A stretch of 64,000 bases of DNA from Nitrospirota bacterium (GTDB taxonomy: Bacteria; Nitrospirota; UBA9217): the NCBI GenBank assembly GCA_963737155.1, contig CAVTRN010000001.1:896001-960000 (forward strand), read 5' to 3'. The position numbers were made by a program, and so were the translations under genes. How positions within the stretch are numbered: position 1 is the first letter of the stretch; the number at the start of each line of letters is the position of its first letter. A model generated the notes under the pieces. It did no database searches. It was not told where the DNA came from and worked only from the letters and a program-made list of their open reading frames with translations. Below are positions 1-64,000 of this stretch, piece by piece.

Positions 1-1316
1 TATGTTCTATGCCGTCATCGGAAGCGAACTGAGGAAATTACTCGCAGGGCTGTGTGTTGTCAAATCGCTCGACGTATCGTTGCCAGGCAGGCGATAATAA
101 AATCACAGTATGAATTTATATAGAGAAATAATCCTAGCTATAAAAAACCTTTGGGCTGTGCCGACGATCCTAGGAAATAGGGATTCAAAGATTGTAAGTC
201 TGGAGCCATCCCATAGTGACGCTTGCAACGCTCCATGTCCGACAGGAACCTTTCGGTCAGGATATGGGAGGACGGGCTTCGCGCTTTTGTAAACGTCAAT
301 GACCGTGCCAGAACTTCTGGCATGGTGATTACGAGTTCCGTTTAGAATCGGTATGAATGCTGGTATTCAACGATTACATTTAAATTTTGTTTTTGTGATG
401 AAATGCCCTTTATATACACATTATCGAAGTTTAGCAATACTTCAGGTGGTGAGCAAGGCGCCGAAGGACCTACAGCTGTTTTTATGAAAGACTGAGGCTG
501 CCGATGCCGAACAACCGAAGTTAGTTCAAGATGTGGTGCCGACTTTTTTTGCCACCTCTGCGAATTAACATGCTGATTTATGGGAACTTTTCATATTTTA
601 AACTACGGAAGATGGGCTGGCTCCGATGAAAAAAGAGGATAGGGATCACGAATCATCGGAGGAAATGAAGTGGAAGAGTTTATCAAGCCCTTCCGCCCCC
701 GATGTTTGATTTTGTCCAAATAAGACGCCAGATTTAAACTAGCCATATTGTTTTGCAATTTCAATTTGTTACGGTAGCTTACCGATAAGTCGGATAATAT
801 CTGGAAGACAATGTTATTACACGAACTAACAGAAGGAGAATGATATTTTTACCCTTTTTATTTTCTTCGTGTCTTAATTAACTCAAACGCTTACCACAAG
901 GTTTTTTCGAAACCTCCTCATTATTTATAATGTAGTTGGCATAAAAAAAACCATTTGATTCAAGATAAAATTTATTTTTTAGTGATGTCTATGAAGAAAA
1001 GCAAGAGTAGTTACGAGATGGCAAACCTTAGGGATACCGATTCCGGAATTCGTTTTTGTCGCTGTTGCTAAAGCAACCGGGGTTACAGCCGAATATAAAA
1101 ACGTTAGCGCAAATTAAAAAACATCCGTTGGAACATGATCTTCTCACGCTGTAAAACGATATTTCATTGAAATACTCAAGAAAAAATGCTACAATGCCGT
1201 TTTACAAATCATCTTTGCAGCCTCCATTTATTGTCGGTCACAAATCCAGCTATTCTTAGAGTGGCGCTGCATAATGAGCAGGCATATATCCGCATTATTG
1301 AGGAGTACCTGAGACC

Positions 1317-2540
1317 ATGGTGTCTATGCAAGATTCTCATGATAACCGGAAGGACCGCATCAACTCTTCGGTATTCCATCGGAATCGATGGCTGATGCTT
1401 TTTGTGGTTTGCCTCCTGATCATCGGGGCATATATTTTCTTGAACAGGGTAGATCGGAAGGCGCGTGCGGCCCAGCAAGGACCGTCATCGGCGCCGGCTG
1501 CCCCGGTTTCGGTGGCCCCGGTGAAAAAGGAGGATTTTGGCGTTTACCTTCCCGGCCTTGGCGCTGTCCTATCGTTCAACACCGTCACCGTGAAGACCCT
1601 CGTTGACGGTCAGATGACTAAAGTCCTTTTCCGGGAAGGTCAAGTTGTAAGTAAAGGCGAGCTCTTGGCCGAAATCGACCCGAGACCGTTCGAGGTCCAG
1701 CTGACCCAGGTGGAAGGTTCATTAGCCCGCGATCAGGCTCTATTGCAAAACGCCAAGGTCGACCTGGAGCGGTATAAGGACTTGGTCAAGAAGGATCTCA
1801 TCCCCACACAGCAGCTTGACACGCAGCAAGCCTTGGTGCACCAGTACGAAGGCATGGTCAAGACCGACCAAGGCCAGATCGACAGTGCGAAGCTGCAGCT
1901 GGTCTACGCCCACATTACATCACCGATCAGCGGCCGCATCGGCCTGCGCCTCGTGGACCCGGGCAACATTGTGCATGCGGCCGACGCCAACGGGCTTGCA
2001 GTCATCACCCAGGTACAGCCAATCGCGGTGATTTTCTCCATACCTGAAGATAATCTCCCGCAGGTATTGAGTAAATTCAAGAGCGGGGTACGGCTGACGG
2101 TCGAGGCGTACGACAGGGAACAGAAGCAAAAAATCGCCACCGGCACCCTTTTGACGATAGACAACCAGATCGACCCGACCACGGGTACGGTCAAACTCAA
2201 GGCCGTGTTCCCGAATACGAACAATGAACTTTTTCCGAACCAGTTTGTCAATGCACGCCTTATCATCGAAGTCAAACACGGCGCAATCATCGTGCCTGCA
2301 CCCGCCATACAGCGGGGGCCCGAGGGCACATTCGTTTATGTGGTGAAAGCAGACCAGACGGCGGCACTGCGTCCGGTCACCATCGGGGTCACTCAGGAAG
2401 GTAACGCATCCATTACGACTGGGCTGTCTGGTGGCGAACTCGTCGTGGTAGACGGAGCGGATCGACTGCGCGACGGAAGCAAGGTTGAAGTAGTGGGCCA
2501 AAACAGCGGGACCCCGAATCCTCAAAGGCAAAGCAAATGA
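1317..2540 (+). CDS. mdtA: RND efflux membrane-fusion (periplasmic adaptor) subunit, MdtA/MuxA family
   Basis: N-terminal TM segment; typical motifs '[28 protein letters not shown]', '[18 protein letters not shown]' and '[15 protein letters not shown]'; ATGA overlap with mdtB. Exact start uncertain. Confidence 0.92.
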
Positions 2541-5500
2541 ACATCTCCCGCATCTTCATTGAGAGACCGGTTGCAACTACCCTCTTGATGATCGCAATTC
2601 TTCTTGCTGGAGCGGTAGCGTACAAGCAGCTTCCGGTTTCTGCCCTGCCAGAGGTTGATTACCCGACCATCCAGATCAGAACGTTCTATCCTGGTGCAAG
2701 CTCCGAGGTCATGGCCACCTCCATTACGGCACCGCTCGAGCGCCAGTTCGGCCAGATGCCGGGTCTTACCCAGATGACCTCGGCGAGCTCTGGAGGCAGT
2801 TCGATCATCACGCTGCAGTTCAGTCTCGACCTTTCACTCGATGTTGCCGAGCAGGAGGTCCAGGCTGCCATCAACGCGGCTTACTCCTTTCTGCCTCCGG
2901 ACCTCCCGACCCCGCCGGTCTACAGCAAAGTAAACCCCGCAGACACGCCGATCTTGACCATGGCGCTCACCTCAAATACGTTGGCTCTCCCGCAGGTTGA
3001 AGATATGGCGGACACGCGGTTCGCCCAAAAAATTTCCCAGCTGCCCGGAGTTGGGCTTGTGAGCCTATCTGGCGGCCAGCGTCCTGCAGTCTCTATTCAC
3101 GCCAATCCCACGGCTCTTGCGGCCTACGGCCTGACGCTTGAAGACGTGCGAACTGCCGTTACTGCCGCGAATGTCAACGAGGCTAAGGGCGGCTTTGACG
3201 GCCCGCGCCAGGCGTATATCATCGGCGCGAACGACCAGCTCTTTTCGAGCAAGGATTATCGGCCGCTTGTCATCGCCTATCGCAACAACGCTCCGGTACG
3301 CCTGTCCGACGTCGCAGATGTGGTGGATGATGCCGAAAACGTGGACGAGGCCGCCTGGATCAATACGTCTCCCGGTGTGATCGTGAATATCCAGCGCCAG
3401 CCGGGCGCCAACGTCATCGAGGTCGTTGACCGGATCAAAAAACTTTTGCCGCAGCTCCAGAATGCATTGCCCTCGTCCATCAAGGTCACGATCCTGACCG
3501 ACCGTACGACAACCATCCGGGCCTCGGTAAGGGACGTCGAGTATGAGCTGCTGCTTTCCGTTGCGCTAGTCATTCTCGTCATTTACCTGTTCCTGCGCAA
3601 CCTCCCGGCAACGACCATCCCGAGCGTTGCCGTACCGCTTTCCCTCGTCGGCACCTTCGGCGTGATGTATTTGATGGGCTTCAGCCTGAACAACCTTTCG
3701 CTTATGGCCTTAACGATCTCGACGGGTTTTGTCGTCGATGATGCGATCGTGATGATCGAGAATATTTCCCGCTATGTCGAAGAGGGGGAAACGCCGAAGC
3801 AGGCAGCCCTCAAAGGAGCCAGGCAGATAGGGTTCACGATCCTCTCGCTCACCGTATCGCTCATCGCGGTGCTTATCCCGTTGCTGTTCATGGGGGACGT
3901 GGTCGGCCGCCTCTTCCGGGAGTTCGCCATCACTCTGGGAGTCACGATCCTGATTTCAGCAATCGTTTCATTAACGCTTACGCCCATGATGTGCGCGCGG
4001 ATACTGAAGCATGTTCCCGAGGAAAGGCAGGGAAGGTTCTACCATACGTCCCAGCTTTATTTCGACAGGATCATTGCGGCTTACGGGCGGACGCTAAAAT
4101 GGGTTCTTCAGCACCAGACAGCGACGCTCGCTGTTGCCGTGAGTACGCTGGTCCTGACTGTGCTGCTCTATGCTATCGTTCCGAAAGGTTTTTTCCCCGT
4201 CCAGGACACAGGAGTGATTCAGGGGATATCGGAAGCGTCGCAGTCGATCTCCTTCCCTGCCATGTCCGAACGGCAGCAGGAGCTTGCCAAAGTTATCCTC
4301 AAAGATCCAGCCGTCGAAAGCCTTTCTTCCTTCATTGGCGTGGATGGGACCAACACGACTTTAAACAGTGGAAGGATTCTGATCAACCTCAAGCCATTGA
4401 ACAAGCGGGATGCGAGCTCGATCGAGATCATCAGGCGCCTCCAGCCTGAATTGGCCAAAGTCGAGGGCATCACGCTCTACATGCAGCCCGTGCAGGACCT
4501 CACGGTGGATACAAAGGTGAGTCGCACCGAGTTCCAGTATACGCTCGATGACCCCAATACCGACGAGTTGAAAACGCTGGCGCCGAAGATGATCGATGTA
4601 CTGCACACCCTGCCAGAGTTGCGCGACGTGAGCACCGACCAGCAGGACCTGGGGCTCAGGGTGGCGCTTTCGATCGATCGGAGCACTGCTGCGCGGTTCG
4701 GTATCACGCCGCAGAACATCGACAACGCGCTCTACGACGCCTTTGGCCAGCGCCAGGTGTCCACGATCTTTACCGAGCTGAACCAGTATCACGTCGTGCT
4801 CGGGGTCAAGCCTGACTTCCAGCAAGGGCCTGGCGGATTACAGTCGATCTATCTGAGCGGGACGAGCGGCAGACAAGTTCCGCTCGCTGCAATCACTCAG
4901 GTATCGGAAACAACAGGTCCCCTGATCATAAACCGGCAGGGCCAGTTTCCTGCCGTGACAGCTTCGTTCAACCTTGCACCGCAGGCATCGCTTGGTGAGG
5001 CAGTTGACGCGATCGAGACAGCGGCACGGCGATTGAATTTCCCTCTGAGCTTCCACGGGAGTTTCCAAGGTACGGCCCAGGCATTCAAGGCCTCGCTGAC
5101 CAATGAGCCGCTTTTGATTCTTGCCGCACTCATAACGGTCTATATCGTGCTGGGCGTATTGTACGAAAGCTACATACACCCGGTTACGATCCTTTCAACG
5201 CTTCCCTCGGCAGGGGTCGGTGCAGTGCTTTCGCTGATGCTCTTTCATACCGAACTCTCCGTCATCGCCATTATCGGCATCATCCTTCTGATTGGTATCG
5301 TGAAGAAAAACGGCATCATGATGATCGACTTCGCGCTTGAAGCTGAGCGCAAGGAAGGAAAGAGTCCTGAAGAGGCGATCTACCAGGCCTGCCTCCTACG
5401 GTTTCGGCCGATTATGATGACGACCATGGCCGCGCTTTTGGGAGCATTGCCCTTAGCGCTCGGGCACGGGGTGGGGTCCGAACTCCGCCGCCCCCTCGGC

Positions 5501-5620
5501 ATCTCCATCGTAGGCGGACTTATATTCAGCCAGGTCCTCACCCTTTATACGACACCGGTCATTTACCTCTGGTTCGACCGGCTTGCAGGAAGGGTTAAAG
5601 AAATCCGTTCCAAAAGCTAG
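2537..5620 (+). CDS. mdtB: RND efflux permease, MdtB family
   Basis: 1027 aa; '[12 protein letters not shown]', 'LPEVDYPTI', '[14 protein letters not shown]', '[15 protein letters not shown]'. Confidence 0.93.
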
Positions 5621-5667
5621 ACAATTATACGAAGTGAAAGAATAAAAGGTTGAAGAAAAGACAGCAG

Positions 5668-5915
5668 TTTTTACCGCAGAGAGGACGCTGAGAGAATTGA
5701 TTATTCATTCGCCAGAAAACTGAATAAATAGATTTACCTCATTTAGCAGCGAAAATTTTGGGAGAAGAAAGGAAGAAAAAAGACGGCGAAAAGGGGTTAA
5801 AGACTATAAGAATCTTTTGTTTCTCCCTTCACCTTATCCTGGTTTTCGAGCTTGAGAGTTTTTATGTTTGAATTTATTCACTGAACTTTTCCGCTTTTTC
5901 TGCGGTGTAAAGTTT
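5668..5915. repeat. AT-rich insert with degenerate inverted ends (REP/MITE-like) between mdtB and mdtC
   Basis: TTTTTACCGCAGAGAGGACGCTGAG at 5668 and CCGCTTTTTCTGCGGTGTAAA at 5891-5911 share an inverted ACCGCAGA core; the 327-bp spacer splits genes that are normally abutting. Confidence 0.4.
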
Positions 5916-5947
5916 TTTCTGATAATGGATATCGGAACGGAATCAGA

Positions 5948-8900
5948 GTGAACATTTCAGCAGTATTCATTAAGAGACCGGTCGCAACAACGCTCCTGAC
6001 GTTGGGACTCGTGCTCTCCGGAGTGTTAGCTTTTCGTATGCTCCCGGTGTCGCCGCTTCCCCAGGTGGATTTCCCGACGATTTCGGTGCAGGCATCGCTT
6101 CCAGGCGCAAACCCGGAAACCATGTCCACGTCGGTCGCGGCTCCCTTGGAACGTCAGTTCGGTCGCATCGCCGGCGTTGCGGAAATGACGTCAACCAGTA
6201 ATCAAGGCTCGACGGGCATCACTCTGCAGTTCGACCTGAACCGCGACATCGACGGAGCGGCGCGCGACGTCCAGGCTGCGATCAATGCCGCGAGGGGTTA
6301 CCTGCCTGCCAACCTTCCCTCGAACCCGACGTATCGGAAAGTCAATCCCTCGGACGCACCCATACTCATTCTTGCCCTTACCTCGGATACGAAGACCCGG
6401 GCGCAGATGTACGATGTGGCCTCTTCCATCCTCGCGCAGAAGCTTTCCCAGGTGGGCGGGGTGGGACAGGTGTTCGTAGGAGGGAGTTCCCTGCCGGCAG
6501 TACGCGTCGAATTAAGCCCCATGGTGCTCTCGAAATACGGCATTAGCCTGGAAGACGTGCGAAGCGTACTAGCAAGCACGAACGTCAACTCGCCCAAGGG
6601 GCAATTGGCGTTTGGCAACAAAACGTGGGACATTCAAGCGAACGACCAGCTGAGAACAGCTGAACCATATTTGCCCCTGGTTGTCAGGTACCAGTCAGGG
6701 GATGCGGTGCGGCTTAGTGACATAGCTGACGTGAAGGAATCGGTAGAGGACCTGCGTAATGCGGGGTTCGTGAATGGCAAGCCGACCGTAATGGTCATCG
6801 TGTTTCGCCAGCCCGGCGCAAACATAATCGAGACCGTGGACAATGTGCGAGAGCTTCTTCCGCAGCTGAAAGCTGCCCTGCCCAGCGATATCGACCTTTC
6901 GGTTGTACTCGACCGAAGTCCGTCGATCCGCGGCTCGCTTCGGGACGTCGAGTGGACGCTTCTGGCGTCGGGCGTGCTCGTGATCCTCGTGGTGTTCTGG
7001 TTCCTGCGGCACGTACGTTCCACGATTATTCCGGCAGTCGCGGTCGCCGTCTCCATCATCGGCACCTTCGGCGTGATGTACCTTTGCGGCTACTCGCTCG
7101 ACAACCTCTCTCTTATGGCGCTCACGATTTCAACAGGGTTTGTGGTCGACGATGCAATCGTCGTCCTAGAAAACATCACCCGCTACAGGGAGAAAGGGGA
7201 ATCTCCCTTCCAGGCCGCCCTGTCCGGGACCAAAGAAATCATCTTCACGGTCCTGTCCATGAGCACCTCGCTTATTGCTGTGTTCATCCCTATTCTCCTC
7301 ATGGGCGGCATGGTGGGCAGGCTCTTTCGTGAATTTGCGGTAACGCTTTCGGCGGCAATCATGGTCTCGCTCCTCGTATCACTCACCACAACGCCTATGA
7401 TGTGCGCAATGATCCTGAGGCCCGAAAAGCAAAGTACACACGGCATCCTGTTCCGGTTCAGCGAATGGACGTTTAATTGGATGCACGAACATTACGAAAG
7501 GAGTCTTCGCTGGGCCCTCGGTCACGCCCGCTTCATGCTTGCTATCATCGTGATAACGGTCGTGACAAACGTGATTCTGTTTATCTACGTGCCCAAGGGG
7601 TTCTTCCCAGATCAGGACACGGGGAGGATTGCCGGAATCATCCAGGCGGCGCAGGACACATCGTTCCAGGCAATGCAGGGAAAACTACTGGACATTGTTA
7701 ATGTGATTAAGACGGATCCAGATGTTGACTATGTGATTGGCTTCACGGGCGGAGGCGGAGGGTCAACGACAAACACAGCACGGATGTTCATCTCGCTCAA
7801 GGCCTTTGGGAAGCGAAATAACAGCGCTGCACAAATCATCGCGCGTCTGCGCAAAAAACTGACCGGCGTGCCCGGGGCACCTACATACCTTCAGCCGGTG
7901 CAGGACCTGCGTATCGGAGGGAAGATCAGCAATGCGTTCTATCAGTTTACGCTCCAGGGTGAAAACCTTGCGGAGCTGAACGAATGGGGCCCGCGCGTGC
8001 TTCAGAAGCTGAAAAAGATACCGCAACTGGTCGACGTGAGCAGCGACCAGCAGAGCAGTGGGCTGGAGTCTACGCTTATGATCGACCGCGCCTCCGCTTC
8101 GCGGATGGGCATTACCACGAAATCCATCGACGATACGTTATACGATGCTTTCGGTCAAAGACAGGTTGCGGTCACCTATACGCTTTTGAACCAATATCAC
8201 GTAATCATGGAGGTCGAGCCTCGCTTCTGGCAGCGGCCCGATACGCTCAAAAACATCTACGTTCCTTCATCCAGCGGTCTACTCGTCCCCTTGGGCACTT
8301 TCACGCATTATGAACAGACTGCAACGGCGCTTGCGGTAAACCACCAGGGTCAATTCCCCTCGATTACAACGTCGTTCAACCTGGCACCCGGTGTGGCGCT
8401 CGGCGACGCCGTTAAGGCGGTCGAAGAGGCCATGCTTCAGATGGGCATGCCGCCGAGCATCAGGAGGATGTTCTCGGGAACTGCTCAGGCGTTCAAGGAC
8501 TCCCTTACCAATGAGCCACTTTTGATCCTTGCCGCGCTCATAGCGGTCTATATCGTTCTTGGCATATTGTACGAAAGCTATATCCATCCGATCACGATTC
8601 TTTCGACACTCCCCTCTGCGGGCGTGGGTGCGTTGGTCGCTATGATGATCTTCAAAATTGACCTCAGTGTGATAGCCATCATCGGGATACTCCTTTTGAT
8701 CGGCATTGTTAAGAAAAACGGCATACTGATGGTCGATTTCGCTCTGGATTTGGAGCGCAGGGAAGGGAAGAGCCCGGAAGAGGCGATTTATCAGGCCTGT
8801 CTCCTGCGGTTCAGGCCGATCATGATGACGACCATGGCTGCTCTTTTGGGCGCCCTGCCTCTTGCCGTGGGCAATGGTGTGGGATCGGAGCTCCGTCGAC

Positions 8901-9058
8901 CGCTCGGCATTGCTATCGTGGGCGGACTGATCTTCAGCCAGATGCTCACGCTATACACGACACCTGTGGTATACCTCTATCTTGACCGGTTTAGGATTTG
9001 GTTCGAAGCTCAGCGAGGCGGGAGAAGGCGAAATAGCATGGGACGAGATTCCCTATAA
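5948..9058 (+). CDS. mdtC: RND efflux permease, MdtC family
   Basis: 1036 aa, GTG start; paralogous to mdtB with 'LPQVDFPTI', 'NLPSNPTYRKVNP', 'QPVQDLRIGG'; second permease of the mdtABC arrangement. Confidence 0.9.
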   Translation: MNISAVFIKRPVATTLLTLGLVLSGVLAFRMLPVSPLPQVDFPTISVQASLPGANPETMSTSVAAPLERQFGRIAGVAEMTSTSNQGSTGITLQFDLNRDIDGAARDVQAAINAARGYLPANLPSNPTYRKVNPSDAPILILALTSDTKTRAQMYDVASSILAQKLSQVGGVGQVFVGGSSLPAVRVELSPMVLSKYGISLEDVRSVLASTNVNSPKGQLAFGNKTWDIQANDQLRTAEPYLPLVVRYQSGDAVRLSDIADVKESVEDLRNAGFVNGKPTVMVIVFRQPGANIIETVDNVRELLPQLKAALPSDIDLSVVLDRSPSIRGSLRDVEWTLLASGVLVILVVFWFLRHVRSTIIPAVAVAVSIIGTFGVMYLCGYSLDNLSLMALTISTGFVVDDAIVVLENITRYREKGESPFQAALSGTKEIIFTVLSMSTSLIAVFIPILLMGGMVGRLFREFAVTLSAAIMVSLLVSLTTTPMMCAMILRPEKQSTHGILFRFSEWTFNWMHEHYERSLRWALGHARFMLAIIVITVVTNVILFIYVPKGFFPDQDTGRIAGIIQAAQDTSFQAMQGKLLDIVNVIKTDPDVDYVIGFTGGGGGSTTNTARMFISLKAFGKRNNSAAQIIARLRKKLTGVPGAPTYLQPVQDLRIGGKISNAFYQFTLQGENLAELNEWGPRVLQKLKKIPQLVDVSSDQQSSGLESTLMIDRASASRMGITTKSIDDTLYDAFGQRQVAVTYTLLNQYHVIMEVEPRFWQRPDTLKNIYVPSSSGLLVPLGTFTHYEQTATALAVNHQGQFPSITTSFNLAPGVALGDAVKAVEEAMLQMGMPPSIRRMFSGTAQAFKDSLTNEPLLILAALIAVYIVLGILYESYIHPITILSTLPSAGVGALVAMMIFKIDLSVIAIIGILLLIGIVKKNGILMVDFALDLERREGKSPEEAIYQACLLRFRPIMMTTMAALLGALPLAVGNGVGSELRRPLGIAIVGGLIFSQMLTLYTTPVVYLYLDRFRIWFEAQRGGRRRNSMGRDSL

Positions 9059-9391
9059 AATCCTGTGACGGCAGCTTATATCGCCTTTCGGACGGGATAC
9101 GATACTGTTCATTTTCACCAGCCATACTTTGTTGCCTGACATGTCGTATCTCGCGACGAAACGAACGCTTTACGACGTATTCGACGATAGAGGCACCCCG
9201 AACGATATGTCAAGCCTTCTCTTTTTAAAGACAGCGTATGCCAGGGATTGAAGCCTGTTTCCTTCAATAATGATTACGTCAAGGACAACGCCGGAGTTTA
9301 AGGCTGGCATTTCAAATAAATAAGAAAAGAAGAGGGAATATCCTCTTGTCCCCCTTGTGAAACGCAAGTTAATAATACTGAAGTTCCTATC

Positions 9392-10267
9392 TTATGCGCT
9401 AATAAACAGCGCCCTTTCGATGGATTTGCGGTCCAGCATTTCTCCTATGACCACCAGACGGCTGTCCCCTATGTCCTTTTCAAACGGCGCCCTCTTCACC
9501 TTTTTGTAGACACTATCGAACAGATAGGGACCGTGGCTGGTATTGATCAATGCTTTGGCGCGAGCAACGGGCCCGAATTTTCCTCCGGCGATATCGTTGA
9601 AGACGCGGCTGATTGTTGTGAAGTCCATTTTTTTCTCCATTCGAATGGAGAGGGTCTCGAACCGGAAATGACAGTCGTTGCGACGGATCTCGCGGTGTGC
9701 CGGTGCTTCAGGCAGGGAAATACTGGGCACAGCGTTTACGGTTCGGAGAAGTACGGCACGGGGATTGATGGATCCGACCAGCTGCTCCGTGGCGGAGATC
9801 AATGCCTCCTGGGCGAGGTCGGTTTTGTTCAGCAGGAGAATGTCGGAATTCTCGATCTGGTCCTGAAAGAAGCTCCCATACATCCCTGATTCGCTCAGTT
9901 CCAGAAACTCCACAACGTCGATGATCCCAATGACCGACGCCCCGCCAAAGCCTGCGGTCTCGAGCGCTTCCAGCACACCCGAGGGCGATGCGACGCCGCT
10001 CGGTTCGATTAGCAGGCGTTCCGGAGAAAACTGTTTCACAATCCTCTGGATCGTCGTGATGAGGTCGAACTTCAGCGTGCAGCACACACATCCACTCGGC
10101 AGCTCTACGGTCTCGATGCCGCCAGAGGAGATTATCTCGCCATCGATGCCGACTGAGCCGAAATCGTTCACCATCACTACGGTTTTTTCTCCTACGCCCT
10201 GCAGAATGTTCTTGATGAACGTAGTCTTGCCAGAACCCAGTAATCCGCATACCACTGTTGTTTTCAT
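9392..10267 (-). CDS. CobW/COG0523 family G3E metallochaperone GTPase
   Basis: Walker A GLLGSGKTT, GCVCC metal motif, EPSG and NKTD; divergent from the corrinoid methyltransferase cluster. Confidence 0.9.
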   Translation of the reverse strand: MKTTVVCGLLGSGKTTFIKNILQGVGEKTVVMVNDFGSVGIDGEIISSGGIETVELPSGCVCCTLKFDLITTIQRIVKQFSPERLLIEPSGVASPSGVLEALETAGFGGASVIGIIDVVEFLELSESGMYGSFFQDQIENSDILLLNKTDLAQEALISATEQLVGSINPRAVLLRTVNAVPSISLPEAPAHREIRRNDCHFRFETLSIRMEKKMDFTTISRVFNDIAGGKFGPVARAKALINTSHGPYLFDSVYKKVKRAPFEKDIGDSRLVVIGEMLDRKSIERALFISA

Positions 10268-10481
10268 GATTTGTCCTTACTTGTACTGATGATTCCCTTT
10301 TTGTCTCAATGGATTGAGCAACATTTTCATTTACTCTCGCAACGACAATGCCACGAACTTAGCTTCTCAAAAATTACGGCACCGCATCACAGGGGTTAAT
10401 GTTACATTGCCATTTGAGCAATCTCTTGATTAACAGTAACATAAATAGCGGCTCTTAGTAGTATGAATAGAATGAGTAGCC

Positions 10482-10520
10482 TGGGGAAAAATGCCCCGCT
10501 GGGTGGGGAATAATTCTACT
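10482..10520. promoter_or_regulatory. Tandem imperfect palindromes, candidate enhancer (UAS) for a sigma54 activator
   Basis: TGGGGAAAAATGCCCCG (10482-10498) and TGGGGAATAATTCTACT (10504-10520), 22 bp apart, ~250 bp upstream of the sigma54 site. Confidence 0.55.
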
Positions 10521-10755
10521 ATTTTAGATACGGAGAAGATCGCAAGTTATAATTTGATGCTCCTCAACGACATCCTGTGCGACCTTTTTTCCCGGGTTCA
10601 CGACTTTCTCACGAGGGCGGATGCGCGAAGACGAATTAATTAAACCAATTTTGTCTATCATTACCAGAGTTTACCGTTTGCTACTCCAATTACCTCGCAT
10701 CTCTGAATTGTTACTTTTGAGCAGTCGAATATCCTTCTCTGCCGATTTATTTCTG

Positions 10756-10771
10756 TGGCATCACTGTTGCA
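10756..10771 (+). promoter_or_regulatory. Sigma54 (-24/-12) promoter
   Basis: TGGCATCACTGTTGCA matches TGGCA-N6-TTGCA with the exact GG-N10-GC spacing, immediately before the ATG at 10787. Confidence 0.8.
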
Positions 10772-10786
10772 ATTGATTGCCACGTC

Positions 10787-11119
10787 ATGAAGAAGACCAT
10801 CCTTTGTTCCTCCAATTCTATATTAATAAAAAACCTATATGGCATGTTAAGAGACGAAGGGTACCAAGTGGAAACCATCGAACATCCGGCCATGGCAGTG
10901 CAAATGGTCATGCGGAAGCGGTATGATTTTATTATTATCGATTCAGAACCGTTCGGACTATCCGGAGAAGATGCGGTCAAGATCATCAAGACCGTTGCTC
11001 CCGAAATACATGTCCTTTTCGTGGGGAGCGACTCCCGCGAAGACTACCGGCAAACCGCCGTACCACCGGTTGATCTCGAGATGCTAAAACGAACAATTCA
11101 CAATATGGCAATTGGATGA
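10787..11119 (+). CDS. Stand-alone atypical (pseudo-)receiver domain protein
   Basis: 'LRDEGYQVETIEHPAMAVQMVMRKRYDFIIID..GLSGEDAVKIIK' is CheY-like; the beta1 acidic pair and the KP lysine are absent. Confidence 0.7.
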   Translation: MKKTILCSSNSILIKNLYGMLRDEGYQVETIEHPAMAVQMVMRKRYDFIIIDSEPFGLSGEDAVKIIKTVAPEIHVLFVGSDSREDYRQTAVPPVDLEMLKRTIHNMAIG

Positions 11120-11148
11120 GTCATTCACTTGAAACGAAGGGAGATGCT

Positions 11149-12177
11149 ATGAAACCGAAAGAGGTATTGTTCAAGGCATTCGAGGGAGGTAAGACGGACA
11201 GGCTTCCTGTGACGCTTTTCGGCGCAGGTATGTGGAGCATCAAAGGCTGGGGCACATCGTTTGAGGCCCTCGCGCGCGACGCGGATACAATGACTGCGGT
11301 ACTGGTCGATATGAGCGCCAAACTACAGTGTGACGCAGTTTACGCCGGCTCGGGTTACAATAATTTTCATATCTCGGCGCTCGGCGGCAAGATAAAATTC
11401 CGGGAAATGGGCGCTCCTGATCTGGAAAATCACTTTGTGAATACCGAGGACGATCTCGCGAAGTTGGACTTGAGAGAACTTGATAAGGACGAAACGATTA
11501 ACACCGTTAAGAAAGCGCTGCGCCAGACTAAGGCAAAAATCGGTGATACCTATGCGGTGACCATGACGGCCTGGGGCCCCTTTACACTCGGGGCGAGGCT
11601 GGTCGGTGAAGAGACGATGATGAAAGCCACTTTTAAAAAGCCCGCTTTTGTCGAGAAGGTCGTGAATTTTGCTACGGATGTCCTGATTCATTTGTATGAA
11701 CCTCTTGTGGCCGATAAAACGCTCGAATTAATCAGTCTTGCCGACCCGACCGCGTCAGGCGACCTTATTTCCAAAAAACAGTTTGAGAAGTTCGCCGTTC
11801 CTTATCTCAAGAAATTCACCGACTGGGCAAAGTCGAAGGGCGTCCACACACTCGTTCACATTTGCGGTAACACCACGGATCGCTTGGACTTGTTCCCGCC
11901 AACGGGCGCAAGCTGCATTAGTCTGGATCACAAAACAGACATGGTAAAAGCGAAGGAAGCACTTCACGGTAAGATGTGCTTTGGCGGGAACGTTGATCCG
12001 GTTAAGATCATGCTGAACGGCTCCGTTCAGGACGTGGAAAATGCGTGCAAAGATGTGATCAAGGCAGCTGGCACAGATGGAGGTTTCGTGCTCATGCCGG
12101 GATGTGACATTCCACCGACCATTCCCTATGCAAATATCCAGAAGTTCATCCAGGTGGCGCATGAGTGGAAAGCGTAA
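11149..12177 (+). CDS. MtaA/CmuA-family (UroD-fold) corrinoid:thiol methyltransferase, copy 1
   Basis: 'WGPFTLGARLVG', 'ADPTASGDLIS', Zn ligands HICG and PGCD, 'GNVDP'; SD AAGGGAG before ATG 11149. Confidence 0.85.
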   Translation: MKPKEVLFKAFEGGKTDRLPVTLFGAGMWSIKGWGTSFEALARDADTMTAVLVDMSAKLQCDAVYAGSGYNNFHISALGGKIKFREMGAPDLENHFVNTEDDLAKLDLRELDKDETINTVKKALRQTKAKIGDTYAVTMTAWGPFTLGARLVGEETMMKATFKKPAFVEKVVNFATDVLIHLYEPLVADKTLELISLADPTASGDLISKKQFEKFAVPYLKKFTDWAKSKGVHTLVHICGNTTDRLDLFPPTGASCISLDHKTDMVKAKEALHGKMCFGGNVDPVKIMLNGSVQDVENACKDVIKAAGTDGGFVLMPGCDIPPTIPYANIQKFIQVAHEWKA

Positions 12178-12308
12178 CTTAAACGGTGCAAAAGGAGGTG
12201 AGGCGTTCGGTTAACACAAAAGGAGGTTAGTCAATGGGGATTATTGAGGTGTTGAAAAAACTGTTTTCCCGGGCACAACGTGCAACGGGCAAAGGGGAGG
12301 TAACAAAC

Positions 12309-12752
12309 ATGGCAGACAAGAAAATGACGTTGGAAGAAGTGAACGAGTACATGAAAAAGCAGTGTGGGTTCGTGCCACGCATGTTCCAGATCATCAACAC
12401 CGTTACACCGGAACCGGGCAGGACCTTTGCCGATTTTTACGCCAGCATCTTTGGCGATGGCGCCTTGTCCCGCAAGGTGAAAGAGCTGATGTTCATGTCT
12501 GGTGGCGTTGCTTACTGCTCGCCGCGCTGCATTATCCACGTGATCCCTGCGATCAATGCTGGTGCGACCACGGGCGAAATTTTCGAGGCCGCATCGGTTG
12601 GCATGATCCTCGCCGGTTTTGTGCCAGGTGGTCCCGGGATTCCCTACGCCTTTGAATACGCGCTGAAGTGCCTCGATATAGAAGCGAAGTTCCGCAAAGG
12701 CGAGAAGTGGGAGTACCTGCCGCAGCCGAAGTTCGATCATGGTGTGTTCTAA
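12309..12752 (+). CDS. Carboxymuconolactone decarboxylase/AhpD-family protein
   Basis: 'GFVPRMF', 'DGALSRKVKELM', 'YCSPRCIIH', 'AINAGATTGEIFEA'; SD GGGGAGG. The alternative start at 12234 also has an SD. Confidence 0.82.
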   Translation: MADKKMTLEEVNEYMKKQCGFVPRMFQIINTVTPEPGRTFADFYASIFGDGALSRKVKELMFMSGGVAYCSPRCIIHVIPAINAGATTGEIFEAASVGMILAGFVPGGPGIPYAFEYALKCLDIEAKFRKGEKWEYLPQPKFDHGVF

Positions 12753-12764
12753 CTCTATCTTTGA

Positions 12765-12796
12765 GGGGGAGCATTCTGGAAGCTCCCCCGTATTTT
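12765..12796 (+). terminator. Intra-operon hairpin (terminator or mRNA stabiliser)
   Basis: GGGGGAGC-N9-GCTCCCCC followed by GTATTTT. Confidence 0.6.
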
Positions 12797-12977
12797 GGAC
12801 TTATTATTTATCACGCACAGAAACAAATAAAAAAAGCCATTTATCGCGAAGACGCAAAGAGCTCTAAGAACTTCTGAAATAATATTTAAGAATACTGCGT
12901 GTCTTGGTAGTCCAATTCGGTTTTGACTTTATATGACATTGTCAGAACTGCACTGGTTAAAGAAAAGAGGAGCGAGC

Positions 12978-13925
12978 ATGTTCCGATTAAGCAAAGAACA
13001 AAAAGTATTCACCATGGCTGGCATAAGGGTCGGTGGACAGCCGGCCGAAAACCCCCCTCTCCTGATCGCCTCGATGTTCCATAACAAGGATCGCATCGTG
13101 ACCGACCGGAAGGGGAACTTCGATCGCCAGAAGGCTGCGGACCTCATCAAAACGCAGGAGCAGCTTTCGGCTTCCACCGGCATTCCGTCCATGGTTGCCA
13201 TGGTGGCGAACACGCCAGAGGAAGCGAAGATTTACATCGATTTTTACCGCGAAACGACAGCCATGCCTTTTGGCATCGACATGTGGGTCGCGGAAAAAAG
13301 GGCACAGGCCACCGAATACGTGGCTAAGCTCGGTCTTCAGGACAAGTTTCTCTACAACAGCATTACTCCCTGGGACAAGGACATCAAGGGCCAGGTCCAA
13401 AAGCTCAAGGATCTCGGCATCAAGCACGTTGTAGTCCAGGCATTCGATGATGCCGATCAGTCGCCCGTGGGCCGCCTCAAGTCTCTCGAGAAGATGCTTT
13501 CCCAGGGCGCAGATGGCTTCGACACCGTTATTGTCGATACGTCGGTTATGAACCTGCCGGCCACGTCGTTCTCCCTCGTTGCAAACCGCATGATCAAGGA
13601 GAAGTTCGGCCTTCCCTGCGGCGGCGCCTATTCCAACGGTACGCACATGTGGAAGGAAGCGAAGACCCTGTGGAGTCTCGATGGATTCAAGGCCATGGAC
13701 GCCGTTATTCAGGGAATGGCTTCGGTGATGTGGAGCGACTTCAACTTCTACGGCCCCATCGTCACGGCGCCGCGTATCTTCCCTGCCGTGGCCGCAGCGC
13801 ATATTCTGCTGAGCACACTGGTCTACGATGAAACGCAGAAATTTTCGGACACGGCAAATTTACCGATTAAACAATATTTCGGCGATTTTATCAGTAAGCT
13901 GACGACAGGGGGCACGAGGAAATAA
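12978..13925 (+). CDS. mtrH: MtrH/CmuB-family methyl-pterin:corrinoid methyltransferase
   Basis: N-terminus 'MFRLSKEQKVFTMAGIRVGGQPAENPPLLIASMFH..IVTDRKGNFDRQKA' typical of MtrH; 'LYNSI', 'IKEKFGLPCG', 'FYGPI'. No other mtr subunits are present. Confidence 0.88.
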   Translation: MFRLSKEQKVFTMAGIRVGGQPAENPPLLIASMFHNKDRIVTDRKGNFDRQKAADLIKTQEQLSASTGIPSMVAMVANTPEEAKIYIDFYRETTAMPFGIDMWVAEKRAQATEYVAKLGLQDKFLYNSITPWDKDIKGQVQKLKDLGIKHVVVQAFDDADQSPVGRLKSLEKMLSQGADGFDTVIVDTSVMNLPATSFSLVANRMIKEKFGLPCGGAYSNGTHMWKEAKTLWSLDGFKAMDAVIQGMASVMWSDFNFYGPIVTAPRIFPAVAAAHILLSTLVYDETQKFSDTANLPIKQYFGDFISKLTTGGTRK

Positions 13926-14059
13926 GCGAATACAAGAAAACGGCTTTTTTCACGTACGAGCGACCGGGTGTCTAAAGAAGGAAGGCATGTTATTATGGCG
14001 GCCCGGGATGCTCCTAGCGCGTTGGACTTGAATTTGATTGATGTTTTTAAGGAGGATAC

Positions 14060-15091
14060 ATGACAACGAGTATGACTGCACGAGAACGGGTTCTGAAGCT
14101 CTTTGCCGGCGAAGACGTTGACCGGCCGCCGTGCTTCAGTGGCATGGGAAACGTGACCACCGAGGGCCTGAAAGCGCTGAATCAGAAATTTGCGGCCACG
14201 CATCTGGACGCCAAGATGATGGCTGCCGCGGCAGCCTCGACCTATCGGCTCTTCGGGTTCGAGTGCGGCGTGGCCCCCTTTGACCTCTGCATCGAGGCCG
14301 AGGCCCTTGGCTGCGAGATAAATGTGTACGCTCATTCCGAGGACCTGCTGTATCCCACGATCAAGAAAAAGCTGATCCACAACGAGGCCGAGATGGAGAT
14401 TGCCATCCCTTCAAACCTTACCGGGCGCGGAAGGGTGCCGCTCATGCTTGATGTGATCGGGCTCATGAAGAAGGACATCGGCAGCGAGGCCGCAGTCGGG
14501 TCCTACGTACTCGGCCCCTTTACCCTGGCAGGCCAGGTCATGGAGCTGAATGATCTTCTGAAGCTCTCCTTCAAGAAGCCGGACAAGATTGGCAGGCTGC
14601 TCGACCAGCTTTCGGATGTGATTATCCAGGTCGCAGGACAGTACGAAAAGGCAGGCGTCGACTATATCACGGTGCGGGAGATGGGCGCGACTTCTGATGT
14701 TCTCTCCCCGCGGGTGTTCAAGAGCCTGATTCTTCCCTATCTCAGGAAGATTTTCGAGAAAATAACTGTCCCGAGCGTGCTCCATATCTGCGGCAAGACG
14801 AACGACATCGTTCCTTTCATGGCCGAAAGCGGAGCAAAAGCAATCAGCGTGGACCAGAAGAACGACGTGGCTGAGACAAGGAAGAAGCTCGGCCCCAGAG
14901 CGCTCGTGTTCGGCAATTACGACCCCTACAATGTGCTGGTCGCGGGAACGCCTGAGCTGGTGCGTCAGACCATGAGGAAATGCATGGACGACGGCGTAAG
15001 CGCGGTATGGCCCGGTTGCGATATCTGGCCCACGGTCCCGGCGGAAAATTTCAAGATAATGATGGACGAAGTCAGAAATTACAGGAGGTAA
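14060..15091 (+). CDS. MtaA/CmuA-family (UroD-fold) methyltransferase, copy 2
   Basis: 'MTARERVLKLFAGEDVDRPP', 'PFDLCIEAEALGC', 'GRGRVP', 'GPFTLAG', LHICG and WPGCD; strong SD AAGGAGG. Confidence 0.88.
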   Translation: MTTSMTARERVLKLFAGEDVDRPPCFSGMGNVTTEGLKALNQKFAATHLDAKMMAAAAASTYRLFGFECGVAPFDLCIEAEALGCEINVYAHSEDLLYPTIKKKLIHNEAEMEIAIPSNLTGRGRVPLMLDVIGLMKKDIGSEAAVGSYVLGPFTLAGQVMELNDLLKLSFKKPDKIGRLLDQLSDVIIQVAGQYEKAGVDYITVREMGATSDVLSPRVFKSLILPYLRKIFEKITVPSVLHICGKTNDIVPFMAESGAKAISVDQKNDVAETRKKLGPRALVFGNYDPYNVLVAGTPELVRQTMRKCMDDGVSAVWPGCDIWPTVPAENFKIMMDEVRNYRR

Positions 15092-15095
15092 TACC

Positions 15096-15788
15096 ATGGC
15101 AACGGAAGAGAAAAAGAAAGAACTCTTGGAAAAGCTCCGAAACGCCGTGATCCAGTATGATGAGGACACAGCCAAAGAAGCGGCCAATGAAGCGCTCAGC
15201 ACGGGCATGAATGCAAATGACGCCATCTTTAACGGACTCGTGAGCGGGATGGTCGAGGTGGGCCGCATGTTCGAGGCACAGGAGTACTTCGTGCCGGAAC
15301 TGCTCATGTGCGCCGATGCGCTCTACGCCGGCCTCGACATCCTGAAACCCCACGTGACGCAGCTCGACCTCGGGGTCAAGGGATCGGTGGTGATCGGGAC
15401 CGTCGAAGGCGATGTGCACGATATCGGCAAGAACATTGTCAAGATGATGTTCGACGTGGCCGGCTTCACGGTTTATGACCTGGGTCGCGACGTGCCCCTT
15501 GACAAATTCGTGCAGGAGCAGCTCCGGACTGATTCAGACCTGGTCTGCCTCTCGGCCATGATGACCACAACCATGACGGGCATGAAGAAAGTGATTGACG
15601 ATCTCCGAACCAGGAACCCGAATGTCAAGATAATGATCGGCGGTGCTCCCGTGTCTCAGGACGTGGCCGATAAATACGGCGCCGATGGCTACGCAAAGGA
15701 TGCGACGAACGCGCTCAAGGACGCAATCAACATGATCAGTTCACTCAAGAAAATGAAGGACGAGGCTGAAGCACGGAAAGCGAAATGA
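15096..15788 (+). CDS. Methyltransferase cognate corrinoid (B12-binding) protein
   Basis: Cap domain 'YFVPELLMCADA'; DxHxxG motif 'GDVHDIGKNIV'; 'LSAMMTTTM', 'IGGAP', 'GADGY'. Confidence 0.95.
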   Translation: MATEEKKKELLEKLRNAVIQYDEDTAKEAANEALSTGMNANDAIFNGLVSGMVEVGRMFEAQEYFVPELLMCADALYAGLDILKPHVTQLDLGVKGSVVIGTVEGDVHDIGKNIVKMMFDVAGFTVYDLGRDVPLDKFVQEQLRTDSDLVCLSAMMTTTMTGMKKVIDDLRTRNPNVKIMIGGAPVSQDVADKYGADGYAKDATNALKDAINMISSLKKMKDEAEARKAK

Positions 15789-16477
15789 ACCGGCTAATCA
15801 GGAAAGACCTGCTCGACCACGGCGCCGCAGTCGTCGGCTTTGCCGGGCTGCGGGGATTTTTGAGCGGAGAAATCGCCCATCTGGCGACTGCCGTGTCCAT
15901 CGGTGTGGATCGGAAGCTGAACGAGGACACACTTAGCCTGCTTATGAAGCTCCAAAAACGGGCGGTGCGGTTTTTGAAGTCCCGGGGCTATCGTACTCTG
16001 GCGATCCCGCCGGACTCGGACCGGGGGAAAGGGACTTTCATTTCAAAGCTCTACTCCCTGTTCAACCATAAGATGGCTGCTACCTCCGCGGGCCTGGGGT
16101 GGATCGGGAAGAATGGCCTCCTGATCAGCACGGAGTACGGACCGCGGCTTTCGCTGGTTACGGTGCTGACCGACGCCTCGCTCGATCCGGATGTTCCCAT
16201 GGAGTACAGTCTGTGCGGCGACTGCACGCTTTGCATGCAGTACTGCCCGTCGCAGGCGATCACGGGATTGGAATGGTCCCGGTCCTCGCCCTTTGCTGAA
16301 CTGGTGAAAACGGGCGCCTGCAGGAGCCACAAGGCGGCCAAGCGGGCAACAGACGGGAAACCTAACTGCGGGCTGTGCATCAATATCTGCCCCTATGGAA
16401 GACCGGTTGAAACCGAACAGGGAGTCAAGCTTAAGAAAAAACAGGCATCCGACAAGACACACAGCGGGCAGCAGTGA
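15785..16477 (+). CDS. QueG/reductive-dehalogenase-like double [4Fe-4S] protein
   Basis: 'HKMAATSAGLGWIGKNGLLI..EYGPRL', CGDCTLCMQYCP and CGLCINICP; ATGA overlap with the corrinoid gene; short (230 aa), no TAT signal. Confidence 0.8.
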   Translation: MNRLIRKDLLDHGAAVVGFAGLRGFLSGEIAHLATAVSIGVDRKLNEDTLSLLMKLQKRAVRFLKSRGYRTLAIPPDSDRGKGTFISKLYSLFNHKMAATSAGLGWIGKNGLLISTEYGPRLSLVTVLTDASLDPDVPMEYSLCGDCTLCMQYCPSQAITGLEWSRSSPFAELVKTGACRSHKAAKRATDGKPNCGLCINICPYGRPVETEQGVKLKKKQASDKTHSGQQ

Positions 16478-16501
16478 AAGCATTTATTGGGGAGGCAGTG
16501 A

Positions 16502-18484
16502 ATGACCAGAAATTATAAAGTGATTTTCCAACCTGCGGGTAGGCGCGGCGAAATAGAAGAGGGTAGGACTATTCTGCAGGCCGCGCAATCCCTGGGCGTT
16601 GATATCGAGGCGCTCTGCGGCAACAAAAAGGTCTGTGGCAAATGCAAGGTCCGCATCGAAGAGGGTTACTTCGAGAAAGACAACATTGATTCGGGAATGG
16701 CGCATATTTTTCCCGCCGAGCCATCGGCTGATGAGCTGAAACACATTAAACCGCAGGACGGGCCAGGGATCAGGCTGGCGTGCCAGTGCGAGATCCGGGG
16801 TGACGTCAAGGTCTTTGTTCCAGAACGCTCACGGGCCGGAAAGCAGGTCGTGCGCAAGGCGGCCAAGGAGCTCACGATCGCGATCGACCCTGCGATAAGG
16901 AAATATAATGTCGACCTCAAAGCGCCGACGCTTCATGATATGACCACCGGAGATTGGGAGCGCGTGCTCACATTTCTAGAGGAGGACTACGGCCTCAAGG
17001 GGCTGACCTTCGATTATCTTGTGTTGAAGGACATCCAGGACGTCCTGCGCAAAGGCGACTGGAAGGCCACGGTTACGGTATGGATGGACAGGGAGATCAT
17101 CAAGATCGAGCCCGGCTTCGTTGAAGCGATCTACGGTCTTGCTGTCGATGTGGGTACAACGACCTGTGTCGGCTATCTCACCGACTTGACCACGGGGCAG
17201 GTGGTGAATACCGAATCGATGATGAACCCCCAGGTGCCTTACGGCGAGGACGTCATGTCGCGGATTACCTACGCCATGAGCAATCGAGACGGACTCGAGA
17301 CCATGCAGAAAGCGATTATCCAGGGCCTGAACGAGATTATCGAGCGTGTCGTTGTCGATGTTCATAAAGACGGCCCGGAACCCGGGCGGGTAATCGACGA
17401 CCTAACGATCGTTTTCAACACGGCCATGCATCATATATTCCTCGGTCTGAACCCCGAGTACATAGGGCGCTCGCCCTTCATACCCGCAGTCCAGAGTTCG
17501 CTCGACATCAAAGCGCGCGACCTCGGGCTCAGAATTAACCCTGCATCCTACATTTATGTGCTTCCCATTGAGGCGGGTTTCGTAGGTGCCGACAACGTAG
17601 GTGTGCTGATCGCCGAGGAACCCTATAATCAGGACGAGAACGTGCTGATTATAGACATCGGCACGAACGGCGAGTTGCTGCTCGGCAACCGGAACAGAGT
17701 CTGCTCCACATCTTGTGCCACTGGCCCAGCCTTCGAAGGCGCTCAGATCAAATTCGGCATGCGCGCCGCGCCGGGGGCTATCGAGACCGTTGAGATCGAT
17801 CCGCTGACTAGGGAGCCGCGCTATAAAGTGATAGGCAAGGCGGATTGGCATACCCATATTCAGCAGGTAAACGCCAAGGGCATCTGCGGGTCAGGCATCA
17901 TCCAAGTCGTGGCCGAGATGTTCAAGGCCGGCATTATCGATAAATCCGGTCGGTTCGTGATGGACCTGGGTACACCGAGGGTCAGGAAAGATGCTGAGGG
18001 CAAACCGGAATACGTGCTTGCTTGGGCTTCGGAAACCTCGATCAGCCAGGAAATAACCGTCACCCAGGGGGATGTGAGAGCGCTGCAGCTGGCGAAGGGG
18101 GCACTCTACACCGGGGCCAAACTCATGATGAAGCGGCTGGGAATCACCCAGCTCGACCGCGTCATCCTGGCCGGCGCCTTTGGTAGCCACATCGACCGGG
18201 AGGCCTCACTTACGCTTGGCATGTTCCCCGATTGCCCAATCGACAAGATATATGCCGTGGGCAACGCGGCCGGAGACGGTTCGCGTATGGCGCTACTGAA
18301 CAGGAGCAAACGGCGCGAGGCAAGCGAACGCGCGCGATGGGTTGAGTTCGTTGAGATCGCCACGGACCCGTTGTTCGAGCGGGAATTCATGATGGCTATG
18401 CATATTCCGCACATGAAGGACAAGTTCCCGAACCTGAAGGAACTGCTTGATAAGTCGAAGAGCCCCGTGGATATCAAGGCATAG
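16502..18484 (+). CDS. ATP-dependent reductive activator of corrinoid proteins (RACE/RACo, ASKHA fold)
   Basis: N-terminal 2Fe-2S motif (CGNKKVCGKC...RLAC); DVGTTT, DIGTNGE, ATGPAFEG, GICGSG, LAGAFG, GNAAG. Confidence 0.93.
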   Translation: MTRNYKVIFQPAGRRGEIEEGRTILQAAQSLGVDIEALCGNKKVCGKCKVRIEEGYFEKDNIDSGMAHIFPAEPSADELKHIKPQDGPGIRLACQCEIRGDVKVFVPERSRAGKQVVRKAAKELTIAIDPAIRKYNVDLKAPTLHDMTTGDWERVLTFLEEDYGLKGLTFDYLVLKDIQDVLRKGDWKATVTVWMDREIIKIEPGFVEAIYGLAVDVGTTTCVGYLTDLTTGQVVNTESMMNPQVPYGEDVMSRITYAMSNRDGLETMQKAIIQGLNEIIERVVVDVHKDGPEPGRVIDDLTIVFNTAMHHIFLGLNPEYIGRSPFIPAVQSSLDIKARDLGLRINPASYIYVLPIEAGFVGADNVGVLIAEEPYNQDENVLIIDIGTNGELLLGNRNRVCSTSCATGPAFEGAQIKFGMRAAPGAIETVEIDPLTREPRYKVIGKADWHTHIQQVNAKGICGSGIIQVVAEMFKAGIIDKSGRFVMDLGTPRVRKDAEGKPEYVLAWASETSISQEITVTQGDVRALQLAKGALYTGAKLMMKRLGITQLDRVILAGAFGSHIDREASLTLGMFPDCPIDKIYAVGNAAGDGSRMALLNRSKRREASERARWVEFVEIATDPLFEREFMMAMHIPHMKDKFPNLKELLDKSKSPVDIKA

Positions 18485-18514
18485 CAGCGGCAACCGGGCA
18501 GGTGAAAGGCGGCC

Positions 18515-18829
18515 ATGACAAAAGTCGTTGTACATTCGGGAGCGTGTGGTTTTATTGTTACAATACATGCGGTGAAGAGCACAGGAGGAACAATAACGCT
18601 TCGTATCGATACGGACTGCGAGATGGTAAAAAAGATGCTCGAGGACATCTCCGTTCTTGACCGGTTCGCGGCGCTCACCGCCTTCCAGCACAATCCCGTG
18701 TATCGCTCTGCAGCAAAACACCTGAAGCATGTTGCCTGCACCGCGCCAGCGGGAATCATAAAGGCGATCGAGGTCGAGGCTGCTCTAAACGTGCCAAAAG
18801 ACGCAGATATCTGCTTCGTGAAACCATAG
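18515..18829 (+). CDS. Small Cys/His protein (DUF6951-like)
   Basis: 'SGACGF', 'TDCEMV', 'HVAC..PAGIIKAIEVEA'; co-oriented within the cluster. Family assigned from recall. Confidence 0.65.
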   Translation: MTKVVVHSGACGFIVTIHAVKSTGGTITLRIDTDCEMVKKMLEDISVLDRFAALTAFQHNPVYRSAAKHLKHVACTAPAGIIKAIEVEAALNVPKDADICFVKP

Positions 18830-18960
18830 CATCTGTCCGGCGCCTGGAGCATGCAGAGGGAAAAGACAAAAACCGACCGTTCATGGGTGGCGAACGCGCC
18901 GGCTGCATGGCCACCTCGAGTACATCAGCGTGTTATACTTAGTTTACGCGTGCTGAACGG

Positions 18961-19656
18961 ATGGATGTCATGGGGAAAATACTTATCACCGCAGCGTACT
19001 TCGTATTCGCTGTGTTCTGGATACGGTTTTTTACTCACGCGTTGATATGGTGGAATGCCGCATCGCGATTCCGGGGAACCGCCGGGCAGTCGATCCGGCC
19101 CTCCATGAAAGCATACGCGCTCACGGCAATGGACATGGTCTGTTTCGGGAAACTTCTTATGGTGAACCCGGCGCTCTGGCTGGGCGAGTGGGTATTCCAT
19201 GTCTCCTTTGTCCTGGTGTTGTTGAGGCATTTGCGGTTTTTTTTAAATCCTGCTCCTGAGTGCATATGGTGGGTCCAGACACCAGGCCTGATAGCCGGCT
19301 ATATCCTGCCGGTGTCGCTAGTCTACATCATGCTCGTCCGGTTTTTTTCAGGAAGGGAACGCTATACTTCACCGGCAAATATGTTTCTCCTCGGCCTCGT
19401 GCTTGTCATTAGCTCGCTCGGCGTTGCAATGCACCTGCTGTTCAAACCGAACCTTGTGGAGGTGAAGCTGTTCGTCCTGGGCATCCTGAGCTTCAGGCCT
19501 GTTGCAGCGCCTGAGAGCTTTCTGTTCGCGATTCATTTCTGCCTGGTCCTGGTCCTGATTCCCTTTCTCCCCACTCATCTTTTCTTTGCTCCCTTCGTGA
19601 TGATGGAGGCAAGAAAGCGGGAGCAGGCATTGCGTCTGGTAATGCATGAAAAATAA
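18961..19656 (+). CDS. NarI/DsrM/HdrE-family di-haem cytochrome b membrane subunit
   Basis: About 5 TM helices; His pairs in 'WVFHVSFVLVLLRHLRFF' and 'AIHFCLVLVLIPFLPTHLF'; overlaps the hdrD start. Confidence 0.82.
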   Translation: MDVMGKILITAAYFVFAVFWIRFFTHALIWWNAASRFRGTAGQSIRPSMKAYALTAMDMVCFGKLLMVNPALWLGEWVFHVSFVLVLLRHLRFFLNPAPECIWWVQTPGLIAGYILPVSLVYIMLVRFFSGRERYTSPANMFLLGLVLVISSLGVAMHLLFKPNLVEVKLFVLGILSFRPVAAPESFLFAIHFCLVLVLIPFLPTHLFFAPFVMMEARKREQALRLVMHEK

Positions 19657-20863
19657 GCGTTCGTTCACAGAAGAGCTTCTCCCCCAACAGATCCTCGAAA
19701 TCGGTGCCTGTACTCGGTGCGGCGAGTGCCTCAAGCACTGCCCTGTTCAGGACGTGACGAGCAATCCCTCGATCTCCCCGCCTGAGAAAATCCGCATGTT
19801 TCGTGAATTTATCCGCTCTACCGATGGACTCAAGTCAACGCTCTTCGGGTCCGGGAACGTGGATCGGAAGCTGCTGGATGACTTTACCCGGGCGGTATAT
19901 GAATGTACTACGTGCGGTGCTTGCGGCCAGAATTGCCCGGTCGGCATCTTTACGCAACGTCTCTGGCCCATGCTTAGGAAAGAGATGGTCAAGCGGGGGC
20001 TTGGACCAATTGGCGCCCAGGCGAACATACCGAAGGCGATCATGAGCAGCGGCAATCCCTATGAGAAGCCATCGTCTGAACGATACCATCCGTGGTTCCC
20101 GAGATATGTGAAAATAGCGGACCGGTCGGAAATAGCCTATTATGCCGGTTGCACTGGTGCGTATGAAGCGCAGCCCATGGTTCGTGGTGATATCCTTGTG
20201 CTTGATGCGGTCGGAGCGCCCTTTACCATGCTTCCCCCGGAGGAAGAGGTCTGCTGCGGATTTCCCCTCTTCATTACCGGACAGCACGACCAGCTCACGG
20301 ACCTCATTATCCGCTTGGTGAAGGGATATGAGGCGCGGGGAGTGAAGATCTTGGTCTGCTCCTGCCCCTGCTGCGTGAATATCATGACCAGGGACTGGCC
20401 CCTGTTCTATGGCAAGTCGCTGCCCTTTAAGATACGGCACATTACGCAATATGTCTCTGATGCGATCAAGGATGGCAGACTGCGTGTGAAAAAGGAGCTG
20501 CGCGAAGCAGTGATCTACCATGACCCGTGCTACCTCTCGCGCGGTGTAGGAGTAATCGAGGAGCCGCGAAACGTGCTGAGGAGCATCCCGGGGCTTACTC
20601 TGCTGGAGTTCGAACACCACGGCGTCAACTCCCGTTGCTGCGGCTCGGGAGGGGCGGCAAGAAAGGTCTACAATGATAACGCGATCGCCATGGGCAGGCT
20701 AACGATCGACGAAGCGGTGGCAAAGAAGGCTGACCGGCTGATCCTAAGCTGCCCGGCCTGCTATGCCAAGGTAAACGAAGCCATGCAGGGACACAAGAAC
20801 CAGATCCGGATCACGGATATCATGGAACTGGTGAGCATCATGATTGAAGGTGACAGATCATGA
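19646..20863 (+). CDS. hdrD: HdrD-type heterodisulfide reductase catalytic subunit (2x[4Fe-4S] + 2 CCG domains)
   Basis: CTRCGECLKHCP and CTTCGACGQNCP; GCT..CCG..CPCC and HDPC..CCG..CPAC; 405 aa. Segments such as 'MVKRGLGPIGAQ' and 'DWPLFYGKSLPF' track Methanosarcina HdrD as I recall it. Confidence 0.8.
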   Translation: MKNKRSFTEELLPQQILEIGACTRCGECLKHCPVQDVTSNPSISPPEKIRMFREFIRSTDGLKSTLFGSGNVDRKLLDDFTRAVYECTTCGACGQNCPVGIFTQRLWPMLRKEMVKRGLGPIGAQANIPKAIMSSGNPYEKPSSERYHPWFPRYVKIADRSEIAYYAGCTGAYEAQPMVRGDILVLDAVGAPFTMLPPEEEVCCGFPLFITGQHDQLTDLIIRLVKGYEARGVKILVCSCPCCVNIMTRDWPLFYGKSLPFKIRHITQYVSDAIKDGRLRVKKELREAVIYHDPCYLSRGVGVIEEPRNVLRSIPGLTLLEFEHHGVNSRCCGSGGAARKVYNDNAIAMGRLTIDEAVAKKADRLILSCPACYAKVNEAMQGHKNQIRITDIMELVSIMIEGDRS

Positions 20864-22119
20864 GTCATTTTTCTATTCGTTGTAGGAAGTGCGACAAAAC
20901 CCTTGAGAACACGTACTGTGTCTTTTGCGAACATTGCGCTGACGCGCTCTTGGTGACGGATTATCACCAGGCTCATTTCTCAGAACGCGCGGCCGGCGGC
21001 GCATGGCGATTCAACTGGCTGCCGGTGCACGAACCGCAGGCGGCTCAGCCCGGTCCCGTGGTGTACCGGTCCCAGGGTCTTGCCTGGAGTCTTGGTCTGG
21101 ATAATCTGTTTATTGCCTTTAACGGCTACTGGCCCGAACGCGGAGCGTTGCTCGAGACTTGTACATTCAAGGAATTCGAGGCGGCCGTCGTGCTCCAGAA
21201 TGCCCGTGAGAACGGTGTAGAAGGCCTGGTTGTCGCTTCTGCTGGAAACACGGCCCGGGCCTTCGCCCATCTTTCTGCGGTCACGGGTTTTCCGGTTATC
21301 ATTCTCGTGCCGCGAATGTGTCTCATGGAAATGTGGTACCTTGAAAGCAAAGCCACGATAGCTACGCTCGCGTTAGGTGACGGTGATTACGCCGATTCCA
21401 TCGATGTTGCCAAGCGGGTCGCCGCAACAATCGGGTTCCCCTTCGAGGGCGGCGTTAAGAACATAGCCAAGCGCGACGGTCTCGGCATCGTGATGCTCGA
21501 GGCGGTCTCGACGATTGGGAGACTACCTGACCACTATGTCCAGGCCGTGGGAAGCGGCACAGGTGCAATCGGCACCTGGGAAATGGCGGAACGTTTTGTC
21601 AAAGATGGACGTTACGGCTCCCGACTGCCTCTCATGCACCTCGGCCAGAATCTGCCATTTGCACCGATGCTTCATGCCTGGGAGCAGGGCAGCAGGACAC
21701 TGTTTCCCGACGACTTGAAGCCGGAGTTGATCTCTCGGATCACGACGCGGGTCCTTTCGACCCGCTATCCCGCATACTCGGTCATCGGCGGTGTTTACGA
21801 CATGCTCTCCGCAACCCGCGGAATCATGTATGGCATTGAAAATGACGAAGTCTATGCCGGCATGGAAATGTTCCAGAAGGCCGAAGGCATCGACATCGTT
21901 CCCGCCTCGGGCGTTGCGGTCGCCGTGCTCCGGGAGGCCCTGCATAGGAGGGCCATTAAAAGCAGCGATACTGTTCTCCTGAACATTACGGGCGGCGGAG
22001 AAGCGAGACTGCTGCAGGACAGAAAGACCCATGCTGTTGTGCCGAAGTACATATCCAGGAACATCACCGAGAGAGAGGTAGAGGATCTGCTGTGCCACAA
22101 CCTGAAGAAAAACTCATAG
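20860..22119 (+). CDS. Cysteate synthase (PLP-dependent, threonine-synthase fold; Methanosarcina MA3297 type)
   Basis: 'LFIAFNGYWPERGA..TCTFKEFEA' (PLP Lys), 'ASAGNTARAF', 'EGGVKNIAKRDG', 'PDHYVQAVGSGTG', 'QNLPFAPM'; directly upstream of comDE. Confidence 0.9.
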   Translation: MSHFSIRCRKCDKTLENTYCVFCEHCADALLVTDYHQAHFSERAAGGAWRFNWLPVHEPQAAQPGPVVYRSQGLAWSLGLDNLFIAFNGYWPERGALLETCTFKEFEAAVVLQNARENGVEGLVVASAGNTARAFAHLSAVTGFPVIILVPRMCLMEMWYLESKATIATLALGDGDYADSIDVAKRVAATIGFPFEGGVKNIAKRDGLGIVMLEAVSTIGRLPDHYVQAVGSGTGAIGTWEMAERFVKDGRYGSRLPLMHLGQNLPFAPMLHAWEQGSRTLFPDDLKPELISRITTRVLSTRYPAYSVIGGVYDMLSATRGIMYGIENDEVYAGMEMFQKAEGIDIVPASGVAVAVLREALHRRAIKSSDTVLLNITGGGEARLLQDRKTHAVVPKYISRNITEREVEDLLCHNLKKNS

Positions 22120-23234
22120 ACTTGCTCAGGAAGAACGGAATTGATTTTACCGCATCGCTTCCCTGCGAGAAGATTAAAACCCTTCTTGACCTGGTGGATC
22201 GGTCCTTCCCGCATGTCCCCCTCACGCGCGAGGAAGAAGGCGTCGGCATATGCGCCGGCGCTGCGCTCGCTGGCAAAAAACCGGCCATCTTCATCCAGAG
22301 TTCCGGCATCGGGAACATGATCAATGCCCTGCTGTCGCTCACGGCATTCTATGAACTGCCTCTTGCGCTATTTATCAGCAGACGGGGCATCTACCAGGAG
22401 AAAATCGAGGCTCAGTTCCCCATGGGCCAGCGGCTTCCGTCAATCCTGGATGGCGCAGGGATCGGCTATTCGGAAATCAACACTGTTGATGACCTCGCCG
22501 TTGTTGACGTTGAGTTGCCGGAGGTCTACCGAAAGAACGTGATTCATGCTTTCCTGCTAAATCCGGCAGTGTGGGAAAACTCGGATTGCCGATCACAGAC
22601 TGCGAATTGCGGATTTAAGCAAAAAAAAACCGGTGTTCAGAATGCATCACCAATCGTGCCGCATGCATTGCGGCCAATACTCACACGGTATGAGATTTTG
22701 AAAACCATTGCTCCCTATCTTGACGGCAAGGCAGTTGTGTGCAATCTCGGATGGCCCTCCAAGGAACTGTATGCAATCAAGGACCAGCCATCGAATTTCT
22801 ACATGCTCGGTAGCATGGGCATGGCCACGCCTATCGGCTTGGGCATCTCCCTCACGTCATCCAAAGAGGTGGTCGTGCTCGATGGCGATGGAAGCCTGCT
22901 CATGAATCCCGGAACACTGGCGACCGCTGCCGCTGCCGCACCCCGGAACCTGATGATCATCGCCATCGACAACGGAGCTTATGGCTCGACAGGAAACCAG
23001 CCGACACTGACGGCATCCTGCACGGACCTGGAGCAGGTGGCGAGGGGATTCGGATTCAGGGAGACGGTGAAAGCAGCGTCAGAAAAGGAATTTGTAGAGG
23101 TTATGAAACAGCATCTGCAGGGTGTTGCCTTTATCCATGCCCTGGCAATACCGGGAAACAAGGATGTGCCGAACATTCGACTCCATCATCTTGAGATCAA
23201 AAAGCAGGTGCAGGATTTTTTGAACAAACCATAA
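22092..23234 (+). CDS. comDE: Fused sulfopyruvate decarboxylase ComD-ComE (TPP-dependent)
   Basis: Alpha part 'SLPC..LTREEEGVGICAGA..QSSGIGNMINAL..EKIEAQFPMG'; beta part 'NLGWPSKEL..NFYMLGSMG..GDGSLLMN..DNGAYGSTGNQPT'; GTG start, 28-nt overlap with cysteate synthase. Confidence 0.9.
   Translation: MPQPEEKLIDLLRKNGIDFTASLPCEKIKTLLDLVDRSFPHVPLTREEEGVGICAGAALAGKKPAIFIQSSGIGNMINALLSLTAFYELPLALFISRRGIYQEKIEAQFPMGQRLPSILDGAGIGYSEINTVDDLAVVDVELPEVYRKNVIHAFLLNPAVWENSDCRSQTANCGFKQKKTGVQNASPIVPHALRPILTRYEILKTIAPYLDGKAVVCNLGWPSKELYAIKDQPSNFYMLGSMGMATPIGLGISLTSSKEVVVLDGDGSLLMNPGTLATAAAAAPRNLMIIAIDNGAYGSTGNQPTLTASCTDLEQVARGFGFRETVKAASEKEFVEVMKQHLQGVAFIHALAIPGNKDVPNIRLHHLEIKKQVQDFLNKP
22582..22616 (+). 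repeat. Five degenerate 7-mer repeats (CGGATTG consensus) in the ComD-ComE linker
   Basis: CGGATTG CCGATCA CAGACTG CGAATTG CGGATTT, followed by an A9 tract at 22621-22629. Confidence 0.5.
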
Positions 23235-23247
23235 CGATGGCAGAGAC

Positions 23248-23847
23248 TCATAACCGCCCCGAAGTTCCGTATTCCCGGACATAAACCTTGATAGCCCTGA
23301 GGATTATCCAGTCAAGGGTGACGTTGTTCTCCTTCGCGATGCTGATCAAGGCATCGATCGTATCTTTGTCAATGACGGGTATGTCTTGCGGTTTAGCCGT
23401 CTCCGCAGCCGCTGTTTCCAATTCCGCTGCTTCTAATAATTCCTCTCCTGCTTCGGGATTCCGTTTCAGATGTTCCCGCCGCAGCATGTCCGTCAATTCC
23501 TGCACGTTGCCGCCCTGAATGGCGCTTCGAACATCCCCGGGAACATCCCCTGCCGTGATCGCTTGCTCAGGTATCGCGCCTTCCAGCGGCTGCCGCAAAT
23601 TTAACTCCGGCGGTGCTCCCTGAGACATGCCGGTCATTCCAAGCATCATGGTCACCAAGTTCCTGGCATATTCATTATCAGGCATTTCCTGCTTGAGCAA
23701 CTCATCAAGTTTGCCTTCCACCATGGCCGCTGCCATGCGGTCTGCTGTCAGGGATTCACGGTTCTCGCTCTTCTCGGACGACTTTTTCCAGCCGAATGCG
23801 GTGGTCGGCGGCGTAGGTAGAGGTTTGTTCTTATCTGTTTTTTTCAT
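23248..23847 (-). CDS. Hypothetical protein, possible C-terminal ribbon-helix-helix-like segment
   Basis: 199-aa ORF with SD GAGGGG; C-terminus 'IDKDTIDALISIAKENNVTLDWIILRAIKVYV'. Confidence 0.65.
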   Translation of the reverse strand: MKKTDKNKPLPTPPTTAFGWKKSSEKSENRESLTADRMAAAMVEGKLDELLKQEMPDNEYARNLVTMMLGMTGMSQGAPPELNLRQPLEGAIPEQAITAGDVPGDVRSAIQGGNVQELTDMLRREHLKRNPEAGEELLEAAELETAAAETAKPQDIPVIDKDTIDALISIAKENNVTLDWIILRAIKVYVREYGTSGRL

Positions 23848-23954
23848 AGCCCCTCACATAAACTGATTATAATTACGTGATACTAAGGATTAAGCCTGAG
23901 ATCAATACAATAGACCGCACTGTCCGTGGGCGACCAGGTTGTGAGCTCAATGCG

Positions 23955-24899
23955 TTACCCCGTTATTGCGATCCCATCGTGATAATGCTCTTTTTCGGGA
24001 TGAATGTGGTCGATAATCTCCCGTGAGAAGATCCGATCCGGCCCCACAGCGGAGCCGATATATCCTCTTTTTTCTAAAACCGGCACGAACTTCATGGTCG
24101 AAGCGATATATTCCCCCGTCAATTGGGCGCAGTATTTTGGCGAAACCGCAAGCGTATCTCGTACAAATTCCTGATCGATGATGCCGACGAAGTCCGCGAT
24201 CGCGAGCGCGGCATCTGACGGATGCTGTCTTATAAACGCGGTGGCCTCCTCATGAAGGAGAAGGAACCGTTCCACGGTCTTCTTTTCTGCCTGCAGGAAT
24301 CTCCGGTCAGCCACGATACCGTAGCTCGGGTTGGCAGGCCAAAGCAACGACGGGGGGTACAATATCTTACCACCGGCAAAGCGCTTGATGGCGACGGCGA
24401 GCGCGGGAGTACCGAATGCTGCCGAGACCTCATCATGAACAACGGCTTCGGTTACCAGATCAGCCCATGGATAATTGACGATCGTGACCTCCGAACCCAG
24501 ATCATATCGCTCAATACAGTCCTTCAGGATGACGTCATGGATCGATCCTTTTCCGGGCACGCCGATTCTTCGTCCCCGGAACTGCTGCAGGACCGCGCGC
24601 AAATCCGCCCCCTCGGCATGACCCAGCCATTGAGACTTACCGGCCATGACCGTTCCTTCCATGTGGCCGCCTGCCAAGCAGATTACGTCGATACCCTGTG
24701 CAATACCGATAATCGCCGGAGGAAGCCCGATATAGGCAAGATCAAGCTCGCGGTTCTGAAAAGCCTGCATGATGGCAGGACCGGTACCCAGCAGCTTCCA
24801 CTCCACCTCTGCCTCAAGGCGGGCATTGGTGTTTCCCTTTGCCATCAACAGAATCGCTGTATGATAAAAGGTCGACAGATGACCTATCCTGATCTTCAC
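23955..24899 (-). CDS. SsuA/NMT1/THI5-fold substrate-binding-like protein lacking a signal peptide
   Basis: GTG start with SD AGGAG; 'KIRIGHLSTFYH', 'GPAIMQAF..ELDLAYIGLPP', 'RIGVPGKGSIHDVIL'; no adjacent permease or ATPase gene. Confidence 0.8.
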   Translation of the reverse strand: MKIRIGHLSTFYHTAILLMAKGNTNARLEAEVEWKLLGTGPAIMQAFQNRELDLAYIGLPPAIIGIAQGIDVICLAGGHMEGTVMAGKSQWLGHAEGADLRAVLQQFRGRRIGVPGKGSIHDVILKDCIERYDLGSEVTIVNYPWADLVTEAVVHDEVSAAFGTPALAVAIKRFAGGKILYPPSLLWPANPSYGIVADRRFLQAEKKTVERFLLLHEEATAFIRQHPSDAALAIADFVGIIDQEFVRDTLAVSPKYCAQLTGEYIASTMKFVPVLEKRGYIGSAVGPDRIFSREIIDHIHPEKEHYHDGIAITG

Positions 24900-25096
24900 T
24901 GATGGTGATGCTCCTGCGAGCGAGTCTGAGTCCTGTAACAATATTAATCTTGATCTGCTTCGAAGTCAACAAACTTGCAAAGCCCTCAAATTGCTTTTTT
25001 TGCCGTTTACGGTGCATGTCGGAAACCCGAAGTCTGGCAGCGAACAAACTCCTTTCTAGTTGCCCGTCCTGTTATGCTGTGTTACTATATAATAAC

Positions 25097-27127
25097 ATGA
25101 AAATCGTACTTGACAAGGACAGTTCGGAGGTGCTCAGAACGCTCGACGTGCTGGGCATGCCCGCGTTTATTGTGGATCGACAATGGACTATCCTATCGTG
25201 CAATGACGGAGTGTCTTCTTTTTTTGAATACGACCGGTCAGATATTATCGGCCGCAATATTGAAAAATACATATCTCTCGATACTATCCTCCGGGAGCGC
25301 GAAATAATGGGCACTTCTCCGACTGCCGATGCTGCCCTGGACGGTGAAGCTTCGCCGTCCCTCCGCTCGTTCTGCTTCCGCAGGCGCAGGAGTCCCGTAA
25401 CGTCTCGGATTGCCGTCATTCCAAACAGAAAACACCGGCCCGAAAGGATGATTGTCGTAGTACGTGATACACCGAACCGCGAAAACCCATCCTCGGACAT
25501 TATTTCCGCCATCCAGAGCAACAGCGTTGCTCAGGGAGAACTAATAAGTGAGCTGAGCAGTATTATCAACTCCAGTCTAAGCATTGGGACGATCTTCCGT
25601 ATGGTCGTGTCCGAACTGCGAAAGATCATCGATTACAGCAGGGCAAGTCTCCTGCTGTACAACGAAAAGGACAACAACCTCACGATTTTCGCATTGGACA
25701 CGGAAATGAAGACGGTGATGAAAAAAGGAGTGAAGGCCCCCATTGAAGGCACAAGCGCGGGCTGGGTTGTGCAGAATAACAAACCATGGATCAGCCATGA
25801 TCTCAAGGACACCCTGTTCGCCCTGGACAGGAAGCTCATGGCCGAAGGCATTCGCTCGACGATTAGCATTCCTCTGTTCCACGACCGCATGCTCGGCGTG
25901 TTCAATTTCGACAGCACTGAGCCGTTGCAATATGCCGAAACGGATCTTGATATTCTGCTGCCTGTTGCAAAGCAGATCGCCATTGCCCTCGAGAACGCAC
26001 TCCTCTTTGAGGAGATCTCGAAGGAAAAAAAGGAATGGGAGAGGACCTTTGACGCGATCACTGACATGGTCTGGATCGAGGATGGAAGGCAGCGCGTGAT
26101 CCGCGCTAATCATGCCCTCCTCGCAAGGACTGGCTTCGCAAAGGTAGAGGTAGCTGACAAGCTATGCACCGAGGTCCTCGACAAGGTCGGTATCGCCGCT
26201 ACCAGCGGCTGTCTCTGCTCCGAGATGCTATCCTGCCGGATACCGGCGTTCCGGGAGCTGAAGAGTGGAACAGGCGGCATCTTCCATTTCTGGGTTTACC
26301 CGCTCATCGATGAAGAGGGGCGGCTCTACGCAATCGTCCACTATCTGAAGGATGTAACATCCCAGAAGCGCATTGAGCAGCAGCTGATCCGTACAGACAA
26401 GCTTGCCTCTCTCGGTACGTTGGTGGCCGGCGTGGCACATGAGATCAACAATCCTCTGGGGATCATCGCGGGTTATTCCGAGGCTCTCCTCGACCGCGCG
26501 GGGAACAAGGCCCTGACCGGGGTCTGGGAATTCGAGGATTTCCCCGAATATCTCAAGACCATCCACAGCGAGATTTTCCGCTGCAAGGGGATTCTGAAAA
26601 GCCTGCTCGAGTTTGCCCGTCCATCCGGAGGAACGTTCCGGGAGATCGATATTAACGAGCTGATCAAGGAAGTACTGCTCCTGCTCCAGCACCGCGCTTC
26701 GCGCCTGAAACACTCTCTCGTGCTGAACCTGAATCGGGATGTTCCTAAGATTTACGCGGATGCTGGAAGCCTCCGGCAGCTGTTGATGAACCTTCTGCTC
26801 AATGCTGTCTACTTCACGCCTGAGGGTGGGAGCATCTTCATCAGTACCGAACAGGACGACAGCGTGCAGGAGGCGAGGTTCGAGGGATGCCTAAGCCGGG
26901 TGTGCCTCTCTGTTGCCGATACCGGGGCAGGCATCCCGGCGGATCTTCTGGACAAGGTCTTCGACCCTTTCTTTACCACTAAACCGGTGGGCGAAGGTAC
27001 CGGTCTTGGTCTCACCATCTGCCACCGGATCGTGGAAGAGCATGGCGGCGTTATTGACGTGGAAAGCGAACTCGGCAAAGGCGCGCGATTTATCATAACG
27101 CTGCCGTCGATCTCATGCAGGGAGTGA
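25097..27127 (+). CDS. Cytoplasmic PAS-GAF-PAS sensor histidine kinase (NtrB-like)
   Basis: H-box 'LVAGVAHEINNPL', N-box 'NLLLNA', 'DTGAGI', 'FDPFFTTK', 'GTGLGL'; no TM segment. Start moved to ATG 25097. Confidence 0.92.
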   Translation: MKIVLDKDSSEVLRTLDVLGMPAFIVDRQWTILSCNDGVSSFFEYDRSDIIGRNIEKYISLDTILREREIMGTSPTADAALDGEASPSLRSFCFRRRRSPVTSRIAVIPNRKHRPERMIVVVRDTPNRENPSSDIISAIQSNSVAQGELISELSSIINSSLSIGTIFRMVVSELRKIIDYSRASLLLYNEKDNNLTIFALDTEMKTVMKKGVKAPIEGTSAGWVVQNNKPWISHDLKDTLFALDRKLMAEGIRSTISIPLFHDRMLGVFNFDSTEPLQYAETDLDILLPVAKQIAIALENALLFEEISKEKKEWERTFDAITDMVWIEDGRQRVIRANHALLARTGFAKVEVADKLCTEVLDKVGIAATSGCLCSEMLSCRIPAFRELKSGTGGIFHFWVYPLIDEEGRLYAIVHYLKDVTSQKRIEQQLIRTDKLASLGTLVAGVAHEINNPLGIIAGYSEALLDRAGNKALTGVWEFEDFPEYLKTIHSEIFRCKGILKSLLEFARPSGGTFREIDINELIKEVLLLLQHRASRLKHSLVLNLNRDVPKIYADAGSLRQLLMNLLLNAVYFTPEGGSIFISTEQDDSVQEARFEGCLSRVCLSVADTGAGIPADLLDKVFDPFFTTKPVGEGTGLGLTICHRIVEEHGGVIDVESELGKGARFIITLPSISCRE

Positions 27128-27254
27128 CACCGTGAAACCTTGGGTCAAAGGAGACTTTGAAGTCTCGGGTTTCCCTTGGAGGGAAAGAGGAACTTAGATG
27201 CAGGAATTACGGAGCACGATGAAGCCGCCCGTGTTAAGGGAAAACAAATTGCTT

Positions 27255-28589
27255 ATGATCAACATTCTCGTCGTGGACGACGAAGAGCCCTTCAGAAGGC
27301 TCCTGAAAAAAGAACTTGCCCGTAAAGGATATTCAGTGGAGGTCGCGCCCGACGGTAGCGAGGCTTTGCGCCTTCTTCGCGACCGTTCCTTCGATGTGAT
27401 CCTGCTCGACGTGGTCATGCCCGGAGTGGACGGTATTTCGCTCATGAAACAGCTAAAGGAGGAACCGAGCGCGCCGGCGATCATCGTGCTAACCGGCAAG
27501 GCCACTGTGGAAACGGCGGTAGAGGCCATGAAGAACGGCGCTCATGACTATCTTACCAAACCCTACAAGCTCGACGAACTTGCCATCGTGATCGAGCGCA
27601 CCTATGAGTTCAGGAGGCTGTCCGTCAAGAGCAAACTCCTCGAACAGGAGTTGGTTAGGCAGGAGGCGCCTTTCGAATTCATCGGGAAAAGCAGACAGCT
27701 CCAGGATATACTCGCTCTCATCCAGAAGGTGGCGCCGACTGATTCGGCGGTGTTTGTCCAGGGAGAAAGCGGGACGGGTAAAGAGCTGGTAGCGAACACG
27801 GTATGGCGCTACAGCGCCAGAAAGGATGCTCCCTTCATCGCACTCAACTGCGCCACCCTGTCGGAAAACCTGATTGAATCCGAGATTTTCGGCCATGAAA
27901 AGGGAGCATTCACCAGCGCCTACCAGTTGAAGCACGGGCTTGTAGAAGTGGCTGACAAGGGAACGCTGTTTCTGGACGAGATCGGCGAAATGCCCTTCGG
28001 GCTCCAAGCAAAGTTCCTGCGTTTTCTTGATGCTGGCGAGTTCCGTCGGGTGGGCGGGAACAAATCACTATGCGCCGATGTGCGCATGATTGCCGCTACC
28101 AACAAGGATCTCCTGGCAATGATCAAGGCCGGAACGTTTCGCGAAGATTTGTACTACCGGCTGAATGTCATCAATATCACGATCCCCCCCCTTCGGGATC
28201 GGAAGGAGGACGTCGGCGATCTGGCAGGGCATTTTCTGGACAAGTATACGAAGAAGCTTGCAAAACCCATTACTGCGTTTACATCAGAGGCAACGGATTT
28301 GCTTTCCGCCTATCGGTGGCCTGGCAACGTGCGGGAGCTCGAAAATGTAATCGAACGTGCGGTGATCGTTTGTGAAACGGGCACGATTGGTGCCGAGGAT
28401 CTCTCCATCTCGTCTTACTCCGCGATTGACGACATGAGCGTCAATCCGTCGCTTGAGGAGATGGAAAAAAATTACATCCTCAGGGTCCTGAACGAGACTG
28501 CCGGCAACCAGTCCAGGGCAAGCCAGCTACTGGGCATCGATCGCAAGACCTTGTATCTCAAATTGAAAAAATACGGTATTAATCCATGA
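27255..28589 (+). CDS. NtrC-family sigma54-dependent response regulator
   Basis: Receiver 'ILVVDDE..LLDVVMP', 'GESGTGKE', GAFTSA loop, 'WPGNVRELEN', Fis HTH 'NQSRASQLLGIDRKTLY'. The start could be 27198. Confidence 0.95.
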   Translation: MINILVVDDEEPFRRLLKKELARKGYSVEVAPDGSEALRLLRDRSFDVILLDVVMPGVDGISLMKQLKEEPSAPAIIVLTGKATVETAVEAMKNGAHDYLTKPYKLDELAIVIERTYEFRRLSVKSKLLEQELVRQEAPFEFIGKSRQLQDILALIQKVAPTDSAVFVQGESGTGKELVANTVWRYSARKDAPFIALNCATLSENLIESEIFGHEKGAFTSAYQLKHGLVEVADKGTLFLDEIGEMPFGLQAKFLRFLDAGEFRRVGGNKSLCADVRMIAATNKDLLAMIKAGTFREDLYYRLNVINITIPPLRDRKEDVGDLAGHFLDKYTKKLAKPITAFTSEATDLLSAYRWPGNVRELENVIERAVIVCETGTIGAEDLSISSYSAIDDMSVNPSLEEMEKNYILRVLNETAGNQSRASQLLGIDRKTLYLKLKKYGINP

Positions 28590-28768
28590 GCGGAGAATAG
28601 GCGCGAAGCGCCAAGAGGGTTACGACGAGCTGGGGGCGAAAACCTTCAGAAAGCAGCCGTCGAGAACCGTGAAATTCCCGCTACAATCGCGCAAGCGATT
28701 TAAAGGCGGGATGCAGGACAGTTCATAGATTGACAAACATCTTCAGGACTGATACAGTACTGCCAACG

Positions 28769-29548
28769 ATGAGCATGATCGCAATCTCCCTCCAATCCGG
28801 TAGCAACGGCAACTGCATTTACGTCGAGACCTCGGGCGTCAAGCTTCTTTTCGATGCAGGGATCACAGGTACACAGACGGAAGAGCGGCTTGCGGCGCAG
28901 GACCGCAATATCCGTGATGTCGATGCCGTGATCATCTCCCACGATCATTCCGACCACATCCGCCATGCCGGCGTACTTCAACGAAAATATGGTCTACCGG
29001 TTTACGTGACGCCAGCCACGTTCGCTGCGGCGTCCTCCCGGTGCGCGCTCGGGAAAATGACCGACGTTCGCCACTTCCGATCCCACGACAAACTCCGATT
29101 CGACGACGTGATTGTGTACGCCATTCCCACGCCCCATGACGGCGTTGACGGGGCCGTCTTCGTGATCGAGGCTGGCGGGAAGCGGCTTGGTATCTTGACG
29201 GATCTCGGCCATGTGTTCAAGGACCTCATCCATCTGGTATCCTCGCTGGATGCCGTGTTTCTCGAAAGCAACTACGACCCGGAAATGCTCGCGCACGGTC
29301 CCTATCCCGCTTATCTCAAACAGCGCATCAAGGGGCCGCGTGGTCACATTTCGAACTTCGAGGCTGCTGAGGTCCTGCTTCGTGCATCAGCGGAAAAGCG
29401 TCTTCAATGGGCTTGCCTTGCCCATCTCTCCGAACAGAACAACCATCCCGACGTCGCTCTCAAAACCCACCATGAGGCCATCGCGGGAAAGCTGCCCCTT
29501 TTCGTAGCCGATCGCTACCGTGCATCCGGCATCCTGACGGTTTCGTAA
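28769..29548 (+). CDS. MBL-fold metallo-hydrolase (YycJ/WalJ-like)
   Basis: 'SGSNGN', SHDHSDH, 'TPHD', 'TDLG', 'ESNYD', 'AHLSEQNN'. Confidence 0.9.
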   Translation: MSMIAISLQSGSNGNCIYVETSGVKLLFDAGITGTQTEERLAAQDRNIRDVDAVIISHDHSDHIRHAGVLQRKYGLPVYVTPATFAAASSRCALGKMTDVRHFRSHDKLRFDDVIVYAIPTPHDGVDGAVFVIEAGGKRLGILTDLGHVFKDLIHLVSSLDAVFLESNYDPEMLAHGPYPAYLKQRIKGPRGHISNFEAAEVLLRASAEKRLQWACLAHLSEQNNHPDVALKTHHEAIAGKLPLFVADRYRASGILTVS

Positions 29549-29658
29549 AACTCGTGCAATTGCTCACAACTCAGGTTATCGGCGCGGTCTTCCACATTGG
29601 ATGATCAAGGCTGAGCATGTTCGCCGTCAGGGAAAGGAAATGCAAGGAAGATTGCAGA

Positions 29659-31272
29659 CTATTTTTTTTTCAGGACGATCAGCATCCAGAGGAACAGCAC
29701 TCCGCAGATTCCGGCAGCCCAGGCGCTTTCATGGCTAAAATGGTTGATGTCAAACACAACCGTTGCCATGCCCGCAGTTGCCACCAGGATCGCAAAAACA
29801 AAACCTTTACCGATGCGGTGGATTTTCTGCAGTTCTGTTACGATGTGCTGCGACATGATCTCGACGCGCGTCTCTCCGCGGCTCGTGGTCACGAGAAAAT
29901 CTGCCACGAGTTTCGGCAGTTTCAGAATCGCACGGCTGGAAGTGACGGTCTGCTGGAGGACGCCCGCGGCGGTAAACTCTTCCGCCTTGATGAACCGTTT
30001 GGCAAAAGGGGCGGCGATTTCGATGATGTTGGTTTCGGGGTCGAGACGGGAGCCGAGTCCGTTCAGCATACCAATCACTCGCCCAAAGAGGATAAAGTCA
30101 TTCGGTATCTGAATCGACGGTGAGAGTTGGACCGCCTCTTGGATGTCACGGCCGATTTCCTCGATATCCATGGCCTTGAACTCGGAAGCCGAGATATCGC
30201 GATATTTTCCAAAGATCTTGTCCACGAAATGCACAAGGGGCTGAATGTCCTTGGTGAGCGGAATAAATCCCATGTCCACGAGGGACCGGACAAGGCCGAG
30301 TGAATCGCGGTCAACGATAGCCGCAAAGCCGCGGCGTAGACTCTCCCTCCGCAGCGTCGATATGCGGTCGACCATGCCGAAGTCCACGAGAATGATTTCC
30401 GGGCCAGGCTTCACGAAGATGTTGCCAGGGTGCGGGTCGCCATGGAAAAGGCCGTCGAAGAAAAACATCTGGGCATAGGCCTCGGCGAGAAGGCGGGCCA
30501 CTTCTTTGCGGTCGATCCCCGCCCGGTCGATCCCTTCAAAATCCGTGATCTTGATGCCGGCAATATACTCCAGGCACAGCACCTTTGATGTCGTGAAAGG
30601 CCAGTAAACGACTGGTATCTTGATTCTGGAGTTGTCGGCGAAGTTACGCGCAAAGGCCTCCGCATTCTTACCTTCTTGGATATAATCAAGCTCTTCCTGA
30701 ACGATGCGCGCGAATTCTGAATAGATAACGTCGAGATTAATCTGGCGGAACAGCACACGCAGGATCCGCAGCACGAACTTCAACGTTTTCATGTCCGCGG
30801 CGATCACCTCTTCGATGCCGGGATACTGGACCTTGACTACGATGCATTCGCCGTCCCTGAGGCAGGCACGATGGACTTGGCCGAGGGAAGCCGAAGCGAT
30901 CGGTATTTCGGTGAACGAAGAAAAAACCTCGTCCACGGGGCCCAGCTCTTCGACAAGGCGTTGGGCGATAGCGCTAAAGGGGGCGGGCGGAACCTGATCC
31001 TGGAGCTTCGAGAGTTCGTCAGTATATTCCTCGGGAAGGATGTCCACGCGTGAGGACATGAACTGGCCGATCTTGATGAGGACCCCTCTCATCTCGAGCA
31101 TTCGTTCGCGGAGCATGCGTGCGTTCACGGCATGGAGGCGTTTGAGACGCGCTTGCCGCAGTGCGGGAGAAGCGAACAGACTCCTGAAGGAATGGAATTT
31201 GTAGCTCACGAGGATCGTGAGGAACAAGCGCACACCCTGCAGGAACCGGCTCCAGTAATTGAAAAAATTCAT
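29659..31272 (-). CDS. AarF/UbiB/ABC1 atypical kinase
   Basis: 'IKIGQFMS', 'ASASLGQVH', 'VKVQYPG', 'FHGDPHPGN', 'DFGM'. Confidence 0.92.
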   Translation of the reverse strand: MNFFNYWSRFLQGVRLFLTILVSYKFHSFRSLFASPALRQARLKRLHAVNARMLRERMLEMRGVLIKIGQFMSSRVDILPEEYTDELSKLQDQVPPAPFSAIAQRLVEELGPVDEVFSSFTEIPIASASLGQVHRACLRDGECIVVKVQYPGIEEVIAADMKTLKFVLRILRVLFRQINLDVIYSEFARIVQEELDYIQEGKNAEAFARNFADNSRIKIPVVYWPFTTSKVLCLEYIAGIKITDFEGIDRAGIDRKEVARLLAEAYAQMFFFDGLFHGDPHPGNIFVKPGPEIILVDFGMVDRISTLRRESLRRGFAAIVDRDSLGLVRSLVDMGFIPLTKDIQPLVHFVDKIFGKYRDISASEFKAMDIEEIGRDIQEAVQLSPSIQIPNDFILFGRVIGMLNGLGSRLDPETNIIEIAAPFAKRFIKAEEFTAAGVLQQTVTSSRAILKLPKLVADFLVTTSRGETRVEIMSQHIVTELQKIHRIGKGFVFAILVATAGMATVVFDINHFSHESAWAAGICGVLFLWMLIVLKKK

Positions 31273-31382
31273 ACTTGATTATACCAGATTGTGCGCCGGA
31301 AGGGTATCGAAGAGAAGAACGGGGAGCGTGGGGCAACCGCAGTGTACGGATAGAAAAACTGAACGACCCTGCACGTTGAATG

Positions 31383-32624
31383 TTACGTAAAGATCCCGAT
31401 GACTGCACCGGTCATGCAGGTGGCGAGGGTGCCAGCCATGATCGACTTCATCCCGAGTCCGACAATTTCGTTCCGTCGTTCCGGCGCGAGGCTCCCCAAG
31501 CCGCCTATAAGGATGCCGAGGCTGCCAAAGTTCGCGAAGCTGCTCAAGGCGTAGGCCATGATCAGGCGGCTTCGGTCATCAAGCGCGCCAGCCGGCAGCT
31601 TGGCCATCTCGATGAACGCCAGGAGTTCGTTCAATATCGTTTTCGTGCCCATGAGGAAGCCCGCGGTCTGCGCCTGCGGCCAAGGAATGCCAAAGAGCCA
31701 GACAACCGGAGCCATGATGTAGCCGAGGATTCTCTGGAGCGTAAGGGGTTGTCCCCCCACGTTCGGAAGGAGACTGATGAGCAGGTTGGCCAGGTGAACG
31801 AGAGCTACCATCACCACGAGCATCGCGATGATGTTTAGGAGGAGATGGAGGCCGTCTATGGTTCCGTTGACCACAGCGTCCATGGAACTCGTTGACGTCT
31901 GCTGGGGGACGAGGCTTCCGGCAGTTTCCTCGCCCGTTTCAGGCACCATAATCCTGGCGATCGTAATGGCAGCGGCCACATGGATGAAGGAAGCGGTCAG
32001 GATATGGCCGAGAGGGTCGGGGATTACTCCGGTTAGGAAGGTTGCATAGAGGACCATCACCGTACCCGCTATGCAGGTCATGCCCACAGTCATAAGCGAA
32101 AAAATCTCGCTTCGGGTCATGCTCTTGAGATAGGGCTTGATGACAAGCGGAGCCTCGACCATGCCGAGAAAGATCGTTGTCGAAGCACCGAGACCGAGCG
32201 CGCCGCCGATGTTCAGGGTTTTTTGGAGGACAAGGGAAAAGGATTTAACTATATAAGGAAGGATTCGCCAGTAAAAGAGCAGCGCCGAGAGAGCGCCGAT
32301 TACGAGCACGAGCGGTAATGCCTGGAACGCGAGAATGAAGTTTGAGCCTGGATTCTGGAGCAGGAAGGGAGGTGTGCCGCCGCCGATGTACCCGAACACG
32401 AAAGACGTGCCGGCCCTGGTCGCGGCTTCGAGGGACAGGACGACATTGTTTAGCAGCAGGAAAAACCTCTTGAATATCGGGATATAGAGCAGGGTCGCCG
32501 CGATGCCGAACTGGACCAGGACACCGGTCAATATCGTTGTGTATCTGACTTTTTTTCTTCTTTCGCTGACCAGCCAGGCGATACCCAGGAAAACGAGAAT
32601 ACCGAGAATGCCCTGAAGGTGCAT
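31383..32624 (-). CDS. nupC: NupC/CNT concentrative nucleoside transporter
   Basis: 'GTSFVFG', 'FLGMVEAP', 'KTILNE', 'FANFGSLGI'. Confidence 0.9.
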   Translation of the reverse strand: MHLQGILGILVFLGIAWLVSERRKKVRYTTILTGVLVQFGIAATLLYIPIFKRFFLLLNNVVLSLEAATRAGTSFVFGYIGGGTPPFLLQNPGSNFILAFQALPLVLVIGALSALLFYWRILPYIVKSFSLVLQKTLNIGGALGLGASTTIFLGMVEAPLVIKPYLKSMTRSEIFSLMTVGMTCIAGTVMVLYATFLTGVIPDPLGHILTASFIHVAAAITIARIMVPETGEETAGSLVPQQTSTSSMDAVVNGTIDGLHLLLNIIAMLVVMVALVHLANLLISLLPNVGGQPLTLQRILGYIMAPVVWLFGIPWPQAQTAGFLMGTKTILNELLAFIEMAKLPAGALDDRSRLIMAYALSSFANFGSLGILIGGLGSLAPERRNEIVGLGMKSIMAGTLATCMTGAVIGIFT

Positions 32625-32950
32625 GAAAACTCCTGTTCATAGCGTGGCCATTTGACTATCTGCGTCAGGCACGGTCTGCTAAAAAATCCCGACTGGGAAC
32701 GGCATAAGCCGGCCTGAGACATCGCAGCTGGTTTCGAACGACTAACTCTCTCAAAAAGCCCTCCGGAACACACCCGGAAATTTAAATAACCCGCCTCATA
32801 ATAATACTTGACTTCCTTGTGAAAAAGTGTCAATATATCTTTCAGAAGTTCCGGATGTACTTGTAGGGTAACCGCAAAGACATATCGACTTTGCGGCATT
32901 TTTTTTGTCCTTTTCCGTCGCTTCAATTCACAAGAAGGAGGTAGCTTATC

Positions 32951-33151
32951 ATGGAACAAGGTACGGTAAAGTGGTTCAATGATTCCAAAGGTTTTGGATT
33001 CATTACCCGTGAAAAGGGCGGCGATGTGTTCGTTCATTTCGGCGACATTCAGGACAGCGGCTTTAAGTCGTTGGCTGAAGGCCAGCAAGTGCAGTTCGAC
33101 GTTGTCGACTCACCCAAGGGCCCCAAAGCAGCTAATGTCGTAAAGCTCTAA
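32951..33151 (+). CDS. cspA: Cold-shock protein
   Basis: '[15 protein letters not shown]', 'DVFVHF'; SD AAGGAGG. Confidence 0.96.
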
Positions 33152-33169
33152 GCTAACGCTTAATTTTTC

Positions 33170-33203
33170 AAGCAGGTCCTGATCTTTTAGGTCCTGCTTT
33201 TTT
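33170..33203 (+). terminator. Rho-independent terminator after cspA
   Basis: AAGCAGG...CCTGCTT stem followed by a T run. Confidence 0.7.
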
Positions 33204-33388
33204 CTTTGCCCGCTCTTCCGTCTTCCCGTCCCAGCCTGTCCTTTGTCGCTTTGTATACAGCGGTTCTCGTCACCAATGCTCATGTTTAATGCCCCGCTGC
33301 ATAAGATTTTTTACCGCGGAGATGCAAAGGCATTAGGAACACACCGACCTCTATGTTGCTTTGGTCCTGAGGTTTCGCCTTACAGTGG

Positions 33389-33451
33389 CTATTTTTTCTT
33401 GCTTTTCGGTTTTTTTGTTTCCTTCTTTGCACCTTGTCTTGAAGCCGCCAT
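33389..33451 (-). CDS. 20-aa Lys-rich small protein MAASRQGAKKETKKPKSKKK
   Basis: Read directly from the sequence (below the ORF-track cutoff); perfect SD GGAGGTG 6 nt upstream of the ATG. Confidence 0.55.
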   Translation of the reverse strand: MAASRQGAKKETKKPKSKKK

Positions 33452-33477
33452 TGTCATCACCTCCCTTATATATCAGC

Positions 33478-33687
33478 CTATATGCCCCTTCTTGACACTT
33501 GCTTGCATCTGCCCGTCCCTGTGCTTTTTGTGTCAGCCGCCGTCTCTATTTGGTCACTAAGCCTTCGGATGGCATGTTGGGATATTCTGAGTCTTTTATT
33601 TAGTTTGCGTTGTTTCGTATCCTCATTCTTTTTTTCTTTCTCAATTTTCTTCTGCCGCTTTTGAAAATTAATATTCGGCTTTTCCAA
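33478..33687 (-). CDS. Small basic coiled-coil protein, possibly decaying
   Basis: 'KPNINFQKRQKKIEKEKK' resembles small proteins I recall next to csp genes; TTG start. Confidence 0.4.
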   Translation of the reverse strand: MEKPNINFQKRQKKIEKEKKNEDTKQRKLNKRLRISQHAIRRLSDQIETAADTKSTGTGRCKQVSRRGI

Positions 33688-34088
33688 TCTTCAGGTCCCT
33701 TAAATAAATTTTGCGAACGGTGCGGTACTTCCAGTCTAGGGACTTTACTATACTACAAGAGCGACCGACAACTGTATCACTATACCCAGATATTAACAGA
33801 AAGTATACCCATATGATGAATTTTTTGCGTGGCCAGTGACTACTGGTTACACGAGTTTTGTATTTTTTCGGCGCGCATACCGAAAAAGAATGTGCCTTAC
33901 CAAATCATCATCAAAAGTACCTTCCTGATAGTGATGTGTAACTGAGAACTGGTGTTGAATAGTATCTACATTTCAGGCCAGAAGTTAGAGGCAGTTGTTT
34001 CGATGAATTACACATCTTGTATCCGTTGATTAGGAGCGAATAGATGTTATCAGCGCTCAGCTGCGAAAATTTGCAGCCGATTGGGCTT

Positions 34089-35594
34089 TCAGGTTGAGGG
34101 AACAGAGGCTTTCCCCTTCGCTACGCGCACAAGGGTGTTGTTCTCGTTCAGTCCGTCTACAATGGCGCCCAAGCCGGCCATGTTCTGGAGGTAATTAAGG
34201 GCGGCCTGTGAAATTTCTTCTCCCGGGACGAGGAGGGGGATGCCGGGCGGGTACACGGTCACGATTTCCGTAGAAACCCTGCCCGTGGATTCGTTCACGT
34301 TTACCAACTCGCTATCGGAATAGAATGCCTCGCGCGGGGTCATGGCAAAACGGTTATTTAGCACCGGAGGATGAACCTGGTCCAAGGGCAGAAGTGCCCC
34401 CTGGAGCCCAGTCTCTGCCGAAATTTGATGGAGCGCGGCGACAAGGCGGTCTAGGTCATCCTGCCGGTCGCCAATGGAGACGATTACGAGCACATGGAAC
34501 GGGTCGGCCATCTCGACTTGAATGCCGAACCGGGTGTTCAGTAGATGGGAGACGTGGTAGCCGGAAAGCCCCATGTCCGAGACCGTGATTGTAAGCTTGG
34601 TCACGTCCATATCCGCCATCCCCACCTGTTTTGCCCGATCTTTACCGAAGCAGGTGATGCCACTCACATTGTTGATTTTTTCCCGCGCCTCCTCGGCCAG
34701 CTTAATGGTCCGGTTCAGGAGCTTCTTTCCTTCCGTGGCCATCTGCATCCGTGCCAAGTCTAGTGAAGCCATGAGGATATAGGACGGGCTCGTGGTCTGA
34801 AGGAGCTTCAAGGTATTGGTTACATCGTCGATATTGATCCTGCCTGCCCTTGCGTGCAGCATCGAGGCCTGGGTCATGCCGCCCACGATCTTGTGAGTGG
34901 ACTGGACACAAAGGTCCGCACCAGCCTCTAGAGCGCATTTGGGGAGTTTGGGGTTAAACTTGAGATGAGGTCCGTGTGCTTCATCCACGAACACGATAAG
35001 ACCTTTCTCGTGAGCGTAGGGGATGATTTTTTCGATGTCCGCACAGAGGCCATAATAGTTTGGGGTCGTGATAAGGAGTCCACGGGCGTCGGGGTTCGCA
35101 TCGATGGCTTGCCTCACCGTTTCAAACGTAACGTTCAGGGTAAGTTTGAGGTCGCGATCAAAAGCAGGCTGAAAAAAGATCGGCTGGGCGCCGCTCATGA
35201 TCAAGCCGGTCAATACCGACCTATGGCAATTTCTCGCGATCAGGACTTTGTCTCCAGGGCCGGTCGCAGACGCAACCATGGCATGATTGCCGACAGTCGT
35301 ACCGTTTACCAGAAAGTAGGAGCGGTCCGCCCCTGCTGCCTTAGCCGCGAGTTCTTGGGCCTCCTTGATTACGCCGGTGGGGTTCTGGAGGGAATCTACT
35401 TCGTCGAGGGTCGTCAGGTCGATGGAAAAGATGCGCGGCCCCACAAACTTGCGGAACCTGGTGGAAATGCCTTTGCCGCTTTTATGTCCGGGGGTATGGA
35501 AGGAAACCTTGTGGCTCTCCGCCAGATTGACCATTGCGTCAAAGAGAGGTGTGCGAAACTGCTCATCCTCGGATCGGTGAGAAAGAGGAATCAT
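34089..35594 (-). CDS. speA: Orn/Lys/Arg decarboxylase (Bacillus SpeA-type arginine decarboxylase)
   Basis: 'FHTPGHK', 'VDEAHG', 'QSTHK' (PLP Lys), 'TTSPSY', 'YPPGIP'; in an operon with speD and speE. Confidence 0.85.
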   Translation of the reverse strand: MIPLSHRSEDEQFRTPLFDAMVNLAESHKVSFHTPGHKSGKGISTRFRKFVGPRIFSIDLTTLDEVDSLQNPTGVIKEAQELAAKAAGADRSYFLVNGTTVGNHAMVASATGPGDKVLIARNCHRSVLTGLIMSGAQPIFFQPAFDRDLKLTLNVTFETVRQAIDANPDARGLLITTPNYYGLCADIEKIIPYAHEKGLIVFVDEAHGPHLKFNPKLPKCALEAGADLCVQSTHKIVGGMTQASMLHARAGRINIDDVTNTLKLLQTTSPSYILMASLDLARMQMATEGKKLLNRTIKLAEEAREKINNVSGITCFGKDRAKQVGMADMDVTKLTITVSDMGLSGYHVSHLLNTRFGIQVEMADPFHVLVIVSIGDRQDDLDRLVAALHQISAETGLQGALLPLDQVHPPVLNNRFAMTPREAFYSDSELVNVNESTGRVSTEIVTVYPPGIPLLVPGEEISQAALNYLQNMAGLGAIVDGLNENNTLVRVAKGKASVPST

Positions 35595-35600
35595 GGCCTC

Positions 35601-36521
35601 TTAATGGTACGTGAATAACGGCGCGTTATCTTCGATTATTTTCGTCTCTTCCGCCAGGGCTTTGCGGATATGCTTTGGAAGCATGTACATGCCCCGATTG
35701 GTGATGCCATCATAGTAACGGTTTTCGCCCTTGATCCGGCTCCTGATCAAATCATCCACATGCTGGGGAGTGAAAATACTCGGATCGAGGTTTTTTGATG
35801 CCAGGTTGAAGCCCCAAGGAAGACCGAAAGACGGTATGCACACATTATAAGGGGTAACAACGGGGAAAACCGAGTTTAGAGTCTTGTTTACCGCAGTGAA
35901 GTTCAAAAGCTGGTGCAGAGCCGTGGTGCCGGCTTGGAGGGCGATCGTTCCGTCCGGCGTAAGACGTTCTTTCACGATCTCATAGAATTCGCGCGTGAAC
36001 AAGAGGTAGGCAGGTCCTTCCTCAACAGGTTCAGAAATGTCAATGATTATGGCATCATAGTTGTCGGTGGTTTCTTCCAAGTACTTGCGAGCGTCCATGA
36101 ACCGGAGGTCTGTCCGCGGGTCATCAAATGCGCCCTGGTGCCACTCGGGAAGCAGTTCCTTCGATTTTTCGACCACTTCCTGGTCGATGTCTACCATCAT
36201 GCAATATTCGACGCTCTTGTGTCGGAGCACCTCGCGCAACGTAGCTCCTTCACCGCCACCCACGATAAAGACCCGTTTCGGATTCGGGTGAGTTAAAAGC
36301 GCGGGGTGGACCAGTGCCTCATGATATATGAACTCGTCGGTGAGGGACGACTGCATCTTACCGTCCAGAACGAGGCACCGTCCATAGCTTCCGCTTTCCA
36401 TGATCTCCATGTTCTGGTACTTGGTCTGGCTCGCGTAGTGGATGTTGCGGATCCCGTGTATGTGGCCTTCCTGGGGACTCGTATACTCTATGAACCATTT
36501 GTAGCTTTTAGGCTCGATCAT
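35601..36521 (-). CDS. speE: Polyamine aminopropyltransferase (spermidine synthase)
   Basis: 'LVLDGKMQS..DEFIYHE', 'GGGEGATLREV', 'DIDQEVV'. Confidence 0.95.
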   Translation of the reverse strand: MIEPKSYKWFIEYTSPQEGHIHGIRNIHYASQTKYQNMEIMESGSYGRCLVLDGKMQSSLTDEFIYHEALVHPALLTHPNPKRVFIVGGGEGATLREVLRHKSVEYCMMVDIDQEVVEKSKELLPEWHQGAFDDPRTDLRFMDARKYLEETTDNYDAIIIDISEPVEEGPAYLLFTREFYEIVKERLTPDGTIALQAGTTALHQLLNFTAVNKTLNSVFPVVTPYNVCIPSFGLPWGFNLASKNLDPSIFTPQHVDDLIRSRIKGENRYYDGITNRGMYMLPKHIRKALAEETKIIEDNAPLFTYH

Positions 36522-36919
36522 GCTGAAACCAAGTCTTCCTGTACAACCGGTTTGTGCGGAAGCTTCTCGTGGCCGAGGATTCCCCGCTTCATCTCGATGA
36601 TGGAGGGATTTCTGGACTCAAATTTTTCGATAAGGAATTTTGCGGCGACCCGAGGATCAATAAGGTCTCCACAGGTGAAGACATCTACTGCGGCGTAGCC
36701 GTATTCCGGCCATGTGTGGATGGCAAGATGGGATTCGGCGATTACCACCATCCCGCTGATACCGAAGGGGCTGAATTCGTGGAAAGCGACTTCAACAATA
36801 GTCGCTTTGGCCTCGAGAGCTGCATTTTTAAGTGCTTCCTGTACAAACTCTAAGTTGCTGAGGGTTTTGGAGTTGCAGTCTTTCAACTCCAACAATAGGT
36901 GGGTCCCCAACGCGTGCAA
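36518..36919 (-). CDS. speD: S-adenosylmethionine decarboxylase proenzyme (class 1B)
   Basis: 'LGTHLLLEL', ESH self-cleavage site, 'HTWPE', 'DVFTCG'; TTG start at 36919 with SD AGGAGG. Confidence 0.93.
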   Translation of the reverse strand: MHALGTHLLLELKDCNSKTLSNLEFVQEALKNAALEAKATIVEVAFHEFSPFGISGMVVIAESHLAIHTWPEYGYAAVDVFTCGDLIDPRVAAKFLIEKFESRNPSIIEMKRGILGHEKLPHKPVVQEDLVSA

Positions 36920-36934
36920 CCTGTTTACCTCCTT

Positions 36935-37046
36935 CTCCGCCCGCCGATCCTGCTTCCCGACAACGTCGGGATTCTGCGAGCACCGCCTTCCGCTCCCGCG
37001 GAAGGGCTTGTTGTCCGAATCCAACCCGCCTCAAGTTCAGACGGAG
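36935..37046 (-). ncRNA. Candidate structured cis-regulatory leader of speD
   Basis: Closing stem CUCCGUCUG/CGGGCGGAG abutting the SD; internal hairpins CCUUCCGC-GGGA-GCGGAAGG and UCCCGAC-GUU-GUCGGGA; TTGACA at 37094-37099 upstream. Confidence 0.45.
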
Positions 37047-37399
37047 CGATCAGCATCACAATTTAAACTTCATTTATCAAAAATACCGTTCTTTGTCAAG
37101 AGTAAAAATGATTCTCGGCTATTATTTTCCTTCGGAGCCTTTTTTGCATTCGCAAGAGCGCGCATGCAACAACATATCGGCAACTTCGAGCCCATTTTTT
37201 TGAAGCGCAATATACTCCTTTTCGCAGAGAATGCAAGAGAAAACTGATTTCCGATGAAAAAAATCTTTACTTCCTCTCCCGACTGATTTACTATTGCTCG
37301 CTGCTCTCCTCCGGAGGGCAACCTGAGCGTTGAAAGCGGAATGGTGTCGCCTTTCATATCCGCTTTCAGCCTCTGAACGCAGTTATTTGGAGGTACCTT

Positions 37400-38080
37400 A
37401 TGTCCGCAACCCCCAAGGAGTTCGTAGAAATCGCTTCGGTTCTTGTCAACCCTGAGATATTCACTCGTCCTTATACCTGCGACGTGGAAAAATATGGATG
37501 CAAATCCATGTGCTGCTACCGTTCCTGCATCGTTCCGCCCGCGGAGGCGAAAAAAGTGGAGCAGCATCTCGATGGAATCCTTGCCTACCTGTCTCCGGAG
37601 AATCGGGAGGCGGTAAAAAAGAACGGGTCGATCCTTGGAAATTGCACCACCCAGTGCCCTGCGGGCTGCGTGATTCATGAAGATGAGGCCCAGGCTATTC
37701 GCAGGAACTTCGGTGGTCAGGATTTCCGCTGTGTGCTCCTGTTCAATAACGACTGTGCCCTGATTTACACCAATAAAGAAGGCATGAGATACTGCAGCGT
37801 TCACAGCTATGCCATAGAAAAGGGCATGGTCTGGGAGGAGTTCAAGTTTGCTGACTGCGTCCAATACCCCTTGGCCTTCTATTTCAGCGATGAAGGCAAA
37901 AAAGTGCTTTCCATCCAGGATACGCCCTACCTGAACCATATCAAATGTATGACGGAACCGTCGGGAGAACCTATGTACAGGAGTCTCAGGAAGACAATCG
38001 AGACTTTCATGGGAAGGGACTTCTACAAAGAGCTGGAAACCTATGCAAAAAGGAAACACCTCTACCCCAGCCGCTCTTAG
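37400..38080 (+). CDS. Cys-rich DUF3109/YkgJ-like metal-binding protein
   Basis: 'C..GCKSMCCY', 'CALIY..RYCSVH..K..DCVQYPL'; SD GGAGG. Confidence 0.7.
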   Translation: MSATPKEFVEIASVLVNPEIFTRPYTCDVEKYGCKSMCCYRSCIVPPAEAKKVEQHLDGILAYLSPENREAVKKNGSILGNCTTQCPAGCVIHEDEAQAIRRNFGGQDFRCVLLFNNDCALIYTNKEGMRYCSVHSYAIEKGMVWEEFKFADCVQYPLAFYFSDEGKKVLSIQDTPYLNHIKCMTEPSGEPMYRSLRKTIETFMGRDFYKELETYAKRKHLYPSRS

Positions 38081-38384
38081 AGTCTTCCCCGGTCATATGA
38101 CTTTCGCAAGACCGTGGCTGCCGGATGGTCGGTAAAAAAACCTGCTATTACCTTTCATGGCGCGTCGAAAACTCATTCAAGTGTTCTGGTCAAGGCCGGG
38201 GGCATTGAAATTATCGGTCACAGACCGTTCGCAATGAACTTGCCAATCTAGGCAAAACGTTTTCCAACTAGTCTTTGAGAACTATCTCTTAGTCCCCATA
38301 GGTTCCGCTTTCGTTTTCAGCCTTCGTACTTCGATATATGAATTTTTTCAGCCGGTATCTCGGAGGCTGCTTTTCTGACCATTT

Positions 38385-38730
38385 CATCGCAGCTTGGTGC
38401 ATGAACGAAGAGATTGTTGCCGAGGTAAATGCCGACGTGCGAATATTTTTCCCGTCTTCTTCAAAAAAGAGCAGGCCACTTCTTCGGGCGATGCGCATGC
38501 TCAGAGACTTAGTTACTTTCATCAGAAACTCTGTCCCGAGTGGAGCATCTATCCCGGCGGTGAGGTAGCTGTACCGGAACAGGCTGCTGCAATCGAATCC
38601 CTCGGGGGCTGTTTCCCCGGTAATGGTAGGGGAGAGCGCCGTTCGCGTGGCCTTTTCTCCTGCCGCGCATGAGTAGACTGTTATTGATCTTGAAGGCGCG
38701 AAGCCCAGCCTGATAAAGTGCCAGCACCAA
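38385..38730 (-). pseudogene. Frameshifted NlpC/P60 (C40) peptidase relic
   Basis: 'LPYHYRGNSPRG', 'GFDCSSLFRYSY' and 'KYSHVGIYLGNNLFVHAPS' occur in the right order but are separated by frameshifts. Confidence 0.8.
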
Positions 38731-38931
38731 GCGTAACGATCAAGAAAATTAAAATTGTTCCCCGGTTTGCTCCTTTGTTTTCTGACATGACGTCTAGAGA
38801 AATGAACATCACGGATGATGTCAAAGAAATCGCACGAGACTGTCATGGTCACATGCCGATCTCGCATGATGCGCTCCGAGCAGACCCAGAAACCCCTTGA
38901 CCCCTCCTGAGCAGACTGTTATATTCTGCCT

Positions 38932-40854
38932 ATGATAAGAAATATTACCTTTCAGCCCGACAATGTCACCGTTACTGTAGATGACAATACAAATCTTTTC
39001 AAGGCTGTGAAGGCGGCGGGCCTATATGTTCTTTCGTCGTGCGGCGGCAAGGGCAACTGCGGAAAGTGCAAGGTCGTGATCAAGGAGGGGACTGTCAAGC
39101 CCGGAAAATCCAGCTCCTTCCTGACCACGGAGGAGCAAGGCATGAACTACGTACTTGCCTGCCACTCGACGGTCACCAGCGATCTTATCATCGAAATCCC
39201 GCCGGAGTCCCGCATGCAGGCCAAACACAAGATTGCAACGGGAGAGAAGACGGAGGAGCTTCTGAGGCTCATGCAGGCCGCTGGTGGTTGCCTGGAGTCT
39301 CGCATCAAGCGCATCTATCTTGAGATCACCCCCCCCACAATCGATGACAACATTTCGGACTATGAGCGGCTGCGGCGCGCCCTCGACAACGCGGGTTTCG
39401 ATGCTTCGCACCTGCACATGAGCCACCAGGTTCTTTTCAAGCTCCCGCACGCGCTGCGGGAAGGCGGGTGGAAGGCCACGGTATCCCTTTTTCACGTGGG
39501 CGACGTGCTTGAGGTGCTCGATATCTATCCCGGCGAGGTGACCTATAAACGGTACGGGGCTGCGGTGGACATTGGCACGACCACGGTAGTTGTCTATCTC
39601 GTGGACATGTCAAACGGTTATATCCTCGGTACGGCATCGACCTATAATAGTCAGGTCAAGTTCGGAGACGATGTTATCACGCGTATTGTCTACGCCTCAG
39701 AGCGCAACGGTTTGCGGGAACTCCAGGAACTGGTAGTAGGGAACATCAATTCGATGCTCGCCGAGCTGGCCGAGAAAAACAACGTTCCGCCCGGGATGGT
39801 CGATTATATCGTTGTTTCCGGTAATACGACGATGGAGCACCTGTTCTATGGCATCGATCCGCAGTTTATCCGTGAGGAGCCCTATATCCCGGTGGCAGCC
39901 TTTTTCCCGCTTGTCCGGGGCAAGAGCGTTGGGTTCCAGCTCGACCCCCAGGCCATGGTCTATTCGATGCCCAATGTGGCCAGTTACGTGGGCGGCGATA
40001 TCACCGCCGGGGTGCTCGTGTCGCAGATGCACAAGCAGGAGAGTGTATCGCTCTTCATCGATGTGGGCACCAACGGCGAGATTGTGCTTGGGAACAAGGA
40101 CTGGCTTGTGACCGCGGCATGCTCGGCCGGCCCGTGCTTCGAAGGGAGCGGCATCAAGTATGGCATGCGTGCCATGGAAGGTGCTATCGAGGAAGTCGAA
40201 ATCGACTCCAAAACGCTTGATGTGAACTACCGCGTCATCGGCGATGTGAAGCCCATCGGCATTTGCGGTTCAGGCATGATCGATATTCTCGCCGAGATGT
40301 ATTTGAACGACGTCATTGACCAAAAGGGCAAGATCAGGGAGGAGCTGGGTTCCAAACGCATCCGCCACGGTGAGAGCGGACTAGAATTCGTGCTCGCGTG
40401 GCGCATCGAGAGCGCCATTAACAAGGAAATAGTGATCACGGAAGTGGACTTGGACAACCTCATCCGCGCGAAAGCCGCGATATATGCTGGCTTTGCAACG
40501 CTGATTGCGCACATGGGCATGAAATTTGGGGATCTTGATAAACTTTTTATCGCCGGCGGGTTTGGCCGATATATCGATGTGGAGCGGGCGATTACGATCG
40601 GAATGCTACCCGATCTGCGAATCGAGAAATTCCAGTTTCTCGGCAATACGTCTATCATGGGCGCCTACTACGGTCTTCTGTGCGACCGTCTGCGGCATGA
40701 GGCGGAGGAGATTGCTAAGAAGATGACCTATATCGAGCTATCCGTCTCGCGTAGCTTCATGGATGAGTACATGTCGGCGCTCTTCCTGCCGCACACGGAT
40801 ATGAATGCTTTCCCGACTGTGAAGAAGGAACTAGAGGAGCGCAAGAGGCAGTAG
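38932..40854 (+). CDS. Second RACE/RACo corrinoid reactivase (AcsV/Orf7-like)
   Basis: CGGKGNCGKC..LAC, DIGTTT, 'YVGGDITAG', DVGTNGE, 'ACSAGPCFEG', GICGSG, 'YMSALFLPHTD'. Confidence 0.93.
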   Translation: MIRNITFQPDNVTVTVDDNTNLFKAVKAAGLYVLSSCGGKGNCGKCKVVIKEGTVKPGKSSSFLTTEEQGMNYVLACHSTVTSDLIIEIPPESRMQAKHKIATGEKTEELLRLMQAAGGCLESRIKRIYLEITPPTIDDNISDYERLRRALDNAGFDASHLHMSHQVLFKLPHALREGGWKATVSLFHVGDVLEVLDIYPGEVTYKRYGAAVDIGTTTVVVYLVDMSNGYILGTASTYNSQVKFGDDVITRIVYASERNGLRELQELVVGNINSMLAELAEKNNVPPGMVDYIVVSGNTTMEHLFYGIDPQFIREEPYIPVAAFFPLVRGKSVGFQLDPQAMVYSMPNVASYVGGDITAGVLVSQMHKQESVSLFIDVGTNGEIVLGNKDWLVTAACSAGPCFEGSGIKYGMRAMEGAIEEVEIDSKTLDVNYRVIGDVKPIGICGSGMIDILAEMYLNDVIDQKGKIREELGSKRIRHGESGLEFVLAWRIESAINKEIVITEVDLDNLIRAKAAIYAGFATLIAHMGMKFGDLDKLFIAGGFGRYIDVERAITIGMLPDLRIEKFQFLGNTSIMGAYYGLLCDRLRHEAEEIAKKMTYIELSVSRSFMDEYMSALFLPHTDMNAFPTVKKELEERKRQ

Positions 40855-41423
40855 AGGGCGAGGGATACGTTGCAACCTACGCGCCCCGCTGTTTATTCCC
40901 CTAATTCTATTATCATGCGGTAAGTCGATGGGTACTTGGCCCGCTCGTTTGGTGACGAAGTAACCGTGGAAGTGATCGCAAACACTATATTCGGTATCAC
41001 CATGATGAACAAATATGTATAAGATTCTCGCTAAAATGCGTGACAATATGCGGCGAGGCATTTTACTGTGAATGTTGCAGGTTGGGGCTTCCTGATTGCT
41101 GTGGGATATGTGTTCGGTTTTAAAAGCGGCTATTCCGCCATGCTTCTCGAACCCCTTCTGTATAAGACTATGCATGAAAAAATGGGTTTTGGTAAATAAC
41201 CTACCGCGCCACTGACTCTGCAGGTTTCCGGACCTGACGGGGTTAGGTAACGAGGTCTCGTTGCGCTAGATTCCTTGCTCGCCTACATTATTTTGGGGAA
41301 AGACAAATTATTCAATCGCAACTTACGCGTGCTCTCTCACCCCCGATATCTTTTTCAAAACACCGGGCTAGGAATTTGTTTTGCTCAGCCTGCAGGTTCT
41401 CAGGAATGCAAAATGTGATACAT

Positions 41424-42299
41424 TCAGGCAACATTTAGGAATTGACTCTTATGGGCCACTAGGAACTCCTGAATGGAAATCGGTTTCCTGCCGATAATCC
41501 TTTCCACGTAATGGTTTACGATGTCGCCTTTGCCCTCTGCCCATGTCTTCAAGAGCCTGATCATATTTTCAGCCATCCATGTAGGCATTCCGGATTGAGC
41601 CATTTCCTGCCGTGTTGCATCAAAGCTTACCGCCGAGTATCTAATGGTCTTTCCGCTTACTCTGCTCCATATTGCGGCTATTTCCGAAAAGGTCAACGAT
41701 TCTGGACCGCTAAGAACATAGGTGGTCCCGAGATGCCCCCCGTCAATCAGGATTCTGGACGCCACGGACGCGATATCCTGTAGAGCGATCGGAGCGATCC
41801 TAGCATCGCCGAGAGGAGAGAAGAGAACGCCGTTCCTGGTCACGGATTCGCTATTCACGAGGAGGTTGTCCATAAAGAAGTGCGGATGGAGGAAAGTATA
41901 GGCTATCCCAGTTTTTCTTATGTAATTCTCGATCTCCGCATGGTCTCGTAACAGCCCCACCGGAGAGTTCTCCCCTGTTCCCAGCGCGGATAGCTTTATA
42001 ATATGCTTTAACCCCGTCAGACGCGCCATATTCACAAAATTTGACTGGAGCTTTACCATGTCCGGCGAGGCGGGAGACACCAAGTAGGCTTTATGGATGC
42101 CACTCAGGGCCTCCTCAAGAGATCTCGTGTCGCTGTAATCAGCCTCCACAAGCTCAACTTCCTTCATATTCTCGAACATCTTTTTTTTCGCTTTTGTATG
42201 GACCAGCGCCCGGACTGGCACTCCAGCAGATGCCAATTCGCTCACAATGGGAAATCCTGTTTTACCGCTTGCGCCGGTTACCAAAATGACCGGTTTCAT
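41424..42299 (-). CDS. NmrA-like atypical SDR oxidoreductase
   Basis: 'ILVTGASGKTG', 'HIIKLSA', 'FFMDN', 'DIASVA', 'LSGPESLT'. Confidence 0.88.
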   Translation of the reverse strand: MKPVILVTGASGKTGFPIVSELASAGVPVRALVHTKAKKKMFENMKEVELVEADYSDTRSLEEALSGIHKAYLVSPASPDMVKLQSNFVNMARLTGLKHIIKLSALGTGENSPVGLLRDHAEIENYIRKTGIAYTFLHPHFFMDNLLVNSESVTRNGVLFSPLGDARIAPIALQDIASVASRILIDGGHLGTTYVLSGPESLTFSEIAAIWSRVSGKTIRYSAVSFDATRQEMAQSGMPTWMAENMIRLLKTWAEGKGDIVNHYVERIIGRKPISIQEFLVAHKSQFLNVA

Positions 42300-42711
42300 A
42301 GTTACACCTCTTTCCCGCAACTATAGCGCATAGTTTTCATTCCTTTACATTAATTATAGCGCTCTTTTGATATGAGTGTATGACCCCTAGGGCGAGGATG
42401 AATTGCACAGCGATAGAGGCAGGATTTATTCACGAGAGGGGTCCGTTATCGGTTTCGGCAGCAGGATTGGCTAAACAGCTATTGCTTCCCGCTGCTGTTA
42501 AGAAGGGGGGCTTGAAATTATCCACAGCAGGATCCGCGACAGGAGCTTTAGGCCTTGAAACGAATATTAACCGCGTTCCGTACCGACCCAATTTACTCCT
42601 TCAGCATGGATCACATGCGGGGAACATCTATTCAAGTAGTAGCGCTGTAAGGATGAGGGCAAACCTAACGCGTCAAGGCATCAAAGCCCCTTTAAGGGGG
42701 GGCTTCATCGC

Positions 42712-43608
42712 TTATACCGATACCTTTTGAATGAACCTTCTCAACCCTTCATGAAATCTAATTGGTTCGACGCCGAAGGCGTCGCGAATATCTCGCAATC
42801 CGCAGACATTGTCCTCCTGAAGCATGATCAGCTGGTCCGTGGTAAACGGCGGCCGGGAAAGAACTGATTCAAGTACACGCGCGGCGGTCCTCATGAAAAA
42901 AAGCGGCATGTGGAACATCGGCCGCCTTACGCCCAGGATGTCAGCTATAGCGATGGTTACTTCCTCGTAGGTCAACTGTTCCGGTCCGCCGATTTCGTAC
43001 ATTTCATTCAGGTATGAGTCGCTCGTTATGGCTTTCTCGATGCAGGCAGTAACGTCATCTATATAGATGGGCTGGATCCTCGATGTGCCGGAACCGATTA
43101 TAGGCAGAATGGGCGAGAGCCTTATTATTTCGGAGAGCCGGATGGTGAACTGGTCGCCAGGACCGTAAATGAGCGATGGACGAAGAATGGTGAAGGGGAT
43201 AGATCCTGTGCGCACAAGTTCTTCGGCTTCCCACTTTGTCCTGTGGTAGGCGCTTTTTGCTCCGGGCCGCGTGCCTAGCGCGCTTTGAAAAAAGAAATGA
43301 GGGACTCCCGCTTTTTTCGCCGCGTTCAGTACGTTGCGGGTCCCGTCCACGTGAACGCTCTGAAATGTTGCGCCTGCTGTTTCCTGGATAATTCCCACGA
43401 GATGAACAACCCGTTCGCAGCCGCTCATAGCTTTTTCGAGCGATGTCTTGTCGGACACGTCGCCGGGAAAAATGTCAATACCGAGATTATTCAGTTCTTG
43501 AGCCCTGCCAGGATTCCTGACAACTGCACGAACAGGAATATCAGCCTTGCGCAGACGTTTGATAAGGTGGGACCCGACAAATCCTGTTCCGCCGGTAATC
43601 AGTATCAT
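42712..43608 (-). CDS. NDUFA9-like NAD-dependent epimerase/SDR
   Basis: 'ITGGTGFVG', 'HLVGII', 'YHRTKWEAE', 'RPSLIYGPGD', 'QPIYIDDV'. Confidence 0.9.
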   Translation of the reverse strand: MILITGGTGFVGSHLIKRLRKADIPVRAVVRNPGRAQELNNLGIDIFPGDVSDKTSLEKAMSGCERVVHLVGIIQETAGATFQSVHVDGTRNVLNAAKKAGVPHFFFQSALGTRPGAKSAYHRTKWEAEELVRTGSIPFTILRPSLIYGPGDQFTIRLSEIIRLSPILPIIGSGTSRIQPIYIDDVTACIEKAITSDSYLNEMYEIGGPEQLTYEEVTIAIADILGVRRPMFHMPLFFMRTAARVLESVLSRPPFTTDQLIMLQEDNVCGLRDIRDAFGVEPIRFHEGLRRFIQKVSV

Positions 43609-43859
43609 GATGCGTCTCCCTAAAGACGGATAAAATCATGTTACCACAGCCTGCTGAGTAAATCATTAACTTCGTCTCATGTCGCTTGTGCGAACAGAAA
43701 AAATGATAGCTTGCGGCTGTTCCCGCTCTCCGTACCTGGCGTGACGATTTTTTCTAACCGGCTAATGTGCTAAAACAGCGTCGACATTCAGTGACAGGTA
43801 GGCCGCCGATTCGTCGTCATCGGCTAATTCTTCCGCTACCACGAAATGGAAGGTGATCC

Positions 43860-43994
43860 GATTGCCGAGCACCAGATGTTGGCCAGTACAAACGCCCATA
43901 CTCCGATTACGACGTCAATGAAGAACTCCACCGTTGTGGCGTCGTCCCTAATTCAGCCTTTCTTGTAATTCGTTCCGTCGACCTTCAGCGACTT
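43860..43994 (-). pseudogene. Short relic resembling a YeiH/putative sulfate exporter family segment
   Basis: Reads KSLKVDGTNYKKG*IRDDATTVEFFIDVVIGVWAFVLANIWC; TGA lies where the family has Trp (from recall); no full ORF. Confidence 0.45.
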
Positions 43995-44094
43995 CGGTCT
44001 TGACCACTAGTCCAACCAGGCTCCGCTCCTATAGGTTTCTTCGTTTTGAGAAATCAGCAGGAGTAAGTTTCCCTGATAGATAATTTTTTGCTCT

Positions 44095-44859
44095 TCAAGG
44101 ATTGAAAAGCGTATCATCGACGGGCGGGTTGATGATGTATCCGGTCATCGTGATTTCACTAATTTTATTTCCGCTGGCATAGTTTACGATCCTGAAGGGC
44201 AGGAGGACGCCGTCGATGAATCTGAAGTCGCTGTACTCGGAGCTCAAGCTCGTTGACTGCGTTCCTATAACAAAAAAACCGGTGCATTTCAAGATCCGGT
44301 AAGTTTTCGCGTTTATGATCATTTCCATCTCGTTACCCGCACGATCCGTGACCCGGAGAACACGGACAACGGTATTGTTCAGTCTATCCATTCGCAGGTC
44401 GGAGACTGCATAGGTGTGATCAAGCATTCCGTAGGGTTGGTTAAGTTCGTTATATTGGTAGACCATGGCGAGATAGCGGGGGCCGAAGACTTCCTCCATC
44501 GGTGCCTCCGTACCGCGAAACCCTTTTTTTCCGTTTAAAATTCTTTTTTCCGTTGAGTGGCGGTATACGATGTCAACGAACAGTTTTCCATCCCTCCTCA
44601 GAATTCGTTTGTATGATCCTTCATCACCCCGCATGAGCGCGGTTATACGTCCATCGGCCGACACTGACGTGACCTTCGCAAGCCGTTCTCTGCCGCCATA
44701 AGCTTCGATGATATTGTCCGTGATTGTCCGGCCTCCCTGCATCGGCTGATGAACGCATGACGCAGTCATGAAGAAGAGCCCGGCAAGTAGGCATAGAACC
44801 TTCACGGTTGTCCTTCCCTCAATAACGTGATGTTCGGGAATGAGTATGAGTTGGCTCAT
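44095..44859 (-). CDS. Hypothetical lipoprotein (beta-rich, LolA-like)
   Basis: Lipobox-like 'LLAGLFFMTASC'; 'IEAYGG', 'YSDFRFIDGVLLPF', 'INPPVDDTLF'. The start may be GTG 44805. Confidence 0.7.
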   Translation of the reverse strand: MSQLILIPEHHVIEGRTTVKVLCLLAGLFFMTASCVHQPMQGGRTITDNIIEAYGGRERLAKVTSVSADGRITALMRGDEGSYKRILRRDGKLFVDIVYRHSTEKRILNGKKGFRGTEAPMEEVFGPRYLAMVYQYNELNQPYGMLDHTYAVSDLRMDRLNNTVVRVLRVTDRAGNEMEMIINAKTYRILKCTGFFVIGTQSTSLSSEYSDFRFIDGVLLPFRIVNYASGNKISEITMTGYIINPPVDDTLFNP

Positions 44860-45735
44860 GAACGTTCCTCCTGAATCGCTTATCCTCTATTATGACAGCA
44901 GTCCACGAACTGTAATGTATAAGAGAAGTTCCTGCTGACATGGAATGACGCTTGCTCTCATTAAAACGGCGTCAATCATATCCGGTAATACCAATATAAT
45001 AGACATGTATGGCAATAAAATAAAGCATTAAAATGGTCGAATTGCATCAAATGGGTCGGATCAATTGCCATGTTTGTGATAAAAAAAAGGTTTTTTTGGT
45101 TAAGTCACCACGAATATGGGGAATTCACCTGTTCGATTTTTACAGTACTTATCAGGCAAGTCATAATACATTGATAGAATGTGACTTTTATATCTGGCAC
45201 GGAGTATGCTAAATAAATTACAAATGCATTGATAAAACTGATGAGTATTACCTGAACGGTCGGAGGATAATCGATCTTACTACTTGACGAGAAAGGAGCG
45301 ACCGTTGAAATTCCAGAGAGCTGCTCAGTTTTCGTGGCTCTGCAGCGCATGGGAGAGCAACAATAATTAAATAATCGTATAATGGTACTCATCTAGACAC
45401 AGATAATCGGGCCCGGCCAAGGCAAACGAAGACGGAGAGGGGCAACAATTTTATCAGTTCCTGTGCGCCTTGGTGAATGAGTAACTAAGTGAGCTTTCAA
45501 ACGCGGTATGGTTTGGGCCATTGGCCTATGCGCCTTTCCTGCTCGCGGGCCCGTTACCTTTCTCTCCCCTGATGTTGGAAGCATCTGTTTTACCGCTTCC
45601 GGCATTTTTATTTCAGGCGCGATGGTCAATCCGGCATGTGATGCTCGGCCAAGCAGGCCAGAAGAGATTATCCGAGCATTTGAGAAAAATCTTTATCCTT
45701 TCTCTGTGGCCTACCGCTACTCTGCAGCACGATTA

Positions 45736-46206
45736 TTACAGCAATGTGGGAAGACCCTGATATGGGCAGCGAAATTCACCAAATATCGCGTAATTCAGCG
45801 TCAGCTGTTGGCCATGCCGGTAGAGGTCGACGGAAATGTTTTGTTTGCCTCTCAAGTCTTGATAGAGCTTTAGAAATCCGGCCGGGTTGTCAAGGTCTCG
45901 GGAATTGATTCGCATGATTACATCGCCTTTCTGAAGGCCGATCTTTTCATAAATGCTGCCAGGAGAAATTCTACTGATCTGCAGCCCTGTTGTCCCGCCC
46001 TGCTTGAGGCAGGGGACTACGCGCGCCTGCATCAATACATCGTTTATATTCCTGGTGCTCGCAAGCACCATCTTCCTGTCTAATGTTCTCATTGGGGAGA
46101 AGTTCATGGCCTCAATGCTGCTTGAAGTTCCGTTGATCTGAATACTAGTGCTGTTGCAATCAGGAGATCTTCCCGCTATAGCGCACGAGATGATCTGTTT
46201 GTCCAA
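45736..46206 (-). CDS. Orphan GspC-type PDZ domain, possibly truncated
   Basis: 'QARVVP..GLQISRISPGSIYEKIGLQKGDVIMRIN..VDLYRHGQQLTLNY'; no TM or HR domain and no other gsp genes nearby. Confidence 0.55.
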   Translation of the reverse strand: MDKQIISCAIAGRSPDCNSTSIQINGTSSSIEAMNFSPMRTLDRKMVLASTRNINDVLMQARVVPCLKQGGTTGLQISRISPGSIYEKIGLQKGDVIMRINSRDLDNPAGFLKLYQDLRGKQNISVDLYRHGQQLTLNYAIFGEFRCPYQGLPTLL

Positions 46207-46540
46207 GGAAGTATTTTTGCGTCGGTCAGGGCGGAGGGCAGTTTCTGGTCGGTTGTGCGTTGCAGGCAGTGCATAGGGCAGATTTGTATCAAGCTTTTCC
46301 CGGACAATTTTATCTATTGCATAAGCGAGGAAATAGGCTGAAAGGGTTACATTGCAAGTACTATAAGCGTGTGTATCGATATATTCCGTTGCATGGCATA
46401 GGGCCCGGGGAGGTTTTCATGAAGAAACGGATTTACAATGGCATGTTAGGCTAGGCAAGGTGAAATCCGGCATAATCCCCGACTGAATTGCCTACCCTAA
46501 ACGGAACCGATGCAGTGTGGCGTGATGAAAAAAAATTTTG

Positions 46541-47515
46541 TCAGTAAACGGGACTCTTTTGGGTTCTGCGCAGACTTATCGGTATGTATACCGCCTCCGG
46601 ATTCATTCCGATTTTTTCAAGCAGAAGCGTGCTTCTCCACAGGCTGTTTCTCGAACGGGCTCCAAGAACTGCAGTATAGAGAGGCCCTTTTTCCGTGTTG
46701 ATTGCGCAAACGAAGCAGTGCCTTGCCGTTCCAGTATACCCCGTTTTCCCTCCGATGATATTGTCCTGTTGCCAGAGAAGATGATCCGAATTCTCCAGAA
46801 AAATTTCCCTTCCACCGGAAGTCGTAACCAGATATTCTTTCTTGCCCAGGATTTCCCGTATCAAAGGATAGGAGAGCGCCGCTTTCAAAATGAGCGCGAG
46901 ATCGTTTGCAGTCGTATACTGGATCCCCTTCGGGAGCCCCGATGCGTTCGCAAAGAGTGTGTTGTTCGCACCGATCTCTTTGGCTTTGAGGTTCATCAGG
47001 GCCACAAATTCATCCTCCGAACCGGTGGTGGCTTCGGCAAGGGCAACGGCGGCGGCATTTATGGATCTCATCAGTGCGAGATGGAGGAGATCGGAAACGG
47101 TCATTTCCTCATTGGGCCGTAATCTTGGTTGTATGGAACGAACTTTTGCGGCGTCTTTGCTTATGGTCACTTTTGTGCCGGGATTGAGATTGTCGATGGC
47201 CACCATGGCCGTTACCAATTTGACGGTGCTTGCAGGAGCGAGCTTGGCATCGGGGAATTTAGAATAGAGAACCGTGCCGGAGGAATTCATGACGATCGCG
47301 GCTTTTGCCGGGATTCTTTTCTGAGAGCGCGCTGACGCAGCCGCAGCCGGCATGAACAACAGGCATGCGGCAAGATAGAGAACGAGAAAGGGACGTTTCA
47401 ATCCAACTACAAATTTGAGAAAGAATCGAAGGATCATAACAAGGTCCGGCTCCCATCCGGATGTTCTACGAAACGACAAATACGCTGCGGGAATCCTTTG
47501 CCAATGAGCAGCCAT
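46541..47515 (-). CDS. D-alanyl-D-alanine carboxypeptidase/endopeptidase (peptidase S11)
   Basis: SxxK (ASTVK), SxN (SIN), 'NASGL' and KTG motifs; signal peptide. The true start probably lies downstream. Confidence 0.9.
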   Translation of the reverse strand: MAAHWQRIPAAYLSFRRTSGWEPDLVMILRFFLKFVVGLKRPFLVLYLAACLLFMPAAAASARSQKRIPAKAAIVMNSSGTVLYSKFPDAKLAPASTVKLVTAMVAIDNLNPGTKVTISKDAAKVRSIQPRLRPNEEMTVSDLLHLALMRSINAAAVALAEATTGSEDEFVALMNLKAKEIGANNTLFANASGLPKGIQYTTANDLALILKAALSYPLIREILGKKEYLVTTSGGREIFLENSDHLLWQQDNIIGGKTGYTGTARHCFVCAINTEKGPLYTAVLGARSRNSLWRSTLLLEKIGMNPEAVYIPISLRRTQKSPVY

Positions 47516-47601
47516 GGTACTCTCGGAAATATATACAGTACTTGTCGGTTTTTGTAAAGCTAAAAGAGCAATGTAGCAAAAGGGAAACGTTTCAGCTATG
47601 A

Positions 47602-48459
47602 TTAGCGCAACCCCGATTTTTTGCGATAGTACCAGCTCATGGCTTTTTTAAGATTCTGTAGGATGCTCTCCCTGGCGTTTATTATGAAGATCCTATCCAG
47701 GATGTGGAACATCTCCCGCTCCATTCGGATAACCCGCGGCGGCTTATCATTGCGCTTCTGAAGTTCTTTTTCGAACATCGGCACGAGCTTGTCCTTCATG
47801 CGAAGTTCAGTGTCTATGAGAAAAAATGAAATTGCGGGCGCCAGGTCTGCCACCCGGTCTAGAAACGCCGTAATCTCGCTGTCAGAGATCTGCTTGGGCG
47901 GCGAGGACTTGACTTCTCCATAGAGAAGTGAGTGGTCGATTTTAGCGATAAGATCGTAATCACCGCCAACGTTCGTCCGTTTGAACTTAACACCCCACGT
48001 AGCCTCGGAACCGAATTCCCTCCTGAATATCTCGGCGACATACCATTCGAGCGTTTCTCCGAAACTGGTAATCGGCCTTTTGGAGAGTGAATACGATTTC
48101 CCGTTTTTCCTAACAAGCTTGATGGACTGCAGGTAGTCAAGATAATCTTTTGTTACAGATTGCGTGGCATAACGCGTAACGATTTCAAGGGTAAACTGGT
48201 CCTGGTTCCTGATTACGTCGCGAAGGAAGAGCCGGAAAGAGTACTTGTGCAGCATGCTGTAATAGACGTCCAGATATTTATTGAACGGGACCAGGAGGTT
48301 GTCGTCCGGTTCCTTCTTATATATCGTAAAGCCTCTTCGTTTTAACAGCATGTCGAGGCTCGGAGCTTGCCGGATCAAAGCTTTGCGGAGCCGCTTAACT
48401 TCCGCTCTCAGGCGAGCGAGTTCGCCGCCGGTTTTGTCATCGTCCATAGAGCAATGCAT
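47602..48459 (-). CDS. Hypothetical protein with a PD-(D/E)xK nuclease-like motif
   Basis: 'FGETLEWYVAE', 'GGDYDLIA..YGEVKSSPPK'. Confidence 0.65.
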   Translation of the reverse strand: MHCSMDDDKTGGELARLRAEVKRLRKALIRQAPSLDMLLKRRGFTIYKKEPDDNLLVPFNKYLDVYYSMLHKYSFRLFLRDVIRNQDQFTLEIVTRYATQSVTKDYLDYLQSIKLVRKNGKSYSLSKRPITSFGETLEWYVAEIFRREFGSEATWGVKFKRTNVGGDYDLIAKIDHSLLYGEVKSSPPKQISDSEITAFLDRVADLAPAISFFLIDTELRMKDKLVPMFEKELQKRNDKPPRVIRMEREMFHILDRIFIINARESILQNLKKAMSWYYRKKSGLR

Positions 48460-48494
48460 GATGGTTGTTGCCGAGCGCCTGCATACTGTCCGGG

Positions 48495-49199
48495 TCAGGC
48501 GAGTATGATTTTGACATCGAGTGCCGCAGCGCTGCGGACATAGATCCGGACAGGGTTCATGTCGATTTCCTGAATTTCAGGATGATCGGCCAATAGTTTT
48601 GCGATTGCATTGAGGACACCGAAGACAGCCTCCTGATCCAGAGGCGGGCTGCCTCGGAATCCTTTCAGAAGCATACCCGCCCTCGTCTCGCCGATCATAT
48701 CGAGCATTTCGTCCCGTGTCATGGGCAGGATGCCGAAAACCGCGTCTCTGAGCGCTTCTACCCAGACCCCGCCAAGGCCGAATGAAAGGGAGGGTCCGAA
48801 CTGCTTATCGCGTAAACCGCCGGCGAGAAGTTCCAGGCCCTGAGGCATCATTTTCTCAACTAGAAACGAACGTATGACTGCGCTTGGTGCTCTTGCCGCG
48901 ACCATGTTCTTTATGGTCGTGACTGAGGCCGATAATCCGGCGCTGGTGGTAATGTTAAGGATTACGGCACCCGCATCGGTCTTGTGTAGGATTTCGGCTG
49001 AAACCGCCTTGAGGACAACAGGAAAGCCGAGTGACTCTCCTGCGGCAACAATGGCTTTCTGGTCCTGTGGATCGACAAGGACAAAGCGCGGCACAATGAT
49101 GCCCGCCGAGCGTGCAAGCTCCTTGGCCTCGTGTTCGAAGAGCGCCTTGCGGCCTTCCTTGAATGCAATCTGTATGATATCGCGAGGTTTGGTCATCAT
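48495..49199 (-). CDS. ADP-forming acetate/acyl-CoA ligase, beta (ATP-grasp) subunit
   Basis: 'EHEAKEL', 'GFPVVLK..ILHKTDAG', 'DKQFGP..FGLGGVWVE', 'EIDMNP'. Confidence 0.9.
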   Translation of the reverse strand: MMTKPRDIIQIAFKEGRKALFEHEAKELARSAGIIVPRFVLVDPQDQKAIVAAGESLGFPVVLKAVSAEILHKTDAGAVILNITTSAGLSASVTTIKNMVAARAPSAVIRSFLVEKMMPQGLELLAGGLRDKQFGPSLSFGLGGVWVEALRDAVFGILPMTRDEMLDMIGETRAGMLLKGFRGSPPLDQEAVFGVLNAIAKLLADHPEIQEIDMNPVRIYVRSAAALDVKIILA

Positions 49200-49225
49200 T
49201 CAGCTAGATTTTTTTGGTTGATTGG

Positions 49226-50605
49226 TCACTTGCATGCTTCTCTCTTTTTGCTGGCGCTTCTAAGCGCTGCCAGCGCACGCACGGCCCGCTCGGGAGATGG
49301 GTATACGGGGATGCCGCGCTTCAGAAGCGAATGCGTGGCTTCCTGGGTATAGCCCAAGCCTTGAAGAATGCAGCAGGTGACAGGCTTGTGTGCTTCATGG
49401 CATGCACGGGCGATCATTTCTGTTGCCTCCTCGGTGACTGTGGTTGCTCCCATGAGCACGATGACGATGGCCGCGTCGTAATAGGGCAGCGCCTCCTTGA
49501 GCGCGATAAAGTAATCTTCATTCTTCCCGCTGCCGGTCAGATCAACAGGATTGTTTTTCACAAAGAAGGGAGGAAATATGTTTTCGAGCTTCTGCCGCAC
49601 TGGTTCCGGCATTCTTGGCATGGTAAATCCCTCGATTTGCGCCTGGTCCGAAGCAGCCACGGACATGCCGCCACCGTTCGTAACAACTAAGAGCCTATTC
49701 CCCACGCAGGGATAATCCATAAGCGCTACGGCCTTGGCCGCGTCAATCATGTGGTCAAAGCCGTAGGCTTCGATGGCGCCTGCCTGACGGAAAGCGGCCT
49801 TGTAGAGGCCGTAGGTTCCCGCAAGCGTTGCCGTATGGGAAGCCACGGCTGCGGCGCCCAGTTCATGTTTGCCCGCTTTCCAAATCACAAGCGGCTTTTT
49901 TGATGCGAAGGCTTTGGCCGCGCGAAGGAACTTCCTGCCATCCGCCACAGATTCCATGTACATGGCGACCGCGCTGGTTCGGGGGTCGTTGGCGAGGTAG
50001 TCGAGTGTGTCGGCATCGTCGATATCGAGACGGTTACCATAGTTCACGGCCTTGGCTATACCCATGTCGTCCCGCGCAAGGGCTTCCATCAGGATGACGG
50101 CGATGGCGCCGCTCTGGGAGATGATTGACAGGCGTCCCTCCACGGGACGCGACACCCGTTCGCGGGAAACGAAGAAGGTGTCAAGCCCGTTTTCAGTGTT
50201 GTAGATGCCGAGAGCATTCGGACCGATTACCCGCATCCCGTATTGTTGCGTCAATTCTGCGATGCGTTGCTGCATGACGATACCTGCTGAGCCTGCTTCG
50301 GCAAATCCGGAACTGATTAGAATGACATGATGAATGCCCTTTTCATGCAAACGGCCGATTTCTTGCTCCACCAGCGGGGCAGGAAGCGCAACAATGGCGA
50401 GGTCTACGTCCTCGGGTACGGAGGTAATAGATGGGTAGCAGCGGTGACCGAGCAGTGTCTGGTGTTTCGGGTTGACCGGATAGACAGCTCCATTGAAATG
50501 GGAGAGGTTTTGAAGAATCGAGCGCCCCGGCTTTGCGACGCTGTCTGTTGCACCGATCAAGGCCACGGTTTTCGGATAAAAAAAATTGTTCAGATCGTGA
50601 ATCAT
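49226..50605 (-). CDS. ADP-forming acetate/acyl-CoA ligase, alpha (CoA-binding) subunit
   Basis: 'FFYPKTVALIGA', 'YPVNPK', 'SSGFAE', 'SQSGA', phospho-His motif 'ASHT', 'TNGGG', 'NPVDL'; no GNAT domain. Confidence 0.9.
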   Translation of the reverse strand: MIHDLNNFFYPKTVALIGATDSVAKPGRSILQNLSHFNGAVYPVNPKHQTLLGHRCYPSITSVPEDVDLAIVALPAPLVEQEIGRLHEKGIHHVILISSGFAEAGSAGIVMQQRIAELTQQYGMRVIGPNALGIYNTENGLDTFFVSRERVSRPVEGRLSIISQSGAIAVILMEALARDDMGIAKAVNYGNRLDIDDADTLDYLANDPRTSAVAMYMESVADGRKFLRAAKAFASKKPLVIWKAGKHELGAAAVASHTATLAGTYGLYKAAFRQAGAIEAYGFDHMIDAAKAVALMDYPCVGNRLLVVTNGGGMSVAASDQAQIEGFTMPRMPEPVRQKLENIFPPFFVKNNPVDLTGSGKNEDYFIALKEALPYYDAAIVIVLMGATTVTEEATEMIARACHEAHKPVTCCILQGLGYTQEATHSLLKRGIPVYPSPERAVRALAALRSASKKREACK

Positions 50606-51467
50606 ATATAATAAATAGCACATTTGAACTAAGAATGTTAAGGCGATTCCAAAATGAGGAGAGACGTGAAATTCCCGTCAGTGCTTCATCTCCGCGCCAG
50701 GATGTTATAAAGGCTTAGCGTCTCGGAAACAAGTGACTTTCAAGGTTGACCACCATCTTATTAATCGTAGTGAAATGAAGCCCGATGAGGGTCTCAGGGT
50801 GAGACCGGTTCAATCAATCTCATTGAAACAGATGAGGTGTCAGGGTAATGAAAAAGAATTCCTCGGTGCTGCCTCCGCAGAGCGAGCCTGCCACAACCTA
50901 GCAACGCCCTGCTCGCAGTTCCTGCCGCGGTGTGACCCCAGCACTTCATGAGCGGTTAGGGGGAAAATGCCGAGCTTGTTGGTTTGGCCTCGCCGCCTCC
51001 GCTGAATTTGTGGATGTTTTATAGACAACGAATCCATATTTGTTCTTTAATTCTGCATGGTTACTAGATTTCATCACTATAAATTGGTTATAAACGTCAC
51101 AGTCAGATTTATTGTCTAAGTTGAATTGTATGTTAATGATGTAATGAAGACAGCTATGGCAAATGTGCCGTCAATACAACTCTGAATTTAGTATAATGGC
51201 AATGTCGGAATGCGAGACTTTCCTTAAACGGTGATTTTTATCAACAAATTCTGCTGAAGATCCGGTATTTCTTTCTAATATCTTACGAGTAAAAGCTGGC
51301 CGACTGCTGTCGTTGTGAATTTTTATCATTCGTGCAGGAGGAAGAACACGCGACCTCCCATAGGTTTTTCGCAGCGCGTCTGGGAATGCTCAAGACCATT
51401 GAAAAAGTGGAAAGAACCTATGATCAATATCATATTATTTTAATCTGCGGCAGTGTATTATGAATCC

Positions 51468-52478
51468 ATGGATAACAGGAAAAAATATCTCCGCCCCTTC
51501 CGCTATGCAGTGCAGGCTGGCTTTGTTCTGCTCACCATTTTCATCGGGCATCAGTTTTACCAGTTTGTTCAGCAGTTCCTAGGCCCCGGGCACACCATCG
51601 TCCAGCGGCCAGCGTCGGTTGACGCTTTTCTCCCCATCGGCGGGCTGATGGCCTTCAAGTATTTTCTTTTTACGGGGATCATCGAACCGGTACACCCGTC
51701 GGGATTCATTATGTTCGTCGCCATCCTCGGAGTTTCCCTCGTTATGAAAAAGGGCTTTTGCGGCTGGATCTGCCCCATCGGTACGATTTCCCAATACACA
51801 TGGATGCTGGGTGAGAGGGTTTTCGGCCGGAACTTCCGCATGGGTAAATTCATGGACATCTCGCTCCGGTCGCTTAAATACATTCTCCTCGGCATCTTCC
51901 TGATCCTGATCGGCGTTGCCATGGCGCCGAACATGATGGTTCTTTTCATGATTACCGACTATTACAAAGTCGTGGACGTGCGGATGATGAAGTTTTTCAC
52001 CGAGATGTCATCTCTCACGATGTGGGTCCTTATTGCGCTCGCTATGCTCTCAGTGCTATACAAGAACTTCTGGTGTCGCTATCTCTGTCCCTACGGCGCC
52101 CTCCTTGGTCTTTTGAGCCGGCTGAGCCCTTTAAAGGTACGGCGGAACGAGGGCAAGTGTACCAACTGTCACGCTTGCACCCGGCATTGCCCAACGATGA
52201 TCGATGTTGAAAGCAAGCAGGTCATCAATTCCGAGGAATGCTTCGGTTGCCTGACCTGCGTGAGCCACTGCCCCTCACAGGGCGCGCTCGATCTTACTTA
52301 CAAGCTCGGGAAAAAAAACGGTATCGTAAAACCCTGGCTTTTCCCGGTGCTCCTCGTTGCTCTTTTTTATCTGGTGATTGGCTTCGGTATGGCAACGGAC
52401 AATTGGAATTCGAAAATCCCTCATGAAGAGTACCAGCAGCTTATTCCGGAAGTGCAGCAGGAATATTCAAAGCGGTGA
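51468..52478 (+). CDS. Membrane polyferredoxin (YccM/NapH-like)
   Basis: 'FCGWICPIG', 'WCRYLCPYG', two CxxCxxCxxxCP motifs; several TM helices. Confidence 0.88.
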   Translation: MDNRKKYLRPFRYAVQAGFVLLTIFIGHQFYQFVQQFLGPGHTIVQRPASVDAFLPIGGLMAFKYFLFTGIIEPVHPSGFIMFVAILGVSLVMKKGFCGWICPIGTISQYTWMLGERVFGRNFRMGKFMDISLRSLKYILLGIFLILIGVAMAPNMMVLFMITDYYKVVDVRMMKFFTEMSSLTMWVLIALAMLSVLYKNFWCRYLCPYGALLGLLSRLSPLKVRRNEGKCTNCHACTRHCPTMIDVESKQVINSEECFGCLTCVSHCPSQGALDLTYKLGKKNGIVKPWLFPVLLVALFYLVIGFGMATDNWNSKIPHEEYQQLIPEVQQEYSKR

Positions 52479-52571
52479 ATACCGCCTGCCGTATCAAGCG
52501 CACGACTCAGTACGCATCTTGATTTAGGCTGAATCTTGCGGCTGCTGGGAGTAAAACGCGCTTCGCTTGTT

Positions 52572-52700
52572 ATCACCTGCGGGGCCTTGAACCCCGCAGA
52601 TGATCAAAGGGATGCTTAGAGACCTCTTGAGACCCCAAGCATAAGATGCTCCGCAGTAAGTCTGCCGGGGTATATCCTCCTGATAAAAAATTTGCGGAGT
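52572..52700 (-). other. Cluster of three consecutive hairpins between convergent genes
   Basis: Minus-strand stems AUCAUCUGCGGGG/CCCCGCAGGUGAU, AUGCUUGGGG/CUCUAAGCAU and CUCCGCA/UGCGGAG. Confidence 0.45.
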
Positions 52701-52742
52701 TTTGTGCCCCGCGGATTTGTAAATTCCCAGTTGCTTAATCGA

Positions 52743-53525
52743 CTATGCCAAATCCCCTGCCGCGAAGGTGATCTCATCGCGGAAGGTCTTGATTAGATAG
52801 ACCGATTTCATCACCTCCCTGTCCATGACATCCACGAGCGCCGCATTGAGCCCGGCACCGGCCAGGTAGCTGAGGTAGGATGAAGCGACCACCGACTTCA
52901 GATTTTTCGGAAGGCCAGCGGTGACATTTGATAGCCAGATAACGGTATTGAGCGGCGGGTCAACCATCTCATTCAGCACTACGATGCTCTCATGAGCATT
53001 GAGCAGATGCTCCTGTCCCATGCCTTTGCTGATGTGCACCACCGATGGGTCGGCGAATAGCCGTTCATTAGGAATATCGGCGGCATTCGCTTTTTCGAGA
53101 AGATCCTCGACAATAAGCAGCTTGGCCTCAAGCGTAGACGGCACGGTGCCCTTCAGCGCCCTGACGACGAGGTTTGATTTTGTTTTGCTGACCAGGGCAA
53201 GGAGGTCGTCAGGATTCTTTTCATCAGCCGAAAAGTAATTGATGATCGGGGGTTCCTCGCAGAGCGGAATCGCCTTGCTCAGCGCGTTCACATTCCTCGA
53301 ATCCAGGCAAAGCGGCAGACCACTGCCCTTTTGAACCGCATCGGTCACGAAGGGAAGAAGTTCTTCGTCACCGATCCCGTCGGACGAAACCTGCACATTG
53401 ATGAGCTCGGCGCCTCTTGCCACAAGAGCCCTTGCCATGGCTTCTATGGTTTTCCCATCCTTTTTCTTTAACGCTCCCATATAATCCGCGTTCCGTGTGT
53501 TTAAGTTATCTGCAATAACGAGCAT
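52743..53525 (-). CDS. AcsE-like pterin-binding methyltransferase (DHPS fold), divergent
   Basis: 'MLVIADNLN', 'LPLCLDS', 'IINY', 'LFADP', 'LSNV', 'AGLNAALVD'; SD AAGGAGG before ATG 53525. Confidence 0.8.
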   Translation of the reverse strand: MLVIADNLNTRNADYMGALKKKDGKTIEAMARALVARGAELINVQVSSDGIGDEELLPFVTDAVQKGSGLPLCLDSRNVNALSKAIPLCEEPPIINYFSADEKNPDDLLALVSKTKSNLVVRALKGTVPSTLEAKLLIVEDLLEKANAADIPNERLFADPSVVHISKGMGQEHLLNAHESIVVLNEMVDPPLNTVIWLSNVTAGLPKNLKSVVASSYLSYLAGAGLNAALVDVMDREVMKSVYLIKTFRDEITFAAGDLA

Positions 53526-53657
53526 GCCATCCTCCTTCACGAGATGATATATACTAAAACGGTCCGATATGAATAAAGTATAGCATAATTCTCCGATGGG
53601 CAGTTCGTCGCACACAACGAACTTGACAAAATGCCGTTATCCTTTATTATTGATTGC

Positions 53658-54509
53658 ATGAAGAATGAGAAGCTGGATCTTTGGCACAAAGATATCCTCG
53701 TGCCACGGCTGAGGCAGGCGAATGCCGGCCTTTCCGAGTATACCTTTGCCAATCTCTACCTTTTCAGGTATAACCACGATTACGAGGTCATCACGGACCG
53801 AAATATCTTTATCAAAGGGAAATCATATGATGGCCATCTCTACCTCATGCCGGCCGCAGATGTGCGTAGCCTGGATCGTGAGTACCTGAAGGACCTCATG
53901 AAAACCGTGGATTTCCTTTTTCCGATCCCCGAGGCATGGCTTCCTTTTTTTGAGCATGATGAGTTCGAGGTCGAATTCAAAGAGGGTGATCAGGATTATG
54001 TCTATACCGTCGAAAAGATGAGGACTTATAAAGGAAGGAACCTGCACAAGAAAAGGAACCTTCTCAAGCAGTTTCTGGACCTCTATACGCACGATGCTCT
54101 GCCGCTCACCGATGATCGCCTCGACCATGCACGCTTTATTCTCAAGGACTGGCAGGAGACGTCGGCGATGAGCGCGGCCGATACGGATTTTACCCCCTGT
54201 CTCGAAGCGCTCAATCGCTATGACGAACTTGTCCTTTGCGGCGGAATTTACTACGCGGATAACGAGCCAGCTGGCTTTGTACTCGGTGAAGAGGTGAATA
54301 ACGAGACCTTTGTCCTGCATTTCGCCAAGGCGCGCGTCAAATTCAAGGGTATTTACCAATTTATGTTCAACAACTTTGCAAAGATCTTGCCGCCGCAATA
54401 CAAATTTCTAAACCTTGAGCAGGACTTGGACAAGGAAAACCTTCGTGTCTTCAAATCATCGTATGTGCCTGACCTGATGCTGCGCAAAGCCAGGGTTAAA
54501 CTGAAATAA
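53658..54509 (+). CDS. DUF2156/aminoacyl-phosphatidylglycerol synthase-like GNAT protein
   Basis: 'SEYTFANLY', 'DYVY..YKGRNLHKKRN', 'HFAKA', 'LNLEQDL..LR..KSSY.P'. Confidence 0.82.
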   Translation: MKNEKLDLWHKDILVPRLRQANAGLSEYTFANLYLFRYNHDYEVITDRNIFIKGKSYDGHLYLMPAADVRSLDREYLKDLMKTVDFLFPIPEAWLPFFEHDEFEVEFKEGDQDYVYTVEKMRTYKGRNLHKKRNLLKQFLDLYTHDALPLTDDRLDHARFILKDWQETSAMSAADTDFTPCLEALNRYDELVLCGGIYYADNEPAGFVLGEEVNNETFVLHFAKARVKFKGIYQFMFNNFAKILPPQYKFLNLEQDLDKENLRVFKSSYVPDLMLRKARVKLK

Positions 54510-54658
54510 AACTGTTGATTAAATCGTTTGACGCGGATTATAATAATTACTCGCAATGGTGGCTTTTCTCTTCCAGAACAGATCATCAATAGCTCAACGG
54601 GTCCGGCATACGATATTGTCATTTCTGAAAATTTCTAAAACGGTGGGGGGATCTCTCA

Positions 54659-55390
54659 ATGAAACTTACCGAGACGGAACAGAAGCGGTATACGCGTCAG
54701 ATGATGATGGAGGGTTGGGGCGAAGAAACGCAGAAGAAAATAAAAAAGTCCACGGTCTTCATCGCCGGTGCGGGTGGGCTCGGATCGCCGGTGTCGATCT
54801 ACCTTGCCGTTGCCGGAGTCGGCAACATCAGTATCTGCGATTACGATTCCCCTGATTGGTCCAACCTCAACCGACAGATACTGCATGACCATACTCGGAT
54901 TGGCATGAACAAGGCTGTTTCCGCAAAGATGACTTTAGAGCGGCTCAACTCTGAGATCGCGGTTACGGCCTTTACGGACAAGATCGTTGAGGACAACGTG
55001 GATCGGCTGGTCGGCGACGCCAACATCATTCTCGACTGCATGGATAATTTTCCGACCCGATTTCTCTTAAATGAATGCGCCATCAGAAAAAAGATTCCTC
55101 TCGTGTATGGCAGCATCTGGGGCATTGATGGTAGGCTGTCGTTCATCCAGTCCCCGGAAACACCGTGCCTGCGCTGCATCTTTCCAGAAGCTCCCCCCAA
55201 AGAGGTCTTTCCAGTGCTGGGCGCAACGCCTGCGGTTATCGGATCGCTTCAGGCCCTTGAGACGCTGAAATACCTTTCTGGCACGGGCACGAACATTAAG
55301 GGACAGCTTCTCGTATGGGAAGGTGCTGCAACAGACTTTAAAAAATTCAAAATACGCAAGGACCCCGACTGTCCGACGTGCGGAAAATAA
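54659..55390 (+). CDS. HesA/MoeB/ThiF family E1-like adenylyltransferase
   Basis: 'RYTRQ', 'GAGGLGSP', 'SNLNRQ', 'DNFPTR', CLRC and CPTC zinc motifs. Confidence 0.92.
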   Translation: MKLTETEQKRYTRQMMMEGWGEETQKKIKKSTVFIAGAGGLGSPVSIYLAVAGVGNISICDYDSPDWSNLNRQILHDHTRIGMNKAVSAKMTLERLNSEIAVTAFTDKIVEDNVDRLVGDANIILDCMDNFPTRFLLNECAIRKKIPLVYGSIWGIDGRLSFIQSPETPCLRCIFPEAPPKEVFPVLGATPAVIGSLQALETLKYLSGTGTNIKGQLLVWEGAATDFKKFKIRKDPDCPTCGK

Positions 55391-55559
55391 TTGCCGAAAA
55401 TTGGTAATAAAGTTAATTTTACATCTCAAGCTCAAAAAATGCTTGCCAGCTTGATGCGACGTTTCGCTACGTTCAAAGTATTCGCGTCCTGCGTAACTAA
55501 GCAGCTTTGCTGTTTCCTCTAACAGTTCAGGGCTACTACGGCTGTCTATTGTATTCATT

Positions 55560-56480
55560 ATGAAAAAAGTCGGTTTTGCTTATGATGAAGTTTTTTTGCG
55601 CCATGAGCCGCCGGTCTGGCATCCCGATTCACCCGACCGCCTCACTAATATTATTATCACGCTTAAGGCATCAGGCATATGGCCCAAGCTAATTTTCCTC
55701 AGACCACGGCGGGCGACGTTCGACGATATCGCCCGTGTCCATAGCCGCGAGTATATCGAAAAGATCAGGAACTTCGGGTCCGGAGAGCTCGATCCCGACA
55801 CTTTTCTGTCGGAGGGTACGCTTGATGCTGCGCTATTCGCGGCAGGGGCGGCCATGGAGGCAGTGGAGCAGTGCAGGAATGCACAGATCGACCGGGCGTT
55901 TTGCGCAATCCGGCCCCCGGGACACCATGCCGAAGCAGATCAGGGCATGGGTTTCTGCATCTTCAATAATGTGGCCGTGGCCGCTCGGTATGCTCGGTTC
56001 ATCGGCTACCGGCGCGTTTTTATCGTCGATTTTGACGCGCACCACGGTAACGGAACCCAACACATTTTTGAGCAGGACGACAGCGTCTTTTATTTCAGCA
56101 CACACCAGCATCCCTACTATCCCGATACAGGCAAGGACATGGAGCGTGGCAAAGGTAGGGGTCTTGGCTTTACCTACAACATCCCGATCCAGGCAGGTTC
56201 CGGAAACAGGGTTTATCTGACGGTGTACCAGGACATTCTGCCCGGGCTCATCCAGCGTTTCGATCCTGACCTTGTCCTCGCTTCAGCCGGGTACGACATC
56301 CACGTGAATGATCCCCATGCCAATATCCGCGTTTCCGACGAAGGTATCCACGGCATTGTCCGAAGCATTCTTGGCAGCTGCATCTCTTGCCCAGCGGTGT
56401 TCGTTCTGGAAGGAGGTTATGATCTTCGATCGCTCTGCGATTCAGTGAAAATTACGATAGAGGAAATGCTGAGGAAGTAG
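55560..56480 (+). CDS. Histone deacetylase-family amidohydrolase
   Basis: 'RPPGHHA', 'GFCIFNN', 'DFDAHHGNGT', 'SAGYD', 'LEGGY'. Confidence 0.93.
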   Translation: MKKVGFAYDEVFLRHEPPVWHPDSPDRLTNIIITLKASGIWPKLIFLRPRRATFDDIARVHSREYIEKIRNFGSGELDPDTFLSEGTLDAALFAAGAAMEAVEQCRNAQIDRAFCAIRPPGHHAEADQGMGFCIFNNVAVAARYARFIGYRRVFIVDFDAHHGNGTQHIFEQDDSVFYFSTHQHPYYPDTGKDMERGKGRGLGFTYNIPIQAGSGNRVYLTVYQDILPGLIQRFDPDLVLASAGYDIHVNDPHANIRVSDEGIHGIVRSILGSCISCPAVFVLEGGYDLRSLCDSVKITIEEMLRK

Positions 56481-56511
56481 AGAGTTTCTTCAAACACAGG
56501 CCAATCCTCAA

Positions 56512-57123
56512 ATGAGAGATACACAAAGTCACAGCAACGCTAACCTCAGTGGACCGAGCTTTAACGGCTGCGATCTCGCCGGATGCAAACTGCGCATTTC
56601 GTACTTCATCGTTGAATCGTTTATAAAAGCGATCCTTGACAAGCCTTATCTTATGTTCTCCTCATTTACAGGTCCTGATTTTACCGCTATTAGGGGAAGC
56701 GAACGTTACGAACTCGAAATTTGCCGCTGCGACTTTCGAGAAAAGCGAACCTGTCGAATGCAAATCTGAAGATGACTGACGCGGCTATGGTGCTTTGTAG
56801 CGATGCAGTGATGACAAAGATCCCTGCCCGGATGCGCCGCCCTTTCAAGATGCTATTTCCGCGGTATAAACTTTCACGGCACGGACCTGGAAAATGCATA
56901 CGTCTCTTTGGCCGACCTGCGTGAGACAGATAACCTCGATGCCGTGCAGATCGCTTCAAACTACGGATATGCCGTAATGCTCAATGCCCGCCTGAGAAAC
57001 ACAGTCTTTACCCGCACCTGGCTCGAAGGCCTTCTATTCAATGAGGAAGTGAGGGATATGCTTGCAAATATTCACGTGATTCGTCCCTACGGGGAACGGC
57101 GCAAAGTTAACAGTGATCACTGA
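56512..57123 (+). pseudogene. Decayed pentapeptide-repeat protein gene
   Basis: Fragments in different frames: 'NANLSGPSFNGCDLAGCKL', 'KANLSNANLKMTD', 'ADLRETDNL', 'MLNARLRNTVFTRTWLEG'. Confidence 0.55.
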
Positions 57124-57252
57124 TCAAGCCACCAAGTATCCTCTATATCACGCTCTCACCACTCCGCGTTGTTCGTTTTTATAGTTGACATGCCGCCATG
57201 ATACAGTGTACAAAAGAACCTATCGAATTTCAGGAGGATCAAGACAACATCT

Positions 57253-58932
57253 ATGGCTGAACCAAACAAAATCATCTACTCCATGGTGGGGGTGGGCAAG
57301 TTTTACGACAAAAAGCCGGTGTTGAAGGACATCTATTTGTCCTACTTCTACGGCGCCAAGATCGGCGTGCTCGGTTTGAACGGATCGGGCAAAAGCTCAT
57401 TGCTCAAGATCATGTCGGGAGTGGACAAGGAGTTTGTGGGAGAGGCCGTGCTCTTGCCGGGCTACACCGTGGGCCTGCTCGAACAGGAGCCGAAACTCGA
57501 TCCCGATAAAACCGTTCGACAGATCGTGGAGGAGGGCGTCCAAGGGACGGTTGATCTCCTGAACGAGTACAACAAAATCAATGAAAGCTTCGCGAATCCC
57601 ATGACCGACGACGAGATGAATAAACTCATCGCGCGTCAGGGAGAGGTGCAGGAGAAGCTCGATCATCTGAACGCCTGGGAGTTGGACAGCCGGCTCGAAA
57701 TGGCCATGGACGCCCTGCGCTGTGCTGCCGGCGACACGAACGTGAAAGTTCTCTCTGGCGGCGAGAAGCGACGTGTGGCGCTCTGCCGGTTGCTTCTTCA
57801 AAAGCCCGATATCCTTCTTCTTGATGAACCCACGAACCATCTTGACGCGGAGTCCGTTGCCTGGCTCGAACATTATCTCCAGCAATACGAAGGCACGGTT
57901 ATCGCGGTCACGCATGACCGCTATTTCCTCGACAATGTCGCGGGCTGGATCCTTGAACTCGACCGAGGCCAGGGCATTCCGTGGAAAGGGAACTACTCCT
58001 CATGGCTCGAGCAGAAGCAGGAGCGCCTGAAACAGGAAGAGAAGACTGAAAGCGACCGGCAAAAGACGCTCCAGCGGGAGCTCGAATGGATCAGGATGTC
58101 TCCCAAGGGGCGGCACGCGAAATCGAAAGCGCGTATCAGTTCCTATGAGCAGCTTTTGAGCCAGCAGGGAGAGAAGCGTGCGAAAGAGCTCGAGATTTAC
58201 ATTCCACCCGGACCGAGGCTCGGCAAGGTCGTCATAGAAGCTGAAAATGTTGCCAAAGCCTATGGCGACAACATCCTTGTGGAAAATATGTCATTCATGC
58301 TTCCGCCGGGCGGTATTGTCGGAGTCATCGGACCGAATGGTGCCGGTAAAACCACACTATTCCGCATGATCACCGGCCAGGACAGACCGGACAAAGGTAC
58401 GATCAAAATCGGTGAGACCGTCAAGCTCGCGTATGTGGATCAAAGCCGCGACGTGCTGGACCCAAACAAGACGATCTGGCAAGTGATTTCAGAGGGCCAG
58501 GAGCAGGTGCAGCTCGGCAAGCACCTGATGAACTCCCGAGCCTACGTGTCGCGATTTAACTTCGGCGGTACGGATCAGCAGAAGAAGGTAGGCGTGCTGT
58601 CCGGTGGAGAACGGAATCGAGTACATCTTGCGCGCATCCTGAAAGAGGAAGCGAATGTGCTGCTACTTGATGAACCGACGAATGATCTTGATGTGAACAC
58701 CATGCGGGCGCTCGAAGAGGGGCTTGAAAACTTCGCGGGCTGCGCCGTGGTGATCAGTCATGACCGCTGGTTCCTTGACAGGATCGCAACGCACATACTG
58801 GCGTTCGAAGGTGAAAGTAAAATCGTTTTCTTTGACGGGAACTACTCGGAATACGAAGAAGACCGCAAGAAGCGCCTTGGTGCGGATGCGGACCAGCCGC
58901 ACCGGATCAAATACCGGCATTTAACAAGGTAA
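57253..58932 (+). CDS. ettA: Energy-dependent translational throttle A (ABC-F)
   Basis: '[18 protein letters not shown]', '[14 protein letters not shown]', 'RELEWIR', C-terminal 'PHRIKYR'. Confidence 0.96.
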
Positions 58933-59126
58933 AATGGTACAACGTAACCATACATAGGCAGAACAGAAGGACGCGGAGAGGAGCAGCAGTCCACTGGAGT
59001 AAGCATCATCCTTAATACCCGATTTAAATTTCTCTTGTGAATTTCCTGTACCCGAATTTTTTCCGATGTGCGTTGTGCCTCGTAGTGTTGATCTGTGTTA
59101 ATCCGAGGTTTGAAAAGGGGGAGTTT

Positions 59127-59444
59127 ATGTCAGAATTTAAAGACGTAACGGTTGTTCGTGAGGCGAACATCTATTTCGACGGCAAGGTGACCAGCAGGTC
59201 CGTGCTGTTTCAAGACGGATCCAAGAAGACGCTCGGCGTGATGCTTCCAGGCGAGTTCGAGTTCAGCACCGCAGACAAGGAGCTCATGGAGATCCTGTCC
59301 GGTGAACTCGATGTGCTCCTGCCGGGAGAGACATCCTGGAAGGCTGTCAAGAGCGGACAGTCCTTTGAGGTGAAGCCGAATGCGAAATTCAAGCTCAAAG
59401 TGAAGAGTCTGACCGACTATTGCTGTTCGTTTATCAAAGGTTAA
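59127..59444 (+). CDS. ppnP: Pyrimidine/purine nucleoside phosphorylase (DUF1255)
   Basis: 'ANIYFDGKVTSR', 'KTLGVMLPGE', 'ELMEI', 'DYCCSF'. Confidence 0.92.
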   Translation: MSEFKDVTVVREANIYFDGKVTSRSVLFQDGSKKTLGVMLPGEFEFSTADKELMEILSGELDVLLPGETSWKAVKSGQSFEVKPNAKFKLKVKSLTDYCCSFIKG

Positions 59445-59536
59445 AAAACAGCTATGTTGATGTTTTAAGTGCTGAACCGTTGAATGGATTGCTGTGGATG
59501 TGAACTCTGAACTATTTATTTCGGGAAGGAGCAAAT

Positions 59537-60064
59537 ATGAAAACGATAGCAAATATCGTAATCGTACTGGCCATGACGATCGGGGCATTCGGGTGTCAGC
59601 AGAAGAAGGAAGAGCAACGCCCGGTAACCTATACTCCCCCGCTTCCGTCGCAGACCGAGATCCGTCAGCTTGAGCAGGCGGTAAAAATGTCGCCCAAGAA
59701 CAAAGAGGAGTGGATTCGCCTCGGCAATGCGTTAATGGATTCCCAGCAGTTTAATGAGGCCATTGATGCCTATGAGAAAGCGCTGGCCCTAGACCCACAG
59801 AATGTACCCGTGCGGGTTGACATGGGGACCTGCTATCGTGGGATTGGAAAGCCCGACAAGGCGGTCGAAGAGTACCGAAAGGCGCTTAAAATCAATCCCA
59901 ACTTCCCGAACGGGCACCGCAATCTCGGCGTAGTTCTGGCCAATGACCTGCACAACAACAAGCAGGCAATTCCGGAGTTTCAGAAGTATCTTGAACTCGC
60001 ACCGAACGCAGCTGATGCCGAGGAAATTAGAAAAACGATCCAGACGCTGTCCATCGAGAAATAA
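59537..60064 (+). CDS. TPR-repeat lipoprotein
   Basis: Lipobox 'AFGC'; TPR repeats 'LGNALMD..AIDAYEKAL', 'MGTCY..AVEEYRKAL'. Confidence 0.88.
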   Translation: MKTIANIVIVLAMTIGAFGCQQKKEEQRPVTYTPPLPSQTEIRQLEQAVKMSPKNKEEWIRLGNALMDSQQFNEAIDAYEKALALDPQNVPVRVDMGTCYRGIGKPDKAVEEYRKALKINPNFPNGHRNLGVVLANDLHNNKQAIPEFQKYLELAPNAADAEEIRKTIQTLSIEK

Positions 60065-60637
60065 TCAATCAATAGGCTTGCTTATTACAAACAACGTAAA
60101 AAGCCCCTGGCGGGCAAATTATGGCTTTGTTTTCTTTCTTATGTGCATGTTCTTTGCACTCTATATGTGATTTAGCCGTTTTCGTATTTATTAATCTGTT
60201 CGAATTGCCTGCGTTCATTCGTAGTACTGCTTTCTCAATGTTCATTACTGTTTCAAAATTCACAATTTTGCTCGCCATTTCACGTACCACCAGCCAATGC
60301 ATTAAGCGTGGCCAATATCTTTTTTCAATTCATTGACGTTGGGTGGATTTTTTTAGAGTCCCTGTCAAAGAGCGGATGAAGACGCGACACACCCGATACG
60401 TCAGCGATGTAATCCTTCCGACGCCCTTCCGTCATTCGAATCCTAAATATTCCTTCCGCAGAGGCAAGAAGGTCTTGCCTGACAGAGTAGCAGGTGAGCC
60501 TTTCGGCGCAGCGAGCCTTATCAGCATGGGCGCTGAATCGATGTGGCCTCCTGCTTCGCTGGTGTATCTTGATCTCCCTCGTAGGACTTCCTGCCTAAAG
60601 CCCCTCATGGTGTAAGGTTTCTGCATGACAAATTAAT

Positions 60638-62503
60638 CTAACTGATTTGAGCCAGCTCGCTCAACTGCTGGTCGAACTCCTGTGTCCTTGCGTCGTGCTC
60701 CTCAGTTACCGTCTCAAGCTCGGCAAAGAGCTTCTCGATATTTACTTTTGCATTATTGACCGAATTCGAAAGCTGCTTGATGGTGAGGGCCTTGCCTTTA
60801 ACGGAGGCTTCAAGCAGTTCCTGTGTATCGCGCTCTACTGCCTGTTCCAGCTTCGTGATCTCTTCTTCAATGGCCGCGATCCTGCTCTTAAGCGAACTCA
60901 GAACCCTTGATTTGTCCGCCACGATTGCAGTACGTTGCTTTTTCGTATCCTTCCGGTTCACATGTTTGTCAATCTGCCTCTTCTTTCCCTTTTTTACATG
61001 CGCTCCACCTTCGTCGCTCCATCCTACTCGCTCAAGAAAATCGAGATAGGTACCTTCGAAAATCGAGACGGAATCGTTGTCATAGACGATCAGCTTGGTC
61101 GCTATGGCCTCGAGAATCAACTCGCTGTGTGTCACGATGATGACGGCGCCGTCGAAGGCCTCGATCGCCTCGATCAGAGAATCAATGGATTCCATATCAA
61201 GATGGTTTGTGGGCTCGTCGAGCATGAGCATATTGGCCGGCGAGACCAGGAGTTTGCCGAGCAGCACGCGGCTTTTTTCTCCGCCGGAGAGAACGCTCAC
61301 TTTTTTGAGCGCATTGTCGCCGTCGAACATCATGAGGCCGCAGATCGAGCGGGATTCTCCCTGAGCGTTGTCAGGGTGCGCATCCATGATCTCCTGCAGA
61401 GCAGTCTTTTCCGGCCGCAGGCGGTTAATATTGGTCTGGCCGAAGTAGGCGGTCTTTGTGTTCGGGTGGAGCTTGATGCTGCCGTTGGTGGGAGCCATTT
61501 CCCGGGCTAACAGGTTCAGGAGCGTTGTTTTGCCCTTGCCATTCTTGCCGATTACGCCGATGCGGTCCTTTTTGCCTACCGCGAATGAGATCCCGTCGAT
61601 CAGCTTTGGGCTGTCCCGGGAGAAGCCGAAGGATAGATCGTCCACAGTCATGAGCCACTTGGCCTCGAACGGCGCCGACCGGAACTTGAAGTCGAGCGAC
61701 CTGAGCTCCTCAAGCTTGTCGAGTTTCTCGTGTCTTGCGAGCGCTTTGACGCGCGACTGGACCGCGCTGGCTTTGGTAGCCTGAGCCCGGAACCGGTTGA
61801 TGAACTGCTCGACTTCCTTGCGCTTCTTTTCATCGTTCTGTCGCGTCTTCTCGTAGATTTCCTCCTCCAGAAGGATTTGATCGTAGAGCTTCTGGGTCCC
61901 ACCCGCTATTTTCCTCATTTTGCAGCGGTGAATGATCATGGTGTGGGTCGTCACGCTGTCCATAAAGTCACGGTCATGGGTGATGATGATCATCTCGTTT
62001 CTCCAGGCGCGCAGGAACTGCGTGAGCCAGCGGACAGAGACGATGTCGAGATAATTCGTGGGTTCGTCGAGAAGAAGCAGGTTGGGTTCGGAAACAAGCA
62101 CCTTGGCAAGGTTCAGACGCACTTGGTACCCGCCAGAGAGCGCTGACGGATGGTGGTCGAAATCATTATTTGTGAATCCGAGGCCATGAAGGATGGCCTC
62201 GGCCTTATAAGTTTCGTCAATGTGGTCTTCATTTTTCGGAAGGGCAAGGCATGCTTCCTGAAGAACCGTATTTTCAGCGAAGTGGATGTGCTGGGAGAGG
62301 TGGCCGATGGTGTAACCGGAGGGCGTTGTGATCGTTCCGGCGTCTTGGTGTTCCTCGCCTAGGATCATGCGAAAGAGCGTGGATTTGCCGTGGCCATTCC
62401 GCCCTACCAGCCCCACGCGCTCACGAGGATTGACGGTAAAGCCGACGCCGTCGAACAGCACCTGCTTCCCGTAGGATTTTTCAATGTTGGTGACCTGGAG
62501 CAT
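60638..62503 (-). CDS. ABC-F family ATPase (YheS/Uup-like)
   Basis: Two ABC domains (GRNGHGKST, LSGG, DEPTN; [22 protein letters not shown]) and a C-terminal coiled coil. Confidence 0.93.
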   Translation of the reverse strand: MLQVTNIEKSYGKQVLFDGVGFTVNPRERVGLVGRNGHGKSTLFRMILGEEHQDAGTITTPSGYTIGHLSQHIHFAENTVLQEACLALPKNEDHIDETYKAEAILHGLGFTNNDFDHHPSALSGGYQVRLNLAKVLVSEPNLLLLDEPTNYLDIVSVRWLTQFLRAWRNEMIIITHDRDFMDSVTTHTMIIHRCKMRKIAGGTQKLYDQILLEEEIYEKTRQNDEKKRKEVEQFINRFRAQATKASAVQSRVKALARHEKLDKLEELRSLDFKFRSAPFEAKWLMTVDDLSFGFSRDSPKLIDGISFAVGKKDRIGVIGKNGKGKTTLLNLLAREMAPTNGSIKLHPNTKTAYFGQTNINRLRPEKTALQEIMDAHPDNAQGESRSICGLMMFDGDNALKKVSVLSGGEKSRVLLGKLLVSPANMLMLDEPTNHLDMESIDSLIEAIEAFDGAVIIVTHSELILEAIATKLIVYDNDSVSIFEGTYLDFLERVGWSDEGGAHVKKGKKRQIDKHVNRKDTKKQRTAIVADKSRVLSSLKSRIAAIEEEITKLEQAVERDTQELLEASVKGKALTIKQLSNSVNNAKVNIEKLFAELETVTEEHDARTQEFDQQLSELAQIS

Positions 62504-62905
62504 TCGTTTCCCTTCAATAATCGGATATGCTGCATAAATACAGTCTTTTATAATAACGCAGGAGAACTTATATGGCAAATGATTTTTTGATGATTTTTTG
62601 AGGCAAAGGAAGGGATCAGCCTGTGTAGGTCCGGCCGTTTCGCGGTTTTGCGTAGCATCTTTCCGAGGAATACATTGATTGGGTTAGACCGGATCAAAAA
62701 GAGCAGGAGGGGTAATTTTCTGATGCCCCTCTTCATGTAGTCCCGATTGAAGCTCCACGCTTCGTTTGTCCGATTGCAATCCTTATTTGCAGGTGTCGAA
62801 GACGAATTTCATCATTCGCGATGCGAGAAATGACCTGCCGAAATTGAGATATAAGATCGACTTGGAACTTTCCTCGGCATCAACCTTATCACGCAGTATT
62901 TTCCT

Positions 62906-63277
62906 CTAGAAAAAGGACGGCATTATCTCCTCATCTTCCTTGCGCCATGCCGGATCGACAATGCAAATGAATTTGAGGTCGCTTTCCCCGGTATTAGTGA
63001 TACTCTGTTTCGCCCAAGGAGGAATGTACACGGTTGACCCGGGCTTCACCGATGCGTCTTCGTCGTTGATATGCATGATGCCTTCACCTTCTATAATGTA
63101 ATAAATTTCAGAAGTCCTGAGCCGGTGTGCCCAGGTCGTATTGCCCGGTTTCACAACTGCGTGTGCCAGGCTGTAGCGAAGAGCTAGGTTCTCCTTGTCC
63201 GGGTGCAGTATCTCACGAAGCAGACAGTTGTCTCCGGCAACGAATTCCTCGCAATCATGTAATTCACGGATGAACAT
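62906..63277 (-). CDS. Cupin domain protein
   Basis: 'YSLAHAVVKPG..AHRL..EIYYIIEGEG..VYIPP..ITNTG'; SD AGGAG. Confidence 0.88.
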   Translation of the reverse strand: MFIRELHDCEEFVAGDNCLLREILHPDKENLALRYSLAHAVVKPGNTTWAHRLRTSEIYYIIEGEGIMHINDEDASVKPGSTVYIPPWAKQSITNTGESDLKFICIVDPAWRKEDEEIMPSFF

Positions 63278-63364
63278 CAGAAATACTCCTCTAACAAAAA
63301 AAACAGAAGCCCCGCGCTTAACATACGGGGCACAAGGTACGTAGAACAAAGTTCATCCCGTCTT

Positions 63365-63793
63365 TTATTTGCAGTTGCCGATCCTTTTTCCGCTCATGTG
63401 ATAGACGATCTTAGATTTTTCACCCTTTTTATCGACTTTTTCCATCGTCATCATGCCGCTGAAGGATGTCTGTTTGTACTCCATTTCCCCGGAGACGATG
63501 CTGCTGTCTTTGCATTGCGTCGTCCAGGTAGTCTTGTTTCCCACCACCTTCACATCTTTATTTTCACAGTCGTCCTTTCGTTGCGAGGCGCTGGGGATTG
63601 TTTTTTGCGAATCTTTCAAATCTTCTTTAGTGTAGCAATGGGTGGTGACCATGGGCTGCATGGCAAAGGGCATATTTGCCATTTCCATCTTCATCGTGAT
63701 CTCCCAGTTGCCGTCCTGCATAGTGGCGGGAGCAGCAAAAAGAGGCGCTGCTGAAACCAGCAAAAGCGCGAAAAAAAGACTTATAATCTTCAT
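63365..63793 (-). CDS. Secreted DUF3617-family protein
   Basis: Signal peptide; 'GNWEITMKMEM'; four Cys; C-terminal 'GKRIGNC'. Confidence 0.8.
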   Translation of the reverse strand: MKIISLFFALLLVSAAPLFAAPATMQDGNWEITMKMEMANMPFAMQPMVTTHCYTKEDLKDSQKTIPSASQRKDDCENKDVKVVGNKTTWTTQCKDSSIVSGEMEYKQTSFSGMMTMEKVDKKGEKSKIVYHMSGKRIGNCK

Positions 63794-64000
63794 ACGTTGT
63801 TCCCCTTTCTTTTTTGAAGCAATGATAACGAAAGCCTATTCTCCTGTCAAGCTGTTTGCCGCAGGGTTGCGTATCAGACACACACCCGCATCCTGCAGTT
63901 CAGACAGGAACAGAAAACAAAAATATCCCCTCGCCCATAAATAATTCTGTTTATTTCATCTTAATTGCATGCCCGCGTCGGCTTGACGCCCACATCGGAG

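Follow-up and report, generated by a model that had tools for sequence, protein, structure and literature searches.

Results

The window analyzed here is a 64,000-nucleotide stretch from the complete Nitrospirota genome of an uncultured sulfate-reducing soil bacterium (G000; 100% complete, 2 contigs). The original prediction placed 13 co-oriented genes of named families at positions 10787-23234, and every open reading frame was found on the plus strand at its predicted position, with each family borne out by Pfam and NCBIfam matches (Table 1). The last four genes (cytochrome b, HdrD, cysteate synthase, and ComDE) overlap as predicted, by 11, 4, and 28 nt. No terminator-like site was found in any intergenic gap of the block, and we infer that its genes are co-transcribed. 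The region is not chimeric, as the genome is complete and contigs from another soil metagenome span the joints between modules.

Table 1. Features of the block and its flanks, in window coordinates
Feature	Position	Strand	Matches and scores
CobW/COG0523-type GTPase, candidate metallochaperone, divergent from operon	9392..10267	-	Pfam cobW, CobW_C
Sigma54-type -24/-12 element, TGGCAT-N5-TTGCA	10756..10771	+	TGGCATcactgTTGCA
Degenerate receiver domain, stand-alone, 110 aa	10787-11119	+	PF00072, 37.9 bits
MT2a, divergent MtaA/CmuA-like URO-D methyltransferase, His-Cys-Cys zinc site	11116-12177	+	PF01208, 203.6 bits
AhpD/CMD-like protein, 147 aa, C-S-P-R-C-I-I-H motif	12309..12752 (ORF as listed 12234-12752)	+	PF02627
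MtrH-family methyl-corrinoid:pterin (probably tetrahydrofolate) methyltransferase	12933-13925	+	PF02007; NF002142 324.2 vs cut-off 287
MT2b, MtaA-like methylcobamide:thiol methyltransferase, His-Cys-Cys zinc site	14060-15091	+	PRK06252 265.1 vs cut-off 244
Corrinoid (B12-binding) protein	15096-15788	+	PF02310, PF02607; TIGR02370 205.9, slightly under cut-off 215.3
QueG/RdhA-core 2x[4Fe-4S] protein	15785-16477	+	Pfam/NCBIfam
RACo-type ATP-dependent corrinoid reductive activase	16502-18484	+	PF14574, PF17651, PF17650, PF00111
DUF6951 protein, conserved Cys3-His set	18515-18829	+	PF22263, 98.5 bits
NarI/HdrE/DsrM-type dihaem cytochrome b, roughly five membrane helices on visual inspection	18961-19656	+	DsrM model 60.5 bits, below its cut-off
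HdrD-type CCG protein, two ferredoxin-type [4Fe-4S] motifs and two complete CCG motifs	19646-20863	+	PF02754 (two stretches), PF13183
Cysteate synthase	20860-22119	+	TIGR03844 460.2 vs cut-off 324.9
Fused sulfopyruvate decarboxylase ComDE	22092-23234	+	TIGR03845 185.1 vs cut-off 147.95; TIGR03846 229.9 vs cut-off 221.5
Conserved 199-aa protein, often adjoining ComDE	23248..23847	-	No Pfam or NCBIfam match
SsuA/NMT1-like binding protein	23955..24941	-	PF13379, PF09084; TIGR01728 84.4, below cut-off 163.5
PAS-GAF-PAS histidine kinase	24902..27127	+	Family match
NtrC-type sigma54-dependent response regulator	27198..28589	+	PF00158, PF00072, PF02954

A sigma54 promoter had also been predicted; the element found leaves just 16 nt to the first ATG. 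It matches with one mismatch; at up to two mismatches the window holds 31 matches against 30.8 expected, so the match taken alone is at chance level. It is, however, retained in relatives: an element lies directly 5′ of the receiver gene in 4 of the 4 with sufficient upstream DNA, fitting the pattern in L054, L055, and L062 and with one base changed in L015. The receiver protein retains the central Asp and has S-S/N where the acidic pair would follow strand 1 (five orthologues likewise lack D-D there). Downstream lie the kinase and sigma54 activator, which in L162, a genome of genus g39, are found directly 5′ of the methyltransferase genes. Adjoining them, the SsuA-like protein shows no signal peptide when read from its first start codon, making it a candidate cytoplasmic sulfonate sensor. 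In L028 and L038, the block has insertions that encode a permease, an ATPase, and SsuA-family binding proteins that do have signal peptides; the binding protein is present in L056 as well.

In both MT2 proteins the thiol-type His-Cys-Cys zinc site is kept, with H248, C250, and C330 of MT2a invariant in 19 of 19 sequences and the HICG and PGC motifs of MT2b present in 37 of 37 orthologues. This ligand set is described as a mark of S/Se-methyltransferases in the UroD superfamily, and methanethiol, dimethylsulfide, or selenide would suit it equally well as coenzyme M (CoM), according to PMC10418091. On TIGR01463 (cut-off 235.4) MT2b scores above at 247.7 and MT2a below at 180.7; MT2a falls under every curated cut-off, and MT2b falls under the MtaA and MtbA equivalog cut-offs. 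MT2b nonetheless matches Methanosarcina mazei MtaA (4ay7; E 7e-45) with the HICG and PGC motifs aligned. In the PDB, the MtrH-family protein is matched best by MtrH (8z9u) and by the methylcorrinoid:THF methyltransferase of D. hafniense (6sj8). A link to folate is also seen in FolD, inserted in the block of L009, and in MTHFR, just 5′ of the block in L054. Methyl transfer from a thioether to folate requires no CoM, and this was counted against a CoM reading. The family profile of the QueG-like protein matches QueG (5d6s) and PceA (4uqu), eight cysteines are invariant, and it is fused to RACo in a single 968-aa open reading frame in L020; it is probably the redox partner of RACo. In DUF6951, C11, C35, H72, and C75 are invariant (37 sequences).

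Of the conserved histidines in the cytochrome b, only H206 is strictly invariant, with H80, H90, and H192 nearly so; relatives carry paralogous copies that match PF02665. The HdrD-type protein, whose best NCBIfam model is TfrB (180.5 bits) and whose orthologues are labeled ‘heterodisulfide reductase subunit D’ by JGI, has 18 invariant Fe-S/CCG cysteines, with C238 nearly so. The suggestion that this pair may recycle a disulfide against the quinone pool is supported as regards the machinery (both CCG motifs, four conserved histidines, and MqnA/D family genes of the futalosine route, which support a menaquinone pool in this genome).

The cysteate synthase is the sole copy above cut-off in the genome, and among 14 control genomes only that of M. 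acetivorans passes; the pair that it forms with ComDE resembles MA3297-MA3298 of that organism, as described in PMC11844431. Against the phosphonopyruvate decarboxylase model, ComDE stays under the cut-off (213.8 vs 312.5). No COG1900 protein (ComF/MMP16 or L-ASST), the methanogen-type last step, was found in this genome, and of the 10 COG1900-positive genomes among 401 sampled Nitrospirota, none is among the 70 cysteate synthase carriers. The backup for ComF proposed in M. acetivorans is likewise a COG1900 protein, according to PMC11844431. No thiol-adding gene that co-varies with cysteate synthase and ComDE was found. The original prediction of CoM or a related sulfonate thiol is therefore partly supported: both enzymes exceed their cut-offs, and the thiol of CoM can only be presumed because ComF/COG1900 is missing from this genome and from all 70 carriers. 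Since the genome also lacks Xsc above cut-off and glycyl-radical enzymes, it has no known route for degradation of sulfoacetaldehyde or isethionate; this counts in favor of the CoM reading, as do the SsuA-type importers inserted in relatives and the SsuA-like protein next to the kinase.

The methyltransferase and hdr/com halves had been expected to occur together elsewhere, and they do so phylum-wide. In the 41 Nitrospirota genome loci whose sequence reaches 9 kb or more upstream of cysteate synthase, we found DUF6951 (41), RACo, the corrinoid protein, and MT2b (40 each), MtrH and HdrD (38 each), and cytochrome b (37). ComDE is directly 3′ of cysteate synthase in 50 of 51 loci, and gene order is identical in the 36 metagenome contigs compared (all at least 6 kb) and is held down to 55-65% protein identity. 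Among the 401 sampled genomes, 70 carry cysteate synthase, 74 the AhpD-like marker, and 68 both; within the host's own family, the block is present in 9 of 19 genera. HdrDE is absent from four loci (L015, L110, L122, and L123) that have the remaining block, including the com genes. No published description of the block was found in the literature.

The host had been called a bacterium without Mcr, and mcrA is indeed absent from this Nitrospirota genome. The acs and dsr genes for which a search had been advised are present, as acsB (also in 57 of 64 genomes of the family) and dsrAB, along with aprA. Since this genome has aprA and an intact dsrA, both sulfite and sulfide occur as internal metabolites.

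Discussion

Given the gene families, motifs, conservation, co-occurrence, and genome background established here, the region is best explained as a single functional unit, built of three modules and held together in anaerobic Nitrospirota: a thiol-linked methyl-transfer unit that would use CoM or a close sulfonate thiol and be balanced by HdrDE, a reading that we give, taken as a whole, an even chance of being right. Cysteate synthase would convert phosphoserine and sulfite to cysteate, a housekeeping aminotransferase would yield sulfopyruvate, and ComDE would yield sulfoacetaldehyde, which would be thiolated by a ComF-independent route to CoM or a close sulfonate thiol. MT2b would pass methyl groups from this thiol to the corrinoid protein or the reverse, and MT2a would do the same with a second sulfur compound (e.g., methanethiol or dimethylsulfide). 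The MtrH-type enzyme would use the same corrinoid protein, connecting it to methyl-tetrahydrofolate and, through this, the Wood-Ljungdahl pathway, while RACo and the QueG-like protein would hold it in the Co(I) state; the AhpD-like protein and DUF6951 would be further members of this module. We infer every substrate and the direction of methyl flow. The dihaem cytochrome b and HdrD would shuttle electrons between menaquinol and a disulfide, balancing the thiol/disulfide couple with the quinone pool, and the adjacent kinase and activator may turn on the block through sigma54, possibly in response to a sulfonate. The block is thus a hint that bacteria making no methane use a “methanogen” cofactor or something closely related to it.

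A possible, though rather unlikely, alternative is that the methyltransferase module works on its own, as a methyl-sulfur, methyl-selenium, or halomethane:tetrahydrofolate system with outside substrates, comparable to the mec cassette or to mlp clusters of type 1, and that the sulfonate made by cysteate synthase and ComDE is merely co-regulated, serving as a taurine/isethionate solute, a sulfite sink, or a signal. As described in PMC10418091, His-Cys-Cys Mlp enzymes are tied to use of methyl sulfides and methyl selenides without CoM, and the mec cassette (a kinase, a corrinoid protein, three URO-D methyltransferases, a folate methyltransferase, and activators) shares its parts list with the module, according to PMC9768040. 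Three genomes of g39 (G090, G098, and G137) carry the methyltransferase module with no cysteate synthase, no ComDE above cut-off, and no ComA; in G098, the one g39 locus examined, an HdrD-like gene adjoins it. Inserted genes (a chemoreceptor, an ABC importer, or FolD) always fall at the DUF6951/cytochrome b joint, which suggests two sub-operons, and the absence of ComF fits the same view. However, the near one-to-one co-occurrence (68/70 and 68/74), the gene order kept across divergent proteins, and the overlap of the cytochrome b, HdrD, cysteate synthase, and ComDE genes all count against this alternative; moreover, the block is tied to sulfonate importers and a sulfonate-type binding protein, and it encodes no end step toward taurine or isethionate.

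The AhpD-like protein raises an improbable second alternative, in which HdrD has a protein rather than a small thiol as its redox partner, namely this one, acting through its C-X3-C pair as a DsrC-like cysteine carrier between the methyltransferases and the membrane complex, either alone or as half of a mixed disulfide with a sulfonate thiol. Its gene is by far the most constrained of the block (median identity 97%, minimum 88%, 20 loci), whereas the other 11 genes compared have medians of 45-87% (corrinoid protein 87%, the rest 45-81%); this hyper-conservation is a new observation. Mean column identity is 95%, and four cysteines and one histidine are invariant. The true start is placed at 12309 because the upstream extension is interrupted by stop codons in two relatives. 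The redox motif aligns with that of AhpD (5dik), the first Cys being offset by one residue, and the C-X3-C pair and two further cysteines are specific to the Nitrospirota form, the Chloroflexota homologues (52-65% identical) retaining one Cys and the His. The dsr genes, for their part, are served by a separate DsrK-like protein. Nevertheless, the AhpD-like protein is 98% identical in L015, which lacks HdrDE, so HdrD alone cannot account for the constraint on it; it was not found fused to any partner, and cysteate synthase and ComDE would be left unexplained.

Finally, a general low-molecular-weight redox buffer, with HdrDE as its reductase, the AhpD-like protein as peroxidase partner, and the methyl-transfer link incidental, would accommodate the AhpD-family protein and the shielding of methanogens from oxidative stress by comDE overexpression (as described in PMC12713407), but it is highly improbable given the patchy distribution of the block (70 of 401 genomes; under half the genera of the family), a poor fit to a core buffer, and the tight wiring to methyltransferase genes and a dedicated sigma54 two-component system.

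Two genes that flank the block recur beside it in relatives. Homologues of the 199-aa protein lie 3′ of ComDE in many loci, and a homologue of the CobW-type GTPase, whose NCBIfam matches (CobW and ZigA) are under cut-off, adjoins the cluster in L015, L029, and L163.

Gene content and promoter

All 13 + strand open reading frames that the original prediction had placed at 10787-23234 (REC, MT2a, AhpD-like protein, MtrH, MT2b, corrinoid protein, QueG-like protein, RACo, DUF6951, cytochrome b, HdrD, cysteate synthase, and ComDE) were present there on an ORF check, and Pfam and NCBIfam searches bore out the family named for each. Scores exceed curated cut-offs for four of the assignments: cysteate synthase (TIGR03844, 460.2 vs. 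324.9; among 14 control genomes only M. acetivorans passes), the fused ComDE (TIGR03845, 185.1 vs. 147.95, and, narrowly, TIGR03846, 229.9 vs. 221.5), the MtrH family (NF002142, 324.2 bits vs. 287), and MT2b (PRK06252, 265.1 bits vs. 244; the TIGR01463 subfamily model was also passed). Against the phosphonopyruvate decarboxylase model TIGR03297, ComDE scored 213.8, below the cut-off of 312.5. The genes at the 3' end overlap, by 11 nt for cytochrome b and HdrD, 4 nt for HdrD and cysteate synthase, and 28 nt for cysteate synthase and ComDE. Because the upstream extension of the AhpD-like gene contains stop codons in two relatives, its start was moved to 12309, giving a gene at 12309-12752 and a protein of 147 aa. 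Selenocysteine was considered for the AhpD-like and MT2b genes and rejected, as the in-frame stops lie within a false N-terminal extension or beyond the true end.

A sigma54-like element, TGGCATcactgTTGCA, ends only 16 nt 5' of the first ATG of the block and, taken alone, is no better than chance expectation in the window. The proposal of a sigma54 promoter is strengthened by recurrence of this GG-N10-GC element just 5' of the REC gene in all four relatives with enough upstream DNA (three fit the pattern and one has a single changed base) and by an activator gene nearby (see table). Candidate terminators and sigma70 promoters were no commoner in the window than in shuffled sequence, with none in the + strand intergenic gaps, and an Rfam search of the window matched no family.

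Continuity and distribution

A chimeric contig had been named as a possible flaw of the original prediction. Three joints of the block (see table) are bridged by contigs of another soil metagenome at ∼96.5% identity, and no joint signal was seen; the sequencing runs containing this stretch are soil and peat metagenome contigs, with no RNA run among those listed. A scan for cysteate synthase yielded 63 genome loci, of which 59 were labelled as Nitrospirota-type, one as Betaproteobacteria, and three were distant. The relatives are labelled Nitrospirota, Nitrospirae, or Thermodesulfovibrionia and include Ca. Sulfobium mesophilum and strain Nbg-4, both of whose genomes also carry the AhpD-like marker. 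The betaproteobacterial entry has contig coordinates and scores identical to those of a genome from the window's own genus (G031), and its public label or binning looks wrong. The three distant sequences (two Heimdallarchaeota and one Dehalococcoidales) are at 41-45% identity and still over the cut-off; the contexts differ in the Dehalococcoidales locus and one Heimdallarchaeota locus (L064 and L063), one adjoining a BioF/serine-palmitoyltransferase-like acyltransferase, which could indicate a sulfonolipid route, and the other a PAPS reductase.

Synteny was counted over those Nitrospirota loci, 41 in all, whose sequence extends 9 kb or more upstream of cysteate synthase. The methyltransferase and hdr/com halves, whose co-occurrence had been predicted, stand together in most of them, with individual genes found in 37 to 41 loci (see table). 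In 50 of 51 loci ComDE lies directly 3' of cysteate synthase. When metagenomes were scanned with DUF6951 as the seed, 80 loci were retained; pieces of the same block were found on all 36 compared contigs of at least 6 kb, and the scan gave no instance of DUF6951 in another context outside the phylum.

Features of the window, with the number of the 41 Nitrospirota loci in which each block gene is present
Feature	Position (nt)	Remark	Loci with gene
MT2a	11116-12177	URO-D methyltransferase	
MtrH			38/41
MT2b	14060-15091	MtaA-like methyltransferase	40/41
Corrinoid protein			40/41
QueG-like protein			39/41
RACo			40/41
DUF6951			41/41
Cytochrome b			37/41
HdrD			38/41
Joint RACo-DUF6951-cytochrome b	16221-19445	bridged by other-metagenome contig	
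Joint HdrD-cysteate synthase	19647-21121	bridged by other-metagenome contig	
Joint cysteate synthase-ComDE	21115-22178	bridged by other-metagenome contig	
NtrC-type sigma54 activator	27198-28589	just downstream of block, with PAS-GAF kinase	
HlyD-type membrane-fusion protein, then two AcrB-type RND pumps in tandem	1317-9058		
Polyamine genes (Orn/Lys/Arg decarboxylase, spermidine synthase, SAM decarboxylase)	34089-37024	- strand	
Second RACo, AcsV-like	38932-40854	710 bits, below cut-off 800	
NapH-like membrane ferredoxin	51453-52478		
Methyl-THF:corrinoid methyltransferase-like pterin-binding protein	52743-53615		

Among 401 sampled Nitrospirota genomes, cysteate synthase was found in 70, the AhpD-like marker in 74, and both in 68. 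Of the exceptions, two have cysteate synthase and no marker, and these genomes are 65% and 74% complete; the six with only the marker comprise one with a split gene, two in which a contig ends inside the block, and three that make up a single genus (g39). The block is accessory rather than core, being carried by 9 of the 19 genera of the window's own family.

Variant loci

Where loci differ, the joint between DUF6951 and cytochrome b is the place at which foreign genes have been inserted. Two loci (L028 and L038) have there SsuA-family binding proteins with signal peptides, together with a permease and an ATPase, and the binding protein also occurs in L056; the inserted binding proteins are over the cut-off of TIGR01728 (194.7 vs. 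163.5). The window has, next to the kinase, an SsuA-like protein that lacks a signal peptide. L009 has an inserted FolD, and in L054 MTHFR lies just upstream of the REC gene. From the SsuA-type importers, the SsuA-like protein, FolD, and MTHFR, the central small molecule therefore looks like an aliphatic sulfonate, with methyl groups linked to folate. Other insertions are a chemoreceptor (L036 and L038) and a second cytochrome b/HdrD pair (L028 and L038); Pfam confirmed a second HdrD-like gene for L031, and second HdrD-like matches of ∼30% identity were found by tblastn only in L033, L041, and L045.

Whole modules may also be missing. HdrDE is missing from four loci (L015, L110, L122, and L123), and in genus g39 cysteate synthase, ComDE over the cut-off, and ComA are all missing in three of three genomes. 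In one of these genomes (G098, family f3; loci L162 and L165) the methyltransferase module is complete and is accompanied by the kinase and the activator; next to it are a divergent small membrane protein and an HdrD-like gene (42% identical). These are followed downstream by genes for a radical SAM protein, a SAM methyltransferase, and a B12-radical SAM protein, and a COG1900 gene is found elsewhere in the genome. The HdrDE-less loci and genus g39 therefore indicate that any two of the modules (corrinoid methyl transfer, membrane HdrDE, and CoM-precursor supply) can occur without the third, an independence consistent with a cofactor that can be made or imported and also with looser coupling.

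Methyltransferases, activase, and HdrDE

The His-x-Cys...Cys zinc ligands, aligned with M. mazei MtaA, are kept in every sequence compared for MT2a (19/19) and MT2b (37/37). MT2a is the more distant MtaA/CmuA relative, scoring 180.7 with TIGR01463 (cut-off 235.4) and passing no curated cut-off, and MT2b falls below both equivalog models (MtaA, 245.8 against 400; MtbA, 180.1 against 600). According to the cited portion of PMC10418091, the His-Cys-Cys set marks S/Se-methyltransferases of the UroD superfamily, and O-demethylases replace the cysteines. The QueG-like protein keeps eight Cys and the QueG/RdhA core. It is read as the redox partner of RACo because the two are fused in one species, as a single 968-aa ORF (L020:3430-6336) with a QueG/RDH domain at residues 94-203 and a RACo part at 313-947. 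DUF6951 keeps a Cys3-His set; a search for fusion proteins, rated as weak evidence, found none for DUF6951 or for the AhpD-like protein.

HdrD, for which the protein collection gives 1973 relatives with E values no worse than 1e-20, contains two ferredoxin-type [4Fe-4S] motifs and two complete CCG motifs, with 18 Cys invariant and one nearly so among 25 sequences. In cytochrome b, H80, H90, H192, and H206 are conserved among 35 sequences, which gives the two His pairs of the NarI pattern. The possibility that this pair is instead the dsr-linked DsrMK was rejected, as its scores are far below the DsrK (96.1, cut-off 400) and DsrM (60.5, cut-off 300) thresholds and another CCG protein lies near dsrAB (C2:1117136).

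The AhpD-like protein

The most constrained product of the block is the AhpD-like protein. Over the 20 loci with the full set of 12 genes it is a median 97% identical to the window protein (minimum 88%), as compared to 87% for the corrinoid protein, 81% for RACo, and 45-78% for the remaining genes; across loci whose other proteins are 36-98% identical, it stays 88-100% identical. Mean column identity is 95%, four Cys are invariant, and a C-S-P-R-C-I-I-H motif stands at the place of the C-P-G-C of AhpD. Such constraint would be consistent with a carrier touching several partners. Homologues of 52-65% identity occur in two Chloroflexota genomes (2 of 401 sampled; G468 and G705, loci L169 and L170); these proteins keep the His and only one of the four Cys. 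Two kinds of neighbourhood are seen, one with an NMT1-type binding protein and an ABC ATPase and the other with a luciferase-like monooxygenase, an aminotransferase, and a PLP decarboxylase, and both homologues lie near haem-copper oxidase subunit I.

Host genome

The window is bacterial, carrying AcrAB pumps, sigma54 regulators, and a D-Ala-D-Ala carboxypeptidase. Its genome (4.84 Mb in two contigs, C1 and C2, rated 100% complete) has no mcrA, in agreement with the Mcr-free system that was predicted. The acs/cdh and dsr genes named as worth seeking are represented by acsB and by an intact dsrA with dsrB adjoining; aprA and two MqnA/D family genes are also present. A TAG apparently inside dsrA was rejected as a disruption, being the gene's own stop codon. 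As acsB is nearly universal in the window's family, with or without the block, the Wood-Ljungdahl pathway was rejected as a discriminator of carriers. Searches of the genome for degradation of sulfoacetaldehyde-type compounds gave no Xsc over the cut-off and no glycyl-radical enzyme, and of the substrate methyltransferases sought, neither MttB nor MtaB was found.

Two further URO-D/corrinoid/RACo systems lie at C2:686000-705900 (L077) and C2:546000-562000 (L076). One of them adjoins MTHFR, with CobW, a CbbQ/MoxR ATPase, DUF2284, and DUF1638, and both its methyltransferases have the His-Cys-Cys set; the other system has Ala in place of the first zinc Cys. About 100 kb from the block (C1:1058585-1064116) are four adjacent nitrogenase-family (PF00148) matches, the last two within one 886-aa open frame. 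By appearance this is an ordinary nif cluster of nifD, nifK, and a fused nifEN; it holds the only nitrogenase-like genes found in the genome, with no sign of a link to methylthio-alkane reductase.

Discussion

Our analysis describes a bacterial gene block in which cysteate synthase and ComDE are translationally coupled to HdrDE, downstream of a corrinoid methyltransferase module. That the three modules work together is, in our judgment, very probable. As a pathway, on the reading that we favour, the block would make sulfoacetaldehyde from phosphoserine and the cell's own sulfite; a ComF-independent step would turn this into coenzyme M (CoM) or a close sulfonate thiol, which the MtaA-type enzymes would use as their partner when methyl groups are exchanged with tetrahydrofolate by way of the corrinoid; and HdrDE would couple the thiol/disulfide pair to menaquinone. 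For this whole chain, including a CoM-type thiol, we regard the case as evenly balanced. A bolder version appears unlikely: that anaerobic Nitrospirota make genuine CoM, with a final step that has no relation to ComF, and operate a CoM cycle without Mcr, in which a soluble chain of MtrH, corrinoid protein, and MtaA-type enzyme would exchange methyls among tetrahydrofolate, CoM, and methylated sulfur compounds, and menaquinone-linked HdrDE would reduce a heterodisulfide whose second half might be the AhpD-like protein, a protein stand-in for coenzyme B.

The last step of CoM synthesis is where the block departs from methanogens. The original prediction had listed comF among the genes to be sought, and no ComF/MMP16 (COG1900, PF01837) match was found in the window's genome. 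Ten of the 401 sampled Nitrospirota genomes were COG1900-positive, none of them among the 70 cysteate-synthase carriers, and the ComA (PF02679) entry route was found in none of eight genomes, the window's own included. Because ComF was looked for and not found, the block stands outside the complete methanogen CoM pathway. In the type 2 (phosphoserine) CoM cluster of M. acetivorans, as given in the cited portion of PMC11844431, cs (MA3297), comDE (MA3298), and MMP16/ComF (MA3299) lie together. The block shares with it an adjoining cysteate synthase and fused ComDE, both over equivalog cut-offs, but differs in its bacterial host, its lack of a COG1900 protein, and the coupling of the pair to HdrDE. 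According to the abstract of that source, M. acetivorans without MMP16 still makes CoM when given sulfide, and a COG1900 protein has been proposed as the backup. This precedent helps only a little here because the proposed backup is itself a COG1900 protein.

Methanogens use RamA as the activase, whereas that of the block is of the RACo type. With the methanogen MtaA/MtbA/MtsA systems the block shares the URO-D fold, the His-x-Cys...Cys zinc site, a cognate corrinoid protein, and an ATP-dependent activase; unlike them, it has no MtaB/MttB-type enzyme in its genome, its enzymes score below the MtaA and MtbA equivalog cut-offs, and its MtrH-type folate enzyme replaces the membrane Mtr complex. 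The HdrDE pair resembles Methanosarcina HdrDE and the DsrMK of sulfate reducers in having overlapping genes for a NarI-type dihaem cytochrome b and a cytoplasmic protein with two [4Fe-4S] and two CCG motifs. Unlike DsrMK it is not dsr-linked. The block may function as a soluble counterpart, without Mcr, of the methyl-CoM/heterodisulfide machinery of methanogens.

Two bacterial systems come close. The hosts of the mec cassette are Firmicutes, a phylum other than that of the block's host. This cassette, for anaerobic dichloromethane breakdown in Dehalobacterium, Ca. Formimonas, and Ca. Dichloromethanomonas, resembles the block, in the cited portion of PMC9768040, in its sensor kinase and regulator, corrinoid protein, several URO-D methyltransferases including an MtaA/CmuA member, folate-binding methyltransferase II, and corrinoid reactivation proteins. 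As listed there, however, it has no Hdr or CoM-precursor genes, and MecF, which has a pterin-binding site, corresponds in the block to a member of the MtrH family. By its Pfam and NCBIfam results the block fits a description quoted for type 1 mlp clusters (Kountz and Balskus, PMC10418091), to which it may be akin; these clusters are without a folate methyltransferase, whereas the block has MtrH. The main text of that paper contains no mention of Nitrospirota, Thermodesulfovibrio, MtrH, or CoM biosynthesis, and "heterodisulfide" appears only in its introduction and reference list.

A full-text literature search found no paper describing the block in bacteria, and none of six terms relevant to it appears in the main text of the Ca. 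Sulfobium paper (PMC5812927); supplements of the Ca. Sulfobium, mlp, and mec papers may list the genes. New here are the table of co-occurrence across the phylum, the finding that no carrier has COG1900, the variants (g39 and the loci without HdrDE), the hyper-conservation of the AhpD-like protein, and the QueG-like/RACo fusion. Known users of CoM are archaea that metabolise methane or alkanes and bacteria that oxidise alkenes (introduction of PMC11844431). If the proposed pathway is true, it would represent a third, widespread use of CoM, in the sulfate-reducing Nitrospirota that inhabit soils, paddies, peat, and groundwater, and would point to an unknown CoM synthase. It would also change how mtaA, hdrD, and comDE are read in metagenomes, and might explain the consumption or production of methylated sulfur compounds by these bacteria, in competition with methanogens. 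Ca. Sulfobium enrichments offer a direct means of testing the idea, and the block, with 70 carriers among the 401 Nitrospirota genomes sampled, is frequent enough to be of consequence.

Follow-up and report, generated by a model that had tools for sequence, protein, structure and literature searches.

We found that a two-gene unit in a 64,000-nt stretch of DNA (the whole stretch analysed here, hereafter the window) from an uncultured sulfate-reducing-type Nitrospirota bacterium probably encodes a membrane-bound redox complex composed of a DsrM-related cytochrome b and an HdrD-type iron-sulfur protein. We read this pair, with a probability of about 0.5, as a quinol-linked thiol/disulfide reductase for CoM or a CoM-like sulfonate thiol. 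The pair sits within a conserved cluster of 12 genes, which comprises two zinc-motif MtaA-like methyltransferases, an MtrH-like enzyme, a corrinoid protein, RACo, small redox proteins, the pair itself, cysteate synthase and a fused ComDE (Table 1). The original prediction had proposed a hybrid heterodisulfide reductase acting on a CoM disulfide. With cysteate synthase and ComDE encoded directly downstream and an MtaA-family gene upstream, the link of the pair to CoM appears, from the gene content, much stronger than had been supposed.

Table 1. Features of the gene cluster and its flanks (window coordinates; bit scores with the cut-offs of the models)
Feature	Position	Strand	Evidence
Sigma-54-type -24/-12 element TGGCATCACTGTTGCA	10756..10771	+	345 nt 5' of the first cluster gene
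URO-D family methyltransferase, MtaA/CmuA-like, below cut-off	11116..12177	+	Pfam URO-D 5.5e-60; TIGR01463 180.7 (cut-off 235.4)
CMD/AhpD-like protein	12234..12752	+	Pfam CMD 5.3e-6
MtrH-family methyl-corrinoid:pterin methyltransferase	12933..13925	+	Pfam MtrH 5.3e-54; NF002142 324.2 (cut-off 287)
MtaA/CmuA-family methylcobamide:thiol (CoM-type) methyltransferase	14060..15091	+	NF004889 265.1 (cut-off 244); TIGR01463 247.7 (cut-off 235.4)
Corrinoid (B12-binding) protein	15096..15788	+	Pfam B12-binding, B12-binding_2; TIGR02370 205.9 (cut-off 215.3)
Small QueG/reductive-dehalogenase-like protein, two 4Fe-4S motifs	15785..16477	+	Pfam Fer4_16; partial TIGR00276, TIGR02486
RACo-type reductive activator of corrinoid proteins (2Fe-2S + ASKHA ATPase)	16502..18484	+	Pfam RACo_C_ter 1.6e-94, Raco_middle, RACo_linker, Fer2
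DUF6951 protein	18515..18829	+	Pfam DUF6951 3.2e-28
NarI-fold dihaem-type cytochrome b anchor (type 1, DsrM-related), 231 aa	18961..19656	+	His conservation, NCBIfam DsrM, AF2 fold
HdrD-type iron-sulfur subunit, 405 aa: two cubane-cluster and two CCG (non-cubane cluster) motifs	19646..20863	+	Motifs, Pfam, AF2 fold
Cysteate synthase	20860..22119	+	TIGR03844 460.2 (cut-off 324.9)
Fused sulfopyruvate decarboxylase ComDE	22092..23234	+	TIGR03845 185.1 (cut-off 147.95); TIGR03846 229.9 (cut-off 221.5)
Conserved 199-aa protein, convergent with the operon	23248..23847	-	Ortholog in 28/80 loci
SsuA/NMT1-like sulfonate-type binding protein	23955..24941	-	Pfam NMT1_2 3.4e-16; TIGR01728 84.4 (cut-off 163.5)
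PAS-GAF-PAS histidine kinase	24902..27127	+	Pfam HATPase_c, GAF_2, HisKA, PAS_9
Sigma-54-dependent response regulator	27198..28589	+	Pfam Sigma54_activat 3.4e-67, Response_reg, HTH_8

We examined the conservation of the cluster in 80 related loci, with denominators that vary by gene. A cytochrome b gene lay upstream of the HdrD-like gene in 66 out of 74 loci (71/74 when a second anchor type was counted) and cysteate synthase lay downstream in 61 out of 70; ComDE (51/61), RACo (44/54), the MtaA-like enzyme (40/45) and the MtrH-like enzyme (37/43) were also widely retained. The putative functional residues of the upstream genes were conserved as well. In the MtaA-like protein, which exceeds the cut-off set for the methylcobalamin:CoM methyltransferase subfamily, H242 and C244 of the zinc motif H242-x-C244...C320 were invariant and C320 was kept in 98% of 45 sequences, and the corresponding motif of the first URO-D protein (H248-x-C250...C330) was invariant in 43 sequences. 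Invariant residues were likewise found in the CMD/AhpD-like protein (C95-x3-C99-x2-H102 in 42 sequences; 75–98% identity to orthologs), in the QueG-like protein (8 Cys in 52 sequences) and in the DUF6951 protein, whose C11, C35, H72 and C75 (59 sequences) are likely to form a metal site. As in the MtaA/MtbA/MtsA and bacteria-like Mto/Mtg (MtrH-type) systems, URO-D zinc methyltransferases, a corrinoid protein, RACo and an MtrH-family enzyme occur together; unlike in those systems, enzymes for a thiol-type (CoM-type) and a pterin-type methyl acceptor are combined in one bacterial operon. The sigma-54-type element upstream is one of only two matches with one mismatch in the window, where matches totalled 31 versus 30.8 expected by chance, and TGGYAY-N5-TTGCW was present within 700 nt upstream in 18 out of 37 related loci, at 357–427 nt in 16 of these.

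The two genes downstream of the pair point to the synthesis of a sulfonate thiol. The start of cysteate synthase overlaps the stop of the HdrD-like gene by 4 nt, and among 14 control genomes TIGR03844 had a match only in Methanosarcina acetivorans. The phosphonopyruvate decarboxylase model gave the ComDE protein a score under its cut-off (213.8 bits, cut-off 312.5). In the sampled genomes of the phylum, an HdrD-like ortholog was found in 17 out of 151 and cysteate synthase above the cut-off in 16 out of 151; each of the 16 also had the HdrD-like ortholog, next to its cysteate synthase gene, and none of the 134 sampled genomes without the HdrD-like ortholog contained cysteate synthase, these counts being drawn from related and hence not independent genomes. 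The cysteate:2-oxoglutarate aminotransferase step is carried out in archaea by a generic aspartate aminotransferase. Cysteate synthase and ComDE, which are adjacent in the window and exceed their cut-offs, are shared with the type 2 CoM pathway known from the archaeal Methanosarcinales (PMC12068725). However, the present host is bacterial and has no MMP16/COG1900 CoM synthase, and its genes lie in an operon with hdrED-like and corrinoid methyltransferase genes.

The iron-sulfur subunit had been described in the original prediction as having both ferredoxin motifs and two complete CCG domains, and both the motif positions and Pfam, which matched CCG in two stretches together with Fer4_8, agree with this description. 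The CX2CX2CX3CP motifs start at C22 and C87, and the CCG domains read C169-x33-C203C204G-x34/35-C240xxC243 and C295-x35-C331C332G-x35/36-C369xxC372, so that the two complete CCG motifs comprise 10 Cys. All 20 Cys of the protein were invariant in 121 out of 121 aligned sequences (the window protein plus the 120 best homologs, each of them at least 80% identical). The AF2 model (pLDDT 95.3) matched the folds of EtfD, a LutA model and HdrB, with TMt values of 0.62–0.67 for the HdrB chains. TfrB (thiol:fumarate reductase subunit B) was set aside as an identity: NF004898 gave 180.5 bits against a whole-length equivalog cut-off of 385 and was matched at profile positions 128–485 only.

The membrane subunit is, as judged from its sequence, DsrM-related. 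A Pfam scan of the window protein gave no match, PF02665 included, and PF02665 was matched by 13 out of 52 aligned cytochrome b sequences; NCBIfam DsrM (NF038037) was the sole curated family match (60.5 bits, cut-off 300). Four His residues (H80, H90, H192 and H206) were invariant across 52 orthologs. The AF2 model (pLDDT 87.5) showed long helices in a NarI fold, and its best PDB folds were the NarI chains of E. coli (1q16_C, E 9.6e-4, TM 0.57–0.65). The motif 'FH......LLRHLRFF..P', to which a DsrM-like appearance had been ascribed, is indeed present in helix 2 (F79-H80-VSFVLV-LLRHLRFF-LN-P), and the stretch that aligns with it in the DsrM of this genome is FHWSFLIVLIRHLRFF (33% identity over 146 aa, E 8e-15).

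The genes and the modelling both support a two-subunit, HdrDE-style membrane complex, as had been proposed. The two ORFs start and end exactly where the original prediction had placed them and overlap by 11 nt, and an identical overlap was found in 45 out of 67 related loci with the window-type cytochrome b. The two proteins were predicted to bind each other with an ipSAE of 0.76, compared with 0.00 for the best control, and repeat predictions shared at least 78% of contacts, with a partner pLDDT of at least 78 (the ipSAE mark was passed by 58 out of 80 solved complexes versus 2 out of 110 mismatched pairs). The predicted interface places residues 16–29 and 96–102 of the iron-sulfur subunit against residues 204–228 of the cytochrome. 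This pass may partly reflect likeness to EtfD, because a solved structure exists for EtfD, whose fused chain is laid out in a similar way.

HdrDE is the membrane-bound methanophenazine:CoM-S-S-CoB heterodisulfide reductase (EC 1.8.98.1) of Methanosarcina and other cytochrome-containing archaea. Like HdrDE, the window pair consists of a cytochrome b and an iron-sulfur subunit of ~400 aa with two ferredoxin and two CCG motifs, encoded by two genes that are tied to CoM-related genes. Moreover, HdrE is presented in PMC9478090 as a five-helix NarI-family cytochrome in which helix 2 contributes two His and helix 5 contributes two His (or His/Met), and the modelled window cytochrome would likewise have five helices, the NarI fold and two His in each of helices 2 and 5. 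However, the window pair occurs in a bacterium without MCR, the source of CoM-S-S-CoB, and the likeness is one of motifs, fold and gene layout. In addition, unlike HdrE, its anchor matches the DsrM model only and escapes PF02665, a quinone presumably takes the place of methanophenazine as its electron carrier, and the window-type HdrD-like family has a specific Cys-rich motif of its own, C238-S-C240-P-C242-C243.

The idea of a hybrid, in which an archaeal-type catalytic subunit is mounted on a bacterial anchor, gained indirect support. A different, 270-aa anchor accompanies the HdrD-like gene in 5 out of 74 orthologous loci, in the archaeal nearest relative of the window protein and in 22 out of 66 distant metagenome loci, none of which (0/66) had the window-type anchor. 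The use of this alternative anchor by a minority of orthologs and by the archaeal relative is compatible with an anchor swap. The catalytic subunit had been predicted to follow Methanosarcina HdrD along its length, a likeness that we treat as putative. In the tree, the window protein falls together with four uncharacterised 50%-identity clusters (SH-like support 100), the closest clusters being 45, 42, 38 and 38% identical; no methanogen name was attached to any of the 30 clusters looked up, and of the nearest relatives one is on an archaeal contig and one is labelled Desulfobaccales.

An alternative that we consider unlikely is that the pair does nothing but transfer electrons, in the manner of EMO/EtfD, GlpC, LutA and SdhE. 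It would then link the quinone pool with a redox protein that belongs to the methyl-transfer machinery, such as the QueG-like Fe-S protein, DUF6951 or RACo, so that the corrinoid can be reactivated by reduction; its CCG clusters would only conduct, and no disulfide would be cleaved. Indeed, GlpC, LutA and archaeal SdhE retain intact CCG motifs and do not reduce disulfides, and by this analogy disulfide chemistry is not proven by intact CCG motifs alone. EtfD of Mycobacterium smegmatis was the best PDB match of the iron-sulfur subunit by both sequence (7.3e-28) and fold (E 8.9e-20, TMq 0.78), with a common domain order of membrane haem domain, two cubane clusters and CCG domain. The pair also directly follows the RACo, QueG-like and DUF6951 genes, and DUF6951 precedes it in 52 out of 63 related loci. 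EMO/EtfD is an ETF:(methyl)menaquinone oxidoreductase (PDB 9ojn; PMC13083937), in which the non-cubane clusters serve electron transfer and a His blocks the CoM site, according to a preprint (bioRxiv 10.64898/2026.08.18.745454). However, where EtfD has CPHC with an altered cluster, the window protein has C-P-C-C and keeps all 10 Cys. This position was Cys in 28 out of 28 window-family rows, and His was found in none of 61 other HdrD-like sequences aligned, the one exception being the fused EMO-like paralog of this genome (C1:671275-673122). As EMO is a single fused polypeptide with an N-terminal haem domain, whereas the window has two ORFs and the His is replaced by Cys, an EMO-type enzyme was rejected as an identity. 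Furthermore, the tightest coupling of the pair is to cysteate synthase/ComDE (4-nt overlap; adjacent in 16/16 genomes) and not to RACo, a 132-nt gap separating the pair from the preceding DUF6951 gene, and Pfam scans of the cluster genes revealed no ETF-like partner gene.

It also seems rather improbable that the pair is itself the missing last step of CoM synthesis, in which it would supply two to four electrons for the conversion of sulfoacetaldehyde and sulfide (or a carrier persulfide) to the thiol, possibly by way of a persulfide or disulfide intermediate, and so replace COG1900/MMP16. The translational coupling to cysteate synthase and ComDE fits this view. The known enzyme is missing: PF01837 (COG1900/MMP16 CoM synthase) had no match in the organism's own genome or in any of the 16 sampled genomes with cysteate synthase, in all of which the pair is adjacent, and TIGR03287 (CoM synthase) reached at most 30.5 bits in the own genome (cut-off 363.95). 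Elsewhere, the pair is accompanied by DsrE/DsrH-like sulfur-carrier genes. On the other hand, we know of no precedent for the reductive thiolation of an aldehyde by a CCG protein, and copies of the pair without CoM genes exist. These near-identical copies (68–74% identity), which are interspersed in the ortholog tree, lack the methyltransferase or CoM genes; at three such loci DsrE/DsrH-like, Pyr_redox_2, MMPL and LolA-like genes take their place. The electron demand of the final step (two electrons with HS- or four with S0), as given in PMC12068725, is consistent with a role of the pair; however, the same paper describes an abiotic reaction of sulfide with sulfoacetaldehyde under reducing conditions, and a sulfide-producing organism may therefore need no enzyme for this step.

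A third possibility, which we judge to be quite remote, is that the pair works like DsrMK and reduces a disulfide, trisulfide or persulfide bound to a sulfur-carrier protein, serving general sulfur trafficking, with the CoM neighbourhood being secondary. DsrMK forms the core of DsrMKJOP, which reduces the DsrC trisulfide in a menaquinol-linked reaction, and resembles the window pair in gene order (a cytochrome b followed by an iron-sulfur subunit with a CCG site) and in the helix-2 motif FHxSFxxVLxRHLRFF, which is common to the window anchor and the genome's own DsrM. Moreover, DsrE- and DsrH-like genes (locus L079) or a DsrE-family gene (locus L086) lie beside the pair together with a pyridine-nucleotide-disulfide oxidoreductase gene, and a further locus (L087) has the same gene spacing, the likeness there being one of spacing only. 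However, the genuine dsrA, dsrB, dsrM and dsrK genes form one group at C2:1107884-1117573, remote from the window, which is on C1, and the window pair does not adjoin dsrAB, dsrC or dsrJOP. The own DsrM scores 531.3 bits on NF038037, and the window anchor is 100 aa shorter. As the original prediction had maintained, the iron-sulfur subunit is unlike DsrK: the genome's own DsrK (C2:1115954-1117573; 539 aa) had no Pfam CCG match at E ≤ 1e-5 and, once added to the alignment, showed a degenerate first CCG motif, leaving a single intact one versus two here. DsrMK was thus rejected as an identity, the window proteins lying below the DsrM and DsrK equivalog cut-offs (96.1 bits on NF045796, cut-off 400, for the latter) and having no dsr linkage. 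Nor did Pfam and NCBIfam scans reveal a DsrC-, TusA- or DsrE-like gene in the window's cluster, and the C-terminal Cys of DUF6951 was kept in only 5% of orthologs.

Finally, it is very improbable that the sulfonate genes serve catabolism or another product (sulfoacetaldehyde to sulfite for respiration, or isethionate, taurine or sulfoacetate), with the pair balancing electrons only: ComDE homologs reportedly act in bacterial sulfolactate degradation (Roseovarius nubinhibens), an SsuA-like binding protein gene adjoins the cluster (with no permease or ATPase gene between it and the adjoining histidine kinase or 199-aa gene, the latter having no Pfam or NCBIfam match) and dsrA suggests that the genome respires sulfite, but no sulfoacetaldehyde acetyltransferase was found in the genome (best TIGR03457 score 341.6, cut-off 676.4), cysteate synthase, which passes the cut-off of its curated model, belongs to biosynthesis, and the thiol-type methyltransferases at the heart of the cluster would be left unexplained.

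If the pair is a quinol-linked thiol/disulfide reductase, as we favor, it may work as follows. The five-helix cytochrome would carry two haems, ligated by the pairs H80/H206 and H90/H192, and would exchange electrons with what is presumably a quinone pool. The iron-sulfur subunit, as modelled, would dock through its first ferredoxin-type cluster onto the cytoplasmic face of the cytochrome, and electrons would pass, in the direction that we infer, through two cubane [4Fe-4S] clusters to paired non-cubane clusters at the two intact CCG motifs. There, by analogy with HdrB and HdrD, a two-electron thiol/disulfide reaction would take place. The substrate would most likely be a CoM disulfide (homodisulfide or mixed) or, alternatively, a closely related sulfonate thiol derived from sulfoacetaldehyde. 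CoM is a putative identity for the thiol, as the genome lacks any COG1900/MMP16 CoM synthase and also McrA (PF02249 had no match in the 100%-complete own genome). Precursors of the thiol would be supplied by the translationally coupled cysteate synthase and ComDE downstream, and the thiol would serve the zinc-dependent MtaA-type methyltransferases upstream. The MtaA-type enzymes, the single corrinoid protein and the MtrH-type enzyme could then shuttle a methyl group between a methylated substrate, the thiol and a pterin, and the methylated pterin would feed the Wood-Ljungdahl pathway in this MCR-free organism, in whose genome dsrAB and CdhC/AcsB are present. Since McrA is absent, methyl-CoM would have no known sink except reverse methyl transfer. 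The copies of the pair that lack the methyltransferase or CoM genes also speak against this reading, as do the curated family scores of the two subunits (TfrB, DsrK and DsrM), all of which fall far short of their cut-offs.

We found nothing in print on a bacterial HdrDE-like pair beside CoM genes, and the results presented here suggest an undescribed bacterial use of CoM, a cofactor best known from methanogens. As a tentative extension, which we hold to be possible and no better than that, dsr-bearing anaerobic Nitrospirota might make CoM by the archaeal cysteate route without any known CoM synthase, the co-translated, DsrM-anchored HdrD-type complex might form or regenerate the thiol with quinol, and CoM might carry methyl groups or act as a redox thiol in a bacterial methylotrophy that has no MCR and leads into the Wood-Ljungdahl pathway. 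If this is true, CoM would gain a fourth biological context, and heterodisulfide-reductase respiration would have a bacterial form that operates through a Dsr-type anchor swapped onto an HdrD-type catalytic subunit.

The cytochrome b anchor and the HdrD-like iron–sulfur subunit are encoded by the ninth and tenth genes in a same-strand run of twelve, listed in the table below. The His-x-Cys...Cys zinc motif of thiol-alkylating MtaA-type enzymes was invariant in 43 sequences of the first URO-D enzyme and, except for C320 (98%), in 45 sequences of the MtaA-like enzyme. The fused ComDE gene is followed by genes for a conserved 199-aa protein that matched no family, an SsuA-like binding protein lacking adjacent transporter genes, a PAS-GAF histidine kinase and a sigma-54 response regulator. 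In 16 of 37 related loci, an element like the sigma-54-type one that precedes the window's cluster was found 357–427 nt before the first methyltransferase gene, and control of the operon by the neighbouring kinase and response regulator fits these observations; the orphan binding protein is perhaps the sensor for this control. Scans of positions 10200–24000 gave neither sigma-70 promoters (6 versus 9.9 in shuffled sequences) nor terminators (15 versus 13.2) above the shuffled background. The window is bacterial; its genes include those for AcrB-type pumps, an HlyD-type protein and a sigma-54 activator with a Fis-type HTH.

Features of the gene cluster and of the surrounding window, with the frequency of each neighbour near the HdrD-like gene in related loci
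Feature	Coordinates	Strand	Remarks	Related loci
HlyD-type membrane-fusion protein, then two tandem AcrB-family RND transporters (1027, 1036 aa)	1317-9058	+		
CobW-family GTPase	9392-10267	-	outside operon	
Sigma-54-type -24/-12 element	10756-10771	+	345 nt 5' of first cluster gene	
URO-D methyltransferase, MtaA/CmuA-like	11116-12177	+	below cut-off	
CMD/AhpD-like protein	12234-12752	+		
MtrH-family protein	12933-13925	+	324 bits, cut-off 287	37/43
MtaA/CmuA-family methyltransferase, methylcobalamin:CoM methyltransferase subfamily	14060-15091	+	265 bits, cut-off 244	40/45
Corrinoid protein	15096-15788	+		
QueG/RDH-like two-cluster protein	15785-16477	+		
RACo	16502-18484	+		44/54
DUF6951	18515-18829	+		52/63
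Cytochrome b/HdrD-like pair	18961-20863	+		
Cytochrome b anchor, 231 aa	18961-19656	+	ORF	
HdrD-like Fe-S subunit, 405 aa	19646-20863	+	ORF; overlaps cytochrome b gene by 11 nt	
Cysteate synthase	20860-22119	+	460 bits, cut-off 325; 4-nt overlap with pair	61/70 (downstream)
Fused ComDE	22092-23234	+	both halves above their cut-offs	51/61
Polyamine cluster: Orn/Lys/Arg decarboxylase, spermidine synthase, S-adenosylmethionine decarboxylase	34089-37024	-		
Third RACo-type activator, 33% identical to operon's	38932-40854	+	outside operon	

We compared 80 related loci, whose HdrD-like proteins showed 68–90% identity, and counted neighbours in those loci with enough flanking DNA (table). When 151 genomes were sampled evenly across the phylum, an HdrD-like ortholog (E ≤ 1e-150) was present in 17 and a cysteate synthase above the cut-off in 16; all 16 were among the 17 ortholog holders, the two genes were adjacent in every case (16/16), and no cysteate synthase was found in the 134 genomes lacking the ortholog. 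These co-occurrence counts are given as a pattern, with no statistical test, because the sampled genomes are related to one another. In a first sample, 13 of 14 other genomes of the window's genus contained the ortholog, and so did 3 of the family's 10 other genera; it was missing from all 16 genomes belonging to other families. What points most strongly to the substrate is that the pair is coupled without a break to the cysteate synthase and ComDE genes and shares its cluster with CoM-type methyltransferases; we therefore favour a CoM-type disulfide, with a probability of roughly 0.5. In the proposed mechanism, the cytochrome b would oxidise quinol, and electrons would travel by way of its two haems and then the two cubane clusters of the Fe-S subunit to reach the CCG site. 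There the disulfide would be split into two thiols, the reverse direction also being possible. Methyl groups would then move between the thiol and the shared corrinoid protein, in either direction, and the MtrH-type enzyme would join this corrinoid to a pterin and the Wood-Ljungdahl pathway.

The pair was also found without methyltransferase or CoM genes, and such copies were interspersed among the operon copies in a FastTree phylogeny of 84 rows. By Pfam, one of these loci (L079:4904-12086) contains the pair with DsrE-like, DsrH-like, pyridine-nucleotide-disulfide oxidoreductase, MMPL transporter and LolA-like genes, and another (L086:1738-8957) shares the oxidoreductase, MMPL and LolA-like genes with the first and has a DsrE-family gene; a third (L087) matches both in ORF spacing, by which alone it was judged, and in L056 the pair has other neighbours again. 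Some of these are second copies within one MAG (L056 with L088; L049 with L083). The module is therefore mobile between sulfur-related contexts, a distribution that suits chemistry on thiols, disulfides or persulfides in general more than action on a single narrow substrate.

The original prediction had assigned two ferredoxin motifs and two complete CCG domains to the 405-aa subunit and had set it apart from DsrK, and both statements held. Two CX2CX2CX3CP motifs start at C22 and C87, and the CCG motifs (C169...C203C204G...C240xxC243 and C295...C331C332G...C369xxC372) together contain ten Cys, the number that, according to one preprint, holds the two non-cubane clusters of HdrB (bioRxiv 10.64898/2026.08.18.745454). 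In contrast, the genome's own DsrK has a degenerate first CCG motif and no Pfam CCG match. All 20 Cys were invariant in 121 of 121 aligned sequences (the window's and 120 homologs), which are close relatives at ≥80% identity; the best 120 word-index matches of the protein were all orthologs, likewise at ≥80%. A family-specific C-S-C-P-C-C at residues 238–243 adds Cys238 and Cys242 to the canonical CxxC, and both were invariant in the same 121 sequences.

None of the curated models was reached by the 405-aa protein (score/cut-off: TfrB 180.5/385, LdhH 127/800, GlpC 96.6/278, DsrK 96.1/400). Its AlphaFold2 model (89 sequences) had a mean pLDDT of 95.3, and further fold matches, after the best, were a LutA model and the HdrB chains 5odc_B and 8rwn_B (TMt 0.62–0.67). 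The best solved-structure match was EtfD of M. smegmatis (E 8.9e-20, TMq 0.78), a fused ETF:menaquinone oxidoreductase (EMO). We consider it unlikely that the pair is a pure electron-transfer module. EtfD has CPHC, with His at x2 of the first CxxC, whereas the window family has Cys242 there (28/28 family rows); the same preprint describes a His at this position as blocking the CoM site in EMO (bioRxiv 10.64898/2026.08.18.745454). The His is present in the EMO-like fused paralog of this genome (615 aa; C1:671275-673122) and in none of 61 other aligned HdrD-like sequences (Gly 35, Ser 14, Thr 4, Cys 3, the remainder other residues).

Complex prediction for the two subunits gave an ipSAE of 0.76 (median of three runs; best control 0.00), with contact agreement of at least 78% and partner pLDDT of at least 78. 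Among solved complexes, 58 of 80 reached the mark used for binding, compared with 2 of 110 mismatched pairs; these counts apply only approximately here, as our own alignments were used. The predicted interface comprises residues 16–29 and 96–102 of the Fe-S subunit (first ferredoxin-cluster region) and residues 204–228 of the cytochrome (end of helix 5 and C-terminal tail, next to H206), an arrangement that would be expected if electrons are transferred from the haem on the cytoplasmic side. The result may be partly due to likeness to EtfD, because the structure of that fused protein has been solved.

CoM is known from methanogens, methanotrophic and alkanotrophic archaea and a few aerobic alkene-oxidising bacteria. 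The window's genome (4.84 Mb, two contigs, rated 100% complete) contains dsrA (566 bits, above the cut-off) beside dsrB and dsrMK, as well as CdhC/AcsB, and no McrA was found in it. The searches likewise found neither MMP16 nor COG1900/PF01837 proteins, the known archaeal CoM synthase family, in this genome; PF01837 was present in none of the 16 cysteate-synthase genomes of the sample and in 10 other sampled genomes of the phylum. It is unlikely that the pair itself forms CoM in place of the absent COG1900 enzyme. In the parts seen of PMC12068725, three biosynthetic routes to CoM are known, the uses named are alkane and alkene metabolism only, and conversion of sulfoacetaldehyde to CoM takes two electrons with sulfide or four with S0 and also proceeds abiotically with sulfide.

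A second corrinoid methyltransferase cluster in the same genome (G000 C2:694035-704799, locus L095) contains an MtaA paralog (49% identity) and another URO-D protein, along with a corrinoid protein (54%) and a RACo (56%). Its other members are CobW-like and CbbQ-like genes, DUF1638, and a PAS kinase of its own accompanied by a regulator of the LuxR type; it contains neither CoM nor Hdr genes.

The 231-aa anchor had no Pfam match itself, and 13 of 52 aligned anchors (the window's and 51 orthologs) matched the NarI family PF02665 (best 7.4e-7), which was also the family set common to 27 of its 30 nearest ESM Atlas clusters. H80, H90, H192 and H206 were invariant in the 52 anchors, which corresponds to the pattern of two His in helix 2 and two in helix 5 that PMC9478090 gives for NarI and HdrE. 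The model (pLDDT 87.5) best matched E. coli NarI chains (1q16_C, E 9.6e-4; TM 0.57–0.65). The sole NCBIfam match was DsrM (60.5 bits versus a cut-off of 300, residues 70–205), as in all four window-type anchors scanned (its own and three orthologs, 56–66 bits), and identity to the genome's real DsrM (330 aa, 531 bits) was 33% over 146 aa. The DsrM-like motif noted in the original prediction is real and lies in this shared stretch (FHVSFVLVLLRHLRFF in the window, FHWSFLIVLIRHLRFF in the genome's DsrM). The anchor is therefore related to DsrM without being a DsrM. A DsrMK-like role of the pair on a carrier protein is improbable. A sulfonate-catabolic setting for the pair and its neighbours is highly improbable; a sulfoacetaldehyde-acetyltransferase route was rejected, since the genome contains no such enzyme above the cut-off.

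Anchors of the window type (225–232 aa) were found in 66 of 74 related loci with enough upstream DNA, and five loci (L041, L056, L084, L085, L086) have instead a NarI-type cytochrome b of 268–272 aa, the type 2 anchor, which has weak QmoC, TmcC or NarI matches and no others. The two types are barely alignable (E 1e-5, last helix only). Among 66 metagenome loci with distant HdrD-like genes, 22 have the type 2 anchor next to that gene, and the window type was found in none of them (E ≤ 1e-6, ≥40% coverage). In five clusters (L046, L054, L064, L070, L074), a second tandem pair, consisting of a type 2 cytochrome b and an HdrD-like gene of about 30% identity, sits between DUF6951 and the main pair.

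Searching 1.84 billion cluster representatives with HMMER for relatives of the 405-aa protein, we found 8380 with E ≤ 0.001, of which 1040 had E ≤ 1e-30. Its closest relatives (90% and 89% identity) are labelled Nitrospirota bacterium, as are in lineage 77 of the 80 related loci, many of them Thermodesulfovibrionia/Thermodesulfovibrionales, Candidatus Sulfobium or Dissulfurispiraceae; the exceptions are Rokubacteria (2) and Betaproteobacteria (1). Beyond its own cluster (79%), the nearest full-length clusters were P0124, P0126, P0127 and P0128 (45, 42, 38 and 38% identity), which formed one clade with the window family (SH-like support 100) in a FastTree phylogeny of 116 rows. This tree comprised the window's protein, 113 representatives and two own paralogs, and excluded fragments and sequences covering fewer than 330 query positions, hence the genome's DsrK and two other paralogs. 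P0128 is labelled Desulfobaccales, and P0126 lies on an archaeal contig (locus L101, with TiaS, PCNA, archaeal primase and RNA-polymerase subunit genes), where it adjoins a type 2 anchor. The 405-aa protein is thus an HdrD-type member of a small, mixed bacterial and archaeal subfamily. The original prediction had proposed a hybrid of an HdrD-type catalytic subunit and a DsrM-like cytochrome b; the distribution of anchors is the pattern expected from anchor replacement in the Nitrospirota lineage, and supports that idea indirectly.

With NCBIfam, 102 representatives gave sub-threshold TfrB matches, except one true TfrB (P0184) and one LdhH-like fusion. Labels from 30 relative clusters included Desulfobaccales, Odinarchaeota/Promethearchaeota, Baldrarchaeia, Nitrososphaerales, Thermoplasmata, Thermincola and 'bacterium', with no methanogen name among the 30. 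The JGI name 'heterodisulfide reductase subunit D' is common to all these clusters and unspecific, and the ESM Atlas gave just generic 'Fe-S oxidoreductase' clusters for the Fe-S subunit. Two distant loci (L134:4800-12612 and L141:4825-11802) have HdrD-like genes (about 30% identity) inside multihaem cytochrome c and cytochrome b complexes; genes for a full SsuABC-like transporter come next, along with a radical-SAM/GNAT gene. These proved to be Tmc/Hmc-like cytochrome c complexes, which do not bear on the pair. The eight matching sequencing runs were DNA metagenomes from soil or peat (≤0.38 of the sampled words), and no RNA run was among the runs listed.

The full-text literature searched, whose coverage leaves out most subscription journals and supplements, contained no paper that connects either Nitrospirota or Thermodesulfovibrionia with CoM biosynthesis, cysteate synthase or ComDE, and the passages seen of three articles mention CoM for archaea only (PMC12740246, PMC11631310, PMC11264602). 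HdrDE-type complexes, DsrMK and EMO are known kinds; what is new is a DsrM-type anchor on an HdrD-type subunit, in a bacterium, and the link of this pair to a corrinoid methyltransferase system and to CoM precursor genes of archaeal type. In Nitrospirota of soil, sediment and groundwater, the conserved operon unites such precursor genes with CoM-type methyltransferases and an HdrDE-like membrane complex. It also offers a candidate enzyme, open to direct testing, for the formation or recycling of CoM where COG1900 is absent. If the CoM-type disulfide reading is true, CoM would extend to anaerobic bacteria holding dsrAB, a quinone-linked thiol/disulfide couple would be at work in bacterial methyl metabolism, and the pair would be a natural instance in which the Dsr and Hdr families exchanged anchors.
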